Part shown: piece by piece, positions 1 through 38,524 of the stretch
Layout: every line of letters begins with the position of its first letter
Numbering within the stretch: the first letter of the stretch is position 1
Source: Candidatus Woesearchaeota archaeon
GTDB lineage: Archaea > Nanobdellota > Nanobdellia > UBA10117 > JABICX01
Assembly (NCBI GenBank): GCA_964435825.1
Contig: CAYTAB010000003.1
Location: forward strand, 1-38,524
Direction: 5' to 3'
Length of the DNA stretch: 38,524 nucleotides
Notes under the pieces: model-generated
Told to the model about the DNA's origin: nothing
Seen by the model: only the letters and a program-made list of their open reading frames with translations
Databases searched by the model: none
Made by a program: the position numbers and the translations under genes

Positions 1-828
1 TTCAGGAAACTGCAAATTGCAAAAAACTTCAAATAAATCTGAAAAAGATTTATTAAAAAAAAGTTTAAAATAAATTTCTTGTTTAAGTGAGTGCGAGTAT
101 ATTTTCAAAGTTCCGATTTCTTCTTCAAGTTGTAAAAACTCTAAATTGCATTTTGGATATAAATTCAAAACATCTTTTTCAGAAATCATATCAAAGAAAA
201 AAGAATTTAATTTAAATTCAAGTTTTTCTGAATCAGAAATTGAAAGATTTTTTTCCTGCAAAAAATTAGTAATTTCAGATTTATCTAAAACAATCCTGCT
301 GTTTTCATTTGTAGTGCTAAAAGAAAGATTCTGTATGTTATGCAAAAAAACAGAATAATTAAAAATCAACTCTCCATAACTTTTATTTTCCTCTCTACTT
401 AAATTATAAAAGCGCGTCTGCTTTAATATAATGTCAGAAAGATTTATTTTGCTATCTTCACTAACTGGAACTCCAAAACCTTTTTTTCTATTGCCAGAAT
501 AGAACTCAAAAACAGTTGTTTTTTTTATTTCTGATTGCCCAGAAATACAGCTTATCGTTAAATAATGTGTTCCAGAATCAAGTTCTGAAACAGCATATGT
601 CCAGTGATTTAGCTCATAATCCATTAATGTATAATAAGAATCATTATCAAAATGGAACATGCAGTAATCAAATGATTGATGTGGTTTAATGACAATATCA
701 ACAACATCTGAATAAGAAACTAATGGAAGAGGAGACATAATTTCAAAAAAAGTATTTTCTTGAAAAGTAAAGGGACTTGCAGTATAAAACGAGCTAAGTA
801 AAGCAATACTAACCACTAAAAAAAGCAT
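1..828 (-). CDS. Secreted hypothetical protein, 3'-truncated by the window edge; paralog of an N-terminal module of the adjacent giant protein
   Basis: Absent from the supplied track, which omits edge-truncated frames. Manual reverse-complement translation from ATG (828-826) to base 1 gives 276 sense codons and no stop: MLFLVVSIALLSSFYTASPFTFQEN... The N-terminus is hydrophobic (signal peptide or anchor). VDIVIKPHQSFDYCMFHFDNDSYYTLMD...GTHYLTISC aligns with giant-protein VEVVVKPYYDFEYCIFNFDDSDFSTLLD...GHHKMIVTC (19/52 identical by eye, no gaps). Confidence 0.7.
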   Translation of the reverse strand, partial: MLFLVVSIALLSSFYTASPFTFQENTFFEIMSPLPLVSYSDVVDIVIKPHQSFDYCMFHFDNDSYYTLMDYELNHWTYAVSELDSGTHYLTISCISGQSEIKKTTVFEFYSGNRKKGFGVPVSEDSKINLSDIILKQTRFYNLSREENKSYGELIFNYSVFLHNIQNLSFSTTNENSRIVLDKSEITNFLQEKNLSISDSEKLEFKLNSFFFDMISEKDVLNLYPKCNLEFLQLEEEIGTLKIYSHSLKQEIYFKLFFNKSFSDLFEVFCNLQFPE

Positions 829-914
829 TATTCCTTTAGCATTCAATTGGTTCAGCTCGGCAATTTATTAAAATATATTTTTATTAAATATTATAAAATT
901 AAGTTACTATTAAT

Positions 915-953
915 TAAGAAAAACTATATTTTTTTTGATTCTGTAGAATATAG
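915..953 (-). terminator. Possible terminator of the giant gene (weak A/U hairpin plus T5)
   Basis: About 33 nt downstream of the giant-ORF stop on the minus strand. Inverted repeat CTATATT/AATATAG (924-930 / 947-953) is followed on the minus strand by TTTTT (923-919). The stem is A/T only, so this is weak. Confidence 0.3.
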
Positions 954-985
954 TTTCAACTATAATCTAAATACAAATCACTAAA

Positions 986-3900
986 TCAACTAGTTAATTC
1001 CATATAAGCACTTAACCAGTCATTTGAACCAGTGTATTTTTGAAGCTTGCTTGGAATTTTAATCTCATAATCATATACTCCATATTTACCTGCCTTGCTG
1101 TCATTGATCACTGTTATGAAAACTAAATCTTGGGTTCCATTGTACTGTGATCCGCCATCACTTGAATCCCAAAGCAAACCAGTTACAAAACTGCTCGTAT
1201 TTGTTGATTTTATAAACGGAACTTGAGTAATAGTTTTGTCATAAACAATAAAAGTTCCTAAATTATCTGGAACATCATCATCATTTGAATCAAATAATCT
1301 CTTTATTGAATCATTAAATGCAGTCATATTCATTGTAGAATCTGCTTCTTCAAAATCATTTGTATCATTTAATGGTTCAAGTTGAGTAAAGTCAATACTT
1401 GAATCATAGTCTGCAAAATAAAGATTTCCCTGCATTATTGTTGGAAGCCATGTTGAGAAGTTAGCTGAATTGCTGTTTGCAAGAATAATTGTTCCATTAG
1501 TATATCCATAAAAGACACCCCATCCTGAAACTGAATAATTAGTATAATTCACATTATTTGTTTCATCATTTTCTGTAAATTCGTGCTTGTCATCTGCATA
1601 TGCTGCAAATTGGTAGGTTCCGGAGCTGGAAACCCAAGAAAAGTTAACTTGAGCTCCAGAACCACCTGCAATACTAACGTTTCTATATTCAGTTTGACTT
1701 AATTCCCAAGCTGAGTCATTCCAGTAAGAAACGTTGAGCATAATAGAAACATTTACAGCATCTGCTGCCTCAGAATTATTTATATGAAAAATAACCAAAA
1801 TATTCTGACCTTCTTCAGGAGTTGAATCATTAAATTCAATTTCAGAAACATAAAAATCATACAAAGTAACTCCAAATTTTCTTGATTCAGTTGCATTTAA
1901 ATTTCCAACACTATCATTGCAGTAGTAAGAGACATTATACTGACCTGCAGTTAGACTATCGTTTGTGTGACTGAACTCTTTAGCAGAATCTTTGTTCATT
2001 GTAATATTTGTTATTCCATTATCTAAACTATACAAACAAGTATCTCCTGCTTCATTTAAAGAAACATTAAAAGTTATGCTTTGAGAGGTGTAATTAACTC
2101 CTTCTGAAGAAGGAACATTAATCACAATCTCAGGTGGAGTTGTATCTATTGTAAATGTATAATTAAAGGTATCAAAAGCGCAGTTTGAAGCTTTGTCACA
2201 AGAATAACAATTCCAGTTATATGTTCCGTCATCAAAATTGTCTACATTGAAAGTATAGTTATAATTGTTATAGTGGCTATAATTTGTTAAATTAATATGC
2301 CATCCATTATTCCAATCACCATACAAACTTACATTTTCAACATAGCTATCATCACTTACTGAACAATTAAAGATTAATGAAGTTGAAGTTGAATTATAAT
2401 AATCCTCAGGTATAATCAAATCAATATTTGGAGATGCAATATCATACCAAACAACCAATTGAATAAAATCTGTTGCAATAACTGTTGAAGTTGAAGAAGC
2501 TGCAGAATAAGTTTTAGCAAGAACTTTTACATATTTAGAATCATTAATCCAATCTTCAAGATTCGCAGTTACTCCAATATATTCAGTTTGTTCACTATTA
2601 TCTGTTGTATATGTTGCAAACTCAACCCACTCCTTGCTTGAATCATTATATAAATAAAGAATAAATCCATCTGTTCCAGAATCAACATCTCCATATCCAG
2701 CCCAAGTTACATTAAGCAATGTAACAGTCTCCTCTGATTCATTAATTTTAAATTCAAATCTAGTAAATGCATAGTTTCCTGAACCTGCAGAGTAATCCTG
2801 ATAAACATTATTATCTGAAGTCAAATCTGAATAAGGGTCATCAATCTCTGTCCAAGTTGTGTTAGTTGTTCCCTCATATGCAGAATTATATGTAGTATCT
2901 GAAAAATCATAAACTGAAATTCCTGAACCAACTGCTAATGTTGCTTGCCCAAAATTAGATTCAGAAGCATTGTAATAAAGAGTAGAATTACTGCTAATAT
3001 TACAGCTTATTGTAAACATTCCAGATTCAGCAGGATTAAAGCTATATTGTGCATAGCCGTCTGAACCTGTTAAATTGCTTCCCATATACACAGAATCATT
3101 GTAAAATAAAACCCAATAATCTGAAACATCCTCTTGCGTAATGTTGTCTTCAACTCTACAATACATTGTAGTTTTATCACCTTCTCCAACACTTGTTGGG
3201 TTTAAATATGCTTCATCAATTTTTGCCCAAGAATAAATTGTAATGTTTCTGTATTCAGATTCATTTGATAAAACAGAAGAATAGTTCAGTGAATAATAAT
3301 ATGAAAACAAAGAATGATTTCCAAGAGAACCAGTTGCATTTAACAGCCAATAAGAAGAACAAACAGTTCCGTTTTTTAACTCAGATAAACAAGAGTCATC
3401 TGAATCATTTCGCGGATTTTCAGATAAAGTATAAAATGGAGTTGCAGAAGTTGAAGTGCTAATTATTCCATTTTCAGAGCTGTTTAATTGTGCAGAAACA
3501 TCACCACACTCACCACCAATACATTGAACCTGAGTTGTAAAATTAAAAACATTGTATTTCTCAACATACTTAACAGAATCTGGATAAATAAGCGTAACAT
3601 TCAACCAGCCCCAGTCAACAAACCAGTTTGTGCTATTCTGTGAACTAATGCTTCTATTATCATAGCAAACTGCAGTTAAATTAAATGTTCCAGAATCATT
3701 TATTATTAAATCATCATTATCAAAAACCCACCAACCAGCTGATTCTGTAAAAGAAGTTCCTGAAATCAATTGTTTTGAATCTTCTATGTTCTCAAGAATA
3801 AAAGTTGCATTTGAAATTGAAAAACTTCCTGCAGTGCAATTAATTCTCATTCTTGTTATTTTTTCTGCCCAATCAAGTTCACTACATTCTTTCCATGAAG

Positions 3901-6900
3901 AAGATTCTTCACATTGAATCTGACCTGAACTTAATGGAGAATAACTTGTAATAGTTAATTTTCTCTGAATAGAAGTATTTCCAGATAAATGACCTATATA
4001 TTGAACAGGTGTAACAAATGCATAAAAACTTCTTTCATCACTTGGATTGCCACTTGAATTTAAAATCCATGGAACTGAACAATTAAGTCCTCCAGCCATA
4101 TTTGTTAAGCAACTAATATCTGTCTTGTTTTGTGGATTAGAATCTAAAGAATAAAATGGAGTTGTAGAAGTTGAAGTGCTAACCAGACCATCTTCACTTG
4201 TATTTAATGTAGCATTAACATCACCGCACTCACCAACAAGACAGCTTACTCGCGCAACAATTTGAGAAGTAAATCCCTGAACAACTGTTGCATTTACTTG
4301 AGGAAATGAAATATTAATTGTTAAAGTACCCCATGGATAATTCCAAGTCTCACTTGTTTCATTATTACCAAAAGGACCATAACAACTTGCACTTATATTC
4401 ATCTGACCTGAATCCCAAAGACTTAAATCATAGTTATTATAAATATACCATCCATTTGTTTTTGTTTTTACAGTGCCATTGAATAATGTCACATAATCTG
4501 GATTATTAAATAAAAATATTGAAGCATTATCTGAAAGACCTGTGCAGTTAACTCTTACTCTAGTCAAACCCCCGCCATATGTAATTGTGGTGCAGTTTTT
4601 CCAAGTTCCGTCATTCTCACATTCTATTTTTGAAACAAAAGCAGGTGCATTAGAGGAAATGTTTTCAGAATTAGAATCTGTAGTTGAGCCTGCTTCATAA
4701 ATTGAGAATGGTGTGACCTTACACTGCCACTCTTCCTGATAAACAGTTTCTTTTGAAACAAAAACATTGTTTTTCTGTCTCAAATATAATTCCCGAACCT
4801 GATCAAAGCTTAGTGCTCGGTCATACCATCTCAGAGAATCAATTGTTCCATTAAAATTACTATCACCATCATCTTCCTCTCCAATATAAATTTCCTGGCT
4901 GTCATTGCTCACAATTCCAGCATCATAATCATCATTATAATTATCTGCAGCCCCATTTACAAAAACAGTCACATTATCTGAAGATAAATAAACAACAACA
5001 ATATGATACCAAGTATCTGGCAACCATTGGTTAGTGTTTGTCTGAACCTCTCCACTATAGGTAGATACACTTATTCTTCCACTATCTGCACTTAATTGTC
5101 TTATTGCAAAATCATTTGGTTTGTCAATATAATAATAATCTACTGTATCTGTTGAATTAACTTCATGTCTCAGTTTAAACCAAAATTCAATTGAAAAATC
5201 ATCTGTAGTATTAATGTTTGAATTAATATACAATCTATCACTATCTCCATTAAACTCAAAAGCTCCAGTTCCATTTAATCCACCTGTAGCATTCCATTCA
5301 ACACCTGTTGGAGTAGCATCATTTCCATATCCTGAATAATCATTTATTGCATCAGCTTCTCCACCTTCAAAATCCATATTAAGCATGTTCATTGGAATAC
5401 TATCAACAAACCAAGCAATTGTTGCAGAAGTAGTTCCGCCACTTGGATGATATTCGCAGCTCAAATTATCATACTCATAATATCCATCAGAAGTTGCATT
5501 TAAAAACACAGAGCTAAATGTTGGAGTCTGCTTTACAAAAATTAAATCAGATACTATATATGGACTGCCTTTTTCATAAAACAAATCTGAAGAATCATTT
5601 ATTTCACAGGAAATATTCAATGAACCACCTGGAGTTGCAGTAATTGTTCTTACTGCCCAGCCACTTGAATTTGTTAAGTTTGTTCCAAGTAATTCTGAAT
5701 TTTTATAAAAAGAAACATTATATCTAAAAATTGAATGATTATCAAACTCATCTCTTATATGACAGCTATAAGTAAACAGGTCATTTAATGAAACATTTGT
5801 ATTATTAAATCCAGATTCATTAATTTCTGAAGAGCTGTAAATGTAAAAATATTTAGAAGGACTAGACTCTGCCCAATTATCTGATGTGTCATTTACTAAA
5901 ATTGCACTAACATTAATCATACCTAAATTGCTAAATTCTGTTAAATCAGATGTATTTAATGTATAATTTGCAGAAGCAGTTGTTCCAGACAATGGTCCAA
6001 TTGAATAATTTAATTGCGTTCCAGTTCCATTATGAGACAAATAAGCATAATCTAATCCAATATTATCTGTCCATTCTGAATATGCTAAAATCTGCCCACC
6101 CCTTTTTATTTGAGCACCATTTGAAACATTAATATTCCAAGTAACAAGTTCTGGAGCAACAATATCTCCATCTAAAATAAAAGTATCATATCCCAAAGGA
6201 GACCAGTAAGAACCTAATGTTGAATAAGCTGTAACAGAATAATTTCCATGTGAACTTCCTGAAGAATTCCAATATAAAGAAAATTCACCATCATAATCTG
6301 TAGTGTTTGAACCTACAAAAGAAATAAATTCATGCTCAGTTGAGATATCTCTTTGCTCTGTTCCATTTGTATAAAAAAAGATTTGGTCAACCTGTGAAGT
6401 GCATACTCTATTTGAGTTTGCAGAAGCAAGAGTATGCTCCCATTTAATTGTATGGCTTCCTTCAGTTAAATAATAAGAATCAAAATTCCAGCCAGTAGAA
6501 GTTTGCGTATCTATTTGCTGGCCATCAACAAGAAACTCAAATGTGCATCCTGTTGTTGAAGTTCTTCCCCAATAAAAAGACAGATATCCTCCTTTTGAAA
6601 GTGTAACTGATTTTGAAAAACTTGCTTTAGTTTCATCACAATGTGTAAAAAAGTTTCCATCGCATGTAAGAGTTGACGAAGTGCTGTAAGATGTTGAATC
6701 TGCTCCACCTGAAGCAGCATCCCAGTCTCCTGAAAGAGGGTCTCCATTTGTTGTTCTATACCAATATGTTGTATTAAAGTTATTGTCTTCAAAATCATCA
6801 TACACAGGTGTTGTAGAATATTTGCTGCTATAATCTGGAGCATCTGAAGTGTTTTTATAGTATATTGCAATTGTATTGTTTCCTGTTAATAATCTATTTA

Positions 6901-9900
6901 ATTTAACAAGAAACTTTGTTGTTGAGGTTTTTGAACCACTAACTAAAAAATGATTTAGCAAATTATTCTCATGGTCAGCAAACCGAACATTTGTGCAGCC
7001 TGTAACAATATCTGATGAAGTAGTATCTAAAGTTAAATTAACAGAAACATCTTCAACAACTTCATCTAAAAGATTCTCAATTACAATTTCTTTTCGTTTT
7101 TCAAATCCAGAATCAAACCACGCGATTGTTGCATTATCTGTATCTAAATTTTTCACAATATATAGCGAAGCATTAGCATCATATAATGGATTATCATATC
7201 CATCATAAACATCTCCATCTATTTTAAAAATTTCATTAGCAGCATATAGTTCGCGTTCAAGAGAAACATTCATATGCATCTCAAAATCAAGCTCAACTGA
7301 AACAACCCTATCTTCACTTTGAGCATTATTTGACTGAAGAGAATCATCTGTGCAGTTTATGCTCCAGGTATAGTTATCTTGAGATAAAGTCTCTGAAAAA
7401 GTTTGATAAACACCTTCCTCAATTTCATTATCTGTATCATAAACCTCATTATTTAAAATCAATTTGCAATTATCAATTCCTGAAAAAACATCATTTACAA
7501 TATATCTAAAAATAACTTCCCCATCTGTATCTTTAGAATCATTTAAAGGTGAAATTAAGGTGATTTCTGGAGGGTCATAATCTGGGCTTACTTTAAGGAA
7601 AAAAGAATCATTAGCATATCCTGTTAAAAGAGAGTCACTTAAATCTGTGCAATTAACATTCCAATAATATTCTCCAACAGCAAGATCATCAACATAAAAG
7701 TAATTATCTCCAATAGAAACTAATGTATCTGTAGTATAAATTGTATCATTTAAAATAAGAGAACAATTTGCAATATCATTTTCATCTGAAACTGAATAAT
7801 TAAAATATAAAACCCCGTCTAAATCCTGTGTTTTATTTTCAGGATAATAAATAGACACAGTTGGAGCATCAAAATCATAATTAACTGTAAAATTCAAAGC
7901 AGTGCTGTTTTTAGAATTCTGATTTGAAGAATCATCAAAACATTCAATAAACCAATAATAATTACCTTCATCAAGCGAAGATATAAAAAAAGTCTGATTT
8001 GTTGCTTCTGAAACACTATCTGAAGTTTGATTATATTCATCTAATAGATAAAGAGAACAATTTTCAATTCCTGAAGCATAATCATCTGCTTGATAAACAA
8101 AGGTAACATTTCCATCTGTATCTTTTGAATTATTCACAGGTGCAAAAAGACTTATCTCTGGGGGCGTGGAATCAGATGTAACTGAAAACTGCCATAACTG
8201 AGACAACTGATGATTTTGGTTTGAAGAATCATCTGTACAGTTAATCTGCCAATAATGTAAACCATTAAACAAACCAGTTTTATAAAATTCAATTTCAACA
8301 TTTTCCTCAATATCTGAAGAAGAATTTTCAATATACTCATCAACAATAAGCTCACAACTGGCAACTCCGCTTAACGAATCATTTACCTTAAAAGTAAAAG
8401 TAACATTTCCATCAGGATCTTCAGAAGAATTTGGAGGTAAAAGTAATTGAATATCTGGCCCTTCTGTATCTGGAACAATTTCAATAGTCCGCGTAGATGA
8501 ATCTCCTCTGTTCTCATTATCTGATTTATCAAAACAACTAACATTCCAAAGATGATTTCCATTGCTCAATCCCCAAACTGTAAAATTCTGAGTTATGCCT
8601 TCCTGAACAGAAGTTATAGTTTTATTAATATTAGAATCAATTGTAATTGAACAATTTTCAATCTCAGATGAAGAATCTGTAACATTAAAATTAAATGTAA
8701 CATTTCCATCTGCATCTTGCGCAGAATCTTCTGGAAATTCCAAATACACCAAAGGACTACTTGAATCAAGAACCTGAAGAACTGAACTCTTTTGTTTCTC
8801 AGAACTTGCTTTTAGATAAAGTGAACTTGAATCACTAATATTGCAAGTTATATTAACAAAGTTTGGAGATGAATAGGTTTTTGAATAATTAGCCCAGCCA
8901 CTTGAATTTGTTAATGAATTTCCAAGATAGCCACTAGAATTATCAAAAAAGTATATTCTGTATCCTGAAACTGCATCTCCAGTATCTCTGTTAATAACTC
9001 TGCATTTTATTTCAGTAGATTGTGTTTCATTGATGGTTGATGGATAGATTTGAATCTTAGAAAGATTTACAAAATCCCATAAATAAAAATAACCAATATT
9101 TGAAGTTGCACCCCACACTTCTTTATCCTGTGCATAAATTGAGTAAACATCAATTCTTCCAAGAACAGAATATTCTGTTCTATTTGAAGTATCAATAGTA
9201 TAATTTGTCCAGCTTCCACTACTTTCATTATAAATTGTGCTAATTGTATAATTTATTTTGCTTCCAGTTCCATCATGCTCTATTTTTGATTGAGAAACAC
9301 CATCTGTATAATTCCAAAATGCATATGCTCTAATTATTGCTCCTCTATCAATATTTGAGCCACTTGAAATATTAAAACCAGAATAATTATATTCTGGAGC
9401 AACTTTTAAATTAATATCCATTCCTGAAAAATCTGTTCTTAAGGAATGTCTTACTGCTCCGAATTTTGGCAAAACTAATTTAGGAACATAATTTTCTTCA
9501 AACAATGATAAAATCCAGTCTTTTGTTCCATAAATAAATTCACTAAAGGTCTTATTACTAATATCAAAACCTTCTGCAGGAACAAAATTATAATAACCGC
9601 CAACAGACACTATCGCAGTCTTTTCATAATTTTCATTAATAAATTCTGGAGCCTTTAACTTAATAGATATATTATCTCCTTTATTAAGAGTCACTCGTTT
9701 TTTATCAAACTTCTTCAAGTCATCAGCAACATTTTCACCATAATCAGTAATTGCAGAATCAATTTCAAGATTATGAATATTAATGTTTTCATCTTCTGAA
9801 TAATCAATATAAGCTGAATCAATCTGATAAAAGCCTGGTGAAGAAACAATTCTAATTTCTTTGTTTTCAGAAAGATTAACTGGAATTAAAAACTCAGTCC

Positions 9901-12900
9901 AATCTTCTAAACCTGCTTTAATCTGTCCCTGAACAACCCATTTTTCTCCATTCCAAGTTTCAACTCTCAGATTAACATTTTTATCAAAAGCAGAATTAAA
10001 CCTTTCACCAAGAAAAGAAGCAGAAACAATGTCTTGCCAGATTTTCCAATTATTATAGCCAACTAAATCCACATAAAAAATCCATGCCTTAGTCATCAGT
10101 CCAGTTTTCATCAAATGCAAAACAAGTTTTCCCTGTTTTGATTCATTTTCAGGAAATTTCAGAAGAATTCCATTTTGCCAAACTTCTTTCTGAATAAACT
10201 CCTTTAAGTTCTCATTAACCCAGGGAACACCATCATCTTCAGAGATTTCTAGCAAGCAAGAAGAATTAAAGAAAATATCTTTACATGAAACTGGCAAAAT
10301 CCTATTTTTAACAGTATGAATATTTCCTGCTAGGTCTGGAATTGCTTCTGTATTTTTTGGATGTTCAACAATTCTTAAATTAAAATTATTTGTATATGAA
10401 ACTTCATCAAGACGTTCACCTAAAAGAATATTATAATATCCCTCTTCTAAAACAAGATCATTTAATCTCTCATAACTAATTGCTTCAGATGCGCGTATAA
10501 CTGAAAACGGATAGCCTTCATGTTCATAAACATACTCTGAACCATTCCAAGAAAAAACAAAAGGACATGAAACACCAGATTCATCTTCATCTTCATCATG
10601 TTCTGCAGTAACCATCATAACAACATAATAATCTCCTGAATCATTCCAAACAAAATCATCTGCATTTGTAGAAATAGAGCCTGAACGAACATTATCTGAA
10701 GTGCCTTGTCCATTAGAAGTAGAATAAACACTTACCCATTCTGAACCAGATTCATTCCAGATATAAATATCCTGAGCAAGAGCAGATTTATCACTTCCAC
10801 TTGACTCATCATCAGTATAATAACCTTCCCATGTCCAGGTAAAATTATTCACAACATGCGGAGCATCAACTTTAAAGAAAAACATCTGAGAATTATTTTC
10901 ACTATCTGAAGTTGCAAGTGAAGTATCCCATCGTGAGTTATCACTTAAATTTATAGCTGCATAATCTGCAGCAAGTGCATTTGCCCCGCAATCACTTGGA
11001 TCAGAAGGTATGTCTCCTCCTTTTTCACATGCATAATGCCCATCTGAAGCATATTGTGAAAAATTAAATGAGCTTGTTCTAAGTGGGTCTAATGCAAACA
11101 ACCACGTTCGATTTTCAACAAATATCCTATTAAACAAACCCTTTTTATAAATAATTCTTGCATTTCCAAGCTCATATAAATAAGGTGAAATAAACGGTGC
11201 TTGCGCAGTGTATTTAAACTCACTTGACTCATTTTTATATTTCCAAGTAATTGTTTTTATATCTCCCATCTCATTAACAACTCCGCCATATGAATTAATG
11301 ACTTTAAACTCAACTGGCAGAATTTCAACAACTTCTTTTATTTCTAAATTACTAAATGAAGTGATTTTAAACTCATTAGTAAAAGGTCCTCTCCAAGGAT
11401 CAATTGTAACTGGAACTTTTCGAATTATGTCAAAATCATAATCTGAAACAACATTAAAAAAACTCTCAATATTTGTTTTTACACCATCAGCATATGCTTT
11501 AACTAAAAGTTTATGTTCGCCAATCACTTTTGTATCAAAACTTGCATCATACACACCTGTCTCTTCTGAAGCAGATACTTTAATATTTGAATAAACTTTT
11601 CCAGATGGGTCAATAATTGTAAGTTCTACTTTAGCACCATCAATACAAAATCCGTTTTTATCTAAAACAACAATTTTCAGATTAGCAGTTTCATTTGGTC
11701 TATAGAGTGGCTTTTCAGTATTAACACTCACCAAACCCCAGGAAAACCAAAGAACTTCTTTGCTTAATGTTCCATTTTTATTTTCATAATACGAAGTAAC
11801 TTTGTATATACCTGGCTTTATTCTGCGCGAGTCTTTTAAAACTACCTCAACTTCCCGAGCTGAAGAGAAAATTGAAAAGCCAGCTCTATGTTTTTTTATT
11901 TCAAAATCTTGTCCTTCAATTAATCTAAGAACCTGAGTTCCTTTTTGAGAACTATCTTCTAAAAAACCATTTTCCTTAAACTGACGATATTCTAAAAGAG
12001 TTTTTGAATCAAAATCAGAAGACAATAATGAAAAAGAAGCAAAATCTCCTGATAAAGCAGGTTGTGTCTGAAGTGGTTTATCATTTGTCTCTGAATGTTC
12101 TACAAATTCAACATCAACATATTTAGCATTACCTAAAGTGATTTTTGGTGTTTGTTGCAATGAAAAGGCATTATCAAAATCAAGATTAAAATCTCTTGAA
12201 AAATGATATAAATTTCCTTTAGCAATAATCCCAAATTCAATATTTAAGAACTTATTGTCTTTTTGGTTTAAATTAATTATAAGTTTATTAGAATCAGAAT
12301 TTAATATTGCATCTGAATCAATTCTTTTTATATAAACAATCTTATCAAGTGTATGTGCTCTTATTAAAATTGAGCTTACTTTACTTTTCTCAAATTCTTG
12401 TTTGTCAATATATATTCTATCTGAAGTTACATCAACAATTCCAGGAAATTCTGAAGAAACATAATGCAAATCTGAAAAATCAACTTCATCAATATTTAAG
12501 TTTGGTAAATCTATAAATGAAATGTTTTGATAAGAAGCAGAAATAATTGGTTTTTCTAAGCTTTCATTATCAAATATGCAAAATTCATTATACAAATCTG
12601 AATTTAAAAAAAGATTTTTATCAAAAAGCAAATTAAAATAAACTGAAGATTGGTTTTTAAGATCTACTTTCATAAGTCCAATTTCTTGTGAAAGACCTGC
12701 AGAAGAAAGATAAATGCAGTCTGGATAAAAATTAAGATTAGTATCTGATGGATTCATTTTAAAATTAAAAGAATTTAAACTAAATTCAGAATCTGAAACA
12801 TAGTATCCTTTTTCAATCAAGATTTCTAAAAAAGCTTTTTTGTCAATTTGTATTCGCTTATTAACTGAAAAAGTATATTTTGGAAGTTTTTTAATCATAT

Positions 12901-13975
12901 CTGCACTAATAGAAAAATTATAAATGATTTTATCTGAAAATCTGCTATATTTTGCACTTAAATTAGTGTTTAAAAGAAATTGATTTGTTAAATTATAAAA
13001 ATCAAAATAATGCGAACTATCAACTACAGGTGTTGAAAAATAAAACTTATTTGAATAATTTTGAGTTGCAACAAAATCAAATTCAATTGTTTTTGAAAAA
13101 ACAGAATCTCCATTACATGTAACAATCATCTTATGATGTCCTGTTGAAAGATATGGATAATAATTGACCCAGTAATCCTGTTCCTTATCCAAGAGAGTTG
13201 AAAAATCACTATCATCAAAATTAAAAATACAATATTCAAAATCATAATAAGGTTTTACTACAACTTCAACACCTCCAGTGTATTTTGAAGATTGAATTGG
13301 AGAGATTACATCAAAACCTTCAGAATAAAGCATAAAATCTTTTTGATTTAAAAAAATCCAATTACCATTTCCAGATAAAACTAAAGAATCTTTTCCCTCT
13401 AAAGAATAACACTGCAATATTGAATCTTCTCTGCATATAAAATCATAGTTTTGCTTAAAAAAAATCTCAAAACTGCTTACATCAGAATCAATATAAAAAC
13501 CTTTTTCATTATTTGAAAAATTAAGATAACTAACTTGTTTTAGAAAAAAAGAAGCTTTATCTTGCAGCAAAAATAAGTCGCGAGCATTCCCATTTTCCAA
13601 AAGAAAAGTATCTGTAACTGAAAAAGAATCTGCACTCATCTCTTGCCCATTAAAAAAAGAAACACCATCATCAAAAAACTTAACAAAATTTGTAGAATAG
13701 TCAAACTCTTTTTCAGAATAACAATTTGGTGTTGAAAGCGATACTGAATAATGAACATTTTTCAATGGAAAAAAGTCAAAAGAGTCTGTTGAAGAATATG
13801 TTTTGCAATTATAATCAGTGCATATTTTAACATCATATATTGAAGGAAGGTAATTATAACCGATTTGAGCATCAAAAGAACATTCTCTCAAATCAAAAGA
13901 AAACACAATTGGCAGAGCTAAACTTAAAAGGATAATACTAAAAAGAGTTCTAAATATGTTAAATGTTCTATTCAT
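986..13975 (-). CDS. Giant (4,329 aa) secreted mosaic surface/adhesin-like protein
   Basis: Uninterrupted 12,990-nt ORF in AT-rich DNA, which is very unlikely by chance. ATG start. N-terminal signal-like segment MNRTFNIFRTLFSIILLSLALPIVFSF. Recognisable modules are an MG/alpha-2-macroglobulin-like beta-sandwich, seven Cys-pair Ig-like repeats, and DUF2341-like, LamG-like and CARDB-like domains. No C-terminal TM or sorting signal is visible. Confidence 0.9.
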   Translation of the reverse strand: MNRTFNIFRTLFSIILLSLALPIVFSFDLRECSFDAQIGYNYLPSIYDVKICTDYNCKTYSSTDSFDFFPLKNVHYSVSLSTPNCYSEKEFDYSTNFVKFFDDGVSFFNGQEMSADSFSVTDTFLLENGNARDLFLLQDKASFFLKQVSYLNFSNNEKGFYIDSDVSSFEIFFKQNYDFICREDSILQCYSLEGKDSLVLSGNGNWIFLNQKDFMLYSEGFDVISPIQSSKYTGGVEVVVKPYYDFEYCIFNFDDSDFSTLLDKEQDYWVNYYPYLSTGHHKMIVTCNGDSVFSKTIEFDFVATQNYSNKFYFSTPVVDSSHYFDFYNLTNQFLLNTNLSAKYSRFSDKIIYNFSISADMIKKLPKYTFSVNKRIQIDKKAFLEILIEKGYYVSDSEFSLNSFNFKMNPSDTNLNFYPDCIYLSSAGLSQEIGLMKVDLKNQSSVYFNLLFDKNLFLNSDLYNEFCIFDNESLEKPIISASYQNISFIDLPNLNIDEVDFSDLHYVSSEFPGIVDVTSDRIYIDKQEFEKSKVSSILIRAHTLDKIVYIKRIDSDAILNSDSNKLIINLNQKDNKFLNIEFGIIAKGNLYHFSRDFNLDFDNAFSLQQTPKITLGNAKYVDVEFVEHSETNDKPLQTQPALSGDFASFSLLSSDFDSKTLLEYRQFKENGFLEDSSQKGTQVLRLIEGQDFEIKKHRAGFSIFSSAREVEVVLKDSRRIKPGIYKVTSYYENKNGTLSKEVLWFSWGLVSVNTEKPLYRPNETANLKIVVLDKNGFCIDGAKVELTIIDPSGKVYSNIKVSASEETGVYDASFDTKVIGEHKLLVKAYADGVKTNIESFFNVVSDYDFDIIRKVPVTIDPWRGPFTNEFKITSFSNLEIKEVVEILPVEFKVINSYGGVVNEMGDIKTITWKYKNESSEFKYTAQAPFISPYLYELGNARIIYKKGLFNRIFVENRTWLFALDPLRTSSFNFSQYASDGHYACEKGGDIPSDPSDCGANALAADYAAINLSDNSRWDTSLATSDSENNSQMFFFKVDAPHVVNNFTWTWEGYYTDDESSGSDKSALAQDIYIWNESGSEWVSVYSTSNGQGTSDNVRSGSISTNADDFVWNDSGDYYVVMMVTAEHDEDEDESGVSCPFVFSWNGSEYVYEHEGYPFSVIRASEAISYERLNDLVLEEGYYNILLGERLDEVSYTNNFNLRIVEHPKNTEAIPDLAGNIHTVKNRILPVSCKDIFFNSSCLLEISEDDGVPWVNENLKEFIQKEVWQNGILLKFPENESKQGKLVLHLMKTGLMTKAWIFYVDLVGYNNWKIWQDIVSASFLGERFNSAFDKNVNLRVETWNGEKWVVQGQIKAGLEDWTEFLIPVNLSENKEIRIVSSPGFYQIDSAYIDYSEDENINIHNLEIDSAITDYGENVADDLKKFDKKRVTLNKGDNISIKLKAPEFINENYEKTAIVSVGGYYNFVPAEGFDISNKTFSEFIYGTKDWILSLFEENYVPKLVLPKFGAVRHSLRTDFSGMDINLKVAPEYNYSGFNISSGSNIDRGAIIRAYAFWNYTDGVSQSKIEHDGTGSKINYTISTIYNESSGSWTNYTIDTSNRTEYSVLGRIDVYSIYAQDKEVWGATSNIGYFYLWDFVNLSKIQIYPSTINETQSTEIKCRVINRDTGDAVSGYRIYFFDNSSGYLGNSLTNSSGWANYSKTYSSPNFVNITCNISDSSSLYLKASSEKQKSSVLQVLDSSSPLVYLEFPEDSAQDADGNVTFNFNVTDSSSEIENCSITIDSNINKTITSVQEGITQNFTVWGLSNGNHLWNVSCFDKSDNENRGDSSTRTIEIVPDTEGPDIQLLLPPNSSEDPDGNVTFTFKVNDSLSGVASCELIVDEYIENSSSDIEENVEIEFYKTGLFNGLHYWQINCTDDSSNQNHQLSQLWQFSVTSDSTPPEISLFAPVNNSKDTDGNVTFVYQADDYASGIENCSLYLLDEYNQTSDSVSEATNQTFFISSLDEGNYYWFIECFDDSSNQNSKNSTALNFTVNYDFDAPTVSIYYPENKTQDLDGVLYFNYSVSDENDIANCSLILNDTIYTTDTLVSIGDNYFYVDDLAVGEYYWNVNCTDLSDSLLTGYANDSFFLKVSPDYDPPEITLISPLNDSKDTDGEVIFRYIVNDVFSGIDNCKLILNNEVYDTDNEIEEGVYQTFSETLSQDNYTWSINCTDDSLQSNNAQSEDRVVSVELDFEMHMNVSLERELYAANEIFKIDGDVYDGYDNPLYDANASLYIVKNLDTDNATIAWFDSGFEKRKEIVIENLLDEVVEDVSVNLTLDTTSSDIVTGCTNVRFADHENNLLNHFLVSGSKTSTTKFLVKLNRLLTGNNTIAIYYKNTSDAPDYSSKYSTTPVYDDFEDNNFNTTYWYRTTNGDPLSGDWDAASGGADSTSYSTSSTLTCDGNFFTHCDETKASFSKSVTLSKGGYLSFYWGRTSTTGCTFEFLVDGQQIDTQTSTGWNFDSYYLTEGSHTIKWEHTLASANSNRVCTSQVDQIFFYTNGTEQRDISTEHEFISFVGSNTTDYDGEFSLYWNSSGSSHGNYSVTAYSTLGSYWSPLGYDTFILDGDIVAPELVTWNINVSNGAQIKRGGQILAYSEWTDNIGLDYAYLSHNGTGTQLNYSIGPLSGTTASANYTLNTSDLTEFSNLGMINVSAILVNDTSDNWAESSPSKYFYIYSSSEINESGFNNTNVSLNDLFTYSCHIRDEFDNHSIFRYNVSFYKNSELLGTNLTNSSGWAVRTITATPGGSLNISCEINDSSDLFYEKGSPYIVSDLIFVKQTPTFSSVFLNATSDGYYEYDNLSCEYHPSGGTTSATIAWFVDSIPMNMLNMDFEGGEADAINDYSGYGNDATPTGVEWNATGGLNGTGAFEFNGDSDRLYINSNINTTDDFSIEFWFKLRHEVNSTDTVDYYYIDKPNDFAIRQLSADSGRISVSTYSGEVQTNTNQWLPDTWYHIVVVYLSSDNVTVFVNGAADNYNDDYDAGIVSNDSQEIYIGEEDDGDSNFNGTIDSLRWYDRALSFDQVRELYLRQKNNVFVSKETVYQEEWQCKVTPFSIYEAGSTTDSNSENISSNAPAFVSKIECENDGTWKNCTTITYGGGLTRVRVNCTGLSDNASIFLFNNPDYVTLFNGTVKTKTNGWYIYNNYDLSLWDSGQMNISASCYGPFGNNETSETWNYPWGTLTINISFPQVNATVVQGFTSQIVARVSCLVGECGDVNATLNTSEDGLVSTSTSTTPFYSLDSNPQNKTDISCLTNMAGGLNCSVPWILNSSGNPSDERSFYAFVTPVQYIGHLSGNTSIQRKLTITSYSPLSSGQIQCEESSSWKECSELDWAEKITRMRINCTAGSFSISNATFILENIEDSKQLISGTSFTESAGWWVFDNDDLIINDSGTFNLTAVCYDNRSISSQNSTNWFVDWGWLNVTLIYPDSVKYVEKYNVFNFTTQVQCIGGECGDVSAQLNSSENGIISTSTSATPFYTLSENPRNDSDDSCLSELKNGTVCSSYWLLNATGSLGNHSLFSYYYSLNYSSVLSNESEYRNITIYSWAKIDEAYLNPTSVGEGDKTTMYCRVEDNITQEDVSDYWVLFYNDSVYMGSNLTGSDGYAQYSFNPAESGMFTISCNISSNSTLYYNASESNFGQATLAVGSGISVYDFSDTTYNSAYEGTTNTTWTEIDDPYSDLTSDNNVYQDYSAGSGNYAFTRFEFKINESEETVTLLNVTWAGYGDVDSGTDGFILYLYNDSSKEWVEFATYTTDNSEQTEYIGVTANLEDWINDSKYVKVLAKTYSAASSTSTVIATDFIQLVVWYDIASPNIDLIIPEDYYNSTSTSLIFNCSVSDDSYVENVSLYGDWNNGWHINLTNYSHYNNYNYTFNVDNFDDGTYNWNCYSCDKASNCAFDTFNYTFTIDTTPPEIVINVPSSEGVNYTSQSITFNVSLNEAGDTCLYSLDNGITNITMNKDSAKEFSHTNDSLTAGQYNVSYYCNDSVGNLNATESRKFGVTLYDFYVSEIEFNDSTPEEGQNILVIFHINNSEAADAVNVSIMLNVSYWNDSAWELSQTEYRNVSIAGGSGAQVNFSWVSSSGTYQFAAYADDKHEFTENDETNNVNYTNYSVSGWGVFYGYTNGTIILANSNSANFSTWLPTIMQGNLYFADYDSSIDFTQLEPLNDTNDFEEADSTMNMTAFNDSIKRLFDSNDDDVPDNLGTFIVYDKTITQVPFIKSTNTSSFVTGLLWDSSDGGSQYNGTQDLVFITVINDSKAGKYGVYDYEIKIPSKLQKYTGSNDWLSAYMELTS
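1535..1860 (-). other. CARDB-like domain
   Basis: YDFYVSEIEFNDSTPEEGQNILVIFHINNSEAADAVNVSIMLNV......RNVSIAGGSGAQVNFSWVSSSGTYQFAAYADDKHEFTENDETNNVNYTNYSV. The terminal E.NE.NN motif and overall pattern are typical of CARDB. Confidence 0.65.
1865..2450 (-). repeat. Two further Ig-like repeats of the same type as 7290-8770
   Basis: SPNIDLIIPEDYYNSTSTSLIFNCSVSDD..VENVSL...GTYNWNCYSCDKASN and TTPPEIVINVPSSEGVNYTSQSITFNVSLNE..DTCLYSLD...GQYNVSYYCNDSVGN. Confidence 0.6.
3235..4650 (-). repeat. Tandem duplication of a ~235-aa Cys-rich module (copy A 3950-4650, copy B 3235-3950)
   Basis: IECENDGTWKNC...TRVRVNCTG...CLVGECGDVNATLNTSEDGLVSTSTSTTPFYSLDSNPQN parallels IQCEESSSWKEC...TRMRINCTAG...CIGGECGDVSAQLNSSENGIISTSTSATPFYTLSENPRN. 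4151-4182 matches 3431-3462 at 31/32 nt, an offset of 720 nt. Confidence 0.8.
4790..5380 (-). other. LamG / concanavalin-A-like jelly-roll domain
   Basis: DYSGYGNDATPTGVEWNATGGLNGTGAFEFNGDSDRLYI...DDFSIEFWFK...WYHIVVVY...VTVFVNGA......IYIGEE....NFNGTIDSLRWYDRALSFDQVRELY is the characteristic Laminin_G_3-type pattern. Confidence 0.7.
5530..6100 (-). repeat. Copy 2 of the dispersed ~190-aa module (see 8770-9345)
   Basis: See copy 1. Protein-level collinearity plus the identical 23-nt stretch at 5655-5677. Confidence 0.7.
6850..7130 (-). other. DUF2341-like domain
   Basis: AWFDSGFEKRKEIVIENLLDEVVEDVSVNLTLDTTS...CTNVRFADHENNLLNHFLV...TKFLVKLNRLLTGNNTIAIYYKN matches the W...+R..I.I.N......+...V.L.L / +F.d..g..L.y..e / iWVKv...IY+YYGN pattern of DUF2341. 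Confidence 0.55.
7290..8770 (-). repeat. Five tandem ~98-aa Cys-pair Ig-like repeats (coding, period ~300 nt)
   Basis: Each unit has PP(E/D)I.L..P.N.S.D.DGNVTF.(F/Y)...D..SGI.NC.L......, then a second conserved Cys in W.(V/I)(S/N/E)C.D.S.N. The DGNVTF-type anchors lie near 8720, 8420, 8115, 7825 and 7525. Confidence 0.8.
8770..9345 (-). repeat. Copy 1 of a dispersed ~190-aa two-domain module (second copy 5530-6100, partial third copy about 2935-3235)
   Basis: IIRAYAFWNYTDG...HDGTGSKINYT...NLTNSSGWANYS...NITCNISDSSSLY parallels QILAYSEWTDNIG...HNGTGTQLNYS...NLTNSSGWAVRT...NISCEINDSSDLF. An identical 23-mer GCCCAGCCACTTGAATTTGTTAA occurs at 8892-8914 and 5655-5677. Confidence 0.7.
11483..11722 (-). 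other. MG (alpha-2-macroglobulin/Big-like) beta-sandwich module
   Basis: EKPLYRPNETANLKIVVLDKNGFCIDGAKVELTIIDPSGKVY...GVYDASFDT...GEHKLLVKAYADG follows the KP.YRPGE...v.v.d...G.p pattern typical of MG domains. Confidence 0.5.
12745..13290 (-). other. N-terminal module of the giant protein that is paralogous to ORF 1-828
   Basis: Shared blocks: V[ED][IV]V[IV]KP...F[ED]YC[IM]F.FD; TL[LM]D.E...W; G.H..[IT][VI][TS]C; [IL]I[YF]N[FY]S; RI.[IL]DK; SDSE..L. No family recognised. Confidence 0.6.
13895..13975 (-). other. Signal peptide / N-terminal anchor of the giant protein
   Basis: A basic N-terminus (MNRTFNIFR) is followed by a hydrophobic stretch (TLFSIILLSLALPIVFSF). Confidence 0.6.
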
Positions 13976-14077
13976 ATGATCAGCTCGGGAATTAATTGAA
14001 GTATGAAATAAAGTATACGTCAGATAATATAAAATTACGCTGTAATTAAAAAGTGAAAATATTATTACTGTATGATC

Positions 14078-14395
14078 TTAAAAATGTGAAAACCGAAAAA
14101 CTCTTCTTAACAGCCAAGCAACTGAAACAATTATTAACAAACTTGGCCAAAAAGGAAAATCTGCAGAAATATAACCAATGCTCCTTAATAACCAGAAAAC
14201 ACCAATAAATAAAAGCAAAAGAGGCCAAAAAAAACTTGAACGATATCTATAAGAATAGGTAGTAATTTTTGGGTTTTTAAGAGAGCTATTTATAACTTTA
14301 GCAAAATTCTGGCCTAATTCAACCCAATTTGATTCAACATCATCTAATTCTTTCTTATTGCTCTTTTTTTTATGTTTTTTAATATTAATCTTCAT
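14078..14395 (-). CDS. Small 2-TM membrane protein (LiaF-N/DUF5668-like hairpin), directly upstream of and co-oriented with the giant gene
   Basis: ATG start. Lys-rich N-terminus, then FFWPLLLLFIGVFWLLRSIGY and FWPSLLIIVSVAWLLRRVF, i.e. two WP..L(L/I)..G/V..WLLR hydrophobic helices. Confidence 0.6.
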   Translation of the reverse strand: MKINIKKHKKKSNKKELDDVESNWVELGQNFAKVINSSLKNPKITTYSYRYRSSFFWPLLLLFIGVFWLLRSIGYISADFPFWPSLLIIVSVAWLLRRVFRFSHF

Positions 14396-14477
14396 AAAAA
14401 ACTATCTCTTGCAGATTATTTAAATCTTGTTATGTCAACAAAAAATTTAAATTTAGCAAATCATTAACTATGTTAAA

Positions 14478-14792
14478 ATGGAATTTACATGTGAAATTGT
14501 TGCTCAAAAAATTCTTCCTGCAGTTAAAGCAGAATTAGCAAGAACAATGAAAAAAGAAGGGATAACACAGCGAAAAATAGCAAAGGCACTTAATTTAACA
14601 GAAGCAGCAGTATCTCAATACTTGTCTGGAAAACGAGCAAGAGAATATGAGATACCTGAAACCATTAAACCAATGTTTCCAGTTGTAGCAAAGGCAATTT
14701 CCAAACAACAAAACAAAGAAATGCTGCAGTATGGTATTGGAGAGATTTGCAAAGAAATCAGGAAAATTGAAAATTTAAGATTCCATTGTTAA
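14478..14792 (+). CDS. HTH transcriptional regulator (archaeal COG2522-like, XRE-type HTH)
   Basis: ILPAVKAELARTMKKEGITQRKIAKALNLTEAAVSQYLSGKRA is a classic helix-turn-helix with the AAVSQYLSGKR signature. A TATA-like AATTTAAATTT lies about 25-30 nt upstream of the ATG, so the mRNA may be leaderless. Confidence 0.7.
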   Translation: MEFTCEIVAQKILPAVKAELARTMKKEGITQRKIAKALNLTEAAVSQYLSGKRAREYEIPETIKPMFPVVAKAISKQQNKEMLQYGIGEICKEIRKIENLRFHC

Positions 14793-14852
14793 TATTTTGT
14801 GTTTTTATTATTTCTTAAATTAAGAATTATTATTCAAATTAAAGCATAAAAA

Positions 14853-15785
14853 TCAATGTAAATTATTTTTAACTGAAATATATTTGCAAACTTGACAAAT
14901 ATCTTGACTTGTTAATTCTCCGCAAACCTTACATTTAGAAATATTGCCTTTTCTTTGTTTTCGAACAAGCTCTGAAATCTGGTCTCCGATTTTCACAATA
15001 GAAAATTCAATTCCAGGTCTGGTTTTTTTCATATCCTCAAGATAATTCATAAAATTAAATCTAAAACTTCCCTCACGGCATTTGCACAGCTCAGGAGAAT
15101 ATTTTAATTTAATAAAATCTGCATAAGCCTTGACTTCATCTTCAGGTATGCTTCTTAATATCTTTATACGCTGCACAAAACCTTTTCTTTTTGGAAGAGA
15201 AATCGCTCCTAATGCTGAAAATCCTTTCAAGTCTGCTCTTGAAAAATTCATTAAAAAACTTTGTGCCTCATCTGTTAAATTATGGCCTGTAGCAAGTTTT
15301 GTAAAACCTTGCTCTCTTGCAACTAAATCAAGTGCTCTTCTTCTAAGAACCCCGCACACTGAACAGCGGTTTACACCTAGTTTTTTTGAAACATTAACAA
15401 TATCTGTCATTGAAAAATCAAAAAGAGAACGAAGACTAATTATTTCAAGGTCAACCTGCTCTTTTTTGCATATTTTTCTGCACATTTCAGCGCTCTTAAC
15501 TGAAAAATAATCACCTCTATCTACATAAAAAGCCTTAATCTTAATATCTTTCTTATAGCGAGTATATCGTTTAAGAAAATCAAGAACAACAGCTGAATCT
15601 TTTCCTCCTGAAAGTGCAACAGCAATCTTGTCTTTATCAGCAATAAGTTGATTATTTCTGATTGTCTTAGATATTCTCTGCTCCTGAAGTTTAATAAAAC
15701 AAGTCTTGCATAAGCTCTTTCCTAAATAAGGCAGATAATATGCAGATTTTCTAGAACATTTGCTGCACTTATCATTATTTTTCAT
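14853..15785 (-). CDS. PP-loop ATPase, tRNA 2-thiolation enzyme of the TtuA/Ncs6(NcsA) family
   Basis: PP-loop SGGKDS. N-terminal CSKC...CKTC and C-terminal CKVC...CQVC zinc-finger pairs. Central CSVCG plus a later Cys (CKC) could be Fe-S ligands. Confidence 0.85.
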   Translation of the reverse strand: MKNNDKCSKCSRKSAYYLPYLGKSLCKTCFIKLQEQRISKTIRNNQLIADKDKIAVALSGGKDSAVVLDFLKRYTRYKKDIKIKAFYVDRGDYFSVKSAEMCRKICKKEQVDLEIISLRSLFDFSMTDIVNVSKKLGVNRCSVCGVLRRRALDLVAREQGFTKLATGHNLTDEAQSFLMNFSRADLKGFSALGAISLPKRKGFVQRIKILRSIPEDEVKAYADFIKLKYSPELCKCREGSFRFNFMNYLEDMKKTRPGIEFSIVKIGDQISELVRKQRKGNISKCKVCGELTSQDICQVCKYISVKNNLH

Positions 15786-15874
15786 TGTTTTATTTAAAAG
15801 AGATAATTATTTAAACCTAATGTTGTTAAAATTAATATCTTAAACCTTGAAAGCAAACTTCAGGGTTTGAAATT

Positions 15875-15882
15875 GAGGTGGT
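15875..15882 (+). promoter_or_regulatory. Shine-Dalgarno (GAGGTGGT) for the histone-fold gene
   Basis: Complementary to the archaeal 16S 3' end consensus. There is a 6-nt spacer to the ATG at 15889. Confidence 0.55.
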
Positions 15883-15888
15883 ATTAAA

Positions 15889-16260
15889 ATGACAGAACAA
15901 GAAATCGAAAAACATGAAGAAACTGAAGAAGATGACTCCCTGCCATTTCCAAGAGCAAGAATAGTCAAACTTATGAAAGAGCAAATTGGAACTGAAAAAC
16001 AAATACGTTCTGAAGTAAAAGAAGCCATCAATATCTGGCTTGGAGAATTATTAAAAAAAATATCCAAAGAAATGGGAAACACTCAATTTGGATCTGTAGG
16101 AATTGCAGATTTTCAGCGAGCAACAAAACCCTATGATATGATTACAGATATTGTAAAAGACGAAGAGCGACTTAAACTAAGTGTTCAAAAACTTAATGCT
16201 GATGCAGAACATATCATAACTGAATTTAATCGTTTTTTTGAGGTGATAAAGGGGAAATGA
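15889..16260 (+). CDS. Histone-fold protein with acidic N-tail and ~45-aa C-terminal extension
   Basis: LPFPRARIVKLMKEQ (helix 1, LP.A+I.+..K pattern), VKEAINIWLGELLKKISKEM (long helix 2), GIADFQRA (L2/helix 3). N-terminal EKHEETEEDD. At 123 aa it is longer than ~67-aa HMf-type histones. Confidence 0.7.
   Translation: MTEQEIEKHEETEEDDSLPFPRARIVKLMKEQIGTEKQIRSEVKEAINIWLGELLKKISKEMGNTQFGSVGIADFQRATKPYDMITDIVKDEERLKLSVQKLNADAEHIITEFNRFFEVIKGK
16240..16247 (+). promoter_or_regulatory. Shine-Dalgarno (GAGGTGAT) for polB, embedded in the 3' end of the histone-fold gene
   Basis: 9-nt spacer to the polB ATG (16257). The polB ATG overlaps the upstream TGA stop (ATGA). Confidence 0.55.
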
Positions 16261-18530
16261 ATTCCTCTGCTACCTTTTTTATAACAGATATTTTATATAA
16301 AAAAAATAACACAAATAAACTAATTCTATTTGGACGTAAAAAAAATCATGAAAAAATTATTTTAGAAGCAGAGTATAATCCATATTTCTGGATAAATACA
16401 AAAGAAATTGATTTTTTAGCTGAAAAAATAAATAAACTTGATGGTGTTGTGAAAGTTAGTTCTGAAAAAAAAGAAATTGATGGAAAGGGGGAAAAATTAT
16501 TAAAAATTGAATTTTCTTCTCCAGAAGCTCTTGTTGAAATAAAAAGAAAAATAAGAGAATGGCCAGAAATAATAGAAATCCGGGAGCATGATATTCCATT
16601 TGAAATTAGATATCTAATTGACAATAAACTTAAACAATTTTTTTTATGCAAAGCAGAATTAGAAAAAAATAAGATTATCTCAATAACAAGAAAAAAAGAA
16701 AGAATAATGCCCAGAATTTTAGCATATGATATTGAAACTGAATTTGAAAAAAGATTTCCTAATGCAAAAAAAGATAGAATTATTGCAATCTCCTACTATG
16801 GTTCTGGAAATTTTAAAAAAGTGGCGCTATGGAAAAGATATAAAACGCAAAAAAAATATGTTAAATTTGTTAATTCTGAAAAAGAATTGTTAAAAGACTT
16901 TGAAGCCACGATTAAACAATTTGACCCAGACATTATAGTAGGATATAATTCTGATAACTTTGATATGCCTTTTATAAAAGAAAGATTAAAACAAAACAAG
17001 GTTGAAATTAACCTAAATTGGATCTCAGATAAAACAAAAAAAATTGCAGGAATCTCTGAGTTAGATGCATATATTTCTATAAGAAAAATCCTGGGCCAAA
17101 ATCTTCGTACAAATAGATATGATTTAGATTCAGTTTCAAAAGAGTTGCTTGGACTTAAAAAATTAGATAAACAAATAATGCTAAACATTGCAAAATTATT
17201 AAAAAGCAGTTCAGATTCAGAATTTGAACAGTTCGTAGAGTATAATTTAAATGACTCTGTTCTTGCATTTAAATTACTTGAAAAAATCTTTCCAACTTTA
17301 ATTGAATTAAACTCACTAACCAACAGTTTAATTGAAGAATCTAGCAAAATGTCATATGGACAGCTTGTAGAATGGTTCTTAATAAATGAACACTATAATG
17401 CTGGAAAAATCATTCCAAATAAACCAAGCTATAGAGAAGTTATTGCTCGGGAAAGAAAAAGAGTAAAAGGTGCATATGTTTTTAAACCAAATGCTGGCTT
17501 ATATGAAGACCTGCACGTATTAGACTTCAGAAGCCTATACCCCTCTATTGTATGTGCACATAAAATTAGTCCAACAAAAACAGATTTTATTCCAAATCTA
17601 ATTAAAAAAGTTCTTGCTCAAAGAAAAAAAATAAAAAAAGAGATGAAGCAAAAATACTCAGAAGAATTGAATGCACAGCAGTTTGCACTAAAAACAATAG
17701 CAAATTCTTTTTATGGCTATTTAAGATATGGACAATCACGTTGGTATTCTTTTGAAAGTGCAGAAAAGATAACAAGCAAAGGTAGAAGTTATATTAAAAA
17801 GGTAATTTCTGAAGCTAAACAAGAAGGCTTTAATATCATCTACGGAGATACTGATTCTGTATTCTTAAATGGAAAACCCACAAACCAAGTTAAAAAATTT
17901 GTGAAAAAAATAAATGAGTCCTTGCCTAAAGAAATTGAACTTGAATATGAAAATCACTACAAAGTGGGTTTATTTTTAAGCAGAAAAAACGAATCTGGTG
18001 GAGCAAAAAAAAGATATGCTTTACTGGATGATGAAAATAAAGTTGAAATCAAGGGGTTAGAAGCAATAAGAGGTGACTGGTCAGAACTTGCAAAAAAAGT
18101 TCAAACCAGAGTTATTGAAAAGATATTAACTGAAAAAAAACCAGATTCAGCACTTGAATATGTAAGAAAAATAATCAAAGATATTGAAAAAAGAAATGTA
18201 AAAATAGAAGAATTAGTTATAAGAACCAGACTTCTTAAAGCGCTAAATCAATATAAATCGCGCGGACCACACATTTCAGCTGCTCAAAAATATGTTAAAC
18301 TTGGATACAAAATAAACCGCGGGTCTATGGTTGATTACATAGTTTGCAAAGGCAGTGGAAATATATCAAACAGAATAAAACTTGGATTTGAAGCAAGTTT
18401 GGAAGATTATGATCCTGAATATTATATAAATCAACAAGTAATACGTGTTGTTTTTAAAATCTTTGAATTATTTAACATTCCATTAAAAGAAATTACAAAA
18501 AGTCAGACTTCTCTTGAAAAATGGAACTAA
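16257..18530 (+). CDS. polB: Family B DNA polymerase
   Basis: Exo I AYDIETE, Exo II GYNSDNFDMPF, Exo III YNLNDS, Pol A DFRSLYPSI, Pol B KTIANSFYGY, Pol C YGDTDS, KKRY motif GAKKRYAL. No intein. Confidence 0.95.
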   Translation: MNSSATFFITDILYKKNNTNKLILFGRKKNHEKIILEAEYNPYFWINTKEIDFLAEKINKLDGVVKVSSEKKEIDGKGEKLLKIEFSSPEALVEIKRKIREWPEIIEIREHDIPFEIRYLIDNKLKQFFLCKAELEKNKIISITRKKERIMPRILAYDIETEFEKRFPNAKKDRIIAISYYGSGNFKKVALWKRYKTQKKYVKFVNSEKELLKDFEATIKQFDPDIIVGYNSDNFDMPFIKERLKQNKVEINLNWISDKTKKIAGISELDAYISIRKILGQNLRTNRYDLDSVSKELLGLKKLDKQIMLNIAKLLKSSSDSEFEQFVEYNLNDSVLAFKLLEKIFPTLIELNSLTNSLIEESSKMSYGQLVEWFLINEHYNAGKIIPNKPSYREVIARERKRVKGAYVFKPNAGLYEDLHVLDFRSLYPSIVCAHKISPTKTDFIPNLIKKVLAQRKKIKKEMKQKYSEELNAQQFALKTIANSFYGYLRYGQSRWYSFESAEKITSKGRSYIKKVISEAKQEGFNIIYGDTDSVFLNGKPTNQVKKFVKKINESLPKEIELEYENHYKVGLFLSRKNESGGAKKRYALLDDENKVEIKGLEAIRGDWSELAKKVQTRVIEKILTEKKPDSALEYVRKIIKDIEKRNVKIEELVIRTRLLKALNQYKSRGPHISAAQKYVKLGYKINRGSMVDYIVCKGSGNISNRIKLGFEASLEDYDPEYYINQQVIRVVFKIFELFNIPLKEITKSQTSLEKWN

Positions 18531-18563
18531 AAGTTTATATTAATAAATAGAAATACAAAAATA

Positions 18564-19448
18564 ATGGAAGATTTTTCAGACTTCATTAAAGCTGGAAAAG
18601 TATCTGCTCAAGCAAAAAGATATGGTGCATCTCTCATAAAAGAAGGGGCAAGAGCATTTGATATTGCAGAAAAAGTAGAAGAATTTATTCTAAAAAAGGG
18701 CTGTGGTTTGTCTTTTCCTGTTGATGTATCTATTAATGAAATTGCAGCTCATTATACGCCAACAACAAATGATTCACTAGTATTAAAAAAAGGTGATTTA
18801 GTAAAATTAGATTTAGGTGCGCAATACAATGGTGCAGTAACTGATTGCGCAATTTCAGTATCAATTGGAAAATCAAGCATAAATAACAATTTAATAAAAG
18901 CTGCAAAAGAAGCACACACTGCTGCAGCGAAATTAGCAAAACCCGGAGTCAATACTGCAAAACTCGGTGCAGAGATACAAAAAATAATTGAAAGTTATGG
19001 ATTTAAATCAATCAAAAACTTGTCAGGTCATGGTGTTGGAAGATATATTGTACACACAATTCCAACAATTCCAAATTATGCTGCAAAAGAGGGACAATAC
19101 TTGCGCAAAGGAGACATTATTGCAATAGAGCCTTTTCCAACAACAGGCGAAGGATTAATTTATGAAAGCAAAGGCTCTGAAGTTTATGAAGTGATTTCAA
19201 ATAAACCTGTACGCGCTTACAGAGACATTCTAGAATATATAAAAACCACGTTCAAAGGTCTTCCTTTTGCAAAAAGACAAATTGCAAAAAAATTCGGTTT
19301 AACAAAAACAAACATTGCAATAATCTCTTTCAAAAATCAAGGAATAATAACTGAATATGGAATTCTTAAAGAACGCGCAAAAGGTAAAGTTGCTCAATGG
19401 GAAAATACAATAATTGTTTCTGAAAAACCAAAAACAATAACTGACTGA
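18564..19448 (+). CDS. map: Methionine aminopeptidase, type 2 (archaeal)
   Basis: AAHYTP, GDLVKLDLGAQYNGAVTDCA, SGHGVGRY.VH, AIEPF and the QWENTI metal-ligand context. Confidence 0.9.
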   Translation: MEDFSDFIKAGKVSAQAKRYGASLIKEGARAFDIAEKVEEFILKKGCGLSFPVDVSINEIAAHYTPTTNDSLVLKKGDLVKLDLGAQYNGAVTDCAISVSIGKSSINNNLIKAAKEAHTAAAKLAKPGVNTAKLGAEIQKIIESYGFKSIKNLSGHGVGRYIVHTIPTIPNYAAKEGQYLRKGDIIAIEPFPTTGEGLIYESKGSEVYEVISNKPVRAYRDILEYIKTTFKGLPFAKRQIAKKFGLTKTNIAIISFKNQGIITEYGILKERAKGKVAQWENTIIVSEKPKTITD

Positions 19449-19488
19449 GAAGCAAAATCATTATATAAATAAAAAGTAAAGTCTAATT

Positions 19489-19746
19489 ATGCAGGATAAA
19501 AAACTTATTAAAATTGCAAAAAAACGAGTAAAATTTAAAGAGCATCTTGCAATCTTCTTAATAATTAACATTATAATTTGGATATTAAATATCTGGATAA
19601 ATTTTAGTGCAAATCTGCATTCATATTGGGCAGCAATACTGACAATTGGGTGGGGTATTGGTCTTTCACTACATTTTACAAAAACATATTTCTATGATGA
19701 AGATGCTGCAATTAAAAAAGAGTATAAAAAATTAAAAACAAAATGA
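19489..19746 (+). CDS. 2TM-domain small membrane protein
   Basis: AKKRVKFKEHLAIFLIINIIIWILN...YWAAILTIGWGIGLSLHF matches the 2TM-domain pattern (KRV.....HL..Y...N / W...GWGIGL..H). Its stop overlaps the next ATG (ATGA at 19743-19746). Confidence 0.6.
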   Translation: MQDKKLIKIAKKRVKFKEHLAIFLIINIIIWILNIWINFSANLHSYWAAILTIGWGIGLSLHFTKTYFYDEDAAIKKEYKKLKTK

Positions 19747-20870
19747 AAATAAAAAAAATAATTGTCATATTAATTGCAATACTTGCAGTTAGCAGTCTAT
19801 TCTTATATCTTGCAAGTCATCGTTCAAATAAAGATATTGAACAGGAATCAATTGAAAAAAATATAACTGAAGAAAAAAATATAACTACACCAGTTCATAA
19901 AAATTTAGCTGAACAATTAACTGAAAATCCACTTAAAGGTGTTGTTATGACTCCAGAGCGGATAAGTTCTTCAAGTTTAAAACAATTAAAAAATTATGGC
20001 GCAGAACTGATTTATTTGGAGATTAAAGATTTCTGGAGCCAAGAAGAACCATATATCCCAAATAAAAAAATTGCTGAACTTCTTGAAAATGCATTAAAAA
20101 AAACAGATGAACAAAAAATTAAAGTAATAATTGTTCCACTAACTGGTCCTGGAAAAGGAGAAGATAATTATGAAGTTTTCACTAGAACTCGCGCAAAAGA
20201 AGGTTGGGAAATGATGCTCCAAGATTTAATTAGCCAAACAAAAGACCATAAGTCCATAATTGGTTGGTCAATTATGGGTGAACCAAATGCAGAAATTTAT
20301 TTTCTTGAAGAAGATTCAGATGACTTTGAAAAATCTGGAAAAATCTGGAATGAATTAATTAATAGATATGCAAAAATAATCAGACAAGAATCAAATAAAT
20401 TAATTGTAATATCTCCACTTGGTTCTGGTAAAATAAGTGGTTTATCAAATCTGGAAACAATTAATGATGAAAATGTAGCTTATGCAGTCAAGTTTTTTTA
20501 TCCTGAAAAATACACTTTAAGGCAGGAACCTCCATTTGAATACAGCTATGAGCAAAATGCAGAAAAAAAATCCTACTCTAAAGAAGACCTTGAAAAAGAA
20601 ATCTCGCCTTTAATTGATTTTAAAAACAAAAACAATGTTCCAATAATAATTGGCGGGTTTGGTGGAGTAAGATATGTTCCTAATTTAGATACCTATTTAA
20701 AAGACATTTTAGAGATATTTGACAAAAACAAATTAAGCCATGCATATTATGGATGGAACAGCGAAAATCCTGCATTTAGAATTGAATTTGGTGAAAATCC
20801 TTACAACCGCGAACTAAAGGAAAATTCTCCATTATTTAAAACACTTTTAGACTCTTGGTCCAAAGACTAG
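19743..20870 (+). CDS. Membrane-anchored GH5-like (TIM-barrel glycoside hydrolase-like) protein
   Basis: N-terminal TM segment IIVILIAILAVSSLFLYL. IIGWSIMGEPN resembles the GH5 NEP acid/base strand. PIIIGGFGG sits where the GH5 GEFG nucleophile strand is expected. YYGWNS resembles the final W strand. Confidence 0.5.
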   Translation: MKIKKIIVILIAILAVSSLFLYLASHRSNKDIEQESIEKNITEEKNITTPVHKNLAEQLTENPLKGVVMTPERISSSSLKQLKNYGAELIYLEIKDFWSQEEPYIPNKKIAELLENALKKTDEQKIKVIIVPLTGPGKGEDNYEVFTRTRAKEGWEMMLQDLISQTKDHKSIIGWSIMGEPNAEIYFLEEDSDDFEKSGKIWNELINRYAKIIRQESNKLIVISPLGSGKISGLSNLETINDENVAYAVKFFYPEKYTLRQEPPFEYSYEQNAEKKSYSKEDLEKEISPLIDFKNKNNVPIIIGGFGGVRYVPNLDTYLKDILEIFDKNKLSHAYYGWNSENPAFRIEFGENPYNRELKENSPLFKTLLDSWSKD

Positions 20871-20927
20871 TGGCTTCCACTCGACAGTTTTTAAACTTTT
20901 TGCAACATATTATTAAATATATTATTT

Positions 20928-23294
<2,367 letters not shown>

Positions 23295-23807
23295 TTAAAT
23301 AAAGCCAATTACTGAAAGAAGACTTAAGATAATAACTCCTAAGAAAAAAGTAACTGCATTTGCAGCTAAAGTAATAACTAAAACCATATCATCTTTAATT
23401 TGTTTTTTTAATACTTTTTCTTTAAACAAATGAGCAAACTGCCATCTAAATAGAAAAAACTCTGCTATAAATGGAAAAAACTCTGCAAAATAGTGGAAAT
23501 TCTGGAAAAAATAACCCTTAAAAGTCATCTGCAAAAGAACAAGTGCAAGAATTTGAGTTATTGGAAAAACTATCAGGTTAATTAATAAAACAACTTTAAA
23601 CAACTCAATTTTTTTCCTAACAATATGTCTTAAAAAAAGATAAACAATTACAAATTCAATTGCAACAAACAAAGCAAAAATCAATATACTCCCAACCATA
23701 ATAATAAAAATTGTAGTATTTATTGTTGGCTCAATTGCAACTAACTTAGCATAAACTGGATATAAAAGTGACGCCAGTGCAATAAGAAAAAGCATCAATT
23801 TTCTCAT
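23295..23807 (-). CDS. Hypothetical multi-pass membrane protein
   Basis: ATG start and about five hydrophobic segments. No family recognised. Confidence 0.45.
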   Translation of the reverse strand: MRKLMLFLIALASLLYPVYAKLVAIEPTINTTIFIIMVGSILIFALFVAIEFVIVYLFLRHIVRKKIELFKVVLLINLIVFPITQILALVLLQMTFKGYFFQNFHYFAEFFPFIAEFFLFRWQFAHLFKEKVLKKQIKDDMVLVITLAANAVTFFLGVIILSLLSVIGFI

Positions 23808-23845
23808 AAAAATAAAAGAATTTAGTGGATTATATACTTTTTGAA

Positions 23846-24274
23846 TTAAAAGAACAAAATCAGAAAAGCAAGAATTATAATAATTAATAATTCAATAACT
23901 CCGCCACTATGAAGTCTGCCGCGAATCCTAAAGTTTAAAGGATAAAAAGGTCTTATACCTTCAAGTGTAATCATATCTCCAATGAGATGGGAAAAAAATC
24001 CCAATGCAAACCCAAAAAATAATGAAAAAAGACTATTAAAAAAAATTCCAAGTAAAACAGCTAAAAAAAGAATATATACTGAATGCAAAATTCCTCTATG
24101 CTTTAAAAAACCAATCCTCAAATCAAAATCTGGAAAAAGACTTCCAAATAATAATCCTGCTGAAAATAAAATCTTTGAAAGTAACAAAACACCAAACTCT
24201 GGAAAGATTCTTAAAAAAATCAGACCAATTGCAAGTGCAAATAAAATATGTGTTTTACCATTCATAACAATCAT
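23846..24274 (-). CDS. Membrane-bound metal-dependent hydrolase (DUF457/YdjM-like)
   Basis: KTHILFALAIG, SLFPDFD, HRGILHS, SHLIGDM. The track start (24283) is TTG. ATGs occur at 24274 and 24265, so the start is ambiguous. Confidence 0.65.
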   Translation of the reverse strand: MIVMNGKTHILFALAIGLIFLRIFPEFGVLLLSKILFSAGLLFGSLFPDFDLRIGFLKHRGILHSVYILFLAVLLGIFFNSLFSLFFGFALGFFSHLIGDMITLEGIRPFYPLNFRIRGRLHSGGVIELLIIIILAFLILFF

Positions 24275-24292
24275 TAATTCCAAACTTATTAA

Positions 24293-24706
24293 TTATTTTT
24301 TCTTTTGATAAATTGCTAAAAAAATTTCCTCTTTTGGATAAAACCTTGAAGCATTTACTACATAAGAGTCTCCTGCATAAATAAATTGACCATTATGAAC
24401 ATCAACCTTCTGCTCCTGACTCAAAGGTAATGCAAAAATAGAAGGTCCTCCTTCAAAAGGTTGAGCACCAACACTTAAATCATAACAATCAGAATTCTTA
24501 TAAACTAAAGAAATTGTTTTAAAAAGCGAAAATTCATTTCCAGCCAACAAAGAGCGTCTTATAATAAAAGGAATTTTTTTACCTAAATTAACTTGTTCAG
24601 AAATTTCAGAAATCGACCAACTAGTTGGAAATTCCAATAAAGAAAAATCAACAACAAGTTTAAACAAATGTGAAATTGGTTTCTTAAGTTCGTTTTCCTC
24701 TGACAT
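24293..24706 (-). CDS. Hypothetical protein (137 aa)
   Basis: ATG-initiated ORF, co-oriented with the upstream 79-aa ORF and overlapping it by 23 nt. No family recognised. Confidence 0.45.
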   Translation of the reverse strand: MSEENELKKPISHLFKLVVDFSLLEFPTSWSISEISEQVNLGKKIPFIIRRSLLAGNEFSLFKTISLVYKNSDCYDLSVGAQPFEGGPSIFALPLSQEQKVDVHNGQFIYAGDSYVVNASRFYPKEEIFLAIYQKKK

Positions 24707-24923
24707 TCTTTGCTGTTATAAGCATATCTGGGGCTCTTTCTAATGCAAATTCCTCTGCAAGATTTTCAAATCCATATTCTAAAAAAAGCCTTACAATATC
24801 TCTTGCAGCCTCCTTATCTTTTTTAGATCGAATCTTACGCATATATTCTGCTTTCTTTTTCTTGACATAATCTCTGCTATTATACTCTTTCATATACTGC
24901 TTTTTACGTTCAGAGACTGCCAT
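24684..24923 (-). CDS. Hypothetical small basic protein (79 aa)
   Basis: ATG start. Lys/Arg-rich N-half (KKQYMKEYNSRDYVKKKKAEYMRKIRSKKDK). Divergent from radB across a 58-nt AT-rich spacer. Confidence 0.4.
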   Translation of the reverse strand: MAVSERKKQYMKEYNSRDYVKKKKAEYMRKIRSKKDKEAARDIVRLFLEYGFENLAEEFALERAPDMLITAKNVRGKRT

Positions 24924-24981
24924 TATAATATATAATGATATAAATAAAGTATTTAATAGTTATGCTTTCAAACAATACAAT

Positions 24982-25674
24982 ATGAACAAACTAAAGACCA
25001 ATTGTAAACCTTTGGATAATCTTCTTAATGGAGGTTTAGAATCAGGTATTATCACTACAATTTATGGTCCTGCTGGTTCTGGAAAATCAAACATAGCAAT
25101 AATTGCTGCAGCAAATATCTCAAAAACTGGAAATATCATCTTTGTAGATACTGAAAGTTCAATGTCTCTGGAAAGATACAAACAAATATCTGGAAATGAA
25201 AAATTAAAAAACATTGAATTAATTGAACCTGCAGAATTTGAAGACCAAAAAAAAGCAATTAGAAGCCTAAGAGAACTAGTTAAAGAAAAAGAAATAAAAT
25301 TAATAATAATTGATTCACTTACTATGCTTTATCGTCTGGAACTTTCCCAAAAACCTGAAGAAATAAATTTTGAATTAACTAAACAATTATCAATATTATC
25401 TTCAATTGCAAGACGAAAAAACATTCCAATTTTAGTAACAAATCAAGTATATGCTGATTTTGAAAAGCGGGATAATATTAAGATGGTTGGAGGAGATATC
25501 TTAAAATATTGGAGTAAATGCATTATACGTCTAGACAAAAAGGAGAGTGTTAGAAAAGCAACATTAATCAAACACCGTTCACTACCTGAAAACAGATTTT
25601 TTTTCTTTAAAATAACTAACGAGGGCTTAGAAGAAATAAATGAAATTGATAAAAAAATAAATGTTTTCAATTAA
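24982..25674 (+). CDS. radB: RadB recombinase paralog (RecA/RadA family, no N-terminal HhH domain)
   Basis: Walker A GPAGSGKS, Walker B LIIIDSLT, and a 230-aa size typical of RadB. Confidence 0.85.
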   Translation: MNKLKTNCKPLDNLLNGGLESGIITTIYGPAGSGKSNIAIIAAANISKTGNIIFVDTESSMSLERYKQISGNEKLKNIELIEPAEFEDQKKAIRSLRELVKEKEIKLIIIDSLTMLYRLELSQKPEEINFELTKQLSILSSIARRKNIPILVTNQVYADFEKRDNIKMVGGDILKYWSKCIIRLDKKESVRKATLIKHRSLPENRFFFFKITNEGLEEINEIDKKINVFN

Positions 25675-27695
25675 CTTAGTTCTGACTTAGATTTACAATA
25701 AGGGTTTGGGCATAAAATCCATGGTTTTTTCCTTGGTTTTAAAATCATTATCATTCTTGAACCACATTCTGAGCAGGTTTTATCAAGAAACTCCAGTTTG
25801 CCATTTTGAGGCAAAGGCCAAGTGTTCTTGCATTCAGGATATAAGTTACAAGCTAAAAATCTTTTTCCAGTTTTGTGTGAAAAACGAACAGTCATCATTC
25901 CCTTATTACACTTTGGGCATTTCATAAGTTCAGTTTGTTCTTTTATAACTTCCTTAAATTCTTCATATAACTCAGAACCTAGCTCCTTTCTATGTTGTTT
26001 AATCTCATGATAAATATCAGTAACAGTTTTTTGTGCCTTTTTTAAAACTGCTTGAGGTTTTAATTTTAGCTCGCGTATCTTATCCATATCATTTTCAAAT
26101 CTCTTTGTTAAATCTGGACTTAAAATTGAAGGAGCATATTTCATTAAAGACGAACAAACTTTCAATCCTAAATCTGTAACTTCAATACTTTTTCCAGATA
26201 AATATTTTCTCTCAAAAAGAGTTTCAATAATATTTGCACGCGTTGCTTTTGTTCCAAGATTAAGCTTTTCAAGTTTATGTATTATTGAAGCAGGAGTATA
26301 TCTTCGAGGAGGTTTTGTTTTTTTAGCTTCAAGTAAAGGCTTATGCTTAAATGCCTTTCCTTTTTCAACCTTGGGAATTTCTTCTTCCTCTTTTTTTGAA
26401 TATGGAAAATACCATTTCATCCAGCCTTCTTTTGTAGTTCTGGTTCCAGAAACATGAAATTCAAGTGAATTAATATCAAAAATAAGTTTATCAGTTGTTC
26501 TCTCACCTGCAGTTCCAAAAACTGAAAAAAAGCGTTTTACAATCAAATCATATAATTTGCGTTCATCTTTTGTTAATGATTTTGGCAATAAACCTGTTGG
26601 AAAAATTGCAGGATGAGCAGAGTCTGTTTTTTTTCCTTCATTTGGTTTTAATGAAGTCTTTAAAACCTCATCAACAAGCAGTTTATAGGAAGACTGATTT
26701 CTAAGATTCTTAAGAATTTTTCTAAAACCTATTTTTGCAGGCAATTTCTGGCTACTTGTTCGTGGATAGGAAATATATGCTCGAGTATATAATTCCTGAG
26801 CAACTTGCAATGTTCTTTTTGGACTAAACCCAAAAACCCGATAAGCTTCCATTTGTAAAGAAGTTAAATCAAAGGGGAACGGTGGAAAAACTCTTTGTTT
26901 TGAATGAGTTATTTTTGTTACAATTGCATTTTTTTTAGAAGATTTTTCAAACAACTTTTTTGCTTCATCTTTATTCCATATCTCATTTCCACTATATTCT
27001 GCTAAAAAAGTTTTATTTTTAATTAAGATTTCAGAAGTTAAATCCCAATATGGTTTTGGCTTAAATTTCTTAATTTCTTGCTCTCTTTCAGAAAGAATAG
27101 CTAAAGCAGGACCTTGCACTCGTCCAATACTTAATAAAATATGCTTGTTTGTTGCAACAGCAACTGCTTTGCTAAGTGCTTGGGACAAATTAATACCATA
27201 AAACCAATCAAGATGATGCCGAGTCTCACCTGCATATGCTTGTCCCCAGTCAAGACTTTTCTGTCTTTTCTGATAAGCTTCTTTTAAATCAGAAGCAGTA
27301 AGTGTTGAGAACTTCATCCTTGAAGCATTTTCTTTTCCAAAAATAAACCGCATAATATTTAATCCAATTACCTCTCCTTCAATATCATAATCTGTAGCAA
27401 TTATTAATTCATCTGCCTTATTTGAAATTTTTTTAATTGCATCAAAATATTTTTTAGAAAATCTGCCTTGCTTTGAAACATATGTTGGTTCCCATTCTAA
27501 ATCAAAAGTAGGGTATCTTGCTCTTTTTTTCTTAGAAAGAGTAAAAAGATGACCAACTGCGCAAACAACAAATATTGAATTTTTTTTATCTGAAAAATAA
27601 TTAACACCTCTAAGCTTATGAATTTGATCTGCACCAAGAGCAGATGCAATTTTACTTGCAGCACTTGGTTTCTCTGCCAGAATTACTTGAGCCAT
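25671..27695 (-). CDS. topA: Type IA DNA topoisomerase (TopA / Topo III-like) with C-terminal zinc ribbons
   Basis: TOPRIM VILAEKPS and DYDIEGE. Active-site YISYPRTSSQ. C-terminal CPKC...C..YPEC and CSEC...CPNPYC. The track start (27716) is TTG, so I use the ATG at 27695 (MAQVILAEKPS). Confidence 0.92.
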   Translation of the reverse strand: MAQVILAEKPSAASKIASALGADQIHKLRGVNYFSDKKNSIFVVCAVGHLFTLSKKKRARYPTFDLEWEPTYVSKQGRFSKKYFDAIKKISNKADELIIATDYDIEGEVIGLNIMRFIFGKENASRMKFSTLTASDLKEAYQKRQKSLDWGQAYAGETRHHLDWFYGINLSQALSKAVAVATNKHILLSIGRVQGPALAILSEREQEIKKFKPKPYWDLTSEILIKNKTFLAEYSGNEIWNKDEAKKLFEKSSKKNAIVTKITHSKQRVFPPFPFDLTSLQMEAYRVFGFSPKRTLQVAQELYTRAYISYPRTSSQKLPAKIGFRKILKNLRNQSSYKLLVDEVLKTSLKPNEGKKTDSAHPAIFPTGLLPKSLTKDERKLYDLIVKRFFSVFGTAGERTTDKLIFDINSLEFHVSGTRTTKEGWMKWYFPYSKKEEEEIPKVEKGKAFKHKPLLEAKKTKPPRRYTPASIIHKLEKLNLGTKATRANIIETLFERKYLSGKSIEVTDLGLKVCSSLMKYAPSILSPDLTKRFENDMDKIRELKLKPQAVLKKAQKTVTDIYHEIKQHRKELGSELYEEFKEVIKEQTELMKCPKCNKGMMTVRFSHKTGKRFLACNLYPECKNTWPLPQNGKLEFLDKTCSECGSRMIMILKPRKKPWILCPNPYCKSKSELS

Positions 27696-27773
27696 TAAAA
27701 GCTCTAAAAAAAGCAATATTTAAAATAGTTTTGAAATCAAATTACGTAAAAGTATAAAAAACAGGTTACTGAA

Positions 27774-28373
27774 CTAGATATTAATAACAATTCCCTCTTT
27801 TCCAACACAAATCAATTTTGTATTTCCAATAACTTCCTCAATTCCTGCAGCCTCATGCATATGTGAAAAAACTGCAAAATCTGGTTTAAATTCATCAATT
27901 GCCTTTCGCAGAGATTGATTTCCTCTTGCAAATGTAATTTTCTCAACTAATGATTTTGCAGGAAAATCATGAGTTATCATAATCTTCTTTTTATTTGATT
28001 TAATTTTTGAAAAGCTCTTTTCAAGCAAAGAAAACATCTCTTTCTCAGTACTGATATTTGGTCCAATATTTGCCCCACCTGCGCCAAAAATCGCTACATC
28101 TCCAAAATCAAAATAATAACCATGTAAAGAATAAACTCCATATTTTTTAACAACAAAATCTGTTGTTGCCAAAGACTCATGGTTTCCAGGAACAATAAAA
28201 ATCTTCTTTCCACTATCTTTCAAAATCTTAAAAGTTCCCTTTGTCAGATAATCAAAATATGTAAAATCTCCTGAAAGAATAATTGCATCAACTTCTTCTT
28301 TTTTTGCTTTTTCAGCAAGATGTTTAAGACTATTTAAATCTCCATGAACATCTCCAGCAATTAAAAATTTCAT
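27774..28373 (-). CDS. Calcineurin-like metallophosphoesterase
   Basis: MKFLIAGDVHGD, SGDF, GNHE, THDFP, SHMHE. Confidence 0.85.
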   Translation of the reverse strand: MKFLIAGDVHGDLNSLKHLAEKAKKEEVDAIILSGDFTYFDYLTKGTFKILKDSGKKIFIVPGNHESLATTDFVVKKYGVYSLHGYYFDFGDVAIFGAGGANIGPNISTEKEMFSLLEKSFSKIKSNKKKIMITHDFPAKSLVEKITFARGNQSLRKAIDEFKPDFAVFSHMHEAAGIEEVIGNTKLICVGKEGIVINI

Positions 28374-28399
28374 ATTATTTAATTTCCCGACTATCTTTA

Positions 28400-28663
28400 T
28401 TACATCTCACCAGATTCTATTTGTTCAACTAATGTTTCAAGTTCAGGTAATATTTCAGAACCCTCTTCAGCAGAAAAACATAAAACAGTTCCAAATTCTG
28501 AAGAATAACTTAACTCTGCAGAATTGTTCCCAAGCTGATAGCGAATAAAAACATAGTTGGAAAGACTAGATTTAATATTTAATGTAGCTTGAGGAAAAAT
28601 GCCTGCTAATCTACGAGCAATAGTTTCATAATAAGTATCTGATGAGATCTTTTTTGATATCAT
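28400..28663 (-). CDS. Hypothetical protein (87 aa)
   Basis: ATG ORF that fills the gap between serS and the phosphoesterase gene on the same strand. No family recognised. Confidence 0.4.
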   Translation of the reverse strand: MISKKISSDTYYETIARRLAGIFPQATLNIKSSLSNYVFIRYQLGNNSAELSYSSEFGTVLCFSAEEGSEILPELETLVEQIESGEM

Positions 28664-28705
28664 AACTATATGGTAGCAAAATTTATTTAAAAATGTTTTG
28701 TTAAA

Positions 28706-29989
28706 TCAATGATTTTGTTTTATAGTTCTAAAACCGCAATATTTCCACAAACAAGAAGGAATTTTAACACTTCCGTCTTTTTGCTGATGGTTTTCTAATA
28801 TCGCAGGAATTGCTCTTGAAGTTGCAACCATTGTATTATTTAAAATATGTACATATTTTTTTTCACCATTTTCAAGATAGCGGATATTTGCATTTACTGA
28901 CTGATAACTTTTACAATTACTGCATGAAGTAACCTCTCGATATGCACCTTTTTTATTGTTCTGTCCAGGAAACCATGCTTCAATATCATATTGTAAACTC
29001 TGTTTATCACCAATATCTGCAGAACAAATTGCAACAACTCTAAAAGGAATTCCCAAATCCTTAAAAAACTGCTCACTAATTTTTTGTAGTTTATTAAAAA
29101 GCTTATCTGAATCTTCTTGTCTTGAAAAAACAACTTGCTCTGCTTTATTAAACTGATGCATTCTAATTGTGCCTTTATCATCTTTTCCATGCGTGCCAGC
29201 TTCTTTTCTAAAACAAGGGCTGATTCCTCCATAAAATAAAGGTAATTTAGACACATCTAGCACTTCATTAAAATGCAAAGCAACTAATGGAAGCTCAGAA
29301 GTTCCTATTAAATACAAATCTTCACCCTCAATCTTATAAATTGTATCTTCAAACTCTTGTAAATTAATTCCTGCACTAATTGCTTTTTTATTTAACATTA
29401 GTGGAGGCCAGATTATGCTAAAACCATTTTTCACAAGAGTTTCAATAGCATACATCTGCAATGCCCAATCAAGAATCGCTGCCTCATTTTTAAAATAAAC
29501 AAACCTTGAACCTGAAATTTTTGCAGCACTATCAAAATCAAATAAATCTAAACTTAATCCAAGTTCAATATGGTCTTTGTGCTTAAATGAAAATTTCGGC
29601 TTTTTTCCAACAAACCGAAGTATTTTATTATCTTCTTCACTTTTACCAAAAGGAACTCTATTATCAAGAATATTTCCAACTTTGCTTCTAAAAACATCTC
29701 TTTCTCTTAAATAAAAATCTGATTTTTTTTGCAGGTTATTGATTTTAGCTGTTAAAACGCGCATTTGTTTTATCTGAGCATCAGCATTTTGCTTTAATTT
29801 TCTCTTTTTTGAAATTTCCACATTAATTAAATTTCTTTTTGCGCGCAGTTTTTCAACCTCTTTCAAAGAATTGCGCCACTTATTATCATATTCAATAACT
29901 TTTTTAACATTATTAAGTTTCTTTCCACGTTTTTTTTCAGAAGCTTCAACATCTCTAAGATGCTCTCTAAAATATTTTATTTCTAGCAT
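28706..29989 (-). CDS. serS: Seryl-tRNA synthetase (bacterial-type class II)
   Basis: N-terminal coiled-coil arm (MLEIKYFREHL...). Class II motifs FRKEAG, TSELPL and NNTMVATSRAIPAILENHQ. Confidence 0.93.
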   Translation of the reverse strand: MLEIKYFREHLRDVEASEKKRGKKLNNVKKVIEYDNKWRNSLKEVEKLRAKRNLINVEISKKRKLKQNADAQIKQMRVLTAKINNLQKKSDFYLRERDVFRSKVGNILDNRVPFGKSEEDNKILRFVGKKPKFSFKHKDHIELGLSLDLFDFDSAAKISGSRFVYFKNEAAILDWALQMYAIETLVKNGFSIIWPPLMLNKKAISAGINLQEFEDTIYKIEGEDLYLIGTSELPLVALHFNEVLDVSKLPLFYGGISPCFRKEAGTHGKDDKGTIRMHQFNKAEQVVFSRQEDSDKLFNKLQKISEQFFKDLGIPFRVVAICSADIGDKQSLQYDIEAWFPGQNNKKGAYREVTSCSNCKSYQSVNANIRYLENGEKKYVHILNNTMVATSRAIPAILENHQQKDGSVKIPSCLWKYCGFRTIKQNH

Positions 29990-30074
29990 AAAAACAAATA
30001 CAAAACAGAATATAAAAAATTGTCTATATACTTATAAAAAACAATTATATATCATCAGTCTTTTTAATACACAT

Positions 30075-31097
30075 ATGATTGAGTTAGATGGTTCTTTTGG
30101 AGAAGGTGGTGGCCAGATTTTAAGAACAGCACTTGTTCTTAGCGCAATTACGCGAAAACCCTTTCATATAATAAACATTCGCGCAAATCGATCAAATCCA
30201 GGTTTAAGAGCACAACATCTAACAGCAATACGCGCTTGTGCTGAAATCTGCAATGCACAAGTTTCAAATACAAGAATTCATAGTAAAGAAATAACTTTTA
30301 TTCCAGGTCCAATTAGCTCTGGAAAATACAAATTTGACATCGGAACTGCTGGCTCAATTCCATTATTGCTTGAAACAATATTGCCTGTGCTAGTCTTTGG
30401 ATATGGAACTTCAAGAATTGAATTATTTGGTGGAACAGATGTGCCTTTTTCACCATCAATGGATTATGTCTCGCATGTTTTATGTGATTTTCTGCAAAGA
30501 TTGGGCATTAACACCCATATCCATATTTTAAGATATGGTTTTTATCCAAAAGGCCAGGGTCATGTAAAAGTGCTTATTTATCCTTGGATAAAAAGATATA
30601 GCCTGCATCTTCAGAAAAACGGAAAACTAAAAATAATAGACACAATTAGCAGAGCATCTTCAAACTTAAAAACAAAAGACACTGCAAGAAGGCTTCTTTA
30701 TGGATTTAAAGAAGTAATTAATAAAAAAATAGGAGATGAAGAAATAAGTTATGAAAATACTGCTTGTTCAGGTTTCTCATTTCATGCTCATGCACATTAT
30801 CAATATACAAAACTTGGAACATGTGAAATTGGAACAAAAAATTTCTCTCCAGAACACATTGGAAGAAAAGCAGCACATAAACTGCTTGAAGAAATGAAAA
30901 GCTCTGCAACTCTCGATAGATATATGGCAGACCAGCTTTTAATTTTTCTTGCTATAACTGGAGGTTCATTTAAAATATCAAAACAAACATCACATTTCAA
31001 CACAAACAAATATATTATTCAAAAATTTCTAAACACAAAAATAATAAATAAAAACAACACAATTTATGTTTATCCAGATAAAGATTATTTACTCTAA
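30075..31097 (+). CDS. rtcA: RNA 3'-terminal phosphate cyclase
   Basis: [49 protein letters not shown] is the canonical RtcA N-terminus. The track's 68-aa extension (29871-30074) overlaps serS and is F/L/S-rich, so I reject it. Confidence 0.9.
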
Positions 31098-31101
31098 TGC
31101 T

Positions 31102-31254
31102 CTACAAACCTCTTTTCCACAAATCCTTGTTTTCTTCAGCCATAATCAATAGATAAGCTGCTTGTTCAAAAAAAGCATTAATTGAATGATATCTTCCTTC
31201 TTTAACAAATTTCTCAATTTTTTTAATCTTTTCATCAGAAATTTCAATGTTCAT
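31102..31254 (-). CDS. Ribbon-helix-helix (CopG/Arc-like) micro-protein, 50 aa
   Basis: Too short to appear in the supplied track (shortest listed ORF is 60 aa). Manual translation: MNIEISDEKIKKIEKFVKEGRYHSINAFFEQAAYLLIMAEENKDLWKRGL*. The beta-strand + ..L.+LV..G.Y.S...F...A pattern is RHH-like. It lies 34 nt downstream of the DHH gene on the same strand. Confidence 0.45.
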   Translation of the reverse strand: MNIEISDEKIKKIEKFVKEGRYHSINAFFEQAAYLLIMAEENKDLWKRGL

Positions 31255-31288
31255 AACATAACTAAATATAAAGTCTATAAAAAAATTA

Positions 31289-32716
31289 CTATAAAGTATA
31301 TTTAGTCAAAGGTTCACTCCATAAATCTCCTTTAAAATACATTCTTTCCAAAAGATTATTTTTCTTTGAAAGACTTTCTTCAATCTTTAATAATTGCTTC
31401 TTGCTTATTACACCACCACCAACTTTGCCTCGGCCCTTGATATTTGCAGAATTATCTGAAAGAATTTGTTTTAACTCTTCAGCAGAATATCCTCTAAAAC
31501 TAATCTTATATGAACCATTTTCAAGATCTTCAGCAACAAACATTGTTGAAGAATCTAATGCTCTTTCTAAATTAGAGTAAAAAGTATCATGATTATGAAC
31601 ATACTTAGATGCTTTATGCATAATTTTCATTGGCTCAGAATAACAAGTTAAATAATTTGCAACAACACCTGTGGCATGTTGAAAGCTCTGCTTATCCATT
31701 ACAATAAAATAATGACCTGGTCCCTGTATCAACGAAGAGTTATGAATAATATTTTGAACCTTATATACAATATCTCTATTAACATAAGATTCATTTAAAA
31801 GTTCAAAATTAGGGTCTGCAAGAGCCTTTCCAACTCCGAGAATTTTCAATCCAAGATTATCTAATTCTTTAAAAAACTCACTAAAATGAACTTTGCCAGA
31901 TTTAACATCTCTAATTCGAAGCAATGCATAAAGAGAAAGTTCTTTCATCATTTCAAACTTCTCTGGTGAATACAAATCTGCATCTTCACCAACTGCTAAT
32001 TTTTTTTGATACATGTGTGAACAAAATTTAACAGCACTTGGAACATGGTCTCCAATATGACCTGTAATAGTTAATAACTCCTCAAGATTATAATCTGCAG
32101 AACTCCGTTTTTCACGCTTATTTGGATGAGAATCTGAAAGCTCAACCATCTTTTTTTCAAAATTTAAAGCAATTCCGCGCGCCAAATCTGAAGCTGTTGC
32201 CATAAGTGGTTTATTTCCATTAATATTTAAATCAAATTTAACAAGTTTTGCATCAGCATTTTTGCCAAGCGCAACATCATGATGGTCAACTAGAACATTT
32301 GTATGATATGGAACAGTTATATCAACACTTACAACAAAAGAGCCTTTCTTTGGTTTAGGTGGAGTGTTATAATTATCAATAAAATGAACTTTAATATTAT
32401 CAAAACCTTTTTGTGAAAAATATCTCATTAATTCCTTAGCACCAATTGCTCCATCAGTATCATCATGTGCATAAATTTCAATCAGGCTTTTATTGTGAAT
32501 ATTATAATGATTTAATGCAAGCTCTACTTTTGGAGTAAATTGCTCAAAAACAGAATCTCTGTATTTTGTAGATATATTAAAAACAGGTTTAGGAACTGCG
32601 TTTTGATTATATTCTCTTACAATCTGTTCTAAACGCTTGCGCTTCTTGATTTTATTAGGATCATATTGCTCTTTCCATTTTTCAATAATCCTTTTTTCAA
32701 GTTCAGTTCTACTCAT
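31289..32716 (-). CDS. DHH/DHHA1-family phosphoesterase (divergent RecJ/GAN/Cdc45-like or nanoRNase-like)
   Basis: IYAHDDTDGAIGA (motifs I-II), VLVDHHD (motif III), GHIGDH (motif IV), C-terminal GRGKVGGG (DHHA1 GGG). The track start (32749) is TTG, so I use the ATG at 32716 (MSRTELEKRI). Confidence 0.7.
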   Translation of the reverse strand: MSRTELEKRIIEKWKEQYDPNKIKKRKRLEQIVREYNQNAVPKPVFNISTKYRDSVFEQFTPKVELALNHYNIHNKSLIEIYAHDDTDGAIGAKELMRYFSQKGFDNIKVHFIDNYNTPPKPKKGSFVVSVDITVPYHTNVLVDHHDVALGKNADAKLVKFDLNINGNKPLMATASDLARGIALNFEKKMVELSDSHPNKREKRSSADYNLEELLTITGHIGDHVPSAVKFCSHMYQKKLAVGEDADLYSPEKFEMMKELSLYALLRIRDVKSGKVHFSEFFKELDNLGLKILGVGKALADPNFELLNESYVNRDIVYKVQNIIHNSSLIQGPGHYFIVMDKQSFQHATGVVANYLTCYSEPMKIMHKASKYVHNHDTFYSNLERALDSSTMFVAEDLENGSYKISFRGYSAEELKQILSDNSANIKGRGKVGGGVISKKQLLKIEESLSKKNNLLERMYFKGDLWSEPLTKYTL

Positions 32717-32822
32717 TTTAACAGATATATCACCACTAATTAATAACAAATATTCTCTTTTTTTATTTAAAAACCTTTCGAATTTGTATACTTAAGTAAA
32801 CAGATTAAGTTAAATAATGATT

Positions 32823-32965
32823 AAAAGAATTAGCGACTGCCGAAGCAGTCGCACCTGACCGGAGGTGTGTTTTTCTTTTTAAAGAAATACACAAACCCCC
32901 GCGCCCAAAAGGGCGCTAGGGTGTAGCTGTGCATCAGTCTGGGCACTGATGCTCTTCTCGTACCG
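32823..32965 (-). ncRNA. Unclassified GC-rich structured RNA candidate (five consecutive hairpins plus U-run)
   Basis: 32833-32952 is 66/120 G+C by hand count, against AT-rich flanks. Perfect 8-bp stems at 32931-32952 and 32833-32852, the latter closing a C(UUCG)G tetraloop on the minus strand. A 12-bp GC stem at 32895-32922. T4 run at 32826-32823 on the minus strand. No ORF. Confidence 0.55.
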
Positions 32966-33133
32966 TCACTGTTCTTCGTCAACCAAGACGATTACTTTCT
33001 TACCAATTAATTCCTTTGGTAATGTAATCTTCCCAGAAGAAGCGTTGTTTTTAATAACTTGTCTTGTCAGAATTTGGTCAAAACTAATAGGCTTCAATGC
33101 TACCTTTCCTTTAACTTTTGCATTAACTCCCAT
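32966..33133 (-). CDS. AbrB/SpoVT-like (DUF2080-like) micro-protein, 55 aa
   Basis: MGVNAKVKGKVALKPISFDQILTRQVIKNNASSGKITLPKELIGKKVIVLVDEEQ*. The G+I.LPKE.IGKKV.V motif is typical of swapped-hairpin AbrB-type domains. The track start (33154) is GTG. The ATG at 33133 lies about 30 nt downstream of TTTAAATA (minus strand), consistent with a near-leaderless mRNA. Confidence 0.45.
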   Translation of the reverse strand: MGVNAKVKGKVALKPISFDQILTRQVIKNNASSGKITLPKELIGKKVIVLVDEEQ

Positions 33134-33247
33134 TAGTCTATAAATAGTACACAAATAGACTATTTAAAAGTTTGCATTAAAAAGAAGTATATCTTTAATA
33201 CACAACCATTACATAAAAAATTAATTTCTCACTAATGCAAAGAAAAG

Positions 33248-35089
33248 TTAATTTATTTTTCTTAAAATTGATTCTTTGCCCTTCCAATCAATTGCTTCTT
33301 TTAATACATCCTTAAGAGTATTAACTGGAATAATTTTAATCTTCTTCTTAAGTTGTGGGCTTAAAATAATATCTCGTTCATTTGCTGCAGGAACAATTAC
33401 TTTTTTCAGACCTGCTTCAATTGCTGCTTCAACTTTTTGAGTTATTCCTCCAACTGGAAGAACAAAACCTCTAACAGATAAACTTCCAGTCATTGCAATA
33501 TCTTGCTGAATCGGCAAACTTTTTAATGCAGAAATAATACATGTAGCAACAGCAATACTTGCACTATCTCCTTCCAAACCTTCATAAGTTTGCAGAAATT
33601 GAACATAAACATCATAATTTTTTATATCTGCATTAAACCATTTTTTAACAATTGCAGAAACATTTGTAACAGCTTCTTTTGCAATTTTTCCAAGACTGCC
33701 TGTTGCAACAATTTTTTGTTCTTTATTTGCCTGTGCAGGAACAATTTCTCCATCAATAGGCAAAACAATTCCTGAGAAATTATTTTTTGAGCCAATAACT
33801 GCTAAACCATTAACTCTGCCAATTTCTTTGCCAGAAGTTCGTATAACCTGATACTCTTTTTTATGTTCAATAACTTTGTCTGCAATTTGTTGTTCTAACC
33901 CTCTGGAAAGTTTCCGCGCATCAATAACATCTTTTGCCCGAACCAACTTCTGTTTTCGCTCCAAAGCTAAATCTCCTGCAGCACGAACTAAACCTCCAAG
34001 ATCTCTCAATCTTAAAGTAAGTTTATTTTTACGCCCAGCCATTCTTTTTGCAAAAAGAATTATCTCCTGAACTGCCTCTTTAGTAAAATGTGGAATTTTT
34101 CCATCTTTTACAACTTCTTGTGCAACAAAAACAGCCAACTTCTCTCTATTTTCTTTATTATCCTCCATTAAATCATTCATATAAATTTCATAGCCATATC
34201 CCTTCAATCTAGACCGCAATGCAGGATGTATTTTTTGAACAGTCTCAACATTTCCTGCAGCAACAAGAACAAAATCACAAGGAACTGGTTTTGTTCTAAC
34301 TAATGCTCCTGCACTTCTATCTGATTGTCCTGTAATTGAAAATTTTTTTTCCTGAATTGCAGTTAACAATTCCTGTTGAGTTTTTGGCTCAAGTGTTGAA
34401 ATCTCATCAATAAATAAAACTCCGCCATTTGCTCTATGAATCATTCCAGCTTCAACTCGCAAATGTGCTGGAGTTGCCAATCCTCCGCTTTGAAAAGGGT
34501 CATGTCTTACATCTCCAAGCAAAGCACCTGCTTTTGCTCCAGTAGCATCAATAAACGGAGCTCTTTTTGAAGAAGAATTATCCACAATCATCTTTGGTTC
34601 AATTACTTTTGCATTTCTATTTCCAATACTTAAAGAAAGAGCAATTATTCCAACAAGAAGCAAACCTCCAATTAAAGAAGCAGCAGCCATTATATCTCCA
34701 TATCTCTCTCTGATTATCCATGGAAAAAGTAATGCAACAAATCCAAAAGCTAAAAAAAGAAACTGTTTATTTCTAAGAAAGGATTTTGCCTTTAATTTAG
34801 CAGAATTAACCAAAGATGTTCCTGCACCTGCAGAAACAACTTTCACATATGGCTGATTTTCATCTTTTTCATTTGGAAAAATCAAAATATCTTTTAACAA
34901 ACTTTTTGGCAATAGTTCTGAAAGTGCCTGCCCAATCATTGACTTTCCAGTTCCAGGAGTGCCGATTAAAAAAACATGTCGTCGCTGTTTCGCAGCTTTT
35001 TTAATTATATCTACTGCTTCATCTTGACCAATAATTTGATCTACAATCCTTTTCTTAACAATAATATCTTTAGTGCTGTTGAATTTCAT
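33248..35089 (-). CDS. lonB: Archaeal membrane-bound Lon protease (LonB)
   Basis: Walker [10 protein letters not shown] membrane hairpin is inserted in the AAA module ([17 protein letters not shown] / [15 protein letters not shown]). Walker B LFIDEI. Protease domain with GDSASIA (Ser) and [10 protein letters not shown] (Lys). Confidence 0.93.
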
Positions 35090-35114
35090 TTCAGTTAAAA
35101 AAGAAAGGAGTTGA

Positions 35115-35381
35115 CTATTCTTCAGAATCAGAATAGTTCATATTAGCGTTTTCAATAATCATTATTTCACCAATTGCTCGAACAAGTTGATGTGGAACTT
35201 GAACGCCTTTTGCACTAGGTAATGATTTTCTTAAGAGAGATTTTTGATTAGTAGTTCTTATTCTCCACCCAGAAATTTTATTTTGAGAAAGAATTGCATC
35301 TTCAACCTCTCCAAAATATTGTCCATCAATTGTATATACGCTAACTCCGCTGACTTCGCTAATATTTTTCATATTTAACAT
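35115..35381 (-). CDS. PRC-barrel domain protein
   Basis: [32 protein letters not shown] is a PRC-barrel pattern. There is an alternative ATG at 35372. It lies 25 nt upstream of lonB on the same strand. Confidence 0.6.
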
Positions 35382-35508
35382 TAAGCTTCACCCTAAAAAT
35401 GATTACTCACTAAAGAATAAAAAGATTTCTCTTGAGAAAAGGACATTTATAATTACAAACTATCAAAACCAAATAATATAAAAACTCTTGCATTTAAAAA
35501 ACTTTAAG

Positions 35509-36177
35509 ATGAAAAATCTACAGATTCTTGGCTCATCTCACATTTCTGGCCAATTTGCATATAAAATTAAAGATATTATCTTAACTGAAGAACCTGAGAT
35601 TGTTGCAGTTGAATTGGATTTGCAAAGACTTGAAAGTTTATTTTCAAACCAAAGAAATAAATATTCTCTAAAAAGCATAAAACAAATTGGAATTTTTGGT
35701 TTTATTTTTGGGTTAATTGGTTCAAAAATGCAATCTGTGCTCGGAAGACAGGTTGGATTTCAGCCAGGAATTGATATGAAAACTGCAGTATTGGCTGCAA
35801 AAAAAGTAAAATCAAAAATAATGCTTATTGATCAGCCAATAGAGATTACATTAAACAAACTATCACAAATAAAAACAAGAGATAAATTAAAATTAATATT
35901 TTATATCCTATTCTCGCCATTTTCAAGAAAAAATCAAAAACTTGCAAAAAAAATTGATCTTAGAAAAGTGCCTGAAGAAAAAATAATAGAAGAAATGACT
36001 GCTGAATTTAAGAAAAAAGTTCCAGCATTTTACAAAATTTTAATTGAAGAGAGAAATAAGATTATTGCAAAAAACATAATAAGCATACAAAAAAAATATC
36101 CTGACTCAAGAATAATCGCAGTTATTGGCGCAGGCCATAAAAAAGAAGTTGAACAATTAATAAAAAATAGCAAGTAA
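35509..36177 (+). CDS. TraB/PrgY/GumN-family protein
   Basis: ILGSSHIS (GTSHVS-type motif), VAVELD, LIDQPIEITL, ERNKIIAKNI, AVIGAGHKKEV. The track start (35488) is TTG, so I use the ATG at 35509. Confidence 0.75.
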   Translation: MKNLQILGSSHISGQFAYKIKDIILTEEPEIVAVELDLQRLESLFSNQRNKYSLKSIKQIGIFGFIFGLIGSKMQSVLGRQVGFQPGIDMKTAVLAAKKVKSKIMLIDQPIEITLNKLSQIKTRDKLKLIFYILFSPFSRKNQKLAKKIDLRKVPEEKIIEEMTAEFKKKVPAFYKILIEERNKIIAKNIISIQKKYPDSRIIAVIGAGHKKEVEQLIKNSK

Positions 36178-36215
36178 TTAACAACTTTTTTATTAAATAA
36201 ACTATACTCCTCTAT

Positions 36216-37064
36216 ATGAATAAGTCAGAGATTTTTGATTTAATGCTTGTAACAATTGTTCTAGGATTTTGTTTTAGTTTTCGGAATTGGGGTTCAGGCT
36301 CAAATTTCTGGCAGACAGGATTAGTAAATCTCTTAATAACTTCAGGAGTTGTTTTTATCTCAATTCTTATGCATGAAGTTTTACATAAAGCAGTTGGCAA
36401 AAAATATGCTGTTGATGTAAAAACAAAAACCTGGAAAACATCTCTATTTTTGGCTATACTCAGCACAATTCTCACAAATGGATATTTTGTATTTGCTGCT
36501 GTATGGTCAATTATTCTTAATGGAAAAAAAATATATACTTATGGAAAAAAGTATAGCTTCCCAGGTCCAAGACAGCGGGCAAAAATTGCACTAATCGGTC
36601 CTGTATCTAATTTTCTTTTAGGTGTAATTGGATATGCTCTTTTTCTTAAAACAGGCAATTTTATTGCAAAACAAATTGCATATATCAATTTCTATATTGC
36701 AGTATTTAATCTTTTCCCATTTTTCAGAGTGCTTTATTTATGGATTAATGCTCCAATGATGAAACTAAAAAAATATGGAAAAGTTAGTGAAAACTATTGG
36801 ATGAAATATATTGACAGAACTTTATTGAATTTTCAAAAAAGCAGCGCCAAGAATGAAGAAATCGCATTTAATGAAGGAGAAATGGTTTTCTTTGGTTCAA
36901 GACCTTTTTGGTTTTTTTTCTTTCCCCTAATCTTATTATCTGAAATATTCATTATTCTAACAAACAATATTTTATTAAGTTTGTTTTTAGGTTTCTTAAT
37001 ATCTGCCGGAGTATGGCTAAGTGAACAACATCTTGTTGAAGAAAAAGTAAAATACGAAGGTTAA
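36216..37064 (+). CDS. Polytopic membrane HExxH metalloprotease (M50/site-2-protease-like)
   Basis: HEVLH lies within a TM segment, there is a later NLFPFF motif (M50 NL.P..PLDG-like, degenerate), and there are several TM helices. Confidence 0.55.
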   Translation: MNKSEIFDLMLVTIVLGFCFSFRNWGSGSNFWQTGLVNLLITSGVVFISILMHEVLHKAVGKKYAVDVKTKTWKTSLFLAILSTILTNGYFVFAAVWSIILNGKKIYTYGKKYSFPGPRQRAKIALIGPVSNFLLGVIGYALFLKTGNFIAKQIAYINFYIAVFNLFPFFRVLYLWINAPMMKLKKYGKVSENYWMKYIDRTLLNFQKSSAKNEEIAFNEGEMVFFGSRPFWFFFFPLILLSEIFIILTNNILLSLFLGFLISAGVWLSEQHLVEEKVKYEG

Positions 37065-37065
37065 A

Positions 37066-38524
37066 ATGAAATTCTTAAAAGAAAAGCTGAATTTACGTAT
37101 ATATCAACAAACAATACTAAACACTGCACTAAAACACAATACCTTATGTGTTATTCCAACAGGTCTTGGAAAAACATTTATAGCAATTGCATTAATTGGT
37201 TTATTGTTAAAAGAAAACCAAAAGGCATTATTCTTAGCTCCAACAAAACCTTTGGTAAACCAGCACCTAATGACTTTTAAAGAATTTTTTCAAGCAGAAA
37301 AAGATGAAATTGTTGCAGTCTCAGGAGCAACACCTTCAAAAAAGAGAAAAGAAATTTATGAAAAAGCAAAAATAATTTTTGCAACACCTCAAACAATTCA
37401 AAATGATATTTTTTCAAAAAAAATACAAAAAAAAGATTATTCAATTATTGTTTTTGATGAAGCTCATAAAGCAACAGGAGACTATGCATATGTTTTCATT
37501 GCAAAAAAACTATATCATAAAAACCTGCGAATTCTAGCATTAACTGCATCTCCAGGACATGAACTTGAAAAAATAAATGAAATAACTTCAAATTTATTTA
37601 TTGAAAAAATTGAGAAGAGAAGTAAAGCAGATTCTGAAGTTAAAGATTATGTAAAAGACATAAAAATTGAATCGCGCATAATTGAATTGCCAAAACAAAT
37701 GAAATCAATAAAAAAACATCTTGAAATCGCAATGAAAGAAAAATTAATTCAATTAAAAGAACTAAAAATAATAAACAGCACAAAAATCTCACAATTTAAT
37801 AAAAAAAATATCCTAAAACTCCAACACTCACTCAGAGCTCAATTAAACCAAGGAGATTTTGATATAATGAGAGGGCTTTCAATTTCTGCAGAACTATTTA
37901 AAATATCTCATGCACTTGGATTGCTTGAATCTGAATCACTAAATGCATTAAAAGAATATATGCAGGAAATCTGGAAAAAATCAAAATCAACAAAAACAAA
38001 AGCAATTAAAAACCTTGTTCAAAACTTTCATTTTAGAGCAGCATATAGTTTAACTCAAAATGCAATTGAAAATGGGATTGAACATCCAAAAATAAAAGAA
38101 CTTAAAAAAATAATTGAAAAAGAAACAAAACACAATCCTGGCGCTAAAATCCTCATATTTACAGAATTTAGAAACAATATTGAAAAAATAGAAAAAGAAT
38201 TATCATCTTTTAAAGTTGAAAAATTTATAGGTCAATCAGCAAAAACCAGCAAAGGAATGAGCCAAAAAAAACAAATTGAAGCAATTCAAAAACTAAAAGA
38301 TGGTAGAACAAACATTTTAATCTGCACATCTGTTGCAGAAGAAGGATTAGATATCCCAAAAGTAGATTTAATTATATTTTACTCGCCAGTTCCATCAGCA
38401 ATTCGCTCAATACAGAGAAAAGGCCGAACAGGAAGACAGGAAATTGGTAAAGTAATTTTGTTGCTTGCAAAAGATACGCGAGACTCAATTTATTATTGGA
38501 TTTCAAAAAATCGGGAAAGACAAA
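37066..38524 (+). CDS. hef: Hef/FANCM-type SF2 helicase (N-terminal helicase part; 3'-truncated by window edge)
   Basis: Not in the track because it is edge-truncated. Manual translation from the ATG at 37066 stays open to the window end: PTGLGKT (motif I), FDEAHKATGDYAY (DEAH), LTASPG (III), an inserted helical domain, TSVAEEGLDIP (V), QRKGRTGR (VI). Confidence 0.88.
   Translation, partial: MKFLKEKLNLRIYQQTILNTALKHNTLCVIPTGLGKTFIAIALIGLLLKENQKALFLAPTKPLVNQHLMTFKEFFQAEKDEIVAVSGATPSKKRKEIYEKAKIIFATPQTIQNDIFSKKIQKKDYSIIVFDEAHKATGDYAYVFIAKKLYHKNLRILALTASPGHELEKINEITSNLFIEKIEKRSKADSEVKDYVKDIKIESRIIELPKQMKSIKKHLEIAMKEKLIQLKELKIINSTKISQFNKKNILKLQHSLRAQLNQGDFDIMRGLSISAELFKISHALGLLESESLNALKEYMQEIWKKSKSTKTKAIKNLVQNFHFRAAYSLTQNAIENGIEHPKIKELKKIIEKETKHNPGAKILIFTEFRNNIEKIEKELSSFKVEKFIGQSAKTSKGMSQKKQIEAIQKLKDGRTNILICTSVAEEGLDIPKVDLIIFYSPVPSAIRSIQRKGRTGRQEIGKVILLLAKDTRDSIYYWISKNRERQ

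What the first reader, a model, noticed from the sequence alone, without database searches (positions are those of the whole stretch)
986..13975. 13-kb single ORF encoding a 4,329-aa mosaic, anchor-less secreted surface protein
Seen: an unbroken 12,990-nt frame in AT-rich DNA covers one third of the window. It has an N-terminal signal-like segment. It has no C-terminal TM, PGF-CTERM-like or other sorting signal; the protein ends ...GSNDWLSAYMELTS. It carries MG-like, Ig-like (x7), DUF2341-like, LamG-like and CARDB-like modules. The first ~700 aa (F/N/S/D/Y-rich) and several long inter-module stretches match nothing I recognise. Established: these module types occur in prokaryotic adhesins and S-layer-associated proteins. 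Inference: in a small-genome, possibly episymbiotic archaeon, a gene this costly is a prime candidate for a host-attachment or cell-surface interaction machine. Its particular domain order is probably undescribed.
Basis: partly seen in the sequence, partly recalled or inferred. Interest (0 to 1): 0.75.

Follow-up and report, generated by a model that had tools for sequence, protein, structure and literature searches.

The report
Giant archaeal surface protein, new C-terminal domain
This is a real 4,329-residue secreted, sugar-coated surface protein of a tiny Pacearchaeota-like (DPANN) archaeon; such proteins are already known as a class, but it is probably not "anchor-less", because it ends in a conserved, unannotated domain shared by over a hundred surface proteins of these archaea.

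Summary
Window 986-13975 on the minus strand is one intact 4,329-aa ORF. It has a single N-terminal hydrophobic segment and no C-terminal TM or known sorting motif. Pfam finds MG2, DUF2341, LamG, Big_3_3 and CARDB above threshold, and there are seven copies of a 99-aa Ig-like repeat.

The host is a Pacearchaeota-like DPANN archaeon. Residues 31-745 have no homolog among 1.84 billion proteins. The only relative is a paralog that starts 140 nt downstream.

The label "anchor-less" is doubtful. The last 181 aa form a domain (CTD) with a confident predicted fold that has no PDB or viral neighbour and no Pfam or NCBIfam model. It is strictly C-terminal in more than 120 DPANN proteins of about 310 to over 3,500 aa. 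Small secreted proteins of about 250 aa that consist only of a CTD-like body often lie in tandem after such giants.

N-glycosylation sequons are 2.5-fold enriched in residues 1401-4329 but not in the orphan N-terminus.

Best reading: a glycosylated modular stalk, docked to or co-assembled on the cell surface through the CTD, with a fast-evolving bare N-terminal head that binds the target. Adhesion and anchoring are inferred, not shown.

The protein is a new variant of a known kind (giant DPANN LamG/Ig surface proteins).

The parts
986..13975 (-). Complete giant ORF: 4,329 aa, about 488 kDa, pI 4.2
13886..13975 (-). aa 1-30, Sec-type signal-like segment (MNRTFNIFR + an 18-aa hydrophobic core + VFS|F). 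It is the only hydrophobic stretch in the protein. Cleavage is inferred, not tested.
   Evidence: N-termini of homologous giants look the same.
11741..13885 (-). aa 31-745, orphan N-terminal 'head'. No homolog anywhere except the adjacent paralog. No sequon enrichment (10 observed against 8.8 expected). Lowest GC of the gene (26-28%).
12578..13315 (-). aa 221-466, the sub-region conserved with the downstream paralog (35% identity, E 2e-34). Its first ~80 aa may be a degenerate Ig-like repeat (hhalign E 0.002, probability 13%, inconclusive).
10976..11740 (-). aa 746-1000, MG2-containing module. It is shared with P0005 and with 10 of the 80 CTD loci, usually near the N-terminus of their giant proteins.
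9401..10975 (-). aa 1001-1525, second region without detectable homologs. Residues ~985-1135 are weakly related to aa 3690-3845 (E 2e-5).
8771..9403 (-). aa 1525-1735, two-domain module A, copy 1. Copy 2 is aa 2606-2814. Its Big_1-like half recurs at aa 3580-3682.
   Evidence: (Big_1, 32.2 bits, below the cutoff)
7286..8761 (-). aa 1739-2230, five tandem 99-aa Ig-like repeats, 30-45% identical, each with two conserved Cys
6758..6997 (-). aa 2327-2406, DUF2341 domain
5534..6160 (-). aa 2606-2814, module A, copy 2
4796..5248 (-). aa 2910-3060, Laminin_G_3 (concanavalin-A-like lectin fold) domain
   Evidence: 75.1 bits
3203..4717 (-). aa 3087-3591, two copies of a ~235-aa Cys-containing module (35-57% identical). 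It is also repeated in P0002, P0003, L125, L108, L079 and L081.
2441..2908 (-). aa 3690-3845, unassigned ~150-aa domain, weakly related to aa ~985-1135
1865..2434 (-). aa 3848-4037, Ig-like repeats 6 and 7 (Big_3_3 / Big_13). This is the start of the position-conserved C-terminal cassette.
1547..1858 (-). aa 4040-4143, CARDB domain. The model matches the PF1109 CARDB structure 3idu (Foldseek E 6e-6).
989..1531 (-). aa 4149-4329, C-terminal domain (CTD). It ends at the stop codon. Several Asp/Glu positions are invariant or nearly invariant, and it carries NST, TG-LWD, YDYE and FYxEL motifs. AlphaFold2 gives pLDDT 91.6 and pTM 0.87. No PDB or BFVD structural neighbour, no Pfam or NCBIfam model.
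1..845 (-). Downstream paralogous gene on the same strand, cut by the end of the contig. Signal-like N-terminus, then homology to aa 221-466 of the giant. The likely start is TTG at ~845 (an ATG lies at ~826).
13976..14045 (-). Upstream leader of the giant gene: a TATA-like AATTTTATATTAT box and the motif CCGAGCTGA 4 nt before the ATG. Both are duplicated upstream of the paralog (window ~846-925).

Best explanation
The gene encodes a giant (about 488 kDa, acidic), Sec-exported, heavily N-glycosylated modular fibre on the surface of a Pacearchaeota-like DPANN archaeon. I read it as polar, with three parts.

1. The conserved C-terminal cassette (two Ig repeats, CARDB, and the 181-aa CTD) is the cell-proximal end. 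It holds the protein on the cell non-covalently. It does so either by docking to the envelope or by co-assembling with other proteins that carry the same CTD fold. These include small secreted proteins of about 250 aa that are little more than a CTD-like body and are often encoded in tandem after such giants. The closest analogy is a tip adhesin that joins a fibre through a subunit-like domain (FimH-like logic).

2. The middle two thirds (MG2, Ig-like x7, Big_1-like, DUF2341, LamG and Cys-containing modules) form a glycan-coated spacer and lectin stalk, built from a toolkit that related archaea shuffle freely.

3. The N-terminal ~745-1,500 aa are lineage-specific, fast-evolving and not sequon-enriched. 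They form the distal head that contacts the target, which could be a host cell or another surface.

What is shown: the ORF, the modules, the signal-like segment, the sequon pattern, the taxonomy, the CTD family with its strict C-terminal position and its gene clustering, and the absence of known anchors.

What is inferred: signal cleavage, glycosylation, the orientation of the protein, CTD-mediated anchoring or co-assembly, and adhesion to a host.
For: Extracellular location:
- There is a single N-terminal hydrophobic segment and no other.
- There are 175 N-x-S/T sequons against 74.8 in shuffles (z 13.8).
- All identifiable modules are extracellular adhesion or lectin types.

DPANN host: PolB is 59% identical to a Ca. 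Pacearchaeota MAG. The block TtuA-PolB-MetAP-GH5-CDC48 is syntenic at 42-75% identity. The giant gene sits exactly at the synteny break.

The CTD as the constant end:
- aa 3847-4327 align to the extreme C-termini of P0002, P0003, P0004 and P0006.
- A CTD profile finds 129 proteins from Woese-, Pace- and Nanoarchaeota MAGs.
- It finds 124 domains in 80 metagenome loci. Full matches end 0-5 aa before the stop codon.
- Carriers range from ~310 aa (signal + CARDB + CTD) through ~520-920 aa to more than 3,500 aa.

Co-encoded CTD-like small proteins:
- L081 runs 3155 -> 737 -> 292 -> 266 -> 247 -> 316 -> 167 -> 247 -> 225 aa; of these genes the 3155, 737, 266 and both 247-aa products carry the domain.
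- L089, L101, L105 and L082 are similar.
- 7 of 14 giants with at least 5 kb of downstream sequence have further CTD genes there.
- The small proteins align with the CTD over its whole length (W-x-x-Y/F-x-G, YDF/YE, FYVEL). Proteins that consist only of the domain argue that it is a structural or assembly unit rather than a mere export tag.

CTD structure: the model is confident (pLDDT 91.6, pTM 0.87). Seven conserved acidic positions (D41, D59, D64, D74, D122, D154, E156) would fit Ca2+ sites.

The variable end:
- aa 31-745 hit nothing in 1.84e9 proteins and nothing in the 80 loci.
- Other giants share N-termini with each other but not with this one.
- Sequon enrichment is z 14.4 for aa 1401-4329 but z 0.4 for aa 1-745.

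Literature: strain-specific LamG/CARDB/Ig giant proteins of DPANN archaea have been proposed as host-contact proteins (PMC10266531, PMC5498576). Laminin_G_3 is the commonest domain in archaeal huge proteins (PMC11573180).
Against: - No experiment or expression data exist for this protein or for any CTD protein.
- The orientation (C-terminus proximal) rests only on the argument that the conserved end is the self-interacting end.
- The CTD has no structural neighbour, so its fold gives no functional hint. In particular it shows no Foldseek similarity to anything in the PDB at the threshold used, which should include any deposited archaeal donor-strand filament subunits.
- Half of the giants with enough flanking sequence have no second CTD gene nearby.
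- The window itself contains only one CTD, because the contig ends 985 nt after the gene. The cluster context here is therefore extrapolated from other loci.
- No candidate envelope receptor or assembly machinery was recognised in any locus.
Confidence: 0.5

Rival explanations
1. Reverse polarity. The N-terminal hydrophobic segment is an uncleaved signal-anchor that holds the protein in the membrane. The conserved CARDB+CTD cassette is then the distal, ligand-binding (lectin- or Ca2+-dependent) tip. The small CTD-only proteins would be soluble or competing binders of the same ligand.
For: - There is only one hydrophobic segment, at the N-terminus.
- The CTD has a conserved acidic cluster and an exposed terminal position.
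- CARDB is named for cell adhesion, and the solved CARDB domain binds metal ions (3idu).
- Bacterial RTX adhesins carry their ligand-binding domains near the C-terminus (my own knowledge).
Against: - The segment has the n-h-c layout of a cleavable Sec signal, with small residues at -3/-1 (VFS|F; read from the sequence).
- A ligand-binding tip would be expected to vary. Here the C-terminal end is the conserved one and the N-terminal end is the orphan one.
- The un-glycosylated region is N-terminal.
- Tandem arrays of CTD-only proteins look more like structural subunits than lectins.
Confidence: 0.15
2. The CTD is a cargo tag for a dedicated, still unrecognised DPANN export, sorting or attachment pathway. 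It would work like the T9SS C-terminal domain or PGF-CTERM/archaeosortase, and might be cleaved or covalently modified during attachment.
For: - It is strictly C-terminal, 0-5 aa from the stop codon, on many otherwise unrelated cargo proteins of all sizes.
- Cargo genes are clustered.
- It is restricted to one lineage and absent from viral contigs.
Against: - At 181 aa it is much larger than known tags.
- Proteins of ~250 aa consist of little else, so they would be a tag without cargo.
- No conserved candidate sorting enzyme or channel was found next to CTD genes.
- All carriers already have Sec-type signals.
Confidence: 0.13
3. One reading: a truly anchor-less protein released into the medium or matrix, forming an extracellular network or biofilm matrix (like halomucin or a matrix protein) rather than a cell-bound adhesin.
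For: - No TM segment, lipobox at the signal, C-terminal PGF or LPXTG motif.
- The protein is acidic and glycan-rich.
- The CTD-like small proteins could form an extracellular lattice. Archaeal matrix and filament proteins that polymerise without machinery exist (bioRxiv 10.1101/2024.12.30.630787).
Against: - The conserved terminal cassette implies a specific interaction partner.
- The polarity in conservation and glycosylation fits a tethered fibre better than a bulk matrix polymer.
- This rival overlaps with the best explanation if the lattice is cell-associated.
Confidence: 0.12
4. Artefact: a chimeric or collapsed assembly, or a decaying pseudogene read as one ORF.
For: - The contig is a metagenome-type contig that ends inside the next paralog.
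- The gene contains internal repeats.
Against: - The frame is intact over 4,330 codons in 30% GC DNA.
- In-frame homology runs from aa 221 to 4329.
- DNA repeats are at most 86% identical over at most 126 nt.
- Related giants of 2,300-3,500 aa with the same cassette exist on many independent contigs.
Confidence: 0.03

Closest known systems
Giant LamG/Ig/CARDB/PKD surface proteins of DPANN archaea (Mia14 'ARMAN', Woesearchaeota, Nanohaloarchaeota; PMC5498576, PMC10266531) and the archaeal 'huge proteins' dominated by Laminin_G_3 and Big_13/Big_3_3 (PMC11573180)
   Same: A very large, strain-specific, Sec-secreted mosaic of LamG, Ig-like and CARDB modules in a reduced-genome archaeon. It occupies more than 1% of a small genome, sits in a variable genome region and is proposed to mediate cell-cell contact. 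Real sequence relatives of this protein (P0002-P0011, 2,417-7,155 aa) are annotated only as 'large repetitive protein', 'LamG domain-containing' or 'DNRLRE domain-containing'.
   Different: - No member of this class has a demonstrated function.
- This protein has a unique 745-aa N-terminal region and its own module order.
- The papers I searched do not mention the conserved CARDB+CTD terminal cassette or the CTD gene clusters.
SPEARE / giant membrane-anchored proteins of Nanohaloarchaeota (Hamm et al. 2019; SVXNc_0300, 9,409 aa; PMC10266531)
   Same: Giant DPANN ectodomain made of Ig-like arrays behind a Sec signal, proposed to bind the host.
   Different: Those proteins have C-terminal transmembrane helices and a cytosolic VirB4/TraG-like ATPase domain with an adjacent VirB4-like ATPase gene. 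Here there is no second hydrophobic segment, no Walker A motif and no ATPase hit. The neighbouring genes are housekeeping genes. No sequence similarity was detected.
Tip adhesins that join a fibre through a subunit-like domain (FimH/PapG of chaperone-usher pili), and archaeal chaperone-free donor-strand filaments (cannulae CanA, bundling pili; bioRxiv 10.1101/2024.12.30.630787, PMC12337348)
   Same: Functional analogy only. Several co-encoded secreted proteins share one beta-rich domain. One of them is a large adhesin-like protein carrying that domain at its C-terminus. Conserved acidic residues are compatible with Ca2+-dependent assembly. The small paralogs have an N-terminal extension with a beta-strand-like pattern before the domain.
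   Different: There is no sequence or Foldseek similarity to any solved pilin or filament subunit. Polymerisation, donor strands and Ca2+ binding are all untested. The protein is not a member of those families.
C-terminal sorting domains: T9SS CTD, PGF-CTERM/archaeosortase, LPXTG/sortase
   Same: A strictly C-terminal shared module on many different secreted cargo proteins of one lineage.
   Different: The CTD is 181 aa, globular and confidently folded, with no hydrophobic tail or motif of those systems. Stand-alone CTD-only proteins exist. No sortase-like partner was seen.

Membership tests
Pfam domain families MG2, DUF2341, Laminin_G_3, Big_3_3, CARDB | hmmscan score above the curated gathering threshold | tested here: met
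   40.7 against 32.8; 39.4 against 23.4; 75.1 against 27.6; 30.1 against 27; 28.5 against 22.7. The CARDB fold was also confirmed by Foldseek to 3idu.
Pfam Big_1 (bacterial Ig-like group 1) | score above the gathering threshold | tested here: inconclusive
   32.2 bits against a cutoff of 34.9. Three internal copies are related to each other.
Alpha-2-macroglobulin / thioester-containing proteins | Array of MG domains plus a thioester CxEQ motif and an A2M/TED domain | tested here: not met
   There is a single MG2 hit only, no CxEQ motif, and no A2M or TED Pfam hit.
SPEARE-type giant proteins of Nanohaloarchaeota | C-terminal TM helices plus a cytosolic VirB4/TraG-like ATPase domain, with an adjacent VirB4-like ATPase gene | tested here: not met
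   No hydrophobic segment beyond aa 30. No Walker A motif. No ATPase Pfam hit in the protein. The neighbours are TtuA, a small membrane protein and a paralog.
PGF-CTERM / archaeosortase substrates | C-terminal PGF motif followed by a TM helix and a basic tail | tested here: not met
   The C-terminus is ...KYTGSNDWLSAYMELTS. The only PGF is internal, at aa 1380. There is no C-terminal hydrophobic stretch.
Sortase (LPXTG) substrates and RTX/T1SS adhesins | LPXTG followed by a TM segment; or GGxGxD nonapeptide repeats with a C-terminal T1SS signal | tested here: not met
   No match to either motif and no relevant Pfam hit.
DPANN CARDB+CTD family (defined here, unnamed) | CTD profile match that ends within ~5 aa of the stop codon | tested here: met
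   The window protein scores 240 bits (E 2e-73) against profile A2, but it was one of the nine sequences that profile was built from, so this match is partly circular; the independent support is its 34-48% identity to the eight other CTD sequences of A2. The match ends at aa 4328 of 4329. The same holds for the full-length matches among the 124 domains found in 80 loci.
DPANN CARDB+CTD family (defined here, unnamed) | CARDB domain directly upstream of the CTD, and a Sec-type signal at the N-terminus | tested here: met
   CARDB at aa 4040-4143 and CTD at aa 4149-4329. The same layout occurs in stand-alone ~320-aa members and in the 737-aa L081 protein.
DPANN CARDB+CTD family (defined here, unnamed) | Tandem cluster with further CTD or CTD-like genes | tested here: inconclusive
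   The window ends 985 nt after the gene. Only the N-terminus of the next gene is visible, and no second CTD is present in the window. Elsewhere 7 of 14 giants have such neighbours.
Archaeal donor-strand filaments (cannulae CanA, bundling pili, threads) and chaperone-usher pilins | Subunit fold similar to solved members | tested here: not met
   Foldseek of the CTD model against the PDB: best E 0.16, TM at most 0.21, no filament subunit among the hits. Profile search against PDB sequences: nothing.
Archaeal donor-strand filaments (cannulae CanA, bundling pili, threads) and chaperone-usher pilins | Incomplete fold completed by a neighbour's N-terminal strand; polymer formation | not testable with these tools
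   No multimer prediction and no model coordinates were available. There is only a suggestive N-terminal extension in the small paralogs.
N-glycosylated archaeal surface proteins | Excess of N-x-S/T sequons over the expectation from composition | tested here: met
   175 observed against 74.8 +/- 7.3 in shuffles. The excess is confined to aa ~1400-4329. Actual glycosylation was not tested.

The most novel reading that the evidence does not exclude
The CTD defines a previously undescribed, DPANN-specific (Woese-/Pace-/Nanoarchaeota) surface-display system with a new protein fold. Small CTD-only secreted proteins, encoded in tandem, would polymerise into a cell-associated filament or lattice without dedicated machinery. 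Proteins of any size, up to giants of more than 4,000 aa like this one, would be plugged into it through their C-terminal CTD. This would answer how these membrane-anchor-less giant adhesins stay on ultrasmall episymbiotic cells.
Probability: 0.27. Interest if true: 0.75.

Novelty: new variant of a known kind. Interest (0 to 1): 0.5.

Why it matters
DPANN archaea make up a large share of archaeal diversity and are thought to live attached to hosts. The molecules that make the contact are uncharacterised, especially in the uncultured Woese- and Pacearchaeota.

This locus supplies a concrete, polar model: a constant C-terminal docking cassette, a glycan-coated stalk of shuffled modules, and an orphan bare head. 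It also supplies a defined, confidently folded 181-aa domain that neither Pfam nor NCBIfam models. That domain can be expressed, solved and used as a handle. Antibodies, pull-downs and genome mining with it could find the whole surface-display repertoire and its envelope partner.

If the co-assembly reading is right, it would add a new kind of archaeal surface structure. If it is wrong, the protein remains one more member of the known class of giant DPANN surface proteins.

Tried and rejected
- NCBIfam on the whole protein and on the orphan pieces, the CTD and the small paralogs returned nothing.
- Pfam on ten sub-segments at E<=1 gave no hits for aa 1-745, 1150-1525, 3690-3850 or 4140-4329.
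- PDB sequence searches with the whole protein, the CTD profile, aa 1130-1525 and aa 31-745 returned nothing meaningful.
- Foldseek of the CARDB+CTD model explained only the CARDB half. I therefore re-modelled the CTD alone. That model has no neighbour in the PDB or BFVD.
- I looked for a conserved partner gene. The small 2-TM protein upstream (14078-14395, LiaF-TM-like) has no counterpart upstream of P0006 or other giants. The HerA/DUF87 ATPase near P0003 is not seen in the other loci whose gene content was examined (the window and L001-L007). Pfam on the L081 cluster found no machinery.
- I tested whether the giant gene is syntenic in the nearest genome. It is not. L007 keeps TtuA-PolB-MetAP-GH5-CDC48 but has unrelated genes where the giant lies.
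- I tested the hypothesis that aa 221-300 is a degenerate copy of the 99-aa Ig repeat. hhalign gave E 0.002 but a probability of 13%, so this stays inconclusive.
- A viral origin was tested and rejected: no CTD in IMG/VR contigs.
- tRNA and Rfam scans of the window were empty.
- PF27237, precomputed for this protein and for P0005, is not in the local Pfam copy. It probably lies in the shared aa 747-970 region, but I could not identify it.


Full report
**1. Observation**

The window contains one ORF on the minus strand, 986..13975. It starts with ATG, encodes 4,329 aa and covers 33.7% of the window. The DNA is 26-33% GC. No start codon lies upstream within the stop-to-stop frame, which begins at 14077.

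The protein has a calculated mass of 488 kDa and a pI of 4.2. It is rich in S, N, D and T. A Kyte-Doolittle scan finds a single hydrophobic stretch, aa 5-30. Nothing comparable lies at the C-terminus. There is no C-terminal PGF (only an internal PGF tripeptide at aa 1380), LPXTG, PEP, RTX, CxEQ or Walker A motif.

Pfam hits above threshold are MG2 (aa 751-816), DUF2341 (aa 2327-2406), Laminin_G_3 (aa 2910-3060), Big_3_3 (aa 3903-3956) and CARDB (aa 4040-4143). Big_1 is just below its cutoff.

Internal comparison shows four repeat systems:
- a duplicated two-domain module (aa 1525-1735 and 2606-2814), whose Big_1-like half recurs at aa 3580-3682
- a duplicated ~235-aa Cys-containing module (aa 3087-3591)
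- two weakly related ~150-aa domains (aa ~985-1135 and 3690-3845)

At the DNA level the repeats are at most 86% identical over at most 126 nt. A collapsed assembly is therefore unlikely, although reads could not be checked.

**2. Organism and setting**

The rest of the window encodes archaeal housekeeping proteins: TtuA-like, an archaeal histone, PolB, MetAP, a GH5-like protein, CDC48, RadB-like, topoisomerase I, SerRS, RtcA and LonB. No tRNA or Rfam hit was found.

PolB is 59% identical to that of a Candidatus Pacearchaeota MAG (L007). The next-best hits are Woesearchaeota at 36-39%. L007 keeps the block TtuA-PolB-MetAP-GH5-CDC48 at 42-75% identity, but it has unrelated genes where the giant gene lies. 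The gene therefore sits at a synteny break, in a variable region of a DPANN genome.

**3. Relatives**

A word-indexed search of 5.8 billion proteins with the full protein gives only ten relatives. All are giant (2,417-7,155 aa), archaeal or unassigned, and named at best 'large repetitive protein', 'LamG domain-containing' or 'DNRLRE domain-containing'. The best single alignment covers at most 11% of the query.

The similarity is modular:
- Ig repeats and Cys-containing modules occur in different numbers and orders.
- The MG2 module (aa ~700-1000) is shared with P0005 and with 10 other loci.
- Only one piece keeps its position. Residues 3847-4327 align to the extreme C-terminus of P0002, P0003, P0004 and P0006.

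**4. The orphan N-terminus and its paralog**

An exhaustive HMMER search of aa 31-745 against 1.84 billion representative proteins returned only the protein itself. Pfam, NCBIfam and PDB sequence searches gave nothing. tblastn of the whole protein against 80 related loci shows no hit for aa 1-~685 or aa ~1100-1500. Five other complete giants share N-terminal regions with one another but not with this protein.

The only relative is in the window itself. About 140 nt downstream, on the same strand, a second gene starts and runs off the contig end (window ~845 to 1). Its signal-like N-terminus is followed by 256 aa that are 35% identical (E 2e-34) to aa 221-466 of the giant. Both genes are preceded by the same TATA-like box and the same CCGAGCTGA motif near the start codon. 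They are therefore duplicated transcription units.

**5. The C-terminal domain**

Residues 4149-4329 (the CTD) have no Pfam or NCBIfam model and no PDB sequence relative. A profile of nine CTDs finds 129 proteins. The sources that name an organism call almost all of them Nanoarchaeota, Woesearchaeota or Pacearchaeota; two partial hits carry bacterial MAG names. Many are complete ~305-335-aa proteins made of signal + CARDB + CTD.

A scan of metagenome contigs returned 80 loci with 124 CTD domains. In full-length matches the domain ends 0-5 aa before the stop codon. Carriers fall into size classes: ~250-280 aa, ~305-335, ~520-760 (with ~620-635 very common), ~900, and 2,300 to more than 3,500 aa.

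CTD genes are often tandem:
- L081 runs 3155 -> 737 -> 292 -> 266 -> 247 -> 316 -> 167 -> 247 -> 225 aa on one strand.
- L089 runs >=3507 -> 731 -> 282 -> 262 -> 258 -> 262 -> 342 -> 138 -> 244 -> 247 aa.
- Of 14 giants with at least 5 kb of downstream sequence, 7 have further CTD genes there.

The ~250-aa proteins consist of a signal, a ~50-aa extension and a distant CTD-like body. They share the motifs W-x-x-[YF]-x-G, YD[FY][EQ] and [FY]Y[VI]EL at the very end. No recognisable machinery lies in these clusters. No CTD occurs in viral contigs.

**6. Structure**

AlphaFold2 with a 77-sequence alignment models CARDB+CTD at pLDDT 91.3 and the CTD alone at pLDDT 91.6, pTM 0.87. The CARDB half matches the Pyrococcus PF1109 CARDB structure (3idu, E 6e-6).

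The CTD is a mixed beta-sandwich with three short helices. It has no significant neighbour among 350,542 PDB chains (best E 0.16, TM at most 0.21) or in the viral BFVD library.

Invariant or nearly invariant positions include seven acidic residues (D41, D59, D64, D74, D122, D154 and E156 in CTD numbering), an N-S-T sequon and T-G-x-L-W-D. Metal binding is a reasonable guess, but it could not be checked without model coordinates.

**7. Polarity in glycosylation potential**

The protein has 175 N-x-S/T sequons, against 74.8 +/- 7.3 in composition-preserving shuffles. The excess lies entirely in aa 1401-4329 (152 against 60.1, z 14.4). Residues 1-745 show none (10 against 8.8, z 0.4). The conserved toolkit part thus looks glycan-coated, and the orphan head looks bare.

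**8. Interpretation**

Shown by tool results:
- a real, intact, mosaic gene for an extracellular protein in a Pacearchaeota-like archaeon
- no known anchor
- a conserved, strictly C-terminal, unannotated domain family with a confident fold that has no detectable PDB or BFVD neighbour
- frequent clustering with CTD-only small proteins
- an orphan N-terminal region that is not sequon-enriched

Inferred:
- The signal is cleaved.
- The sequons are used.
- The constant C-terminal cassette is the cell-proximal docking or co-assembly end.
- The variable head is the distal binding end.
- The target is a host cell.

The argument for this orientation runs as follows. A module shared across many proteins and lineages should interact with a conserved self component, whereas target-binding parts diverge. 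Proteins consisting only of the CTD-like body make a pure export tag less likely and a structural subunit more likely.

The rivals remain open: reverse polarity with an N-terminal signal-anchor, a cleavable sorting tag, or a released matrix protein. An assembly artefact is unlikely.

**9. Comparison with known systems**

As a kind, this is the familiar class of giant, strain-specific LamG/Ig/CARDB surface proteins that several DPANN genome papers propose as host-contact proteins (PMC5498576, PMC10266531). Surveys of huge proteins find this class to be the dominant archaeal architecture, with function 'not understood' (PMC11573180).

It is not a SPEARE-type protein, because it has no C-terminal TM segment and no VirB4-like ATPase. 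It is also not an alpha-2-macroglobulin, a PGF-CTERM or LPXTG substrate, or an RTX adhesin. Defining features of each were tested and not met.

The co-assembly idea borrows its logic from FimH-type tip adhesins and from chaperone-free archaeal filaments (bioRxiv 10.1101/2024.12.30.630787). There is no sequence or fold similarity to those, so this is an analogy and not membership.

**10. Verdict**

Its interpretation is partly supported. 'Anchor-less' is probably wrong in spirit, and the general kind is already known.

What is new is the CARDB+CTD terminal cassette and its gene clusters, the unique head, and the polar sequon pattern. I found none of these in the curated libraries I searched, and full-text searches of the held papers for related terms turned up no description of them.

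Interest is moderate (0.5): the case is ordinary as 'another giant DPANN surface protein', but it offers a concrete, testable handle on how such proteins are held on the cell.

Noticed in passing
window 1-845 (-): A second, paralogous gene starts ~140 nt after the giant gene and runs off the contig end. It has a signal-like N-terminus, then 35% identity to aa 221-466 of the giant. The contig probably broke inside a paralog array.
   Followed up: partly
window 13976-14045 (-) and 846-925 (-): Both paralogous genes carry the same upstream elements: a TATA-like AATTTTATA(T/A)TAT box and an exact CCGAGCTGA 4-6 nt before the start codon. The latter resembles GAGGTGATC, the archaeal anti-16S (Shine-Dalgarno-like) sequence. 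The 9-mer is not found before other genes in the window.
   Followed up: partly
window 14078-14395 (-): A 105-aa protein with a basic N-terminus and two TM helices (weak LiaF-TM hits) lies directly upstream of the giant gene on the same strand. No counterpart was seen next to the other giants examined. Whether it is linked to the giant is unknown.
   Followed up: partly
window 986-13975 (-), aa 1-745 against aa 1401-4329: The gene shows a sharp internal contrast. The orphan head has lower GC (26-28% against 30-33%), twice the K+R content and no sequon excess. This would fit a different age or a different selective regime from the rest of the gene.
   Followed up: partly
L081 10561-19151, L089 10555-20065, L101, L105, L082: Conserved same-strand clusters follow giant CTD genes. 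They comprise a ~730-aa CARDB-CTD protein, several ~250-aa CTD-like secreted paralogs with two conserved Cys, other secreted proteins of 225-340 aa with no family, and a small HTH-like protein. None has a Pfam or NCBIfam model.
   Followed up: partly
proteins P0079-P0093 (stand-alone CARDB-CTD, ~309-327 aa): One subgroup of stand-alone CARDB-CTD proteins extends past the usual end with a short acidic, Cys-containing tail (...FFLDMDSICS / DLDSSCLS). This could be a site for disulfide or lipid attachment.
   Followed up: no
L003 6760-7512 and 14878-15642; L005 10322-10675: Toxin and mobile-element genes (AbiEii, an rve integrase, PemK-like) are interspersed with CTD genes in some loci. This suggests that these surface-protein regions are mobile or variable islands.
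   Followed up: no
locus of P0003 (JGI 3300075153, no DNA held): A 1,123-aa HerA/DUF87-type ATPase with CarboxypepD_reg-like domains and six small unknown genes lie just upstream of the 4,627-aa giant P0003. This could be a secretion or assembly ATPase, but it is not seen in the other loci whose gene content was examined (the window and L001-L007).
   Followed up: no
L001/L002 1-7101 (GCA_009992215.1): Another giant gene (4,875 aa, faint Big_13 / Por_Secre_tail hits) lies upstream of P0006 on the same strand, and it does not end in a CTD. Tandem giant genes with different termini therefore coexist.
   Followed up: no
window 29871-31097 (+) against 28706-29989 (-): The listed TTG start of the RtcA-like ORF overlaps the SerRS gene by ~120 nt, and the RTC domain begins only at aa 77. 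The true start is probably further downstream.
   Followed up: no
window 19743-20870 (+): A GH5 (cellulase-family) gene sits within the conserved PolB-MetAP-CDC48 block and is also present in the Pacearchaeota relative L007 (42% identity). This is a conserved glycoside hydrolase in a reduced genome.
   Followed up: no
window 31289-32749 (-), 23295-23807 (-), 24293-24706 (-): Three ORFs (486, 170 and 137 aa) have no Pfam family.
   Followed up: no
P0001 and P0005: The precomputed annotation lists PF27237.1 for this protein and for P0005. That accession is absent from the local Pfam copy. It probably covers part of the shared aa 747-970 region next to MG2.
   Followed up: no
P0019, P0020, P0115: A few CTD fragments carry odd source names ('Bacteroidota bacterium', 'Desulfosalsimonadaceae bacterium', 'ribosome recycling factor, partial [Nanoarchaeota]'). 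These are most likely binning contamination or mis-annotation rather than true bacterial occurrences.
   Followed up: no

Follow-up and report, generated by a model that had tools for sequence, protein, structure and literature searches.

A GC-rich cluster of five hairpins lies just behind a small DUF2080 gene in a 38,524-nt stretch of DNA from a Candidatus Woesearchaeota archaeon (hereafter the window). It is most probably a local feature of a transcript end and not a conserved new RNA. We tentatively assign it, with somewhat less than even confidence, to the 3' UTR of the DUF2080 transcript, as a terminator, insulator or stabiliser. The structure itself is real and statistically striking. 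We infer from the sequence that it is transcribed from the minus strand within the DUF2080 mRNA, and that its role would be one of termination or stabilisation.

A GC-rich island of five serial hairpins

By count, 66 of the 120 nucleotides at 32833-32952 are G or C (55%), compared with 27.7% in the 300-nt flanks and 30.3% in the whole window, which bears out the GC-rich island of the original prediction, with ~28–30% around it. Scanning in 80-nt windows revealed it to be the sole such island, with a G+C content above 52% reached nowhere else in the 38.5 kb. Folding of 161 nt of the minus strand gave −66.7 kcal/mol (z = −6.1), with none of 200 dinucleotide shuffles folding as well, and the 141-nt core gave −64.0 kcal/mol (z = −6.5). 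In sliding 140-nt folds across the window the island is the most stable, at −65.6 kcal/mol; the mean is −21.8 (sd 5.7), so that the island stands 7.7 sd out, and the runner-up reaches −45.7 kcal/mol. This runner-up (1581-1760, minus strand, 42% G+C) falls within an apparent coding sequence, in a large repetitive ORF region.

Partition-function folding, a check suggested together with the original prediction, gave a strong fold on each strand, and all five of the hairpins proposed for the minus strand were recovered, as follows.

32833-32952, minus strand: hairpin cluster H1–H5, 55% G+C, from folding
32931-32952, minus strand: H1, GCAUCAGU-GCCCAG-ACUGAUGC, 8 perfect pairs, dG −11.5, pair probability >0.98
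32895-32922, minus strand: H2, ACCCU-A-GCGCCC-UUUU-GGGCGC-G-GGGGU, 11 pairs, dG −21.5
32867-32892, minus strand: H3, A/U-rich, GUGU-A-UUUCUU-UAAA-AAGAAA-A-ACAC, dG −6.4
32853-32866, minus strand: H4, ACCU-CCGGUC-AGGU, 4 pairs, dG −1.8, pair probability ~0.5–0.6, marginal
32833-32852, minus strand: H5, GCGACUGC-UUCG-GCAGUCGC, 8 perfect pairs, cUUCGg tetraloop, dG −14.3
32821-32832, minus strand: U-rich tail UAAUUCUUUUAA, containing a U4 tract (32826-32823) and a candidate signal for archaeal termination

Pair probabilities exceed 0.93 in H1, upper H2, H3 and H5. H2 contains one U.G pair among its 11 pairs and a 1×1 A.G mismatch, with a probability above 0.98 in its upper stem and of ~0.7 in its lower stem. 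H1, H2, H3 and H5 are robust, and H4 and the closing helix are marginal. The latter, an AGAAG/UUCUU helix that had been proposed to join the 5' and 3' ends into a closed junction, is indeed seen in the ensemble, but with a probability of only 0.45–0.57. The resulting architecture is a series of five hairpins whose sequences are unrelated to one another, and the ensemble contains no competing alternative folds of the riboswitch or attenuator type.

The last hairpin resembles an intrinsic terminator. H5 (8 bp, of which 6 are G-C, with a loop of 4) and the TAATTCTTTT T-run were matched by a terminator consensus scan, which returned four sites in a 1-kb region against 0.5 expected, H5 + UAAUUCUUUU among them. 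As a pattern match, H5 and the U-run form a predicted intrinsic-terminator-like 3' end, in which the hairpin is followed by one U4 tract only.

The preference for the minus strand is weak. It had been argued from the cUUCGg tetraloop, the trailing U-run and wobble pairing, and each of these does point to the minus strand, but the wobble amounts to just one U.G pair, which together with the loop bonus and the 3' U-tract is all that favours this strand over a plus-strand fold that is nearly as good (−62.0 kcal/mol, z = −5.3). The accompanying statement that the island has no ORF is not strictly true, as an uninterrupted 50-codon frame with a TTG start (32830-32982, minus strand) spans it and overlaps the end of the DUF2080 gene; the 50-aa product of this frame has no Pfam match.

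The DUF2080 gene stops at a TGA (32968-32966), while three relatives stop at a TAA one or two codons later. Read-through of the TGA would extend the protein by 29 codons, to a TAA inside H3. TGA read-through, or a SECIS element, was considered and rejected, since the relatives close the ORF at about the same place with TAA, and from this comparison the TGA is judged to be an ordinary stop.

Gene neighbourhood

The genes around the cluster all lie on the minus strand, in the transcription order LonB, DUF2080, hairpin cluster, promoter-like motif, 475-aa ORF and 50-aa ORF, with RtcA on the plus strand beyond the 50-aa ORF.

33248-35089, minus strand: LonB protease
32966-33133, minus strand: DUF2080 gene, 55 aa, with its TGA stop 13 nt upstream of H1
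32764-32780, minus strand: BRE/TATA-like motif CGAAAGG-TTTTTAAATA, from sequence reading, between the cluster and the DHH-like ORF
31289-32716, minus strand: 475-aa DHH-like gene, with HDDTDGAIGA, VDHHD and a C-terminal GGG (DHH/DHHA1-like) recognised by eye
31102-31254, minus strand: 50-aa ORF, RHH-like, 62–68% identical to 68-aa ORFs of relatives, forming the right edge of the insert described below

The gene preceding the cluster had been labelled an AbrB-like micro-ORF. Both Pfam (PF09853, E = 2e-5) and NCBIfam (NF033496, E = 4e-6) instead call its product a DUF2080 protein. A TATA-like TTTTAAATA lies upstream of this gene, at ~33168. Domains of this family have been described as antitoxin modules that pair with a variety of toxins (PMC10440598), and have also been reported as part of CalpT (bioRxiv 10.1101/2024.05.08.593097). 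The adjacent Lon protein assigns the organism to the DPANN archaea. Its best genome match is a Candidatus Pacearchaeota MAG, with 78% identity, and MAGs of Woesearchaeota and Nanoarchaeota reach at most 68%. PADLOC gave no matches among the neighbouring proteins.

The 475-aa protein carries the motifs by which it had been named a DHH gene, but HMM support does not go beyond its best profile match, the PHROG profile 'DHH phosphoesterase', at E = 0.16. Searches against Pfam, NCBIfam, PADLOC and PDB sequences gave no match, and the only homologue found among 5.8 billion clustered proteins (word-indexed search) and 1.84 billion representatives (HMMER) was one 99%-identical copy; viral contigs contained no match. 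The single-sequence AlphaFold model, with a pLDDT of 40, was too poor for a fold search. On these searches the ORF is a genuine orphan, inserted between two small genes that are both conserved.

The anatomy of the locus fits the 3' end of the DUF2080 transcript, because H1 begins 13 nt past the stop, H5 is followed by the U4 tract, and no convincing strong BRE/TATA element was found ahead of H1, in what is the end of the DUF2080 coding region. The promoter-like motif of the next gene (32780-32764), which closely resembles the one upstream of DUF2080, follows the cluster and stands 55 nt before the ATG of the DHH-like ORF; its position after the hairpins was counted in favour of a 3'-end role. 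Among the options left open by the original prediction, a 3' UTR or terminator is thus the best anatomical fit, with a terminator-like H5, and the original interpretation is partly supported.

The same motif bears on another of those options, in which the cluster serves the DHH-like gene as a 5' leader or cis-regulator. Such a leader would be made when transcription of DUF2080 reads through, or from a TATA-like TTTAAAAA that can be read in the loop region of H3, ~25–30 nt upstream of H5, which would place H5 at the 5' end of the mRNA. The cluster does share its strand and the insert with the DHH-like gene, but the better BRE/TATA-like motif sits between the cluster and the ORF, and a terminator-like hairpin and U-tract intervene; moreover, alternative folds are lacking and no riboswitch family in Rfam was matched. 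A leader function is accordingly disfavoured, and we consider it improbable.

Comparison with related loci

Searching with the DUF2080 protein returned five proteins, whose contigs lack the element; its relatives in the database number only four others, with 54–85% identity (81–85% for the nearest). The placement of DUF2080 beside Lon is limited to a small clade, being absent at the other 79 DPANN Lon loci. In L001/L012 (a Pacearchaeota MAG) and L011, DUF2080 precedes an unrelated spacer of 83 nt and then a 68-aa ORF, and in L002–L004 it precedes 36 nt, an acyltransferase gene and the same 68-aa ORF. The element is absent from all of these orthologous loci (L001/L012, L002–L004 and L011). Compared with them, the window contains a 1.7-kb lineage-specific insert in the spacer between the DUF2080 and RHH-like genes, comprising the hairpin cluster at its left edge, the promoter-like motif and the DHH-like gene.

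Alignment of the cluster with the spacers of the relatives revealed no similarity beyond a short ACGG/ATGG...AGAGC motif after the stop. The L001 (4172-4254) and L011 (412-482) spacers occupy the same site after DUF2080, share this motif and also contain hairpins, but these are two small, weak ones (−18 to −22 kcal/mol; z = −2.7 and −2.3, respectively) compared with four strong ones in the window (−64 kcal/mol), and no gene is inserted next to them. No structure was found after DUF2080 in L002. The structured spacers of L001 and L011 hint at a recurring need for structure at this site.

Two independently assembled contigs, L010 (ENA) and L092 (JGI), are identical to the window across the element, which is therefore not an assembly artefact. 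Between the window and L010 there are 5 differences over 3204 positions, none of them inside the element. Since the copies are identical across the element, they offer no variation from which compensatory change could be judged.

The cluster lies exactly at the left boundary of the segment that is absent in relatives, and could be a by-product of the insertion or a DNA-level element. Palindromic DNA of foreign origin or newly formed at the junction would then serve, for example, as a recombination site, a protein-binding site or a REP/MITE-like palindrome, with no role as RNA. Consistent with this, the stems are near-perfect palindromes that fold on both strands, and R1, a covariance model of the five-hairpin structure (141 positions, 46 pairs), matches the reverse strand of the element itself at 23 bits; the lack of conservation also agrees with such an origin. 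Opposing it, no direct or inverted repeats were found to bound the 1.7-kb segment, no integrase or transposase gene is adjacent to the cluster, and of the many copies expected for a REP, BIME or MITE family, no second one of any hairpin was found in the 38.5-kb window (allowing up to 3 mismatches) or in 756 kb of related loci. In addition, the inserted 475-aa ORF is host-like at ~30% G+C and the high G+C is restricted to the hairpins, as expected under a selected structure. An origin of this kind is unlikely, though it retains appreciable weight.

Search for copies elsewhere

A search with R1 over 756 kb of related DPANN loci detected no copy of the element, nor did nhmmer and blastn over 80 DPANN Lon loci from GTDB genomes. 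A loop-anchored three-part pattern run on metagenome contigs returned the identical L092 and five chance matches that were rejected by R1, and the exact patterns of H1, H2 and H5 were absent from viral contigs. blastn gave no match to the element in plasmid collections and two chance-level matches of 21–29 nt in phage collections (E = 0.5); DUF2080 likewise had no match in plasmids. The proposal of a conserved structured-RNA family did not hold up, with homologous loci lacking the element and no diverged copy found, and the comparison with related archaeal genomes that had been suggested for it yielded only the identical copies in L010 and L092. On these searches, the element is an orphan, limited to a single strain-level lineage.

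In AT-rich archaeal genomes, islands of high G+C usually prove to be structured RNAs, and the cluster could accordingly represent a free-standing sRNA of ~130–140 nt, the first member of a very narrow new family, either made under a promoter of its own or released by cleavage of the DUF2080 transcript. Its action would be in trans or through protein binding, with the DHH-like phosphoesterase as a possible partner. The extremely stable fold and the arrival together with the DHH-like gene agree with this, as does the identity of the other strong islands in related loci, which are 5S, SSU or LSU rRNA or intron-containing tRNAs. We nonetheless regard a free-standing sRNA as doubtful, given that no convincing BRE/TATA element precedes H1 and no homologue was found wherever it was searched for. 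The fold itself also argues against it, with near-perfect Watson–Crick stems, tetraloops of the kind that confer stability, no conserved-looking internal loops, and a weak H4 and closing helix.

A more specific form of this idea is that a new or acquired structured sRNA works with the co-inserted DHH/DHHA1-like phosphoesterase, as a substrate mimic, guide, scaffold or regulator. We give such a partnership only a slim chance. The antitoxin-type DUF2080 protein might then complete a three-part module with the RNA and the DHH-like protein, and if the partnership were true, it would constitute a new RNA–protein system confined to one DPANN lineage.

Known RNA classes

The description of the element as unclassified was upheld by Infernal/Rfam and ARAGORN, neither of which gave a match. 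Rfam 15 at gathering scores had no match in the whole window, and in E-value mode (E ≤ 10) the region 32700-33100 gave chance-level scores, the best being 13–19 bits against thresholds of 40–208. ARAGORN found no tRNA with default settings, and when run at a relaxed score with introns as long as 200 nt allowed, it found nothing at 32833-32952 while recovering a control tRNA-Val (L061).

Individual classes were also considered and rejected. For tRNA, reading of the sequence revealed neither a 7-bp GC-rich acceptor pairing nor a GTTCRAATC T-loop, with the caveat that tRNAs with introns at non-canonical positions (e.g. L058) are missed by both Rfam and ARAGORN. For 5S rRNA, there was no model match, and the architecture is one of five serial hairpins, not a three-way junction; the same Rfam model scored 95 bits on L086 and L088. 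A box C/D sRNA was rejected for lack of a terminal RUGAUGA/CUGA pair, the nearest motif on both strands being a CUGAUGC inside the H1 stem, and no Rfam snoRNA match exceeded 13 bits. An ACA follows H1, as in an H/ACA sRNA, yet H1 is an unbroken 8-bp stem without a pocket. The CUGAUGC does not form a hammerhead core, as on sequence reading it lacks the essential A9 and an adjoining stem II. A type III toxin–antitoxin RNA of the ToxI type would require tandem repeats of a unit of ~36 nt, which are not seen, the hairpins being unrelated and no direct repeat having both copies inside the element; the only direct repeats that touch 32821-32965 are 11–13 nt long, with partners 680–1390 nt away inside the DHH-like ORF.

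The other strong G+C islands of the related loci served as a control. Among these, Rfam identified one tRNA as well as 5S, SSU and LSU rRNA, but further islands ~1 kb upstream of Lon in other Woesearchaeota (L058 2826-2957, L061 2751-2865, L053 3025-3129 and L085 8571-8658) are intron-containing tRNAs, missed both by Rfam, at E ≤ 1 as well, and by ARAGORN with default settings. They include tRNA-Val(UAC) carrying either one or two introns, of which one lies in the T-loop region. The L061 island is a tRNA-Val with a 40-nt intron, and that of L058 has two introns by eye. A negative Rfam result is therefore insufficient in this lineage, and for RNA annotation in DPANN archaea generally, 'no hit' from Rfam or default ARAGORN needs positive controls.

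These misses lend some plausibility to the view that the cluster is a diverged or interrupted known RNA, such as a multi-intron or split tRNA, a 5S rRNA, or a C/D or H/ACA RNA. The intron-aware ARAGORN run, however, recovers the control and finds nothing in the cluster, no acceptor, T-loop, C/D boxes or H/ACA pocket could be recognised, and Rfam does detect 5S, SSU and LSU rRNA in related loci, making a missed known RNA very improbable.

Elsewhere in the window, relaxed ARAGORN (introns allowed, 90% score) gave tRNA-like matches at 4614-4707, 29491-29688 and 35279-35469, none on a G+C island; two of the three carry 'introns' of ~108 nt, the last mostly overlaps a PRC-barrel gene, and all three are probably false positives.

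Proposed role and comparison with known systems

In the favoured reading, as a 3'-UTR structure of DUF2080, the DUF2080 transcript would run through the cluster and terminate in the U-tract behind H5. The GC-rich hairpins, above all the cUUCGg-capped H5, would help RNA polymerase to stop, may block 3'→5' exonucleases, and would separate the DUF2080 transcript from the DHH-like gene, which would then use its own promoter. We infer the exonuclease barrier, or alternatively an insulator that shields the new gene from read-through, from the position and stability of the structure.

Termination in archaea is not known to need hairpins, in line with a signal made up of a U-tract and aCPSF1, and the cluster would thus go beyond a minimal terminator. 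Its five helices and its 55% G+C far exceed what a terminator needs, which counts against a 3'-end role, as do the single U4 tract, the structureless L002, the near-equal fold of the plus strand, and the absence of variation showing selection. The element is best filed as a lineage-specific structure, rich in G+C and placed at the 3' end of a transcript, or as an orphan archaeal ncRNA.

Several known systems resemble the cluster in part. The closest archaeal likeness is to the Hgc RNAs, reportedly obtained by Klein, Misulovin and Eddy in 2002 from G+C screens of Methanocaldococcus and Pyrococcus, and said to be expressed and in some cases conserved between species. Like these, the cluster is a sharp G+C island in an AT-rich archaeon, strongly folded, intergenic and outside the classical classes. 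It differs from them in that it has no Rfam match, including to any Hgc family in Rfam, and is known from sequence, with identical copies only.

REP/BIME clusters in 3' UTRs, which stabilise upstream mRNAs, are similar in that several hairpins occur together, as is typical of BIMEs; however, they are multi-copy elements with a consensus, whereas every hairpin here is unique and single-copy in the sequence searched. Bacterial intrinsic terminators share with the cluster the perfect GC-rich stem-loops after a stop codon, the last followed by a U-run, ahead of the next promoter. The host here is archaeal, however, and in archaea termination proceeds via U-tracts and aCPSF1, with U4 tracts and aCPSF1 together setting its efficiency (PMC8716108).

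If functional, the cluster would join a very short list of non-coding elements known from DPANN archaea, and would represent 3'-end formation or insulation by hairpins in a domain whose termination is ascribed to U-tracts and aCPSF1. Its arrival together with an orphan gene, in a hot-spot spacer whose cargo differs in each relative, would make it a case study of how a new gene is insulated. As a single-lineage element, its general significance is limited.

The gene after DUF2080 varies, being the DHH-like orphan in the window, an acyltransferase gene in L002 and none in L001 and L011. In L005–L009, DUF2080 is followed by a 151-aa ORF that has no Pfam match and is hydrophobic by eye. By analogy, the variable downstream gene is compatible with the promiscuous antitoxin–toxin pairing reported for DUF2080 (PMC10440598).

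Other structures occur on the upstream side of DUF2080 in the relatives. The intergenic segment between Lon and DUF2080 in L001 (3630-3800, equivalent to ~5840-6010 in L012) is GC-richer, without an Rfam match, and contains a directly repeated hairpin, AGTCCTTCTAGCCAAGGGAC. In the two closest relatives, L001 (3840-4000) and L011 (~150-240), a stretch of ~14 nt at the start of the DUF2080 gene, ATGGGnnTnAATGC, is tandemly duplicated two or three times, a duplication that is absent from the window. Each extra copy of ATGGGnnTnAATGC is followed by an AT-rich palindrome, CCCTTTCTTTAGAAAAGAAAG, and by TTGCCCAAAGAAACAAATTAGA, and the result is a mini-ORF, MGINALPFL*. From their sequence, these repeats look like a leader peptide, an attenuator or a small insertion with target duplication.
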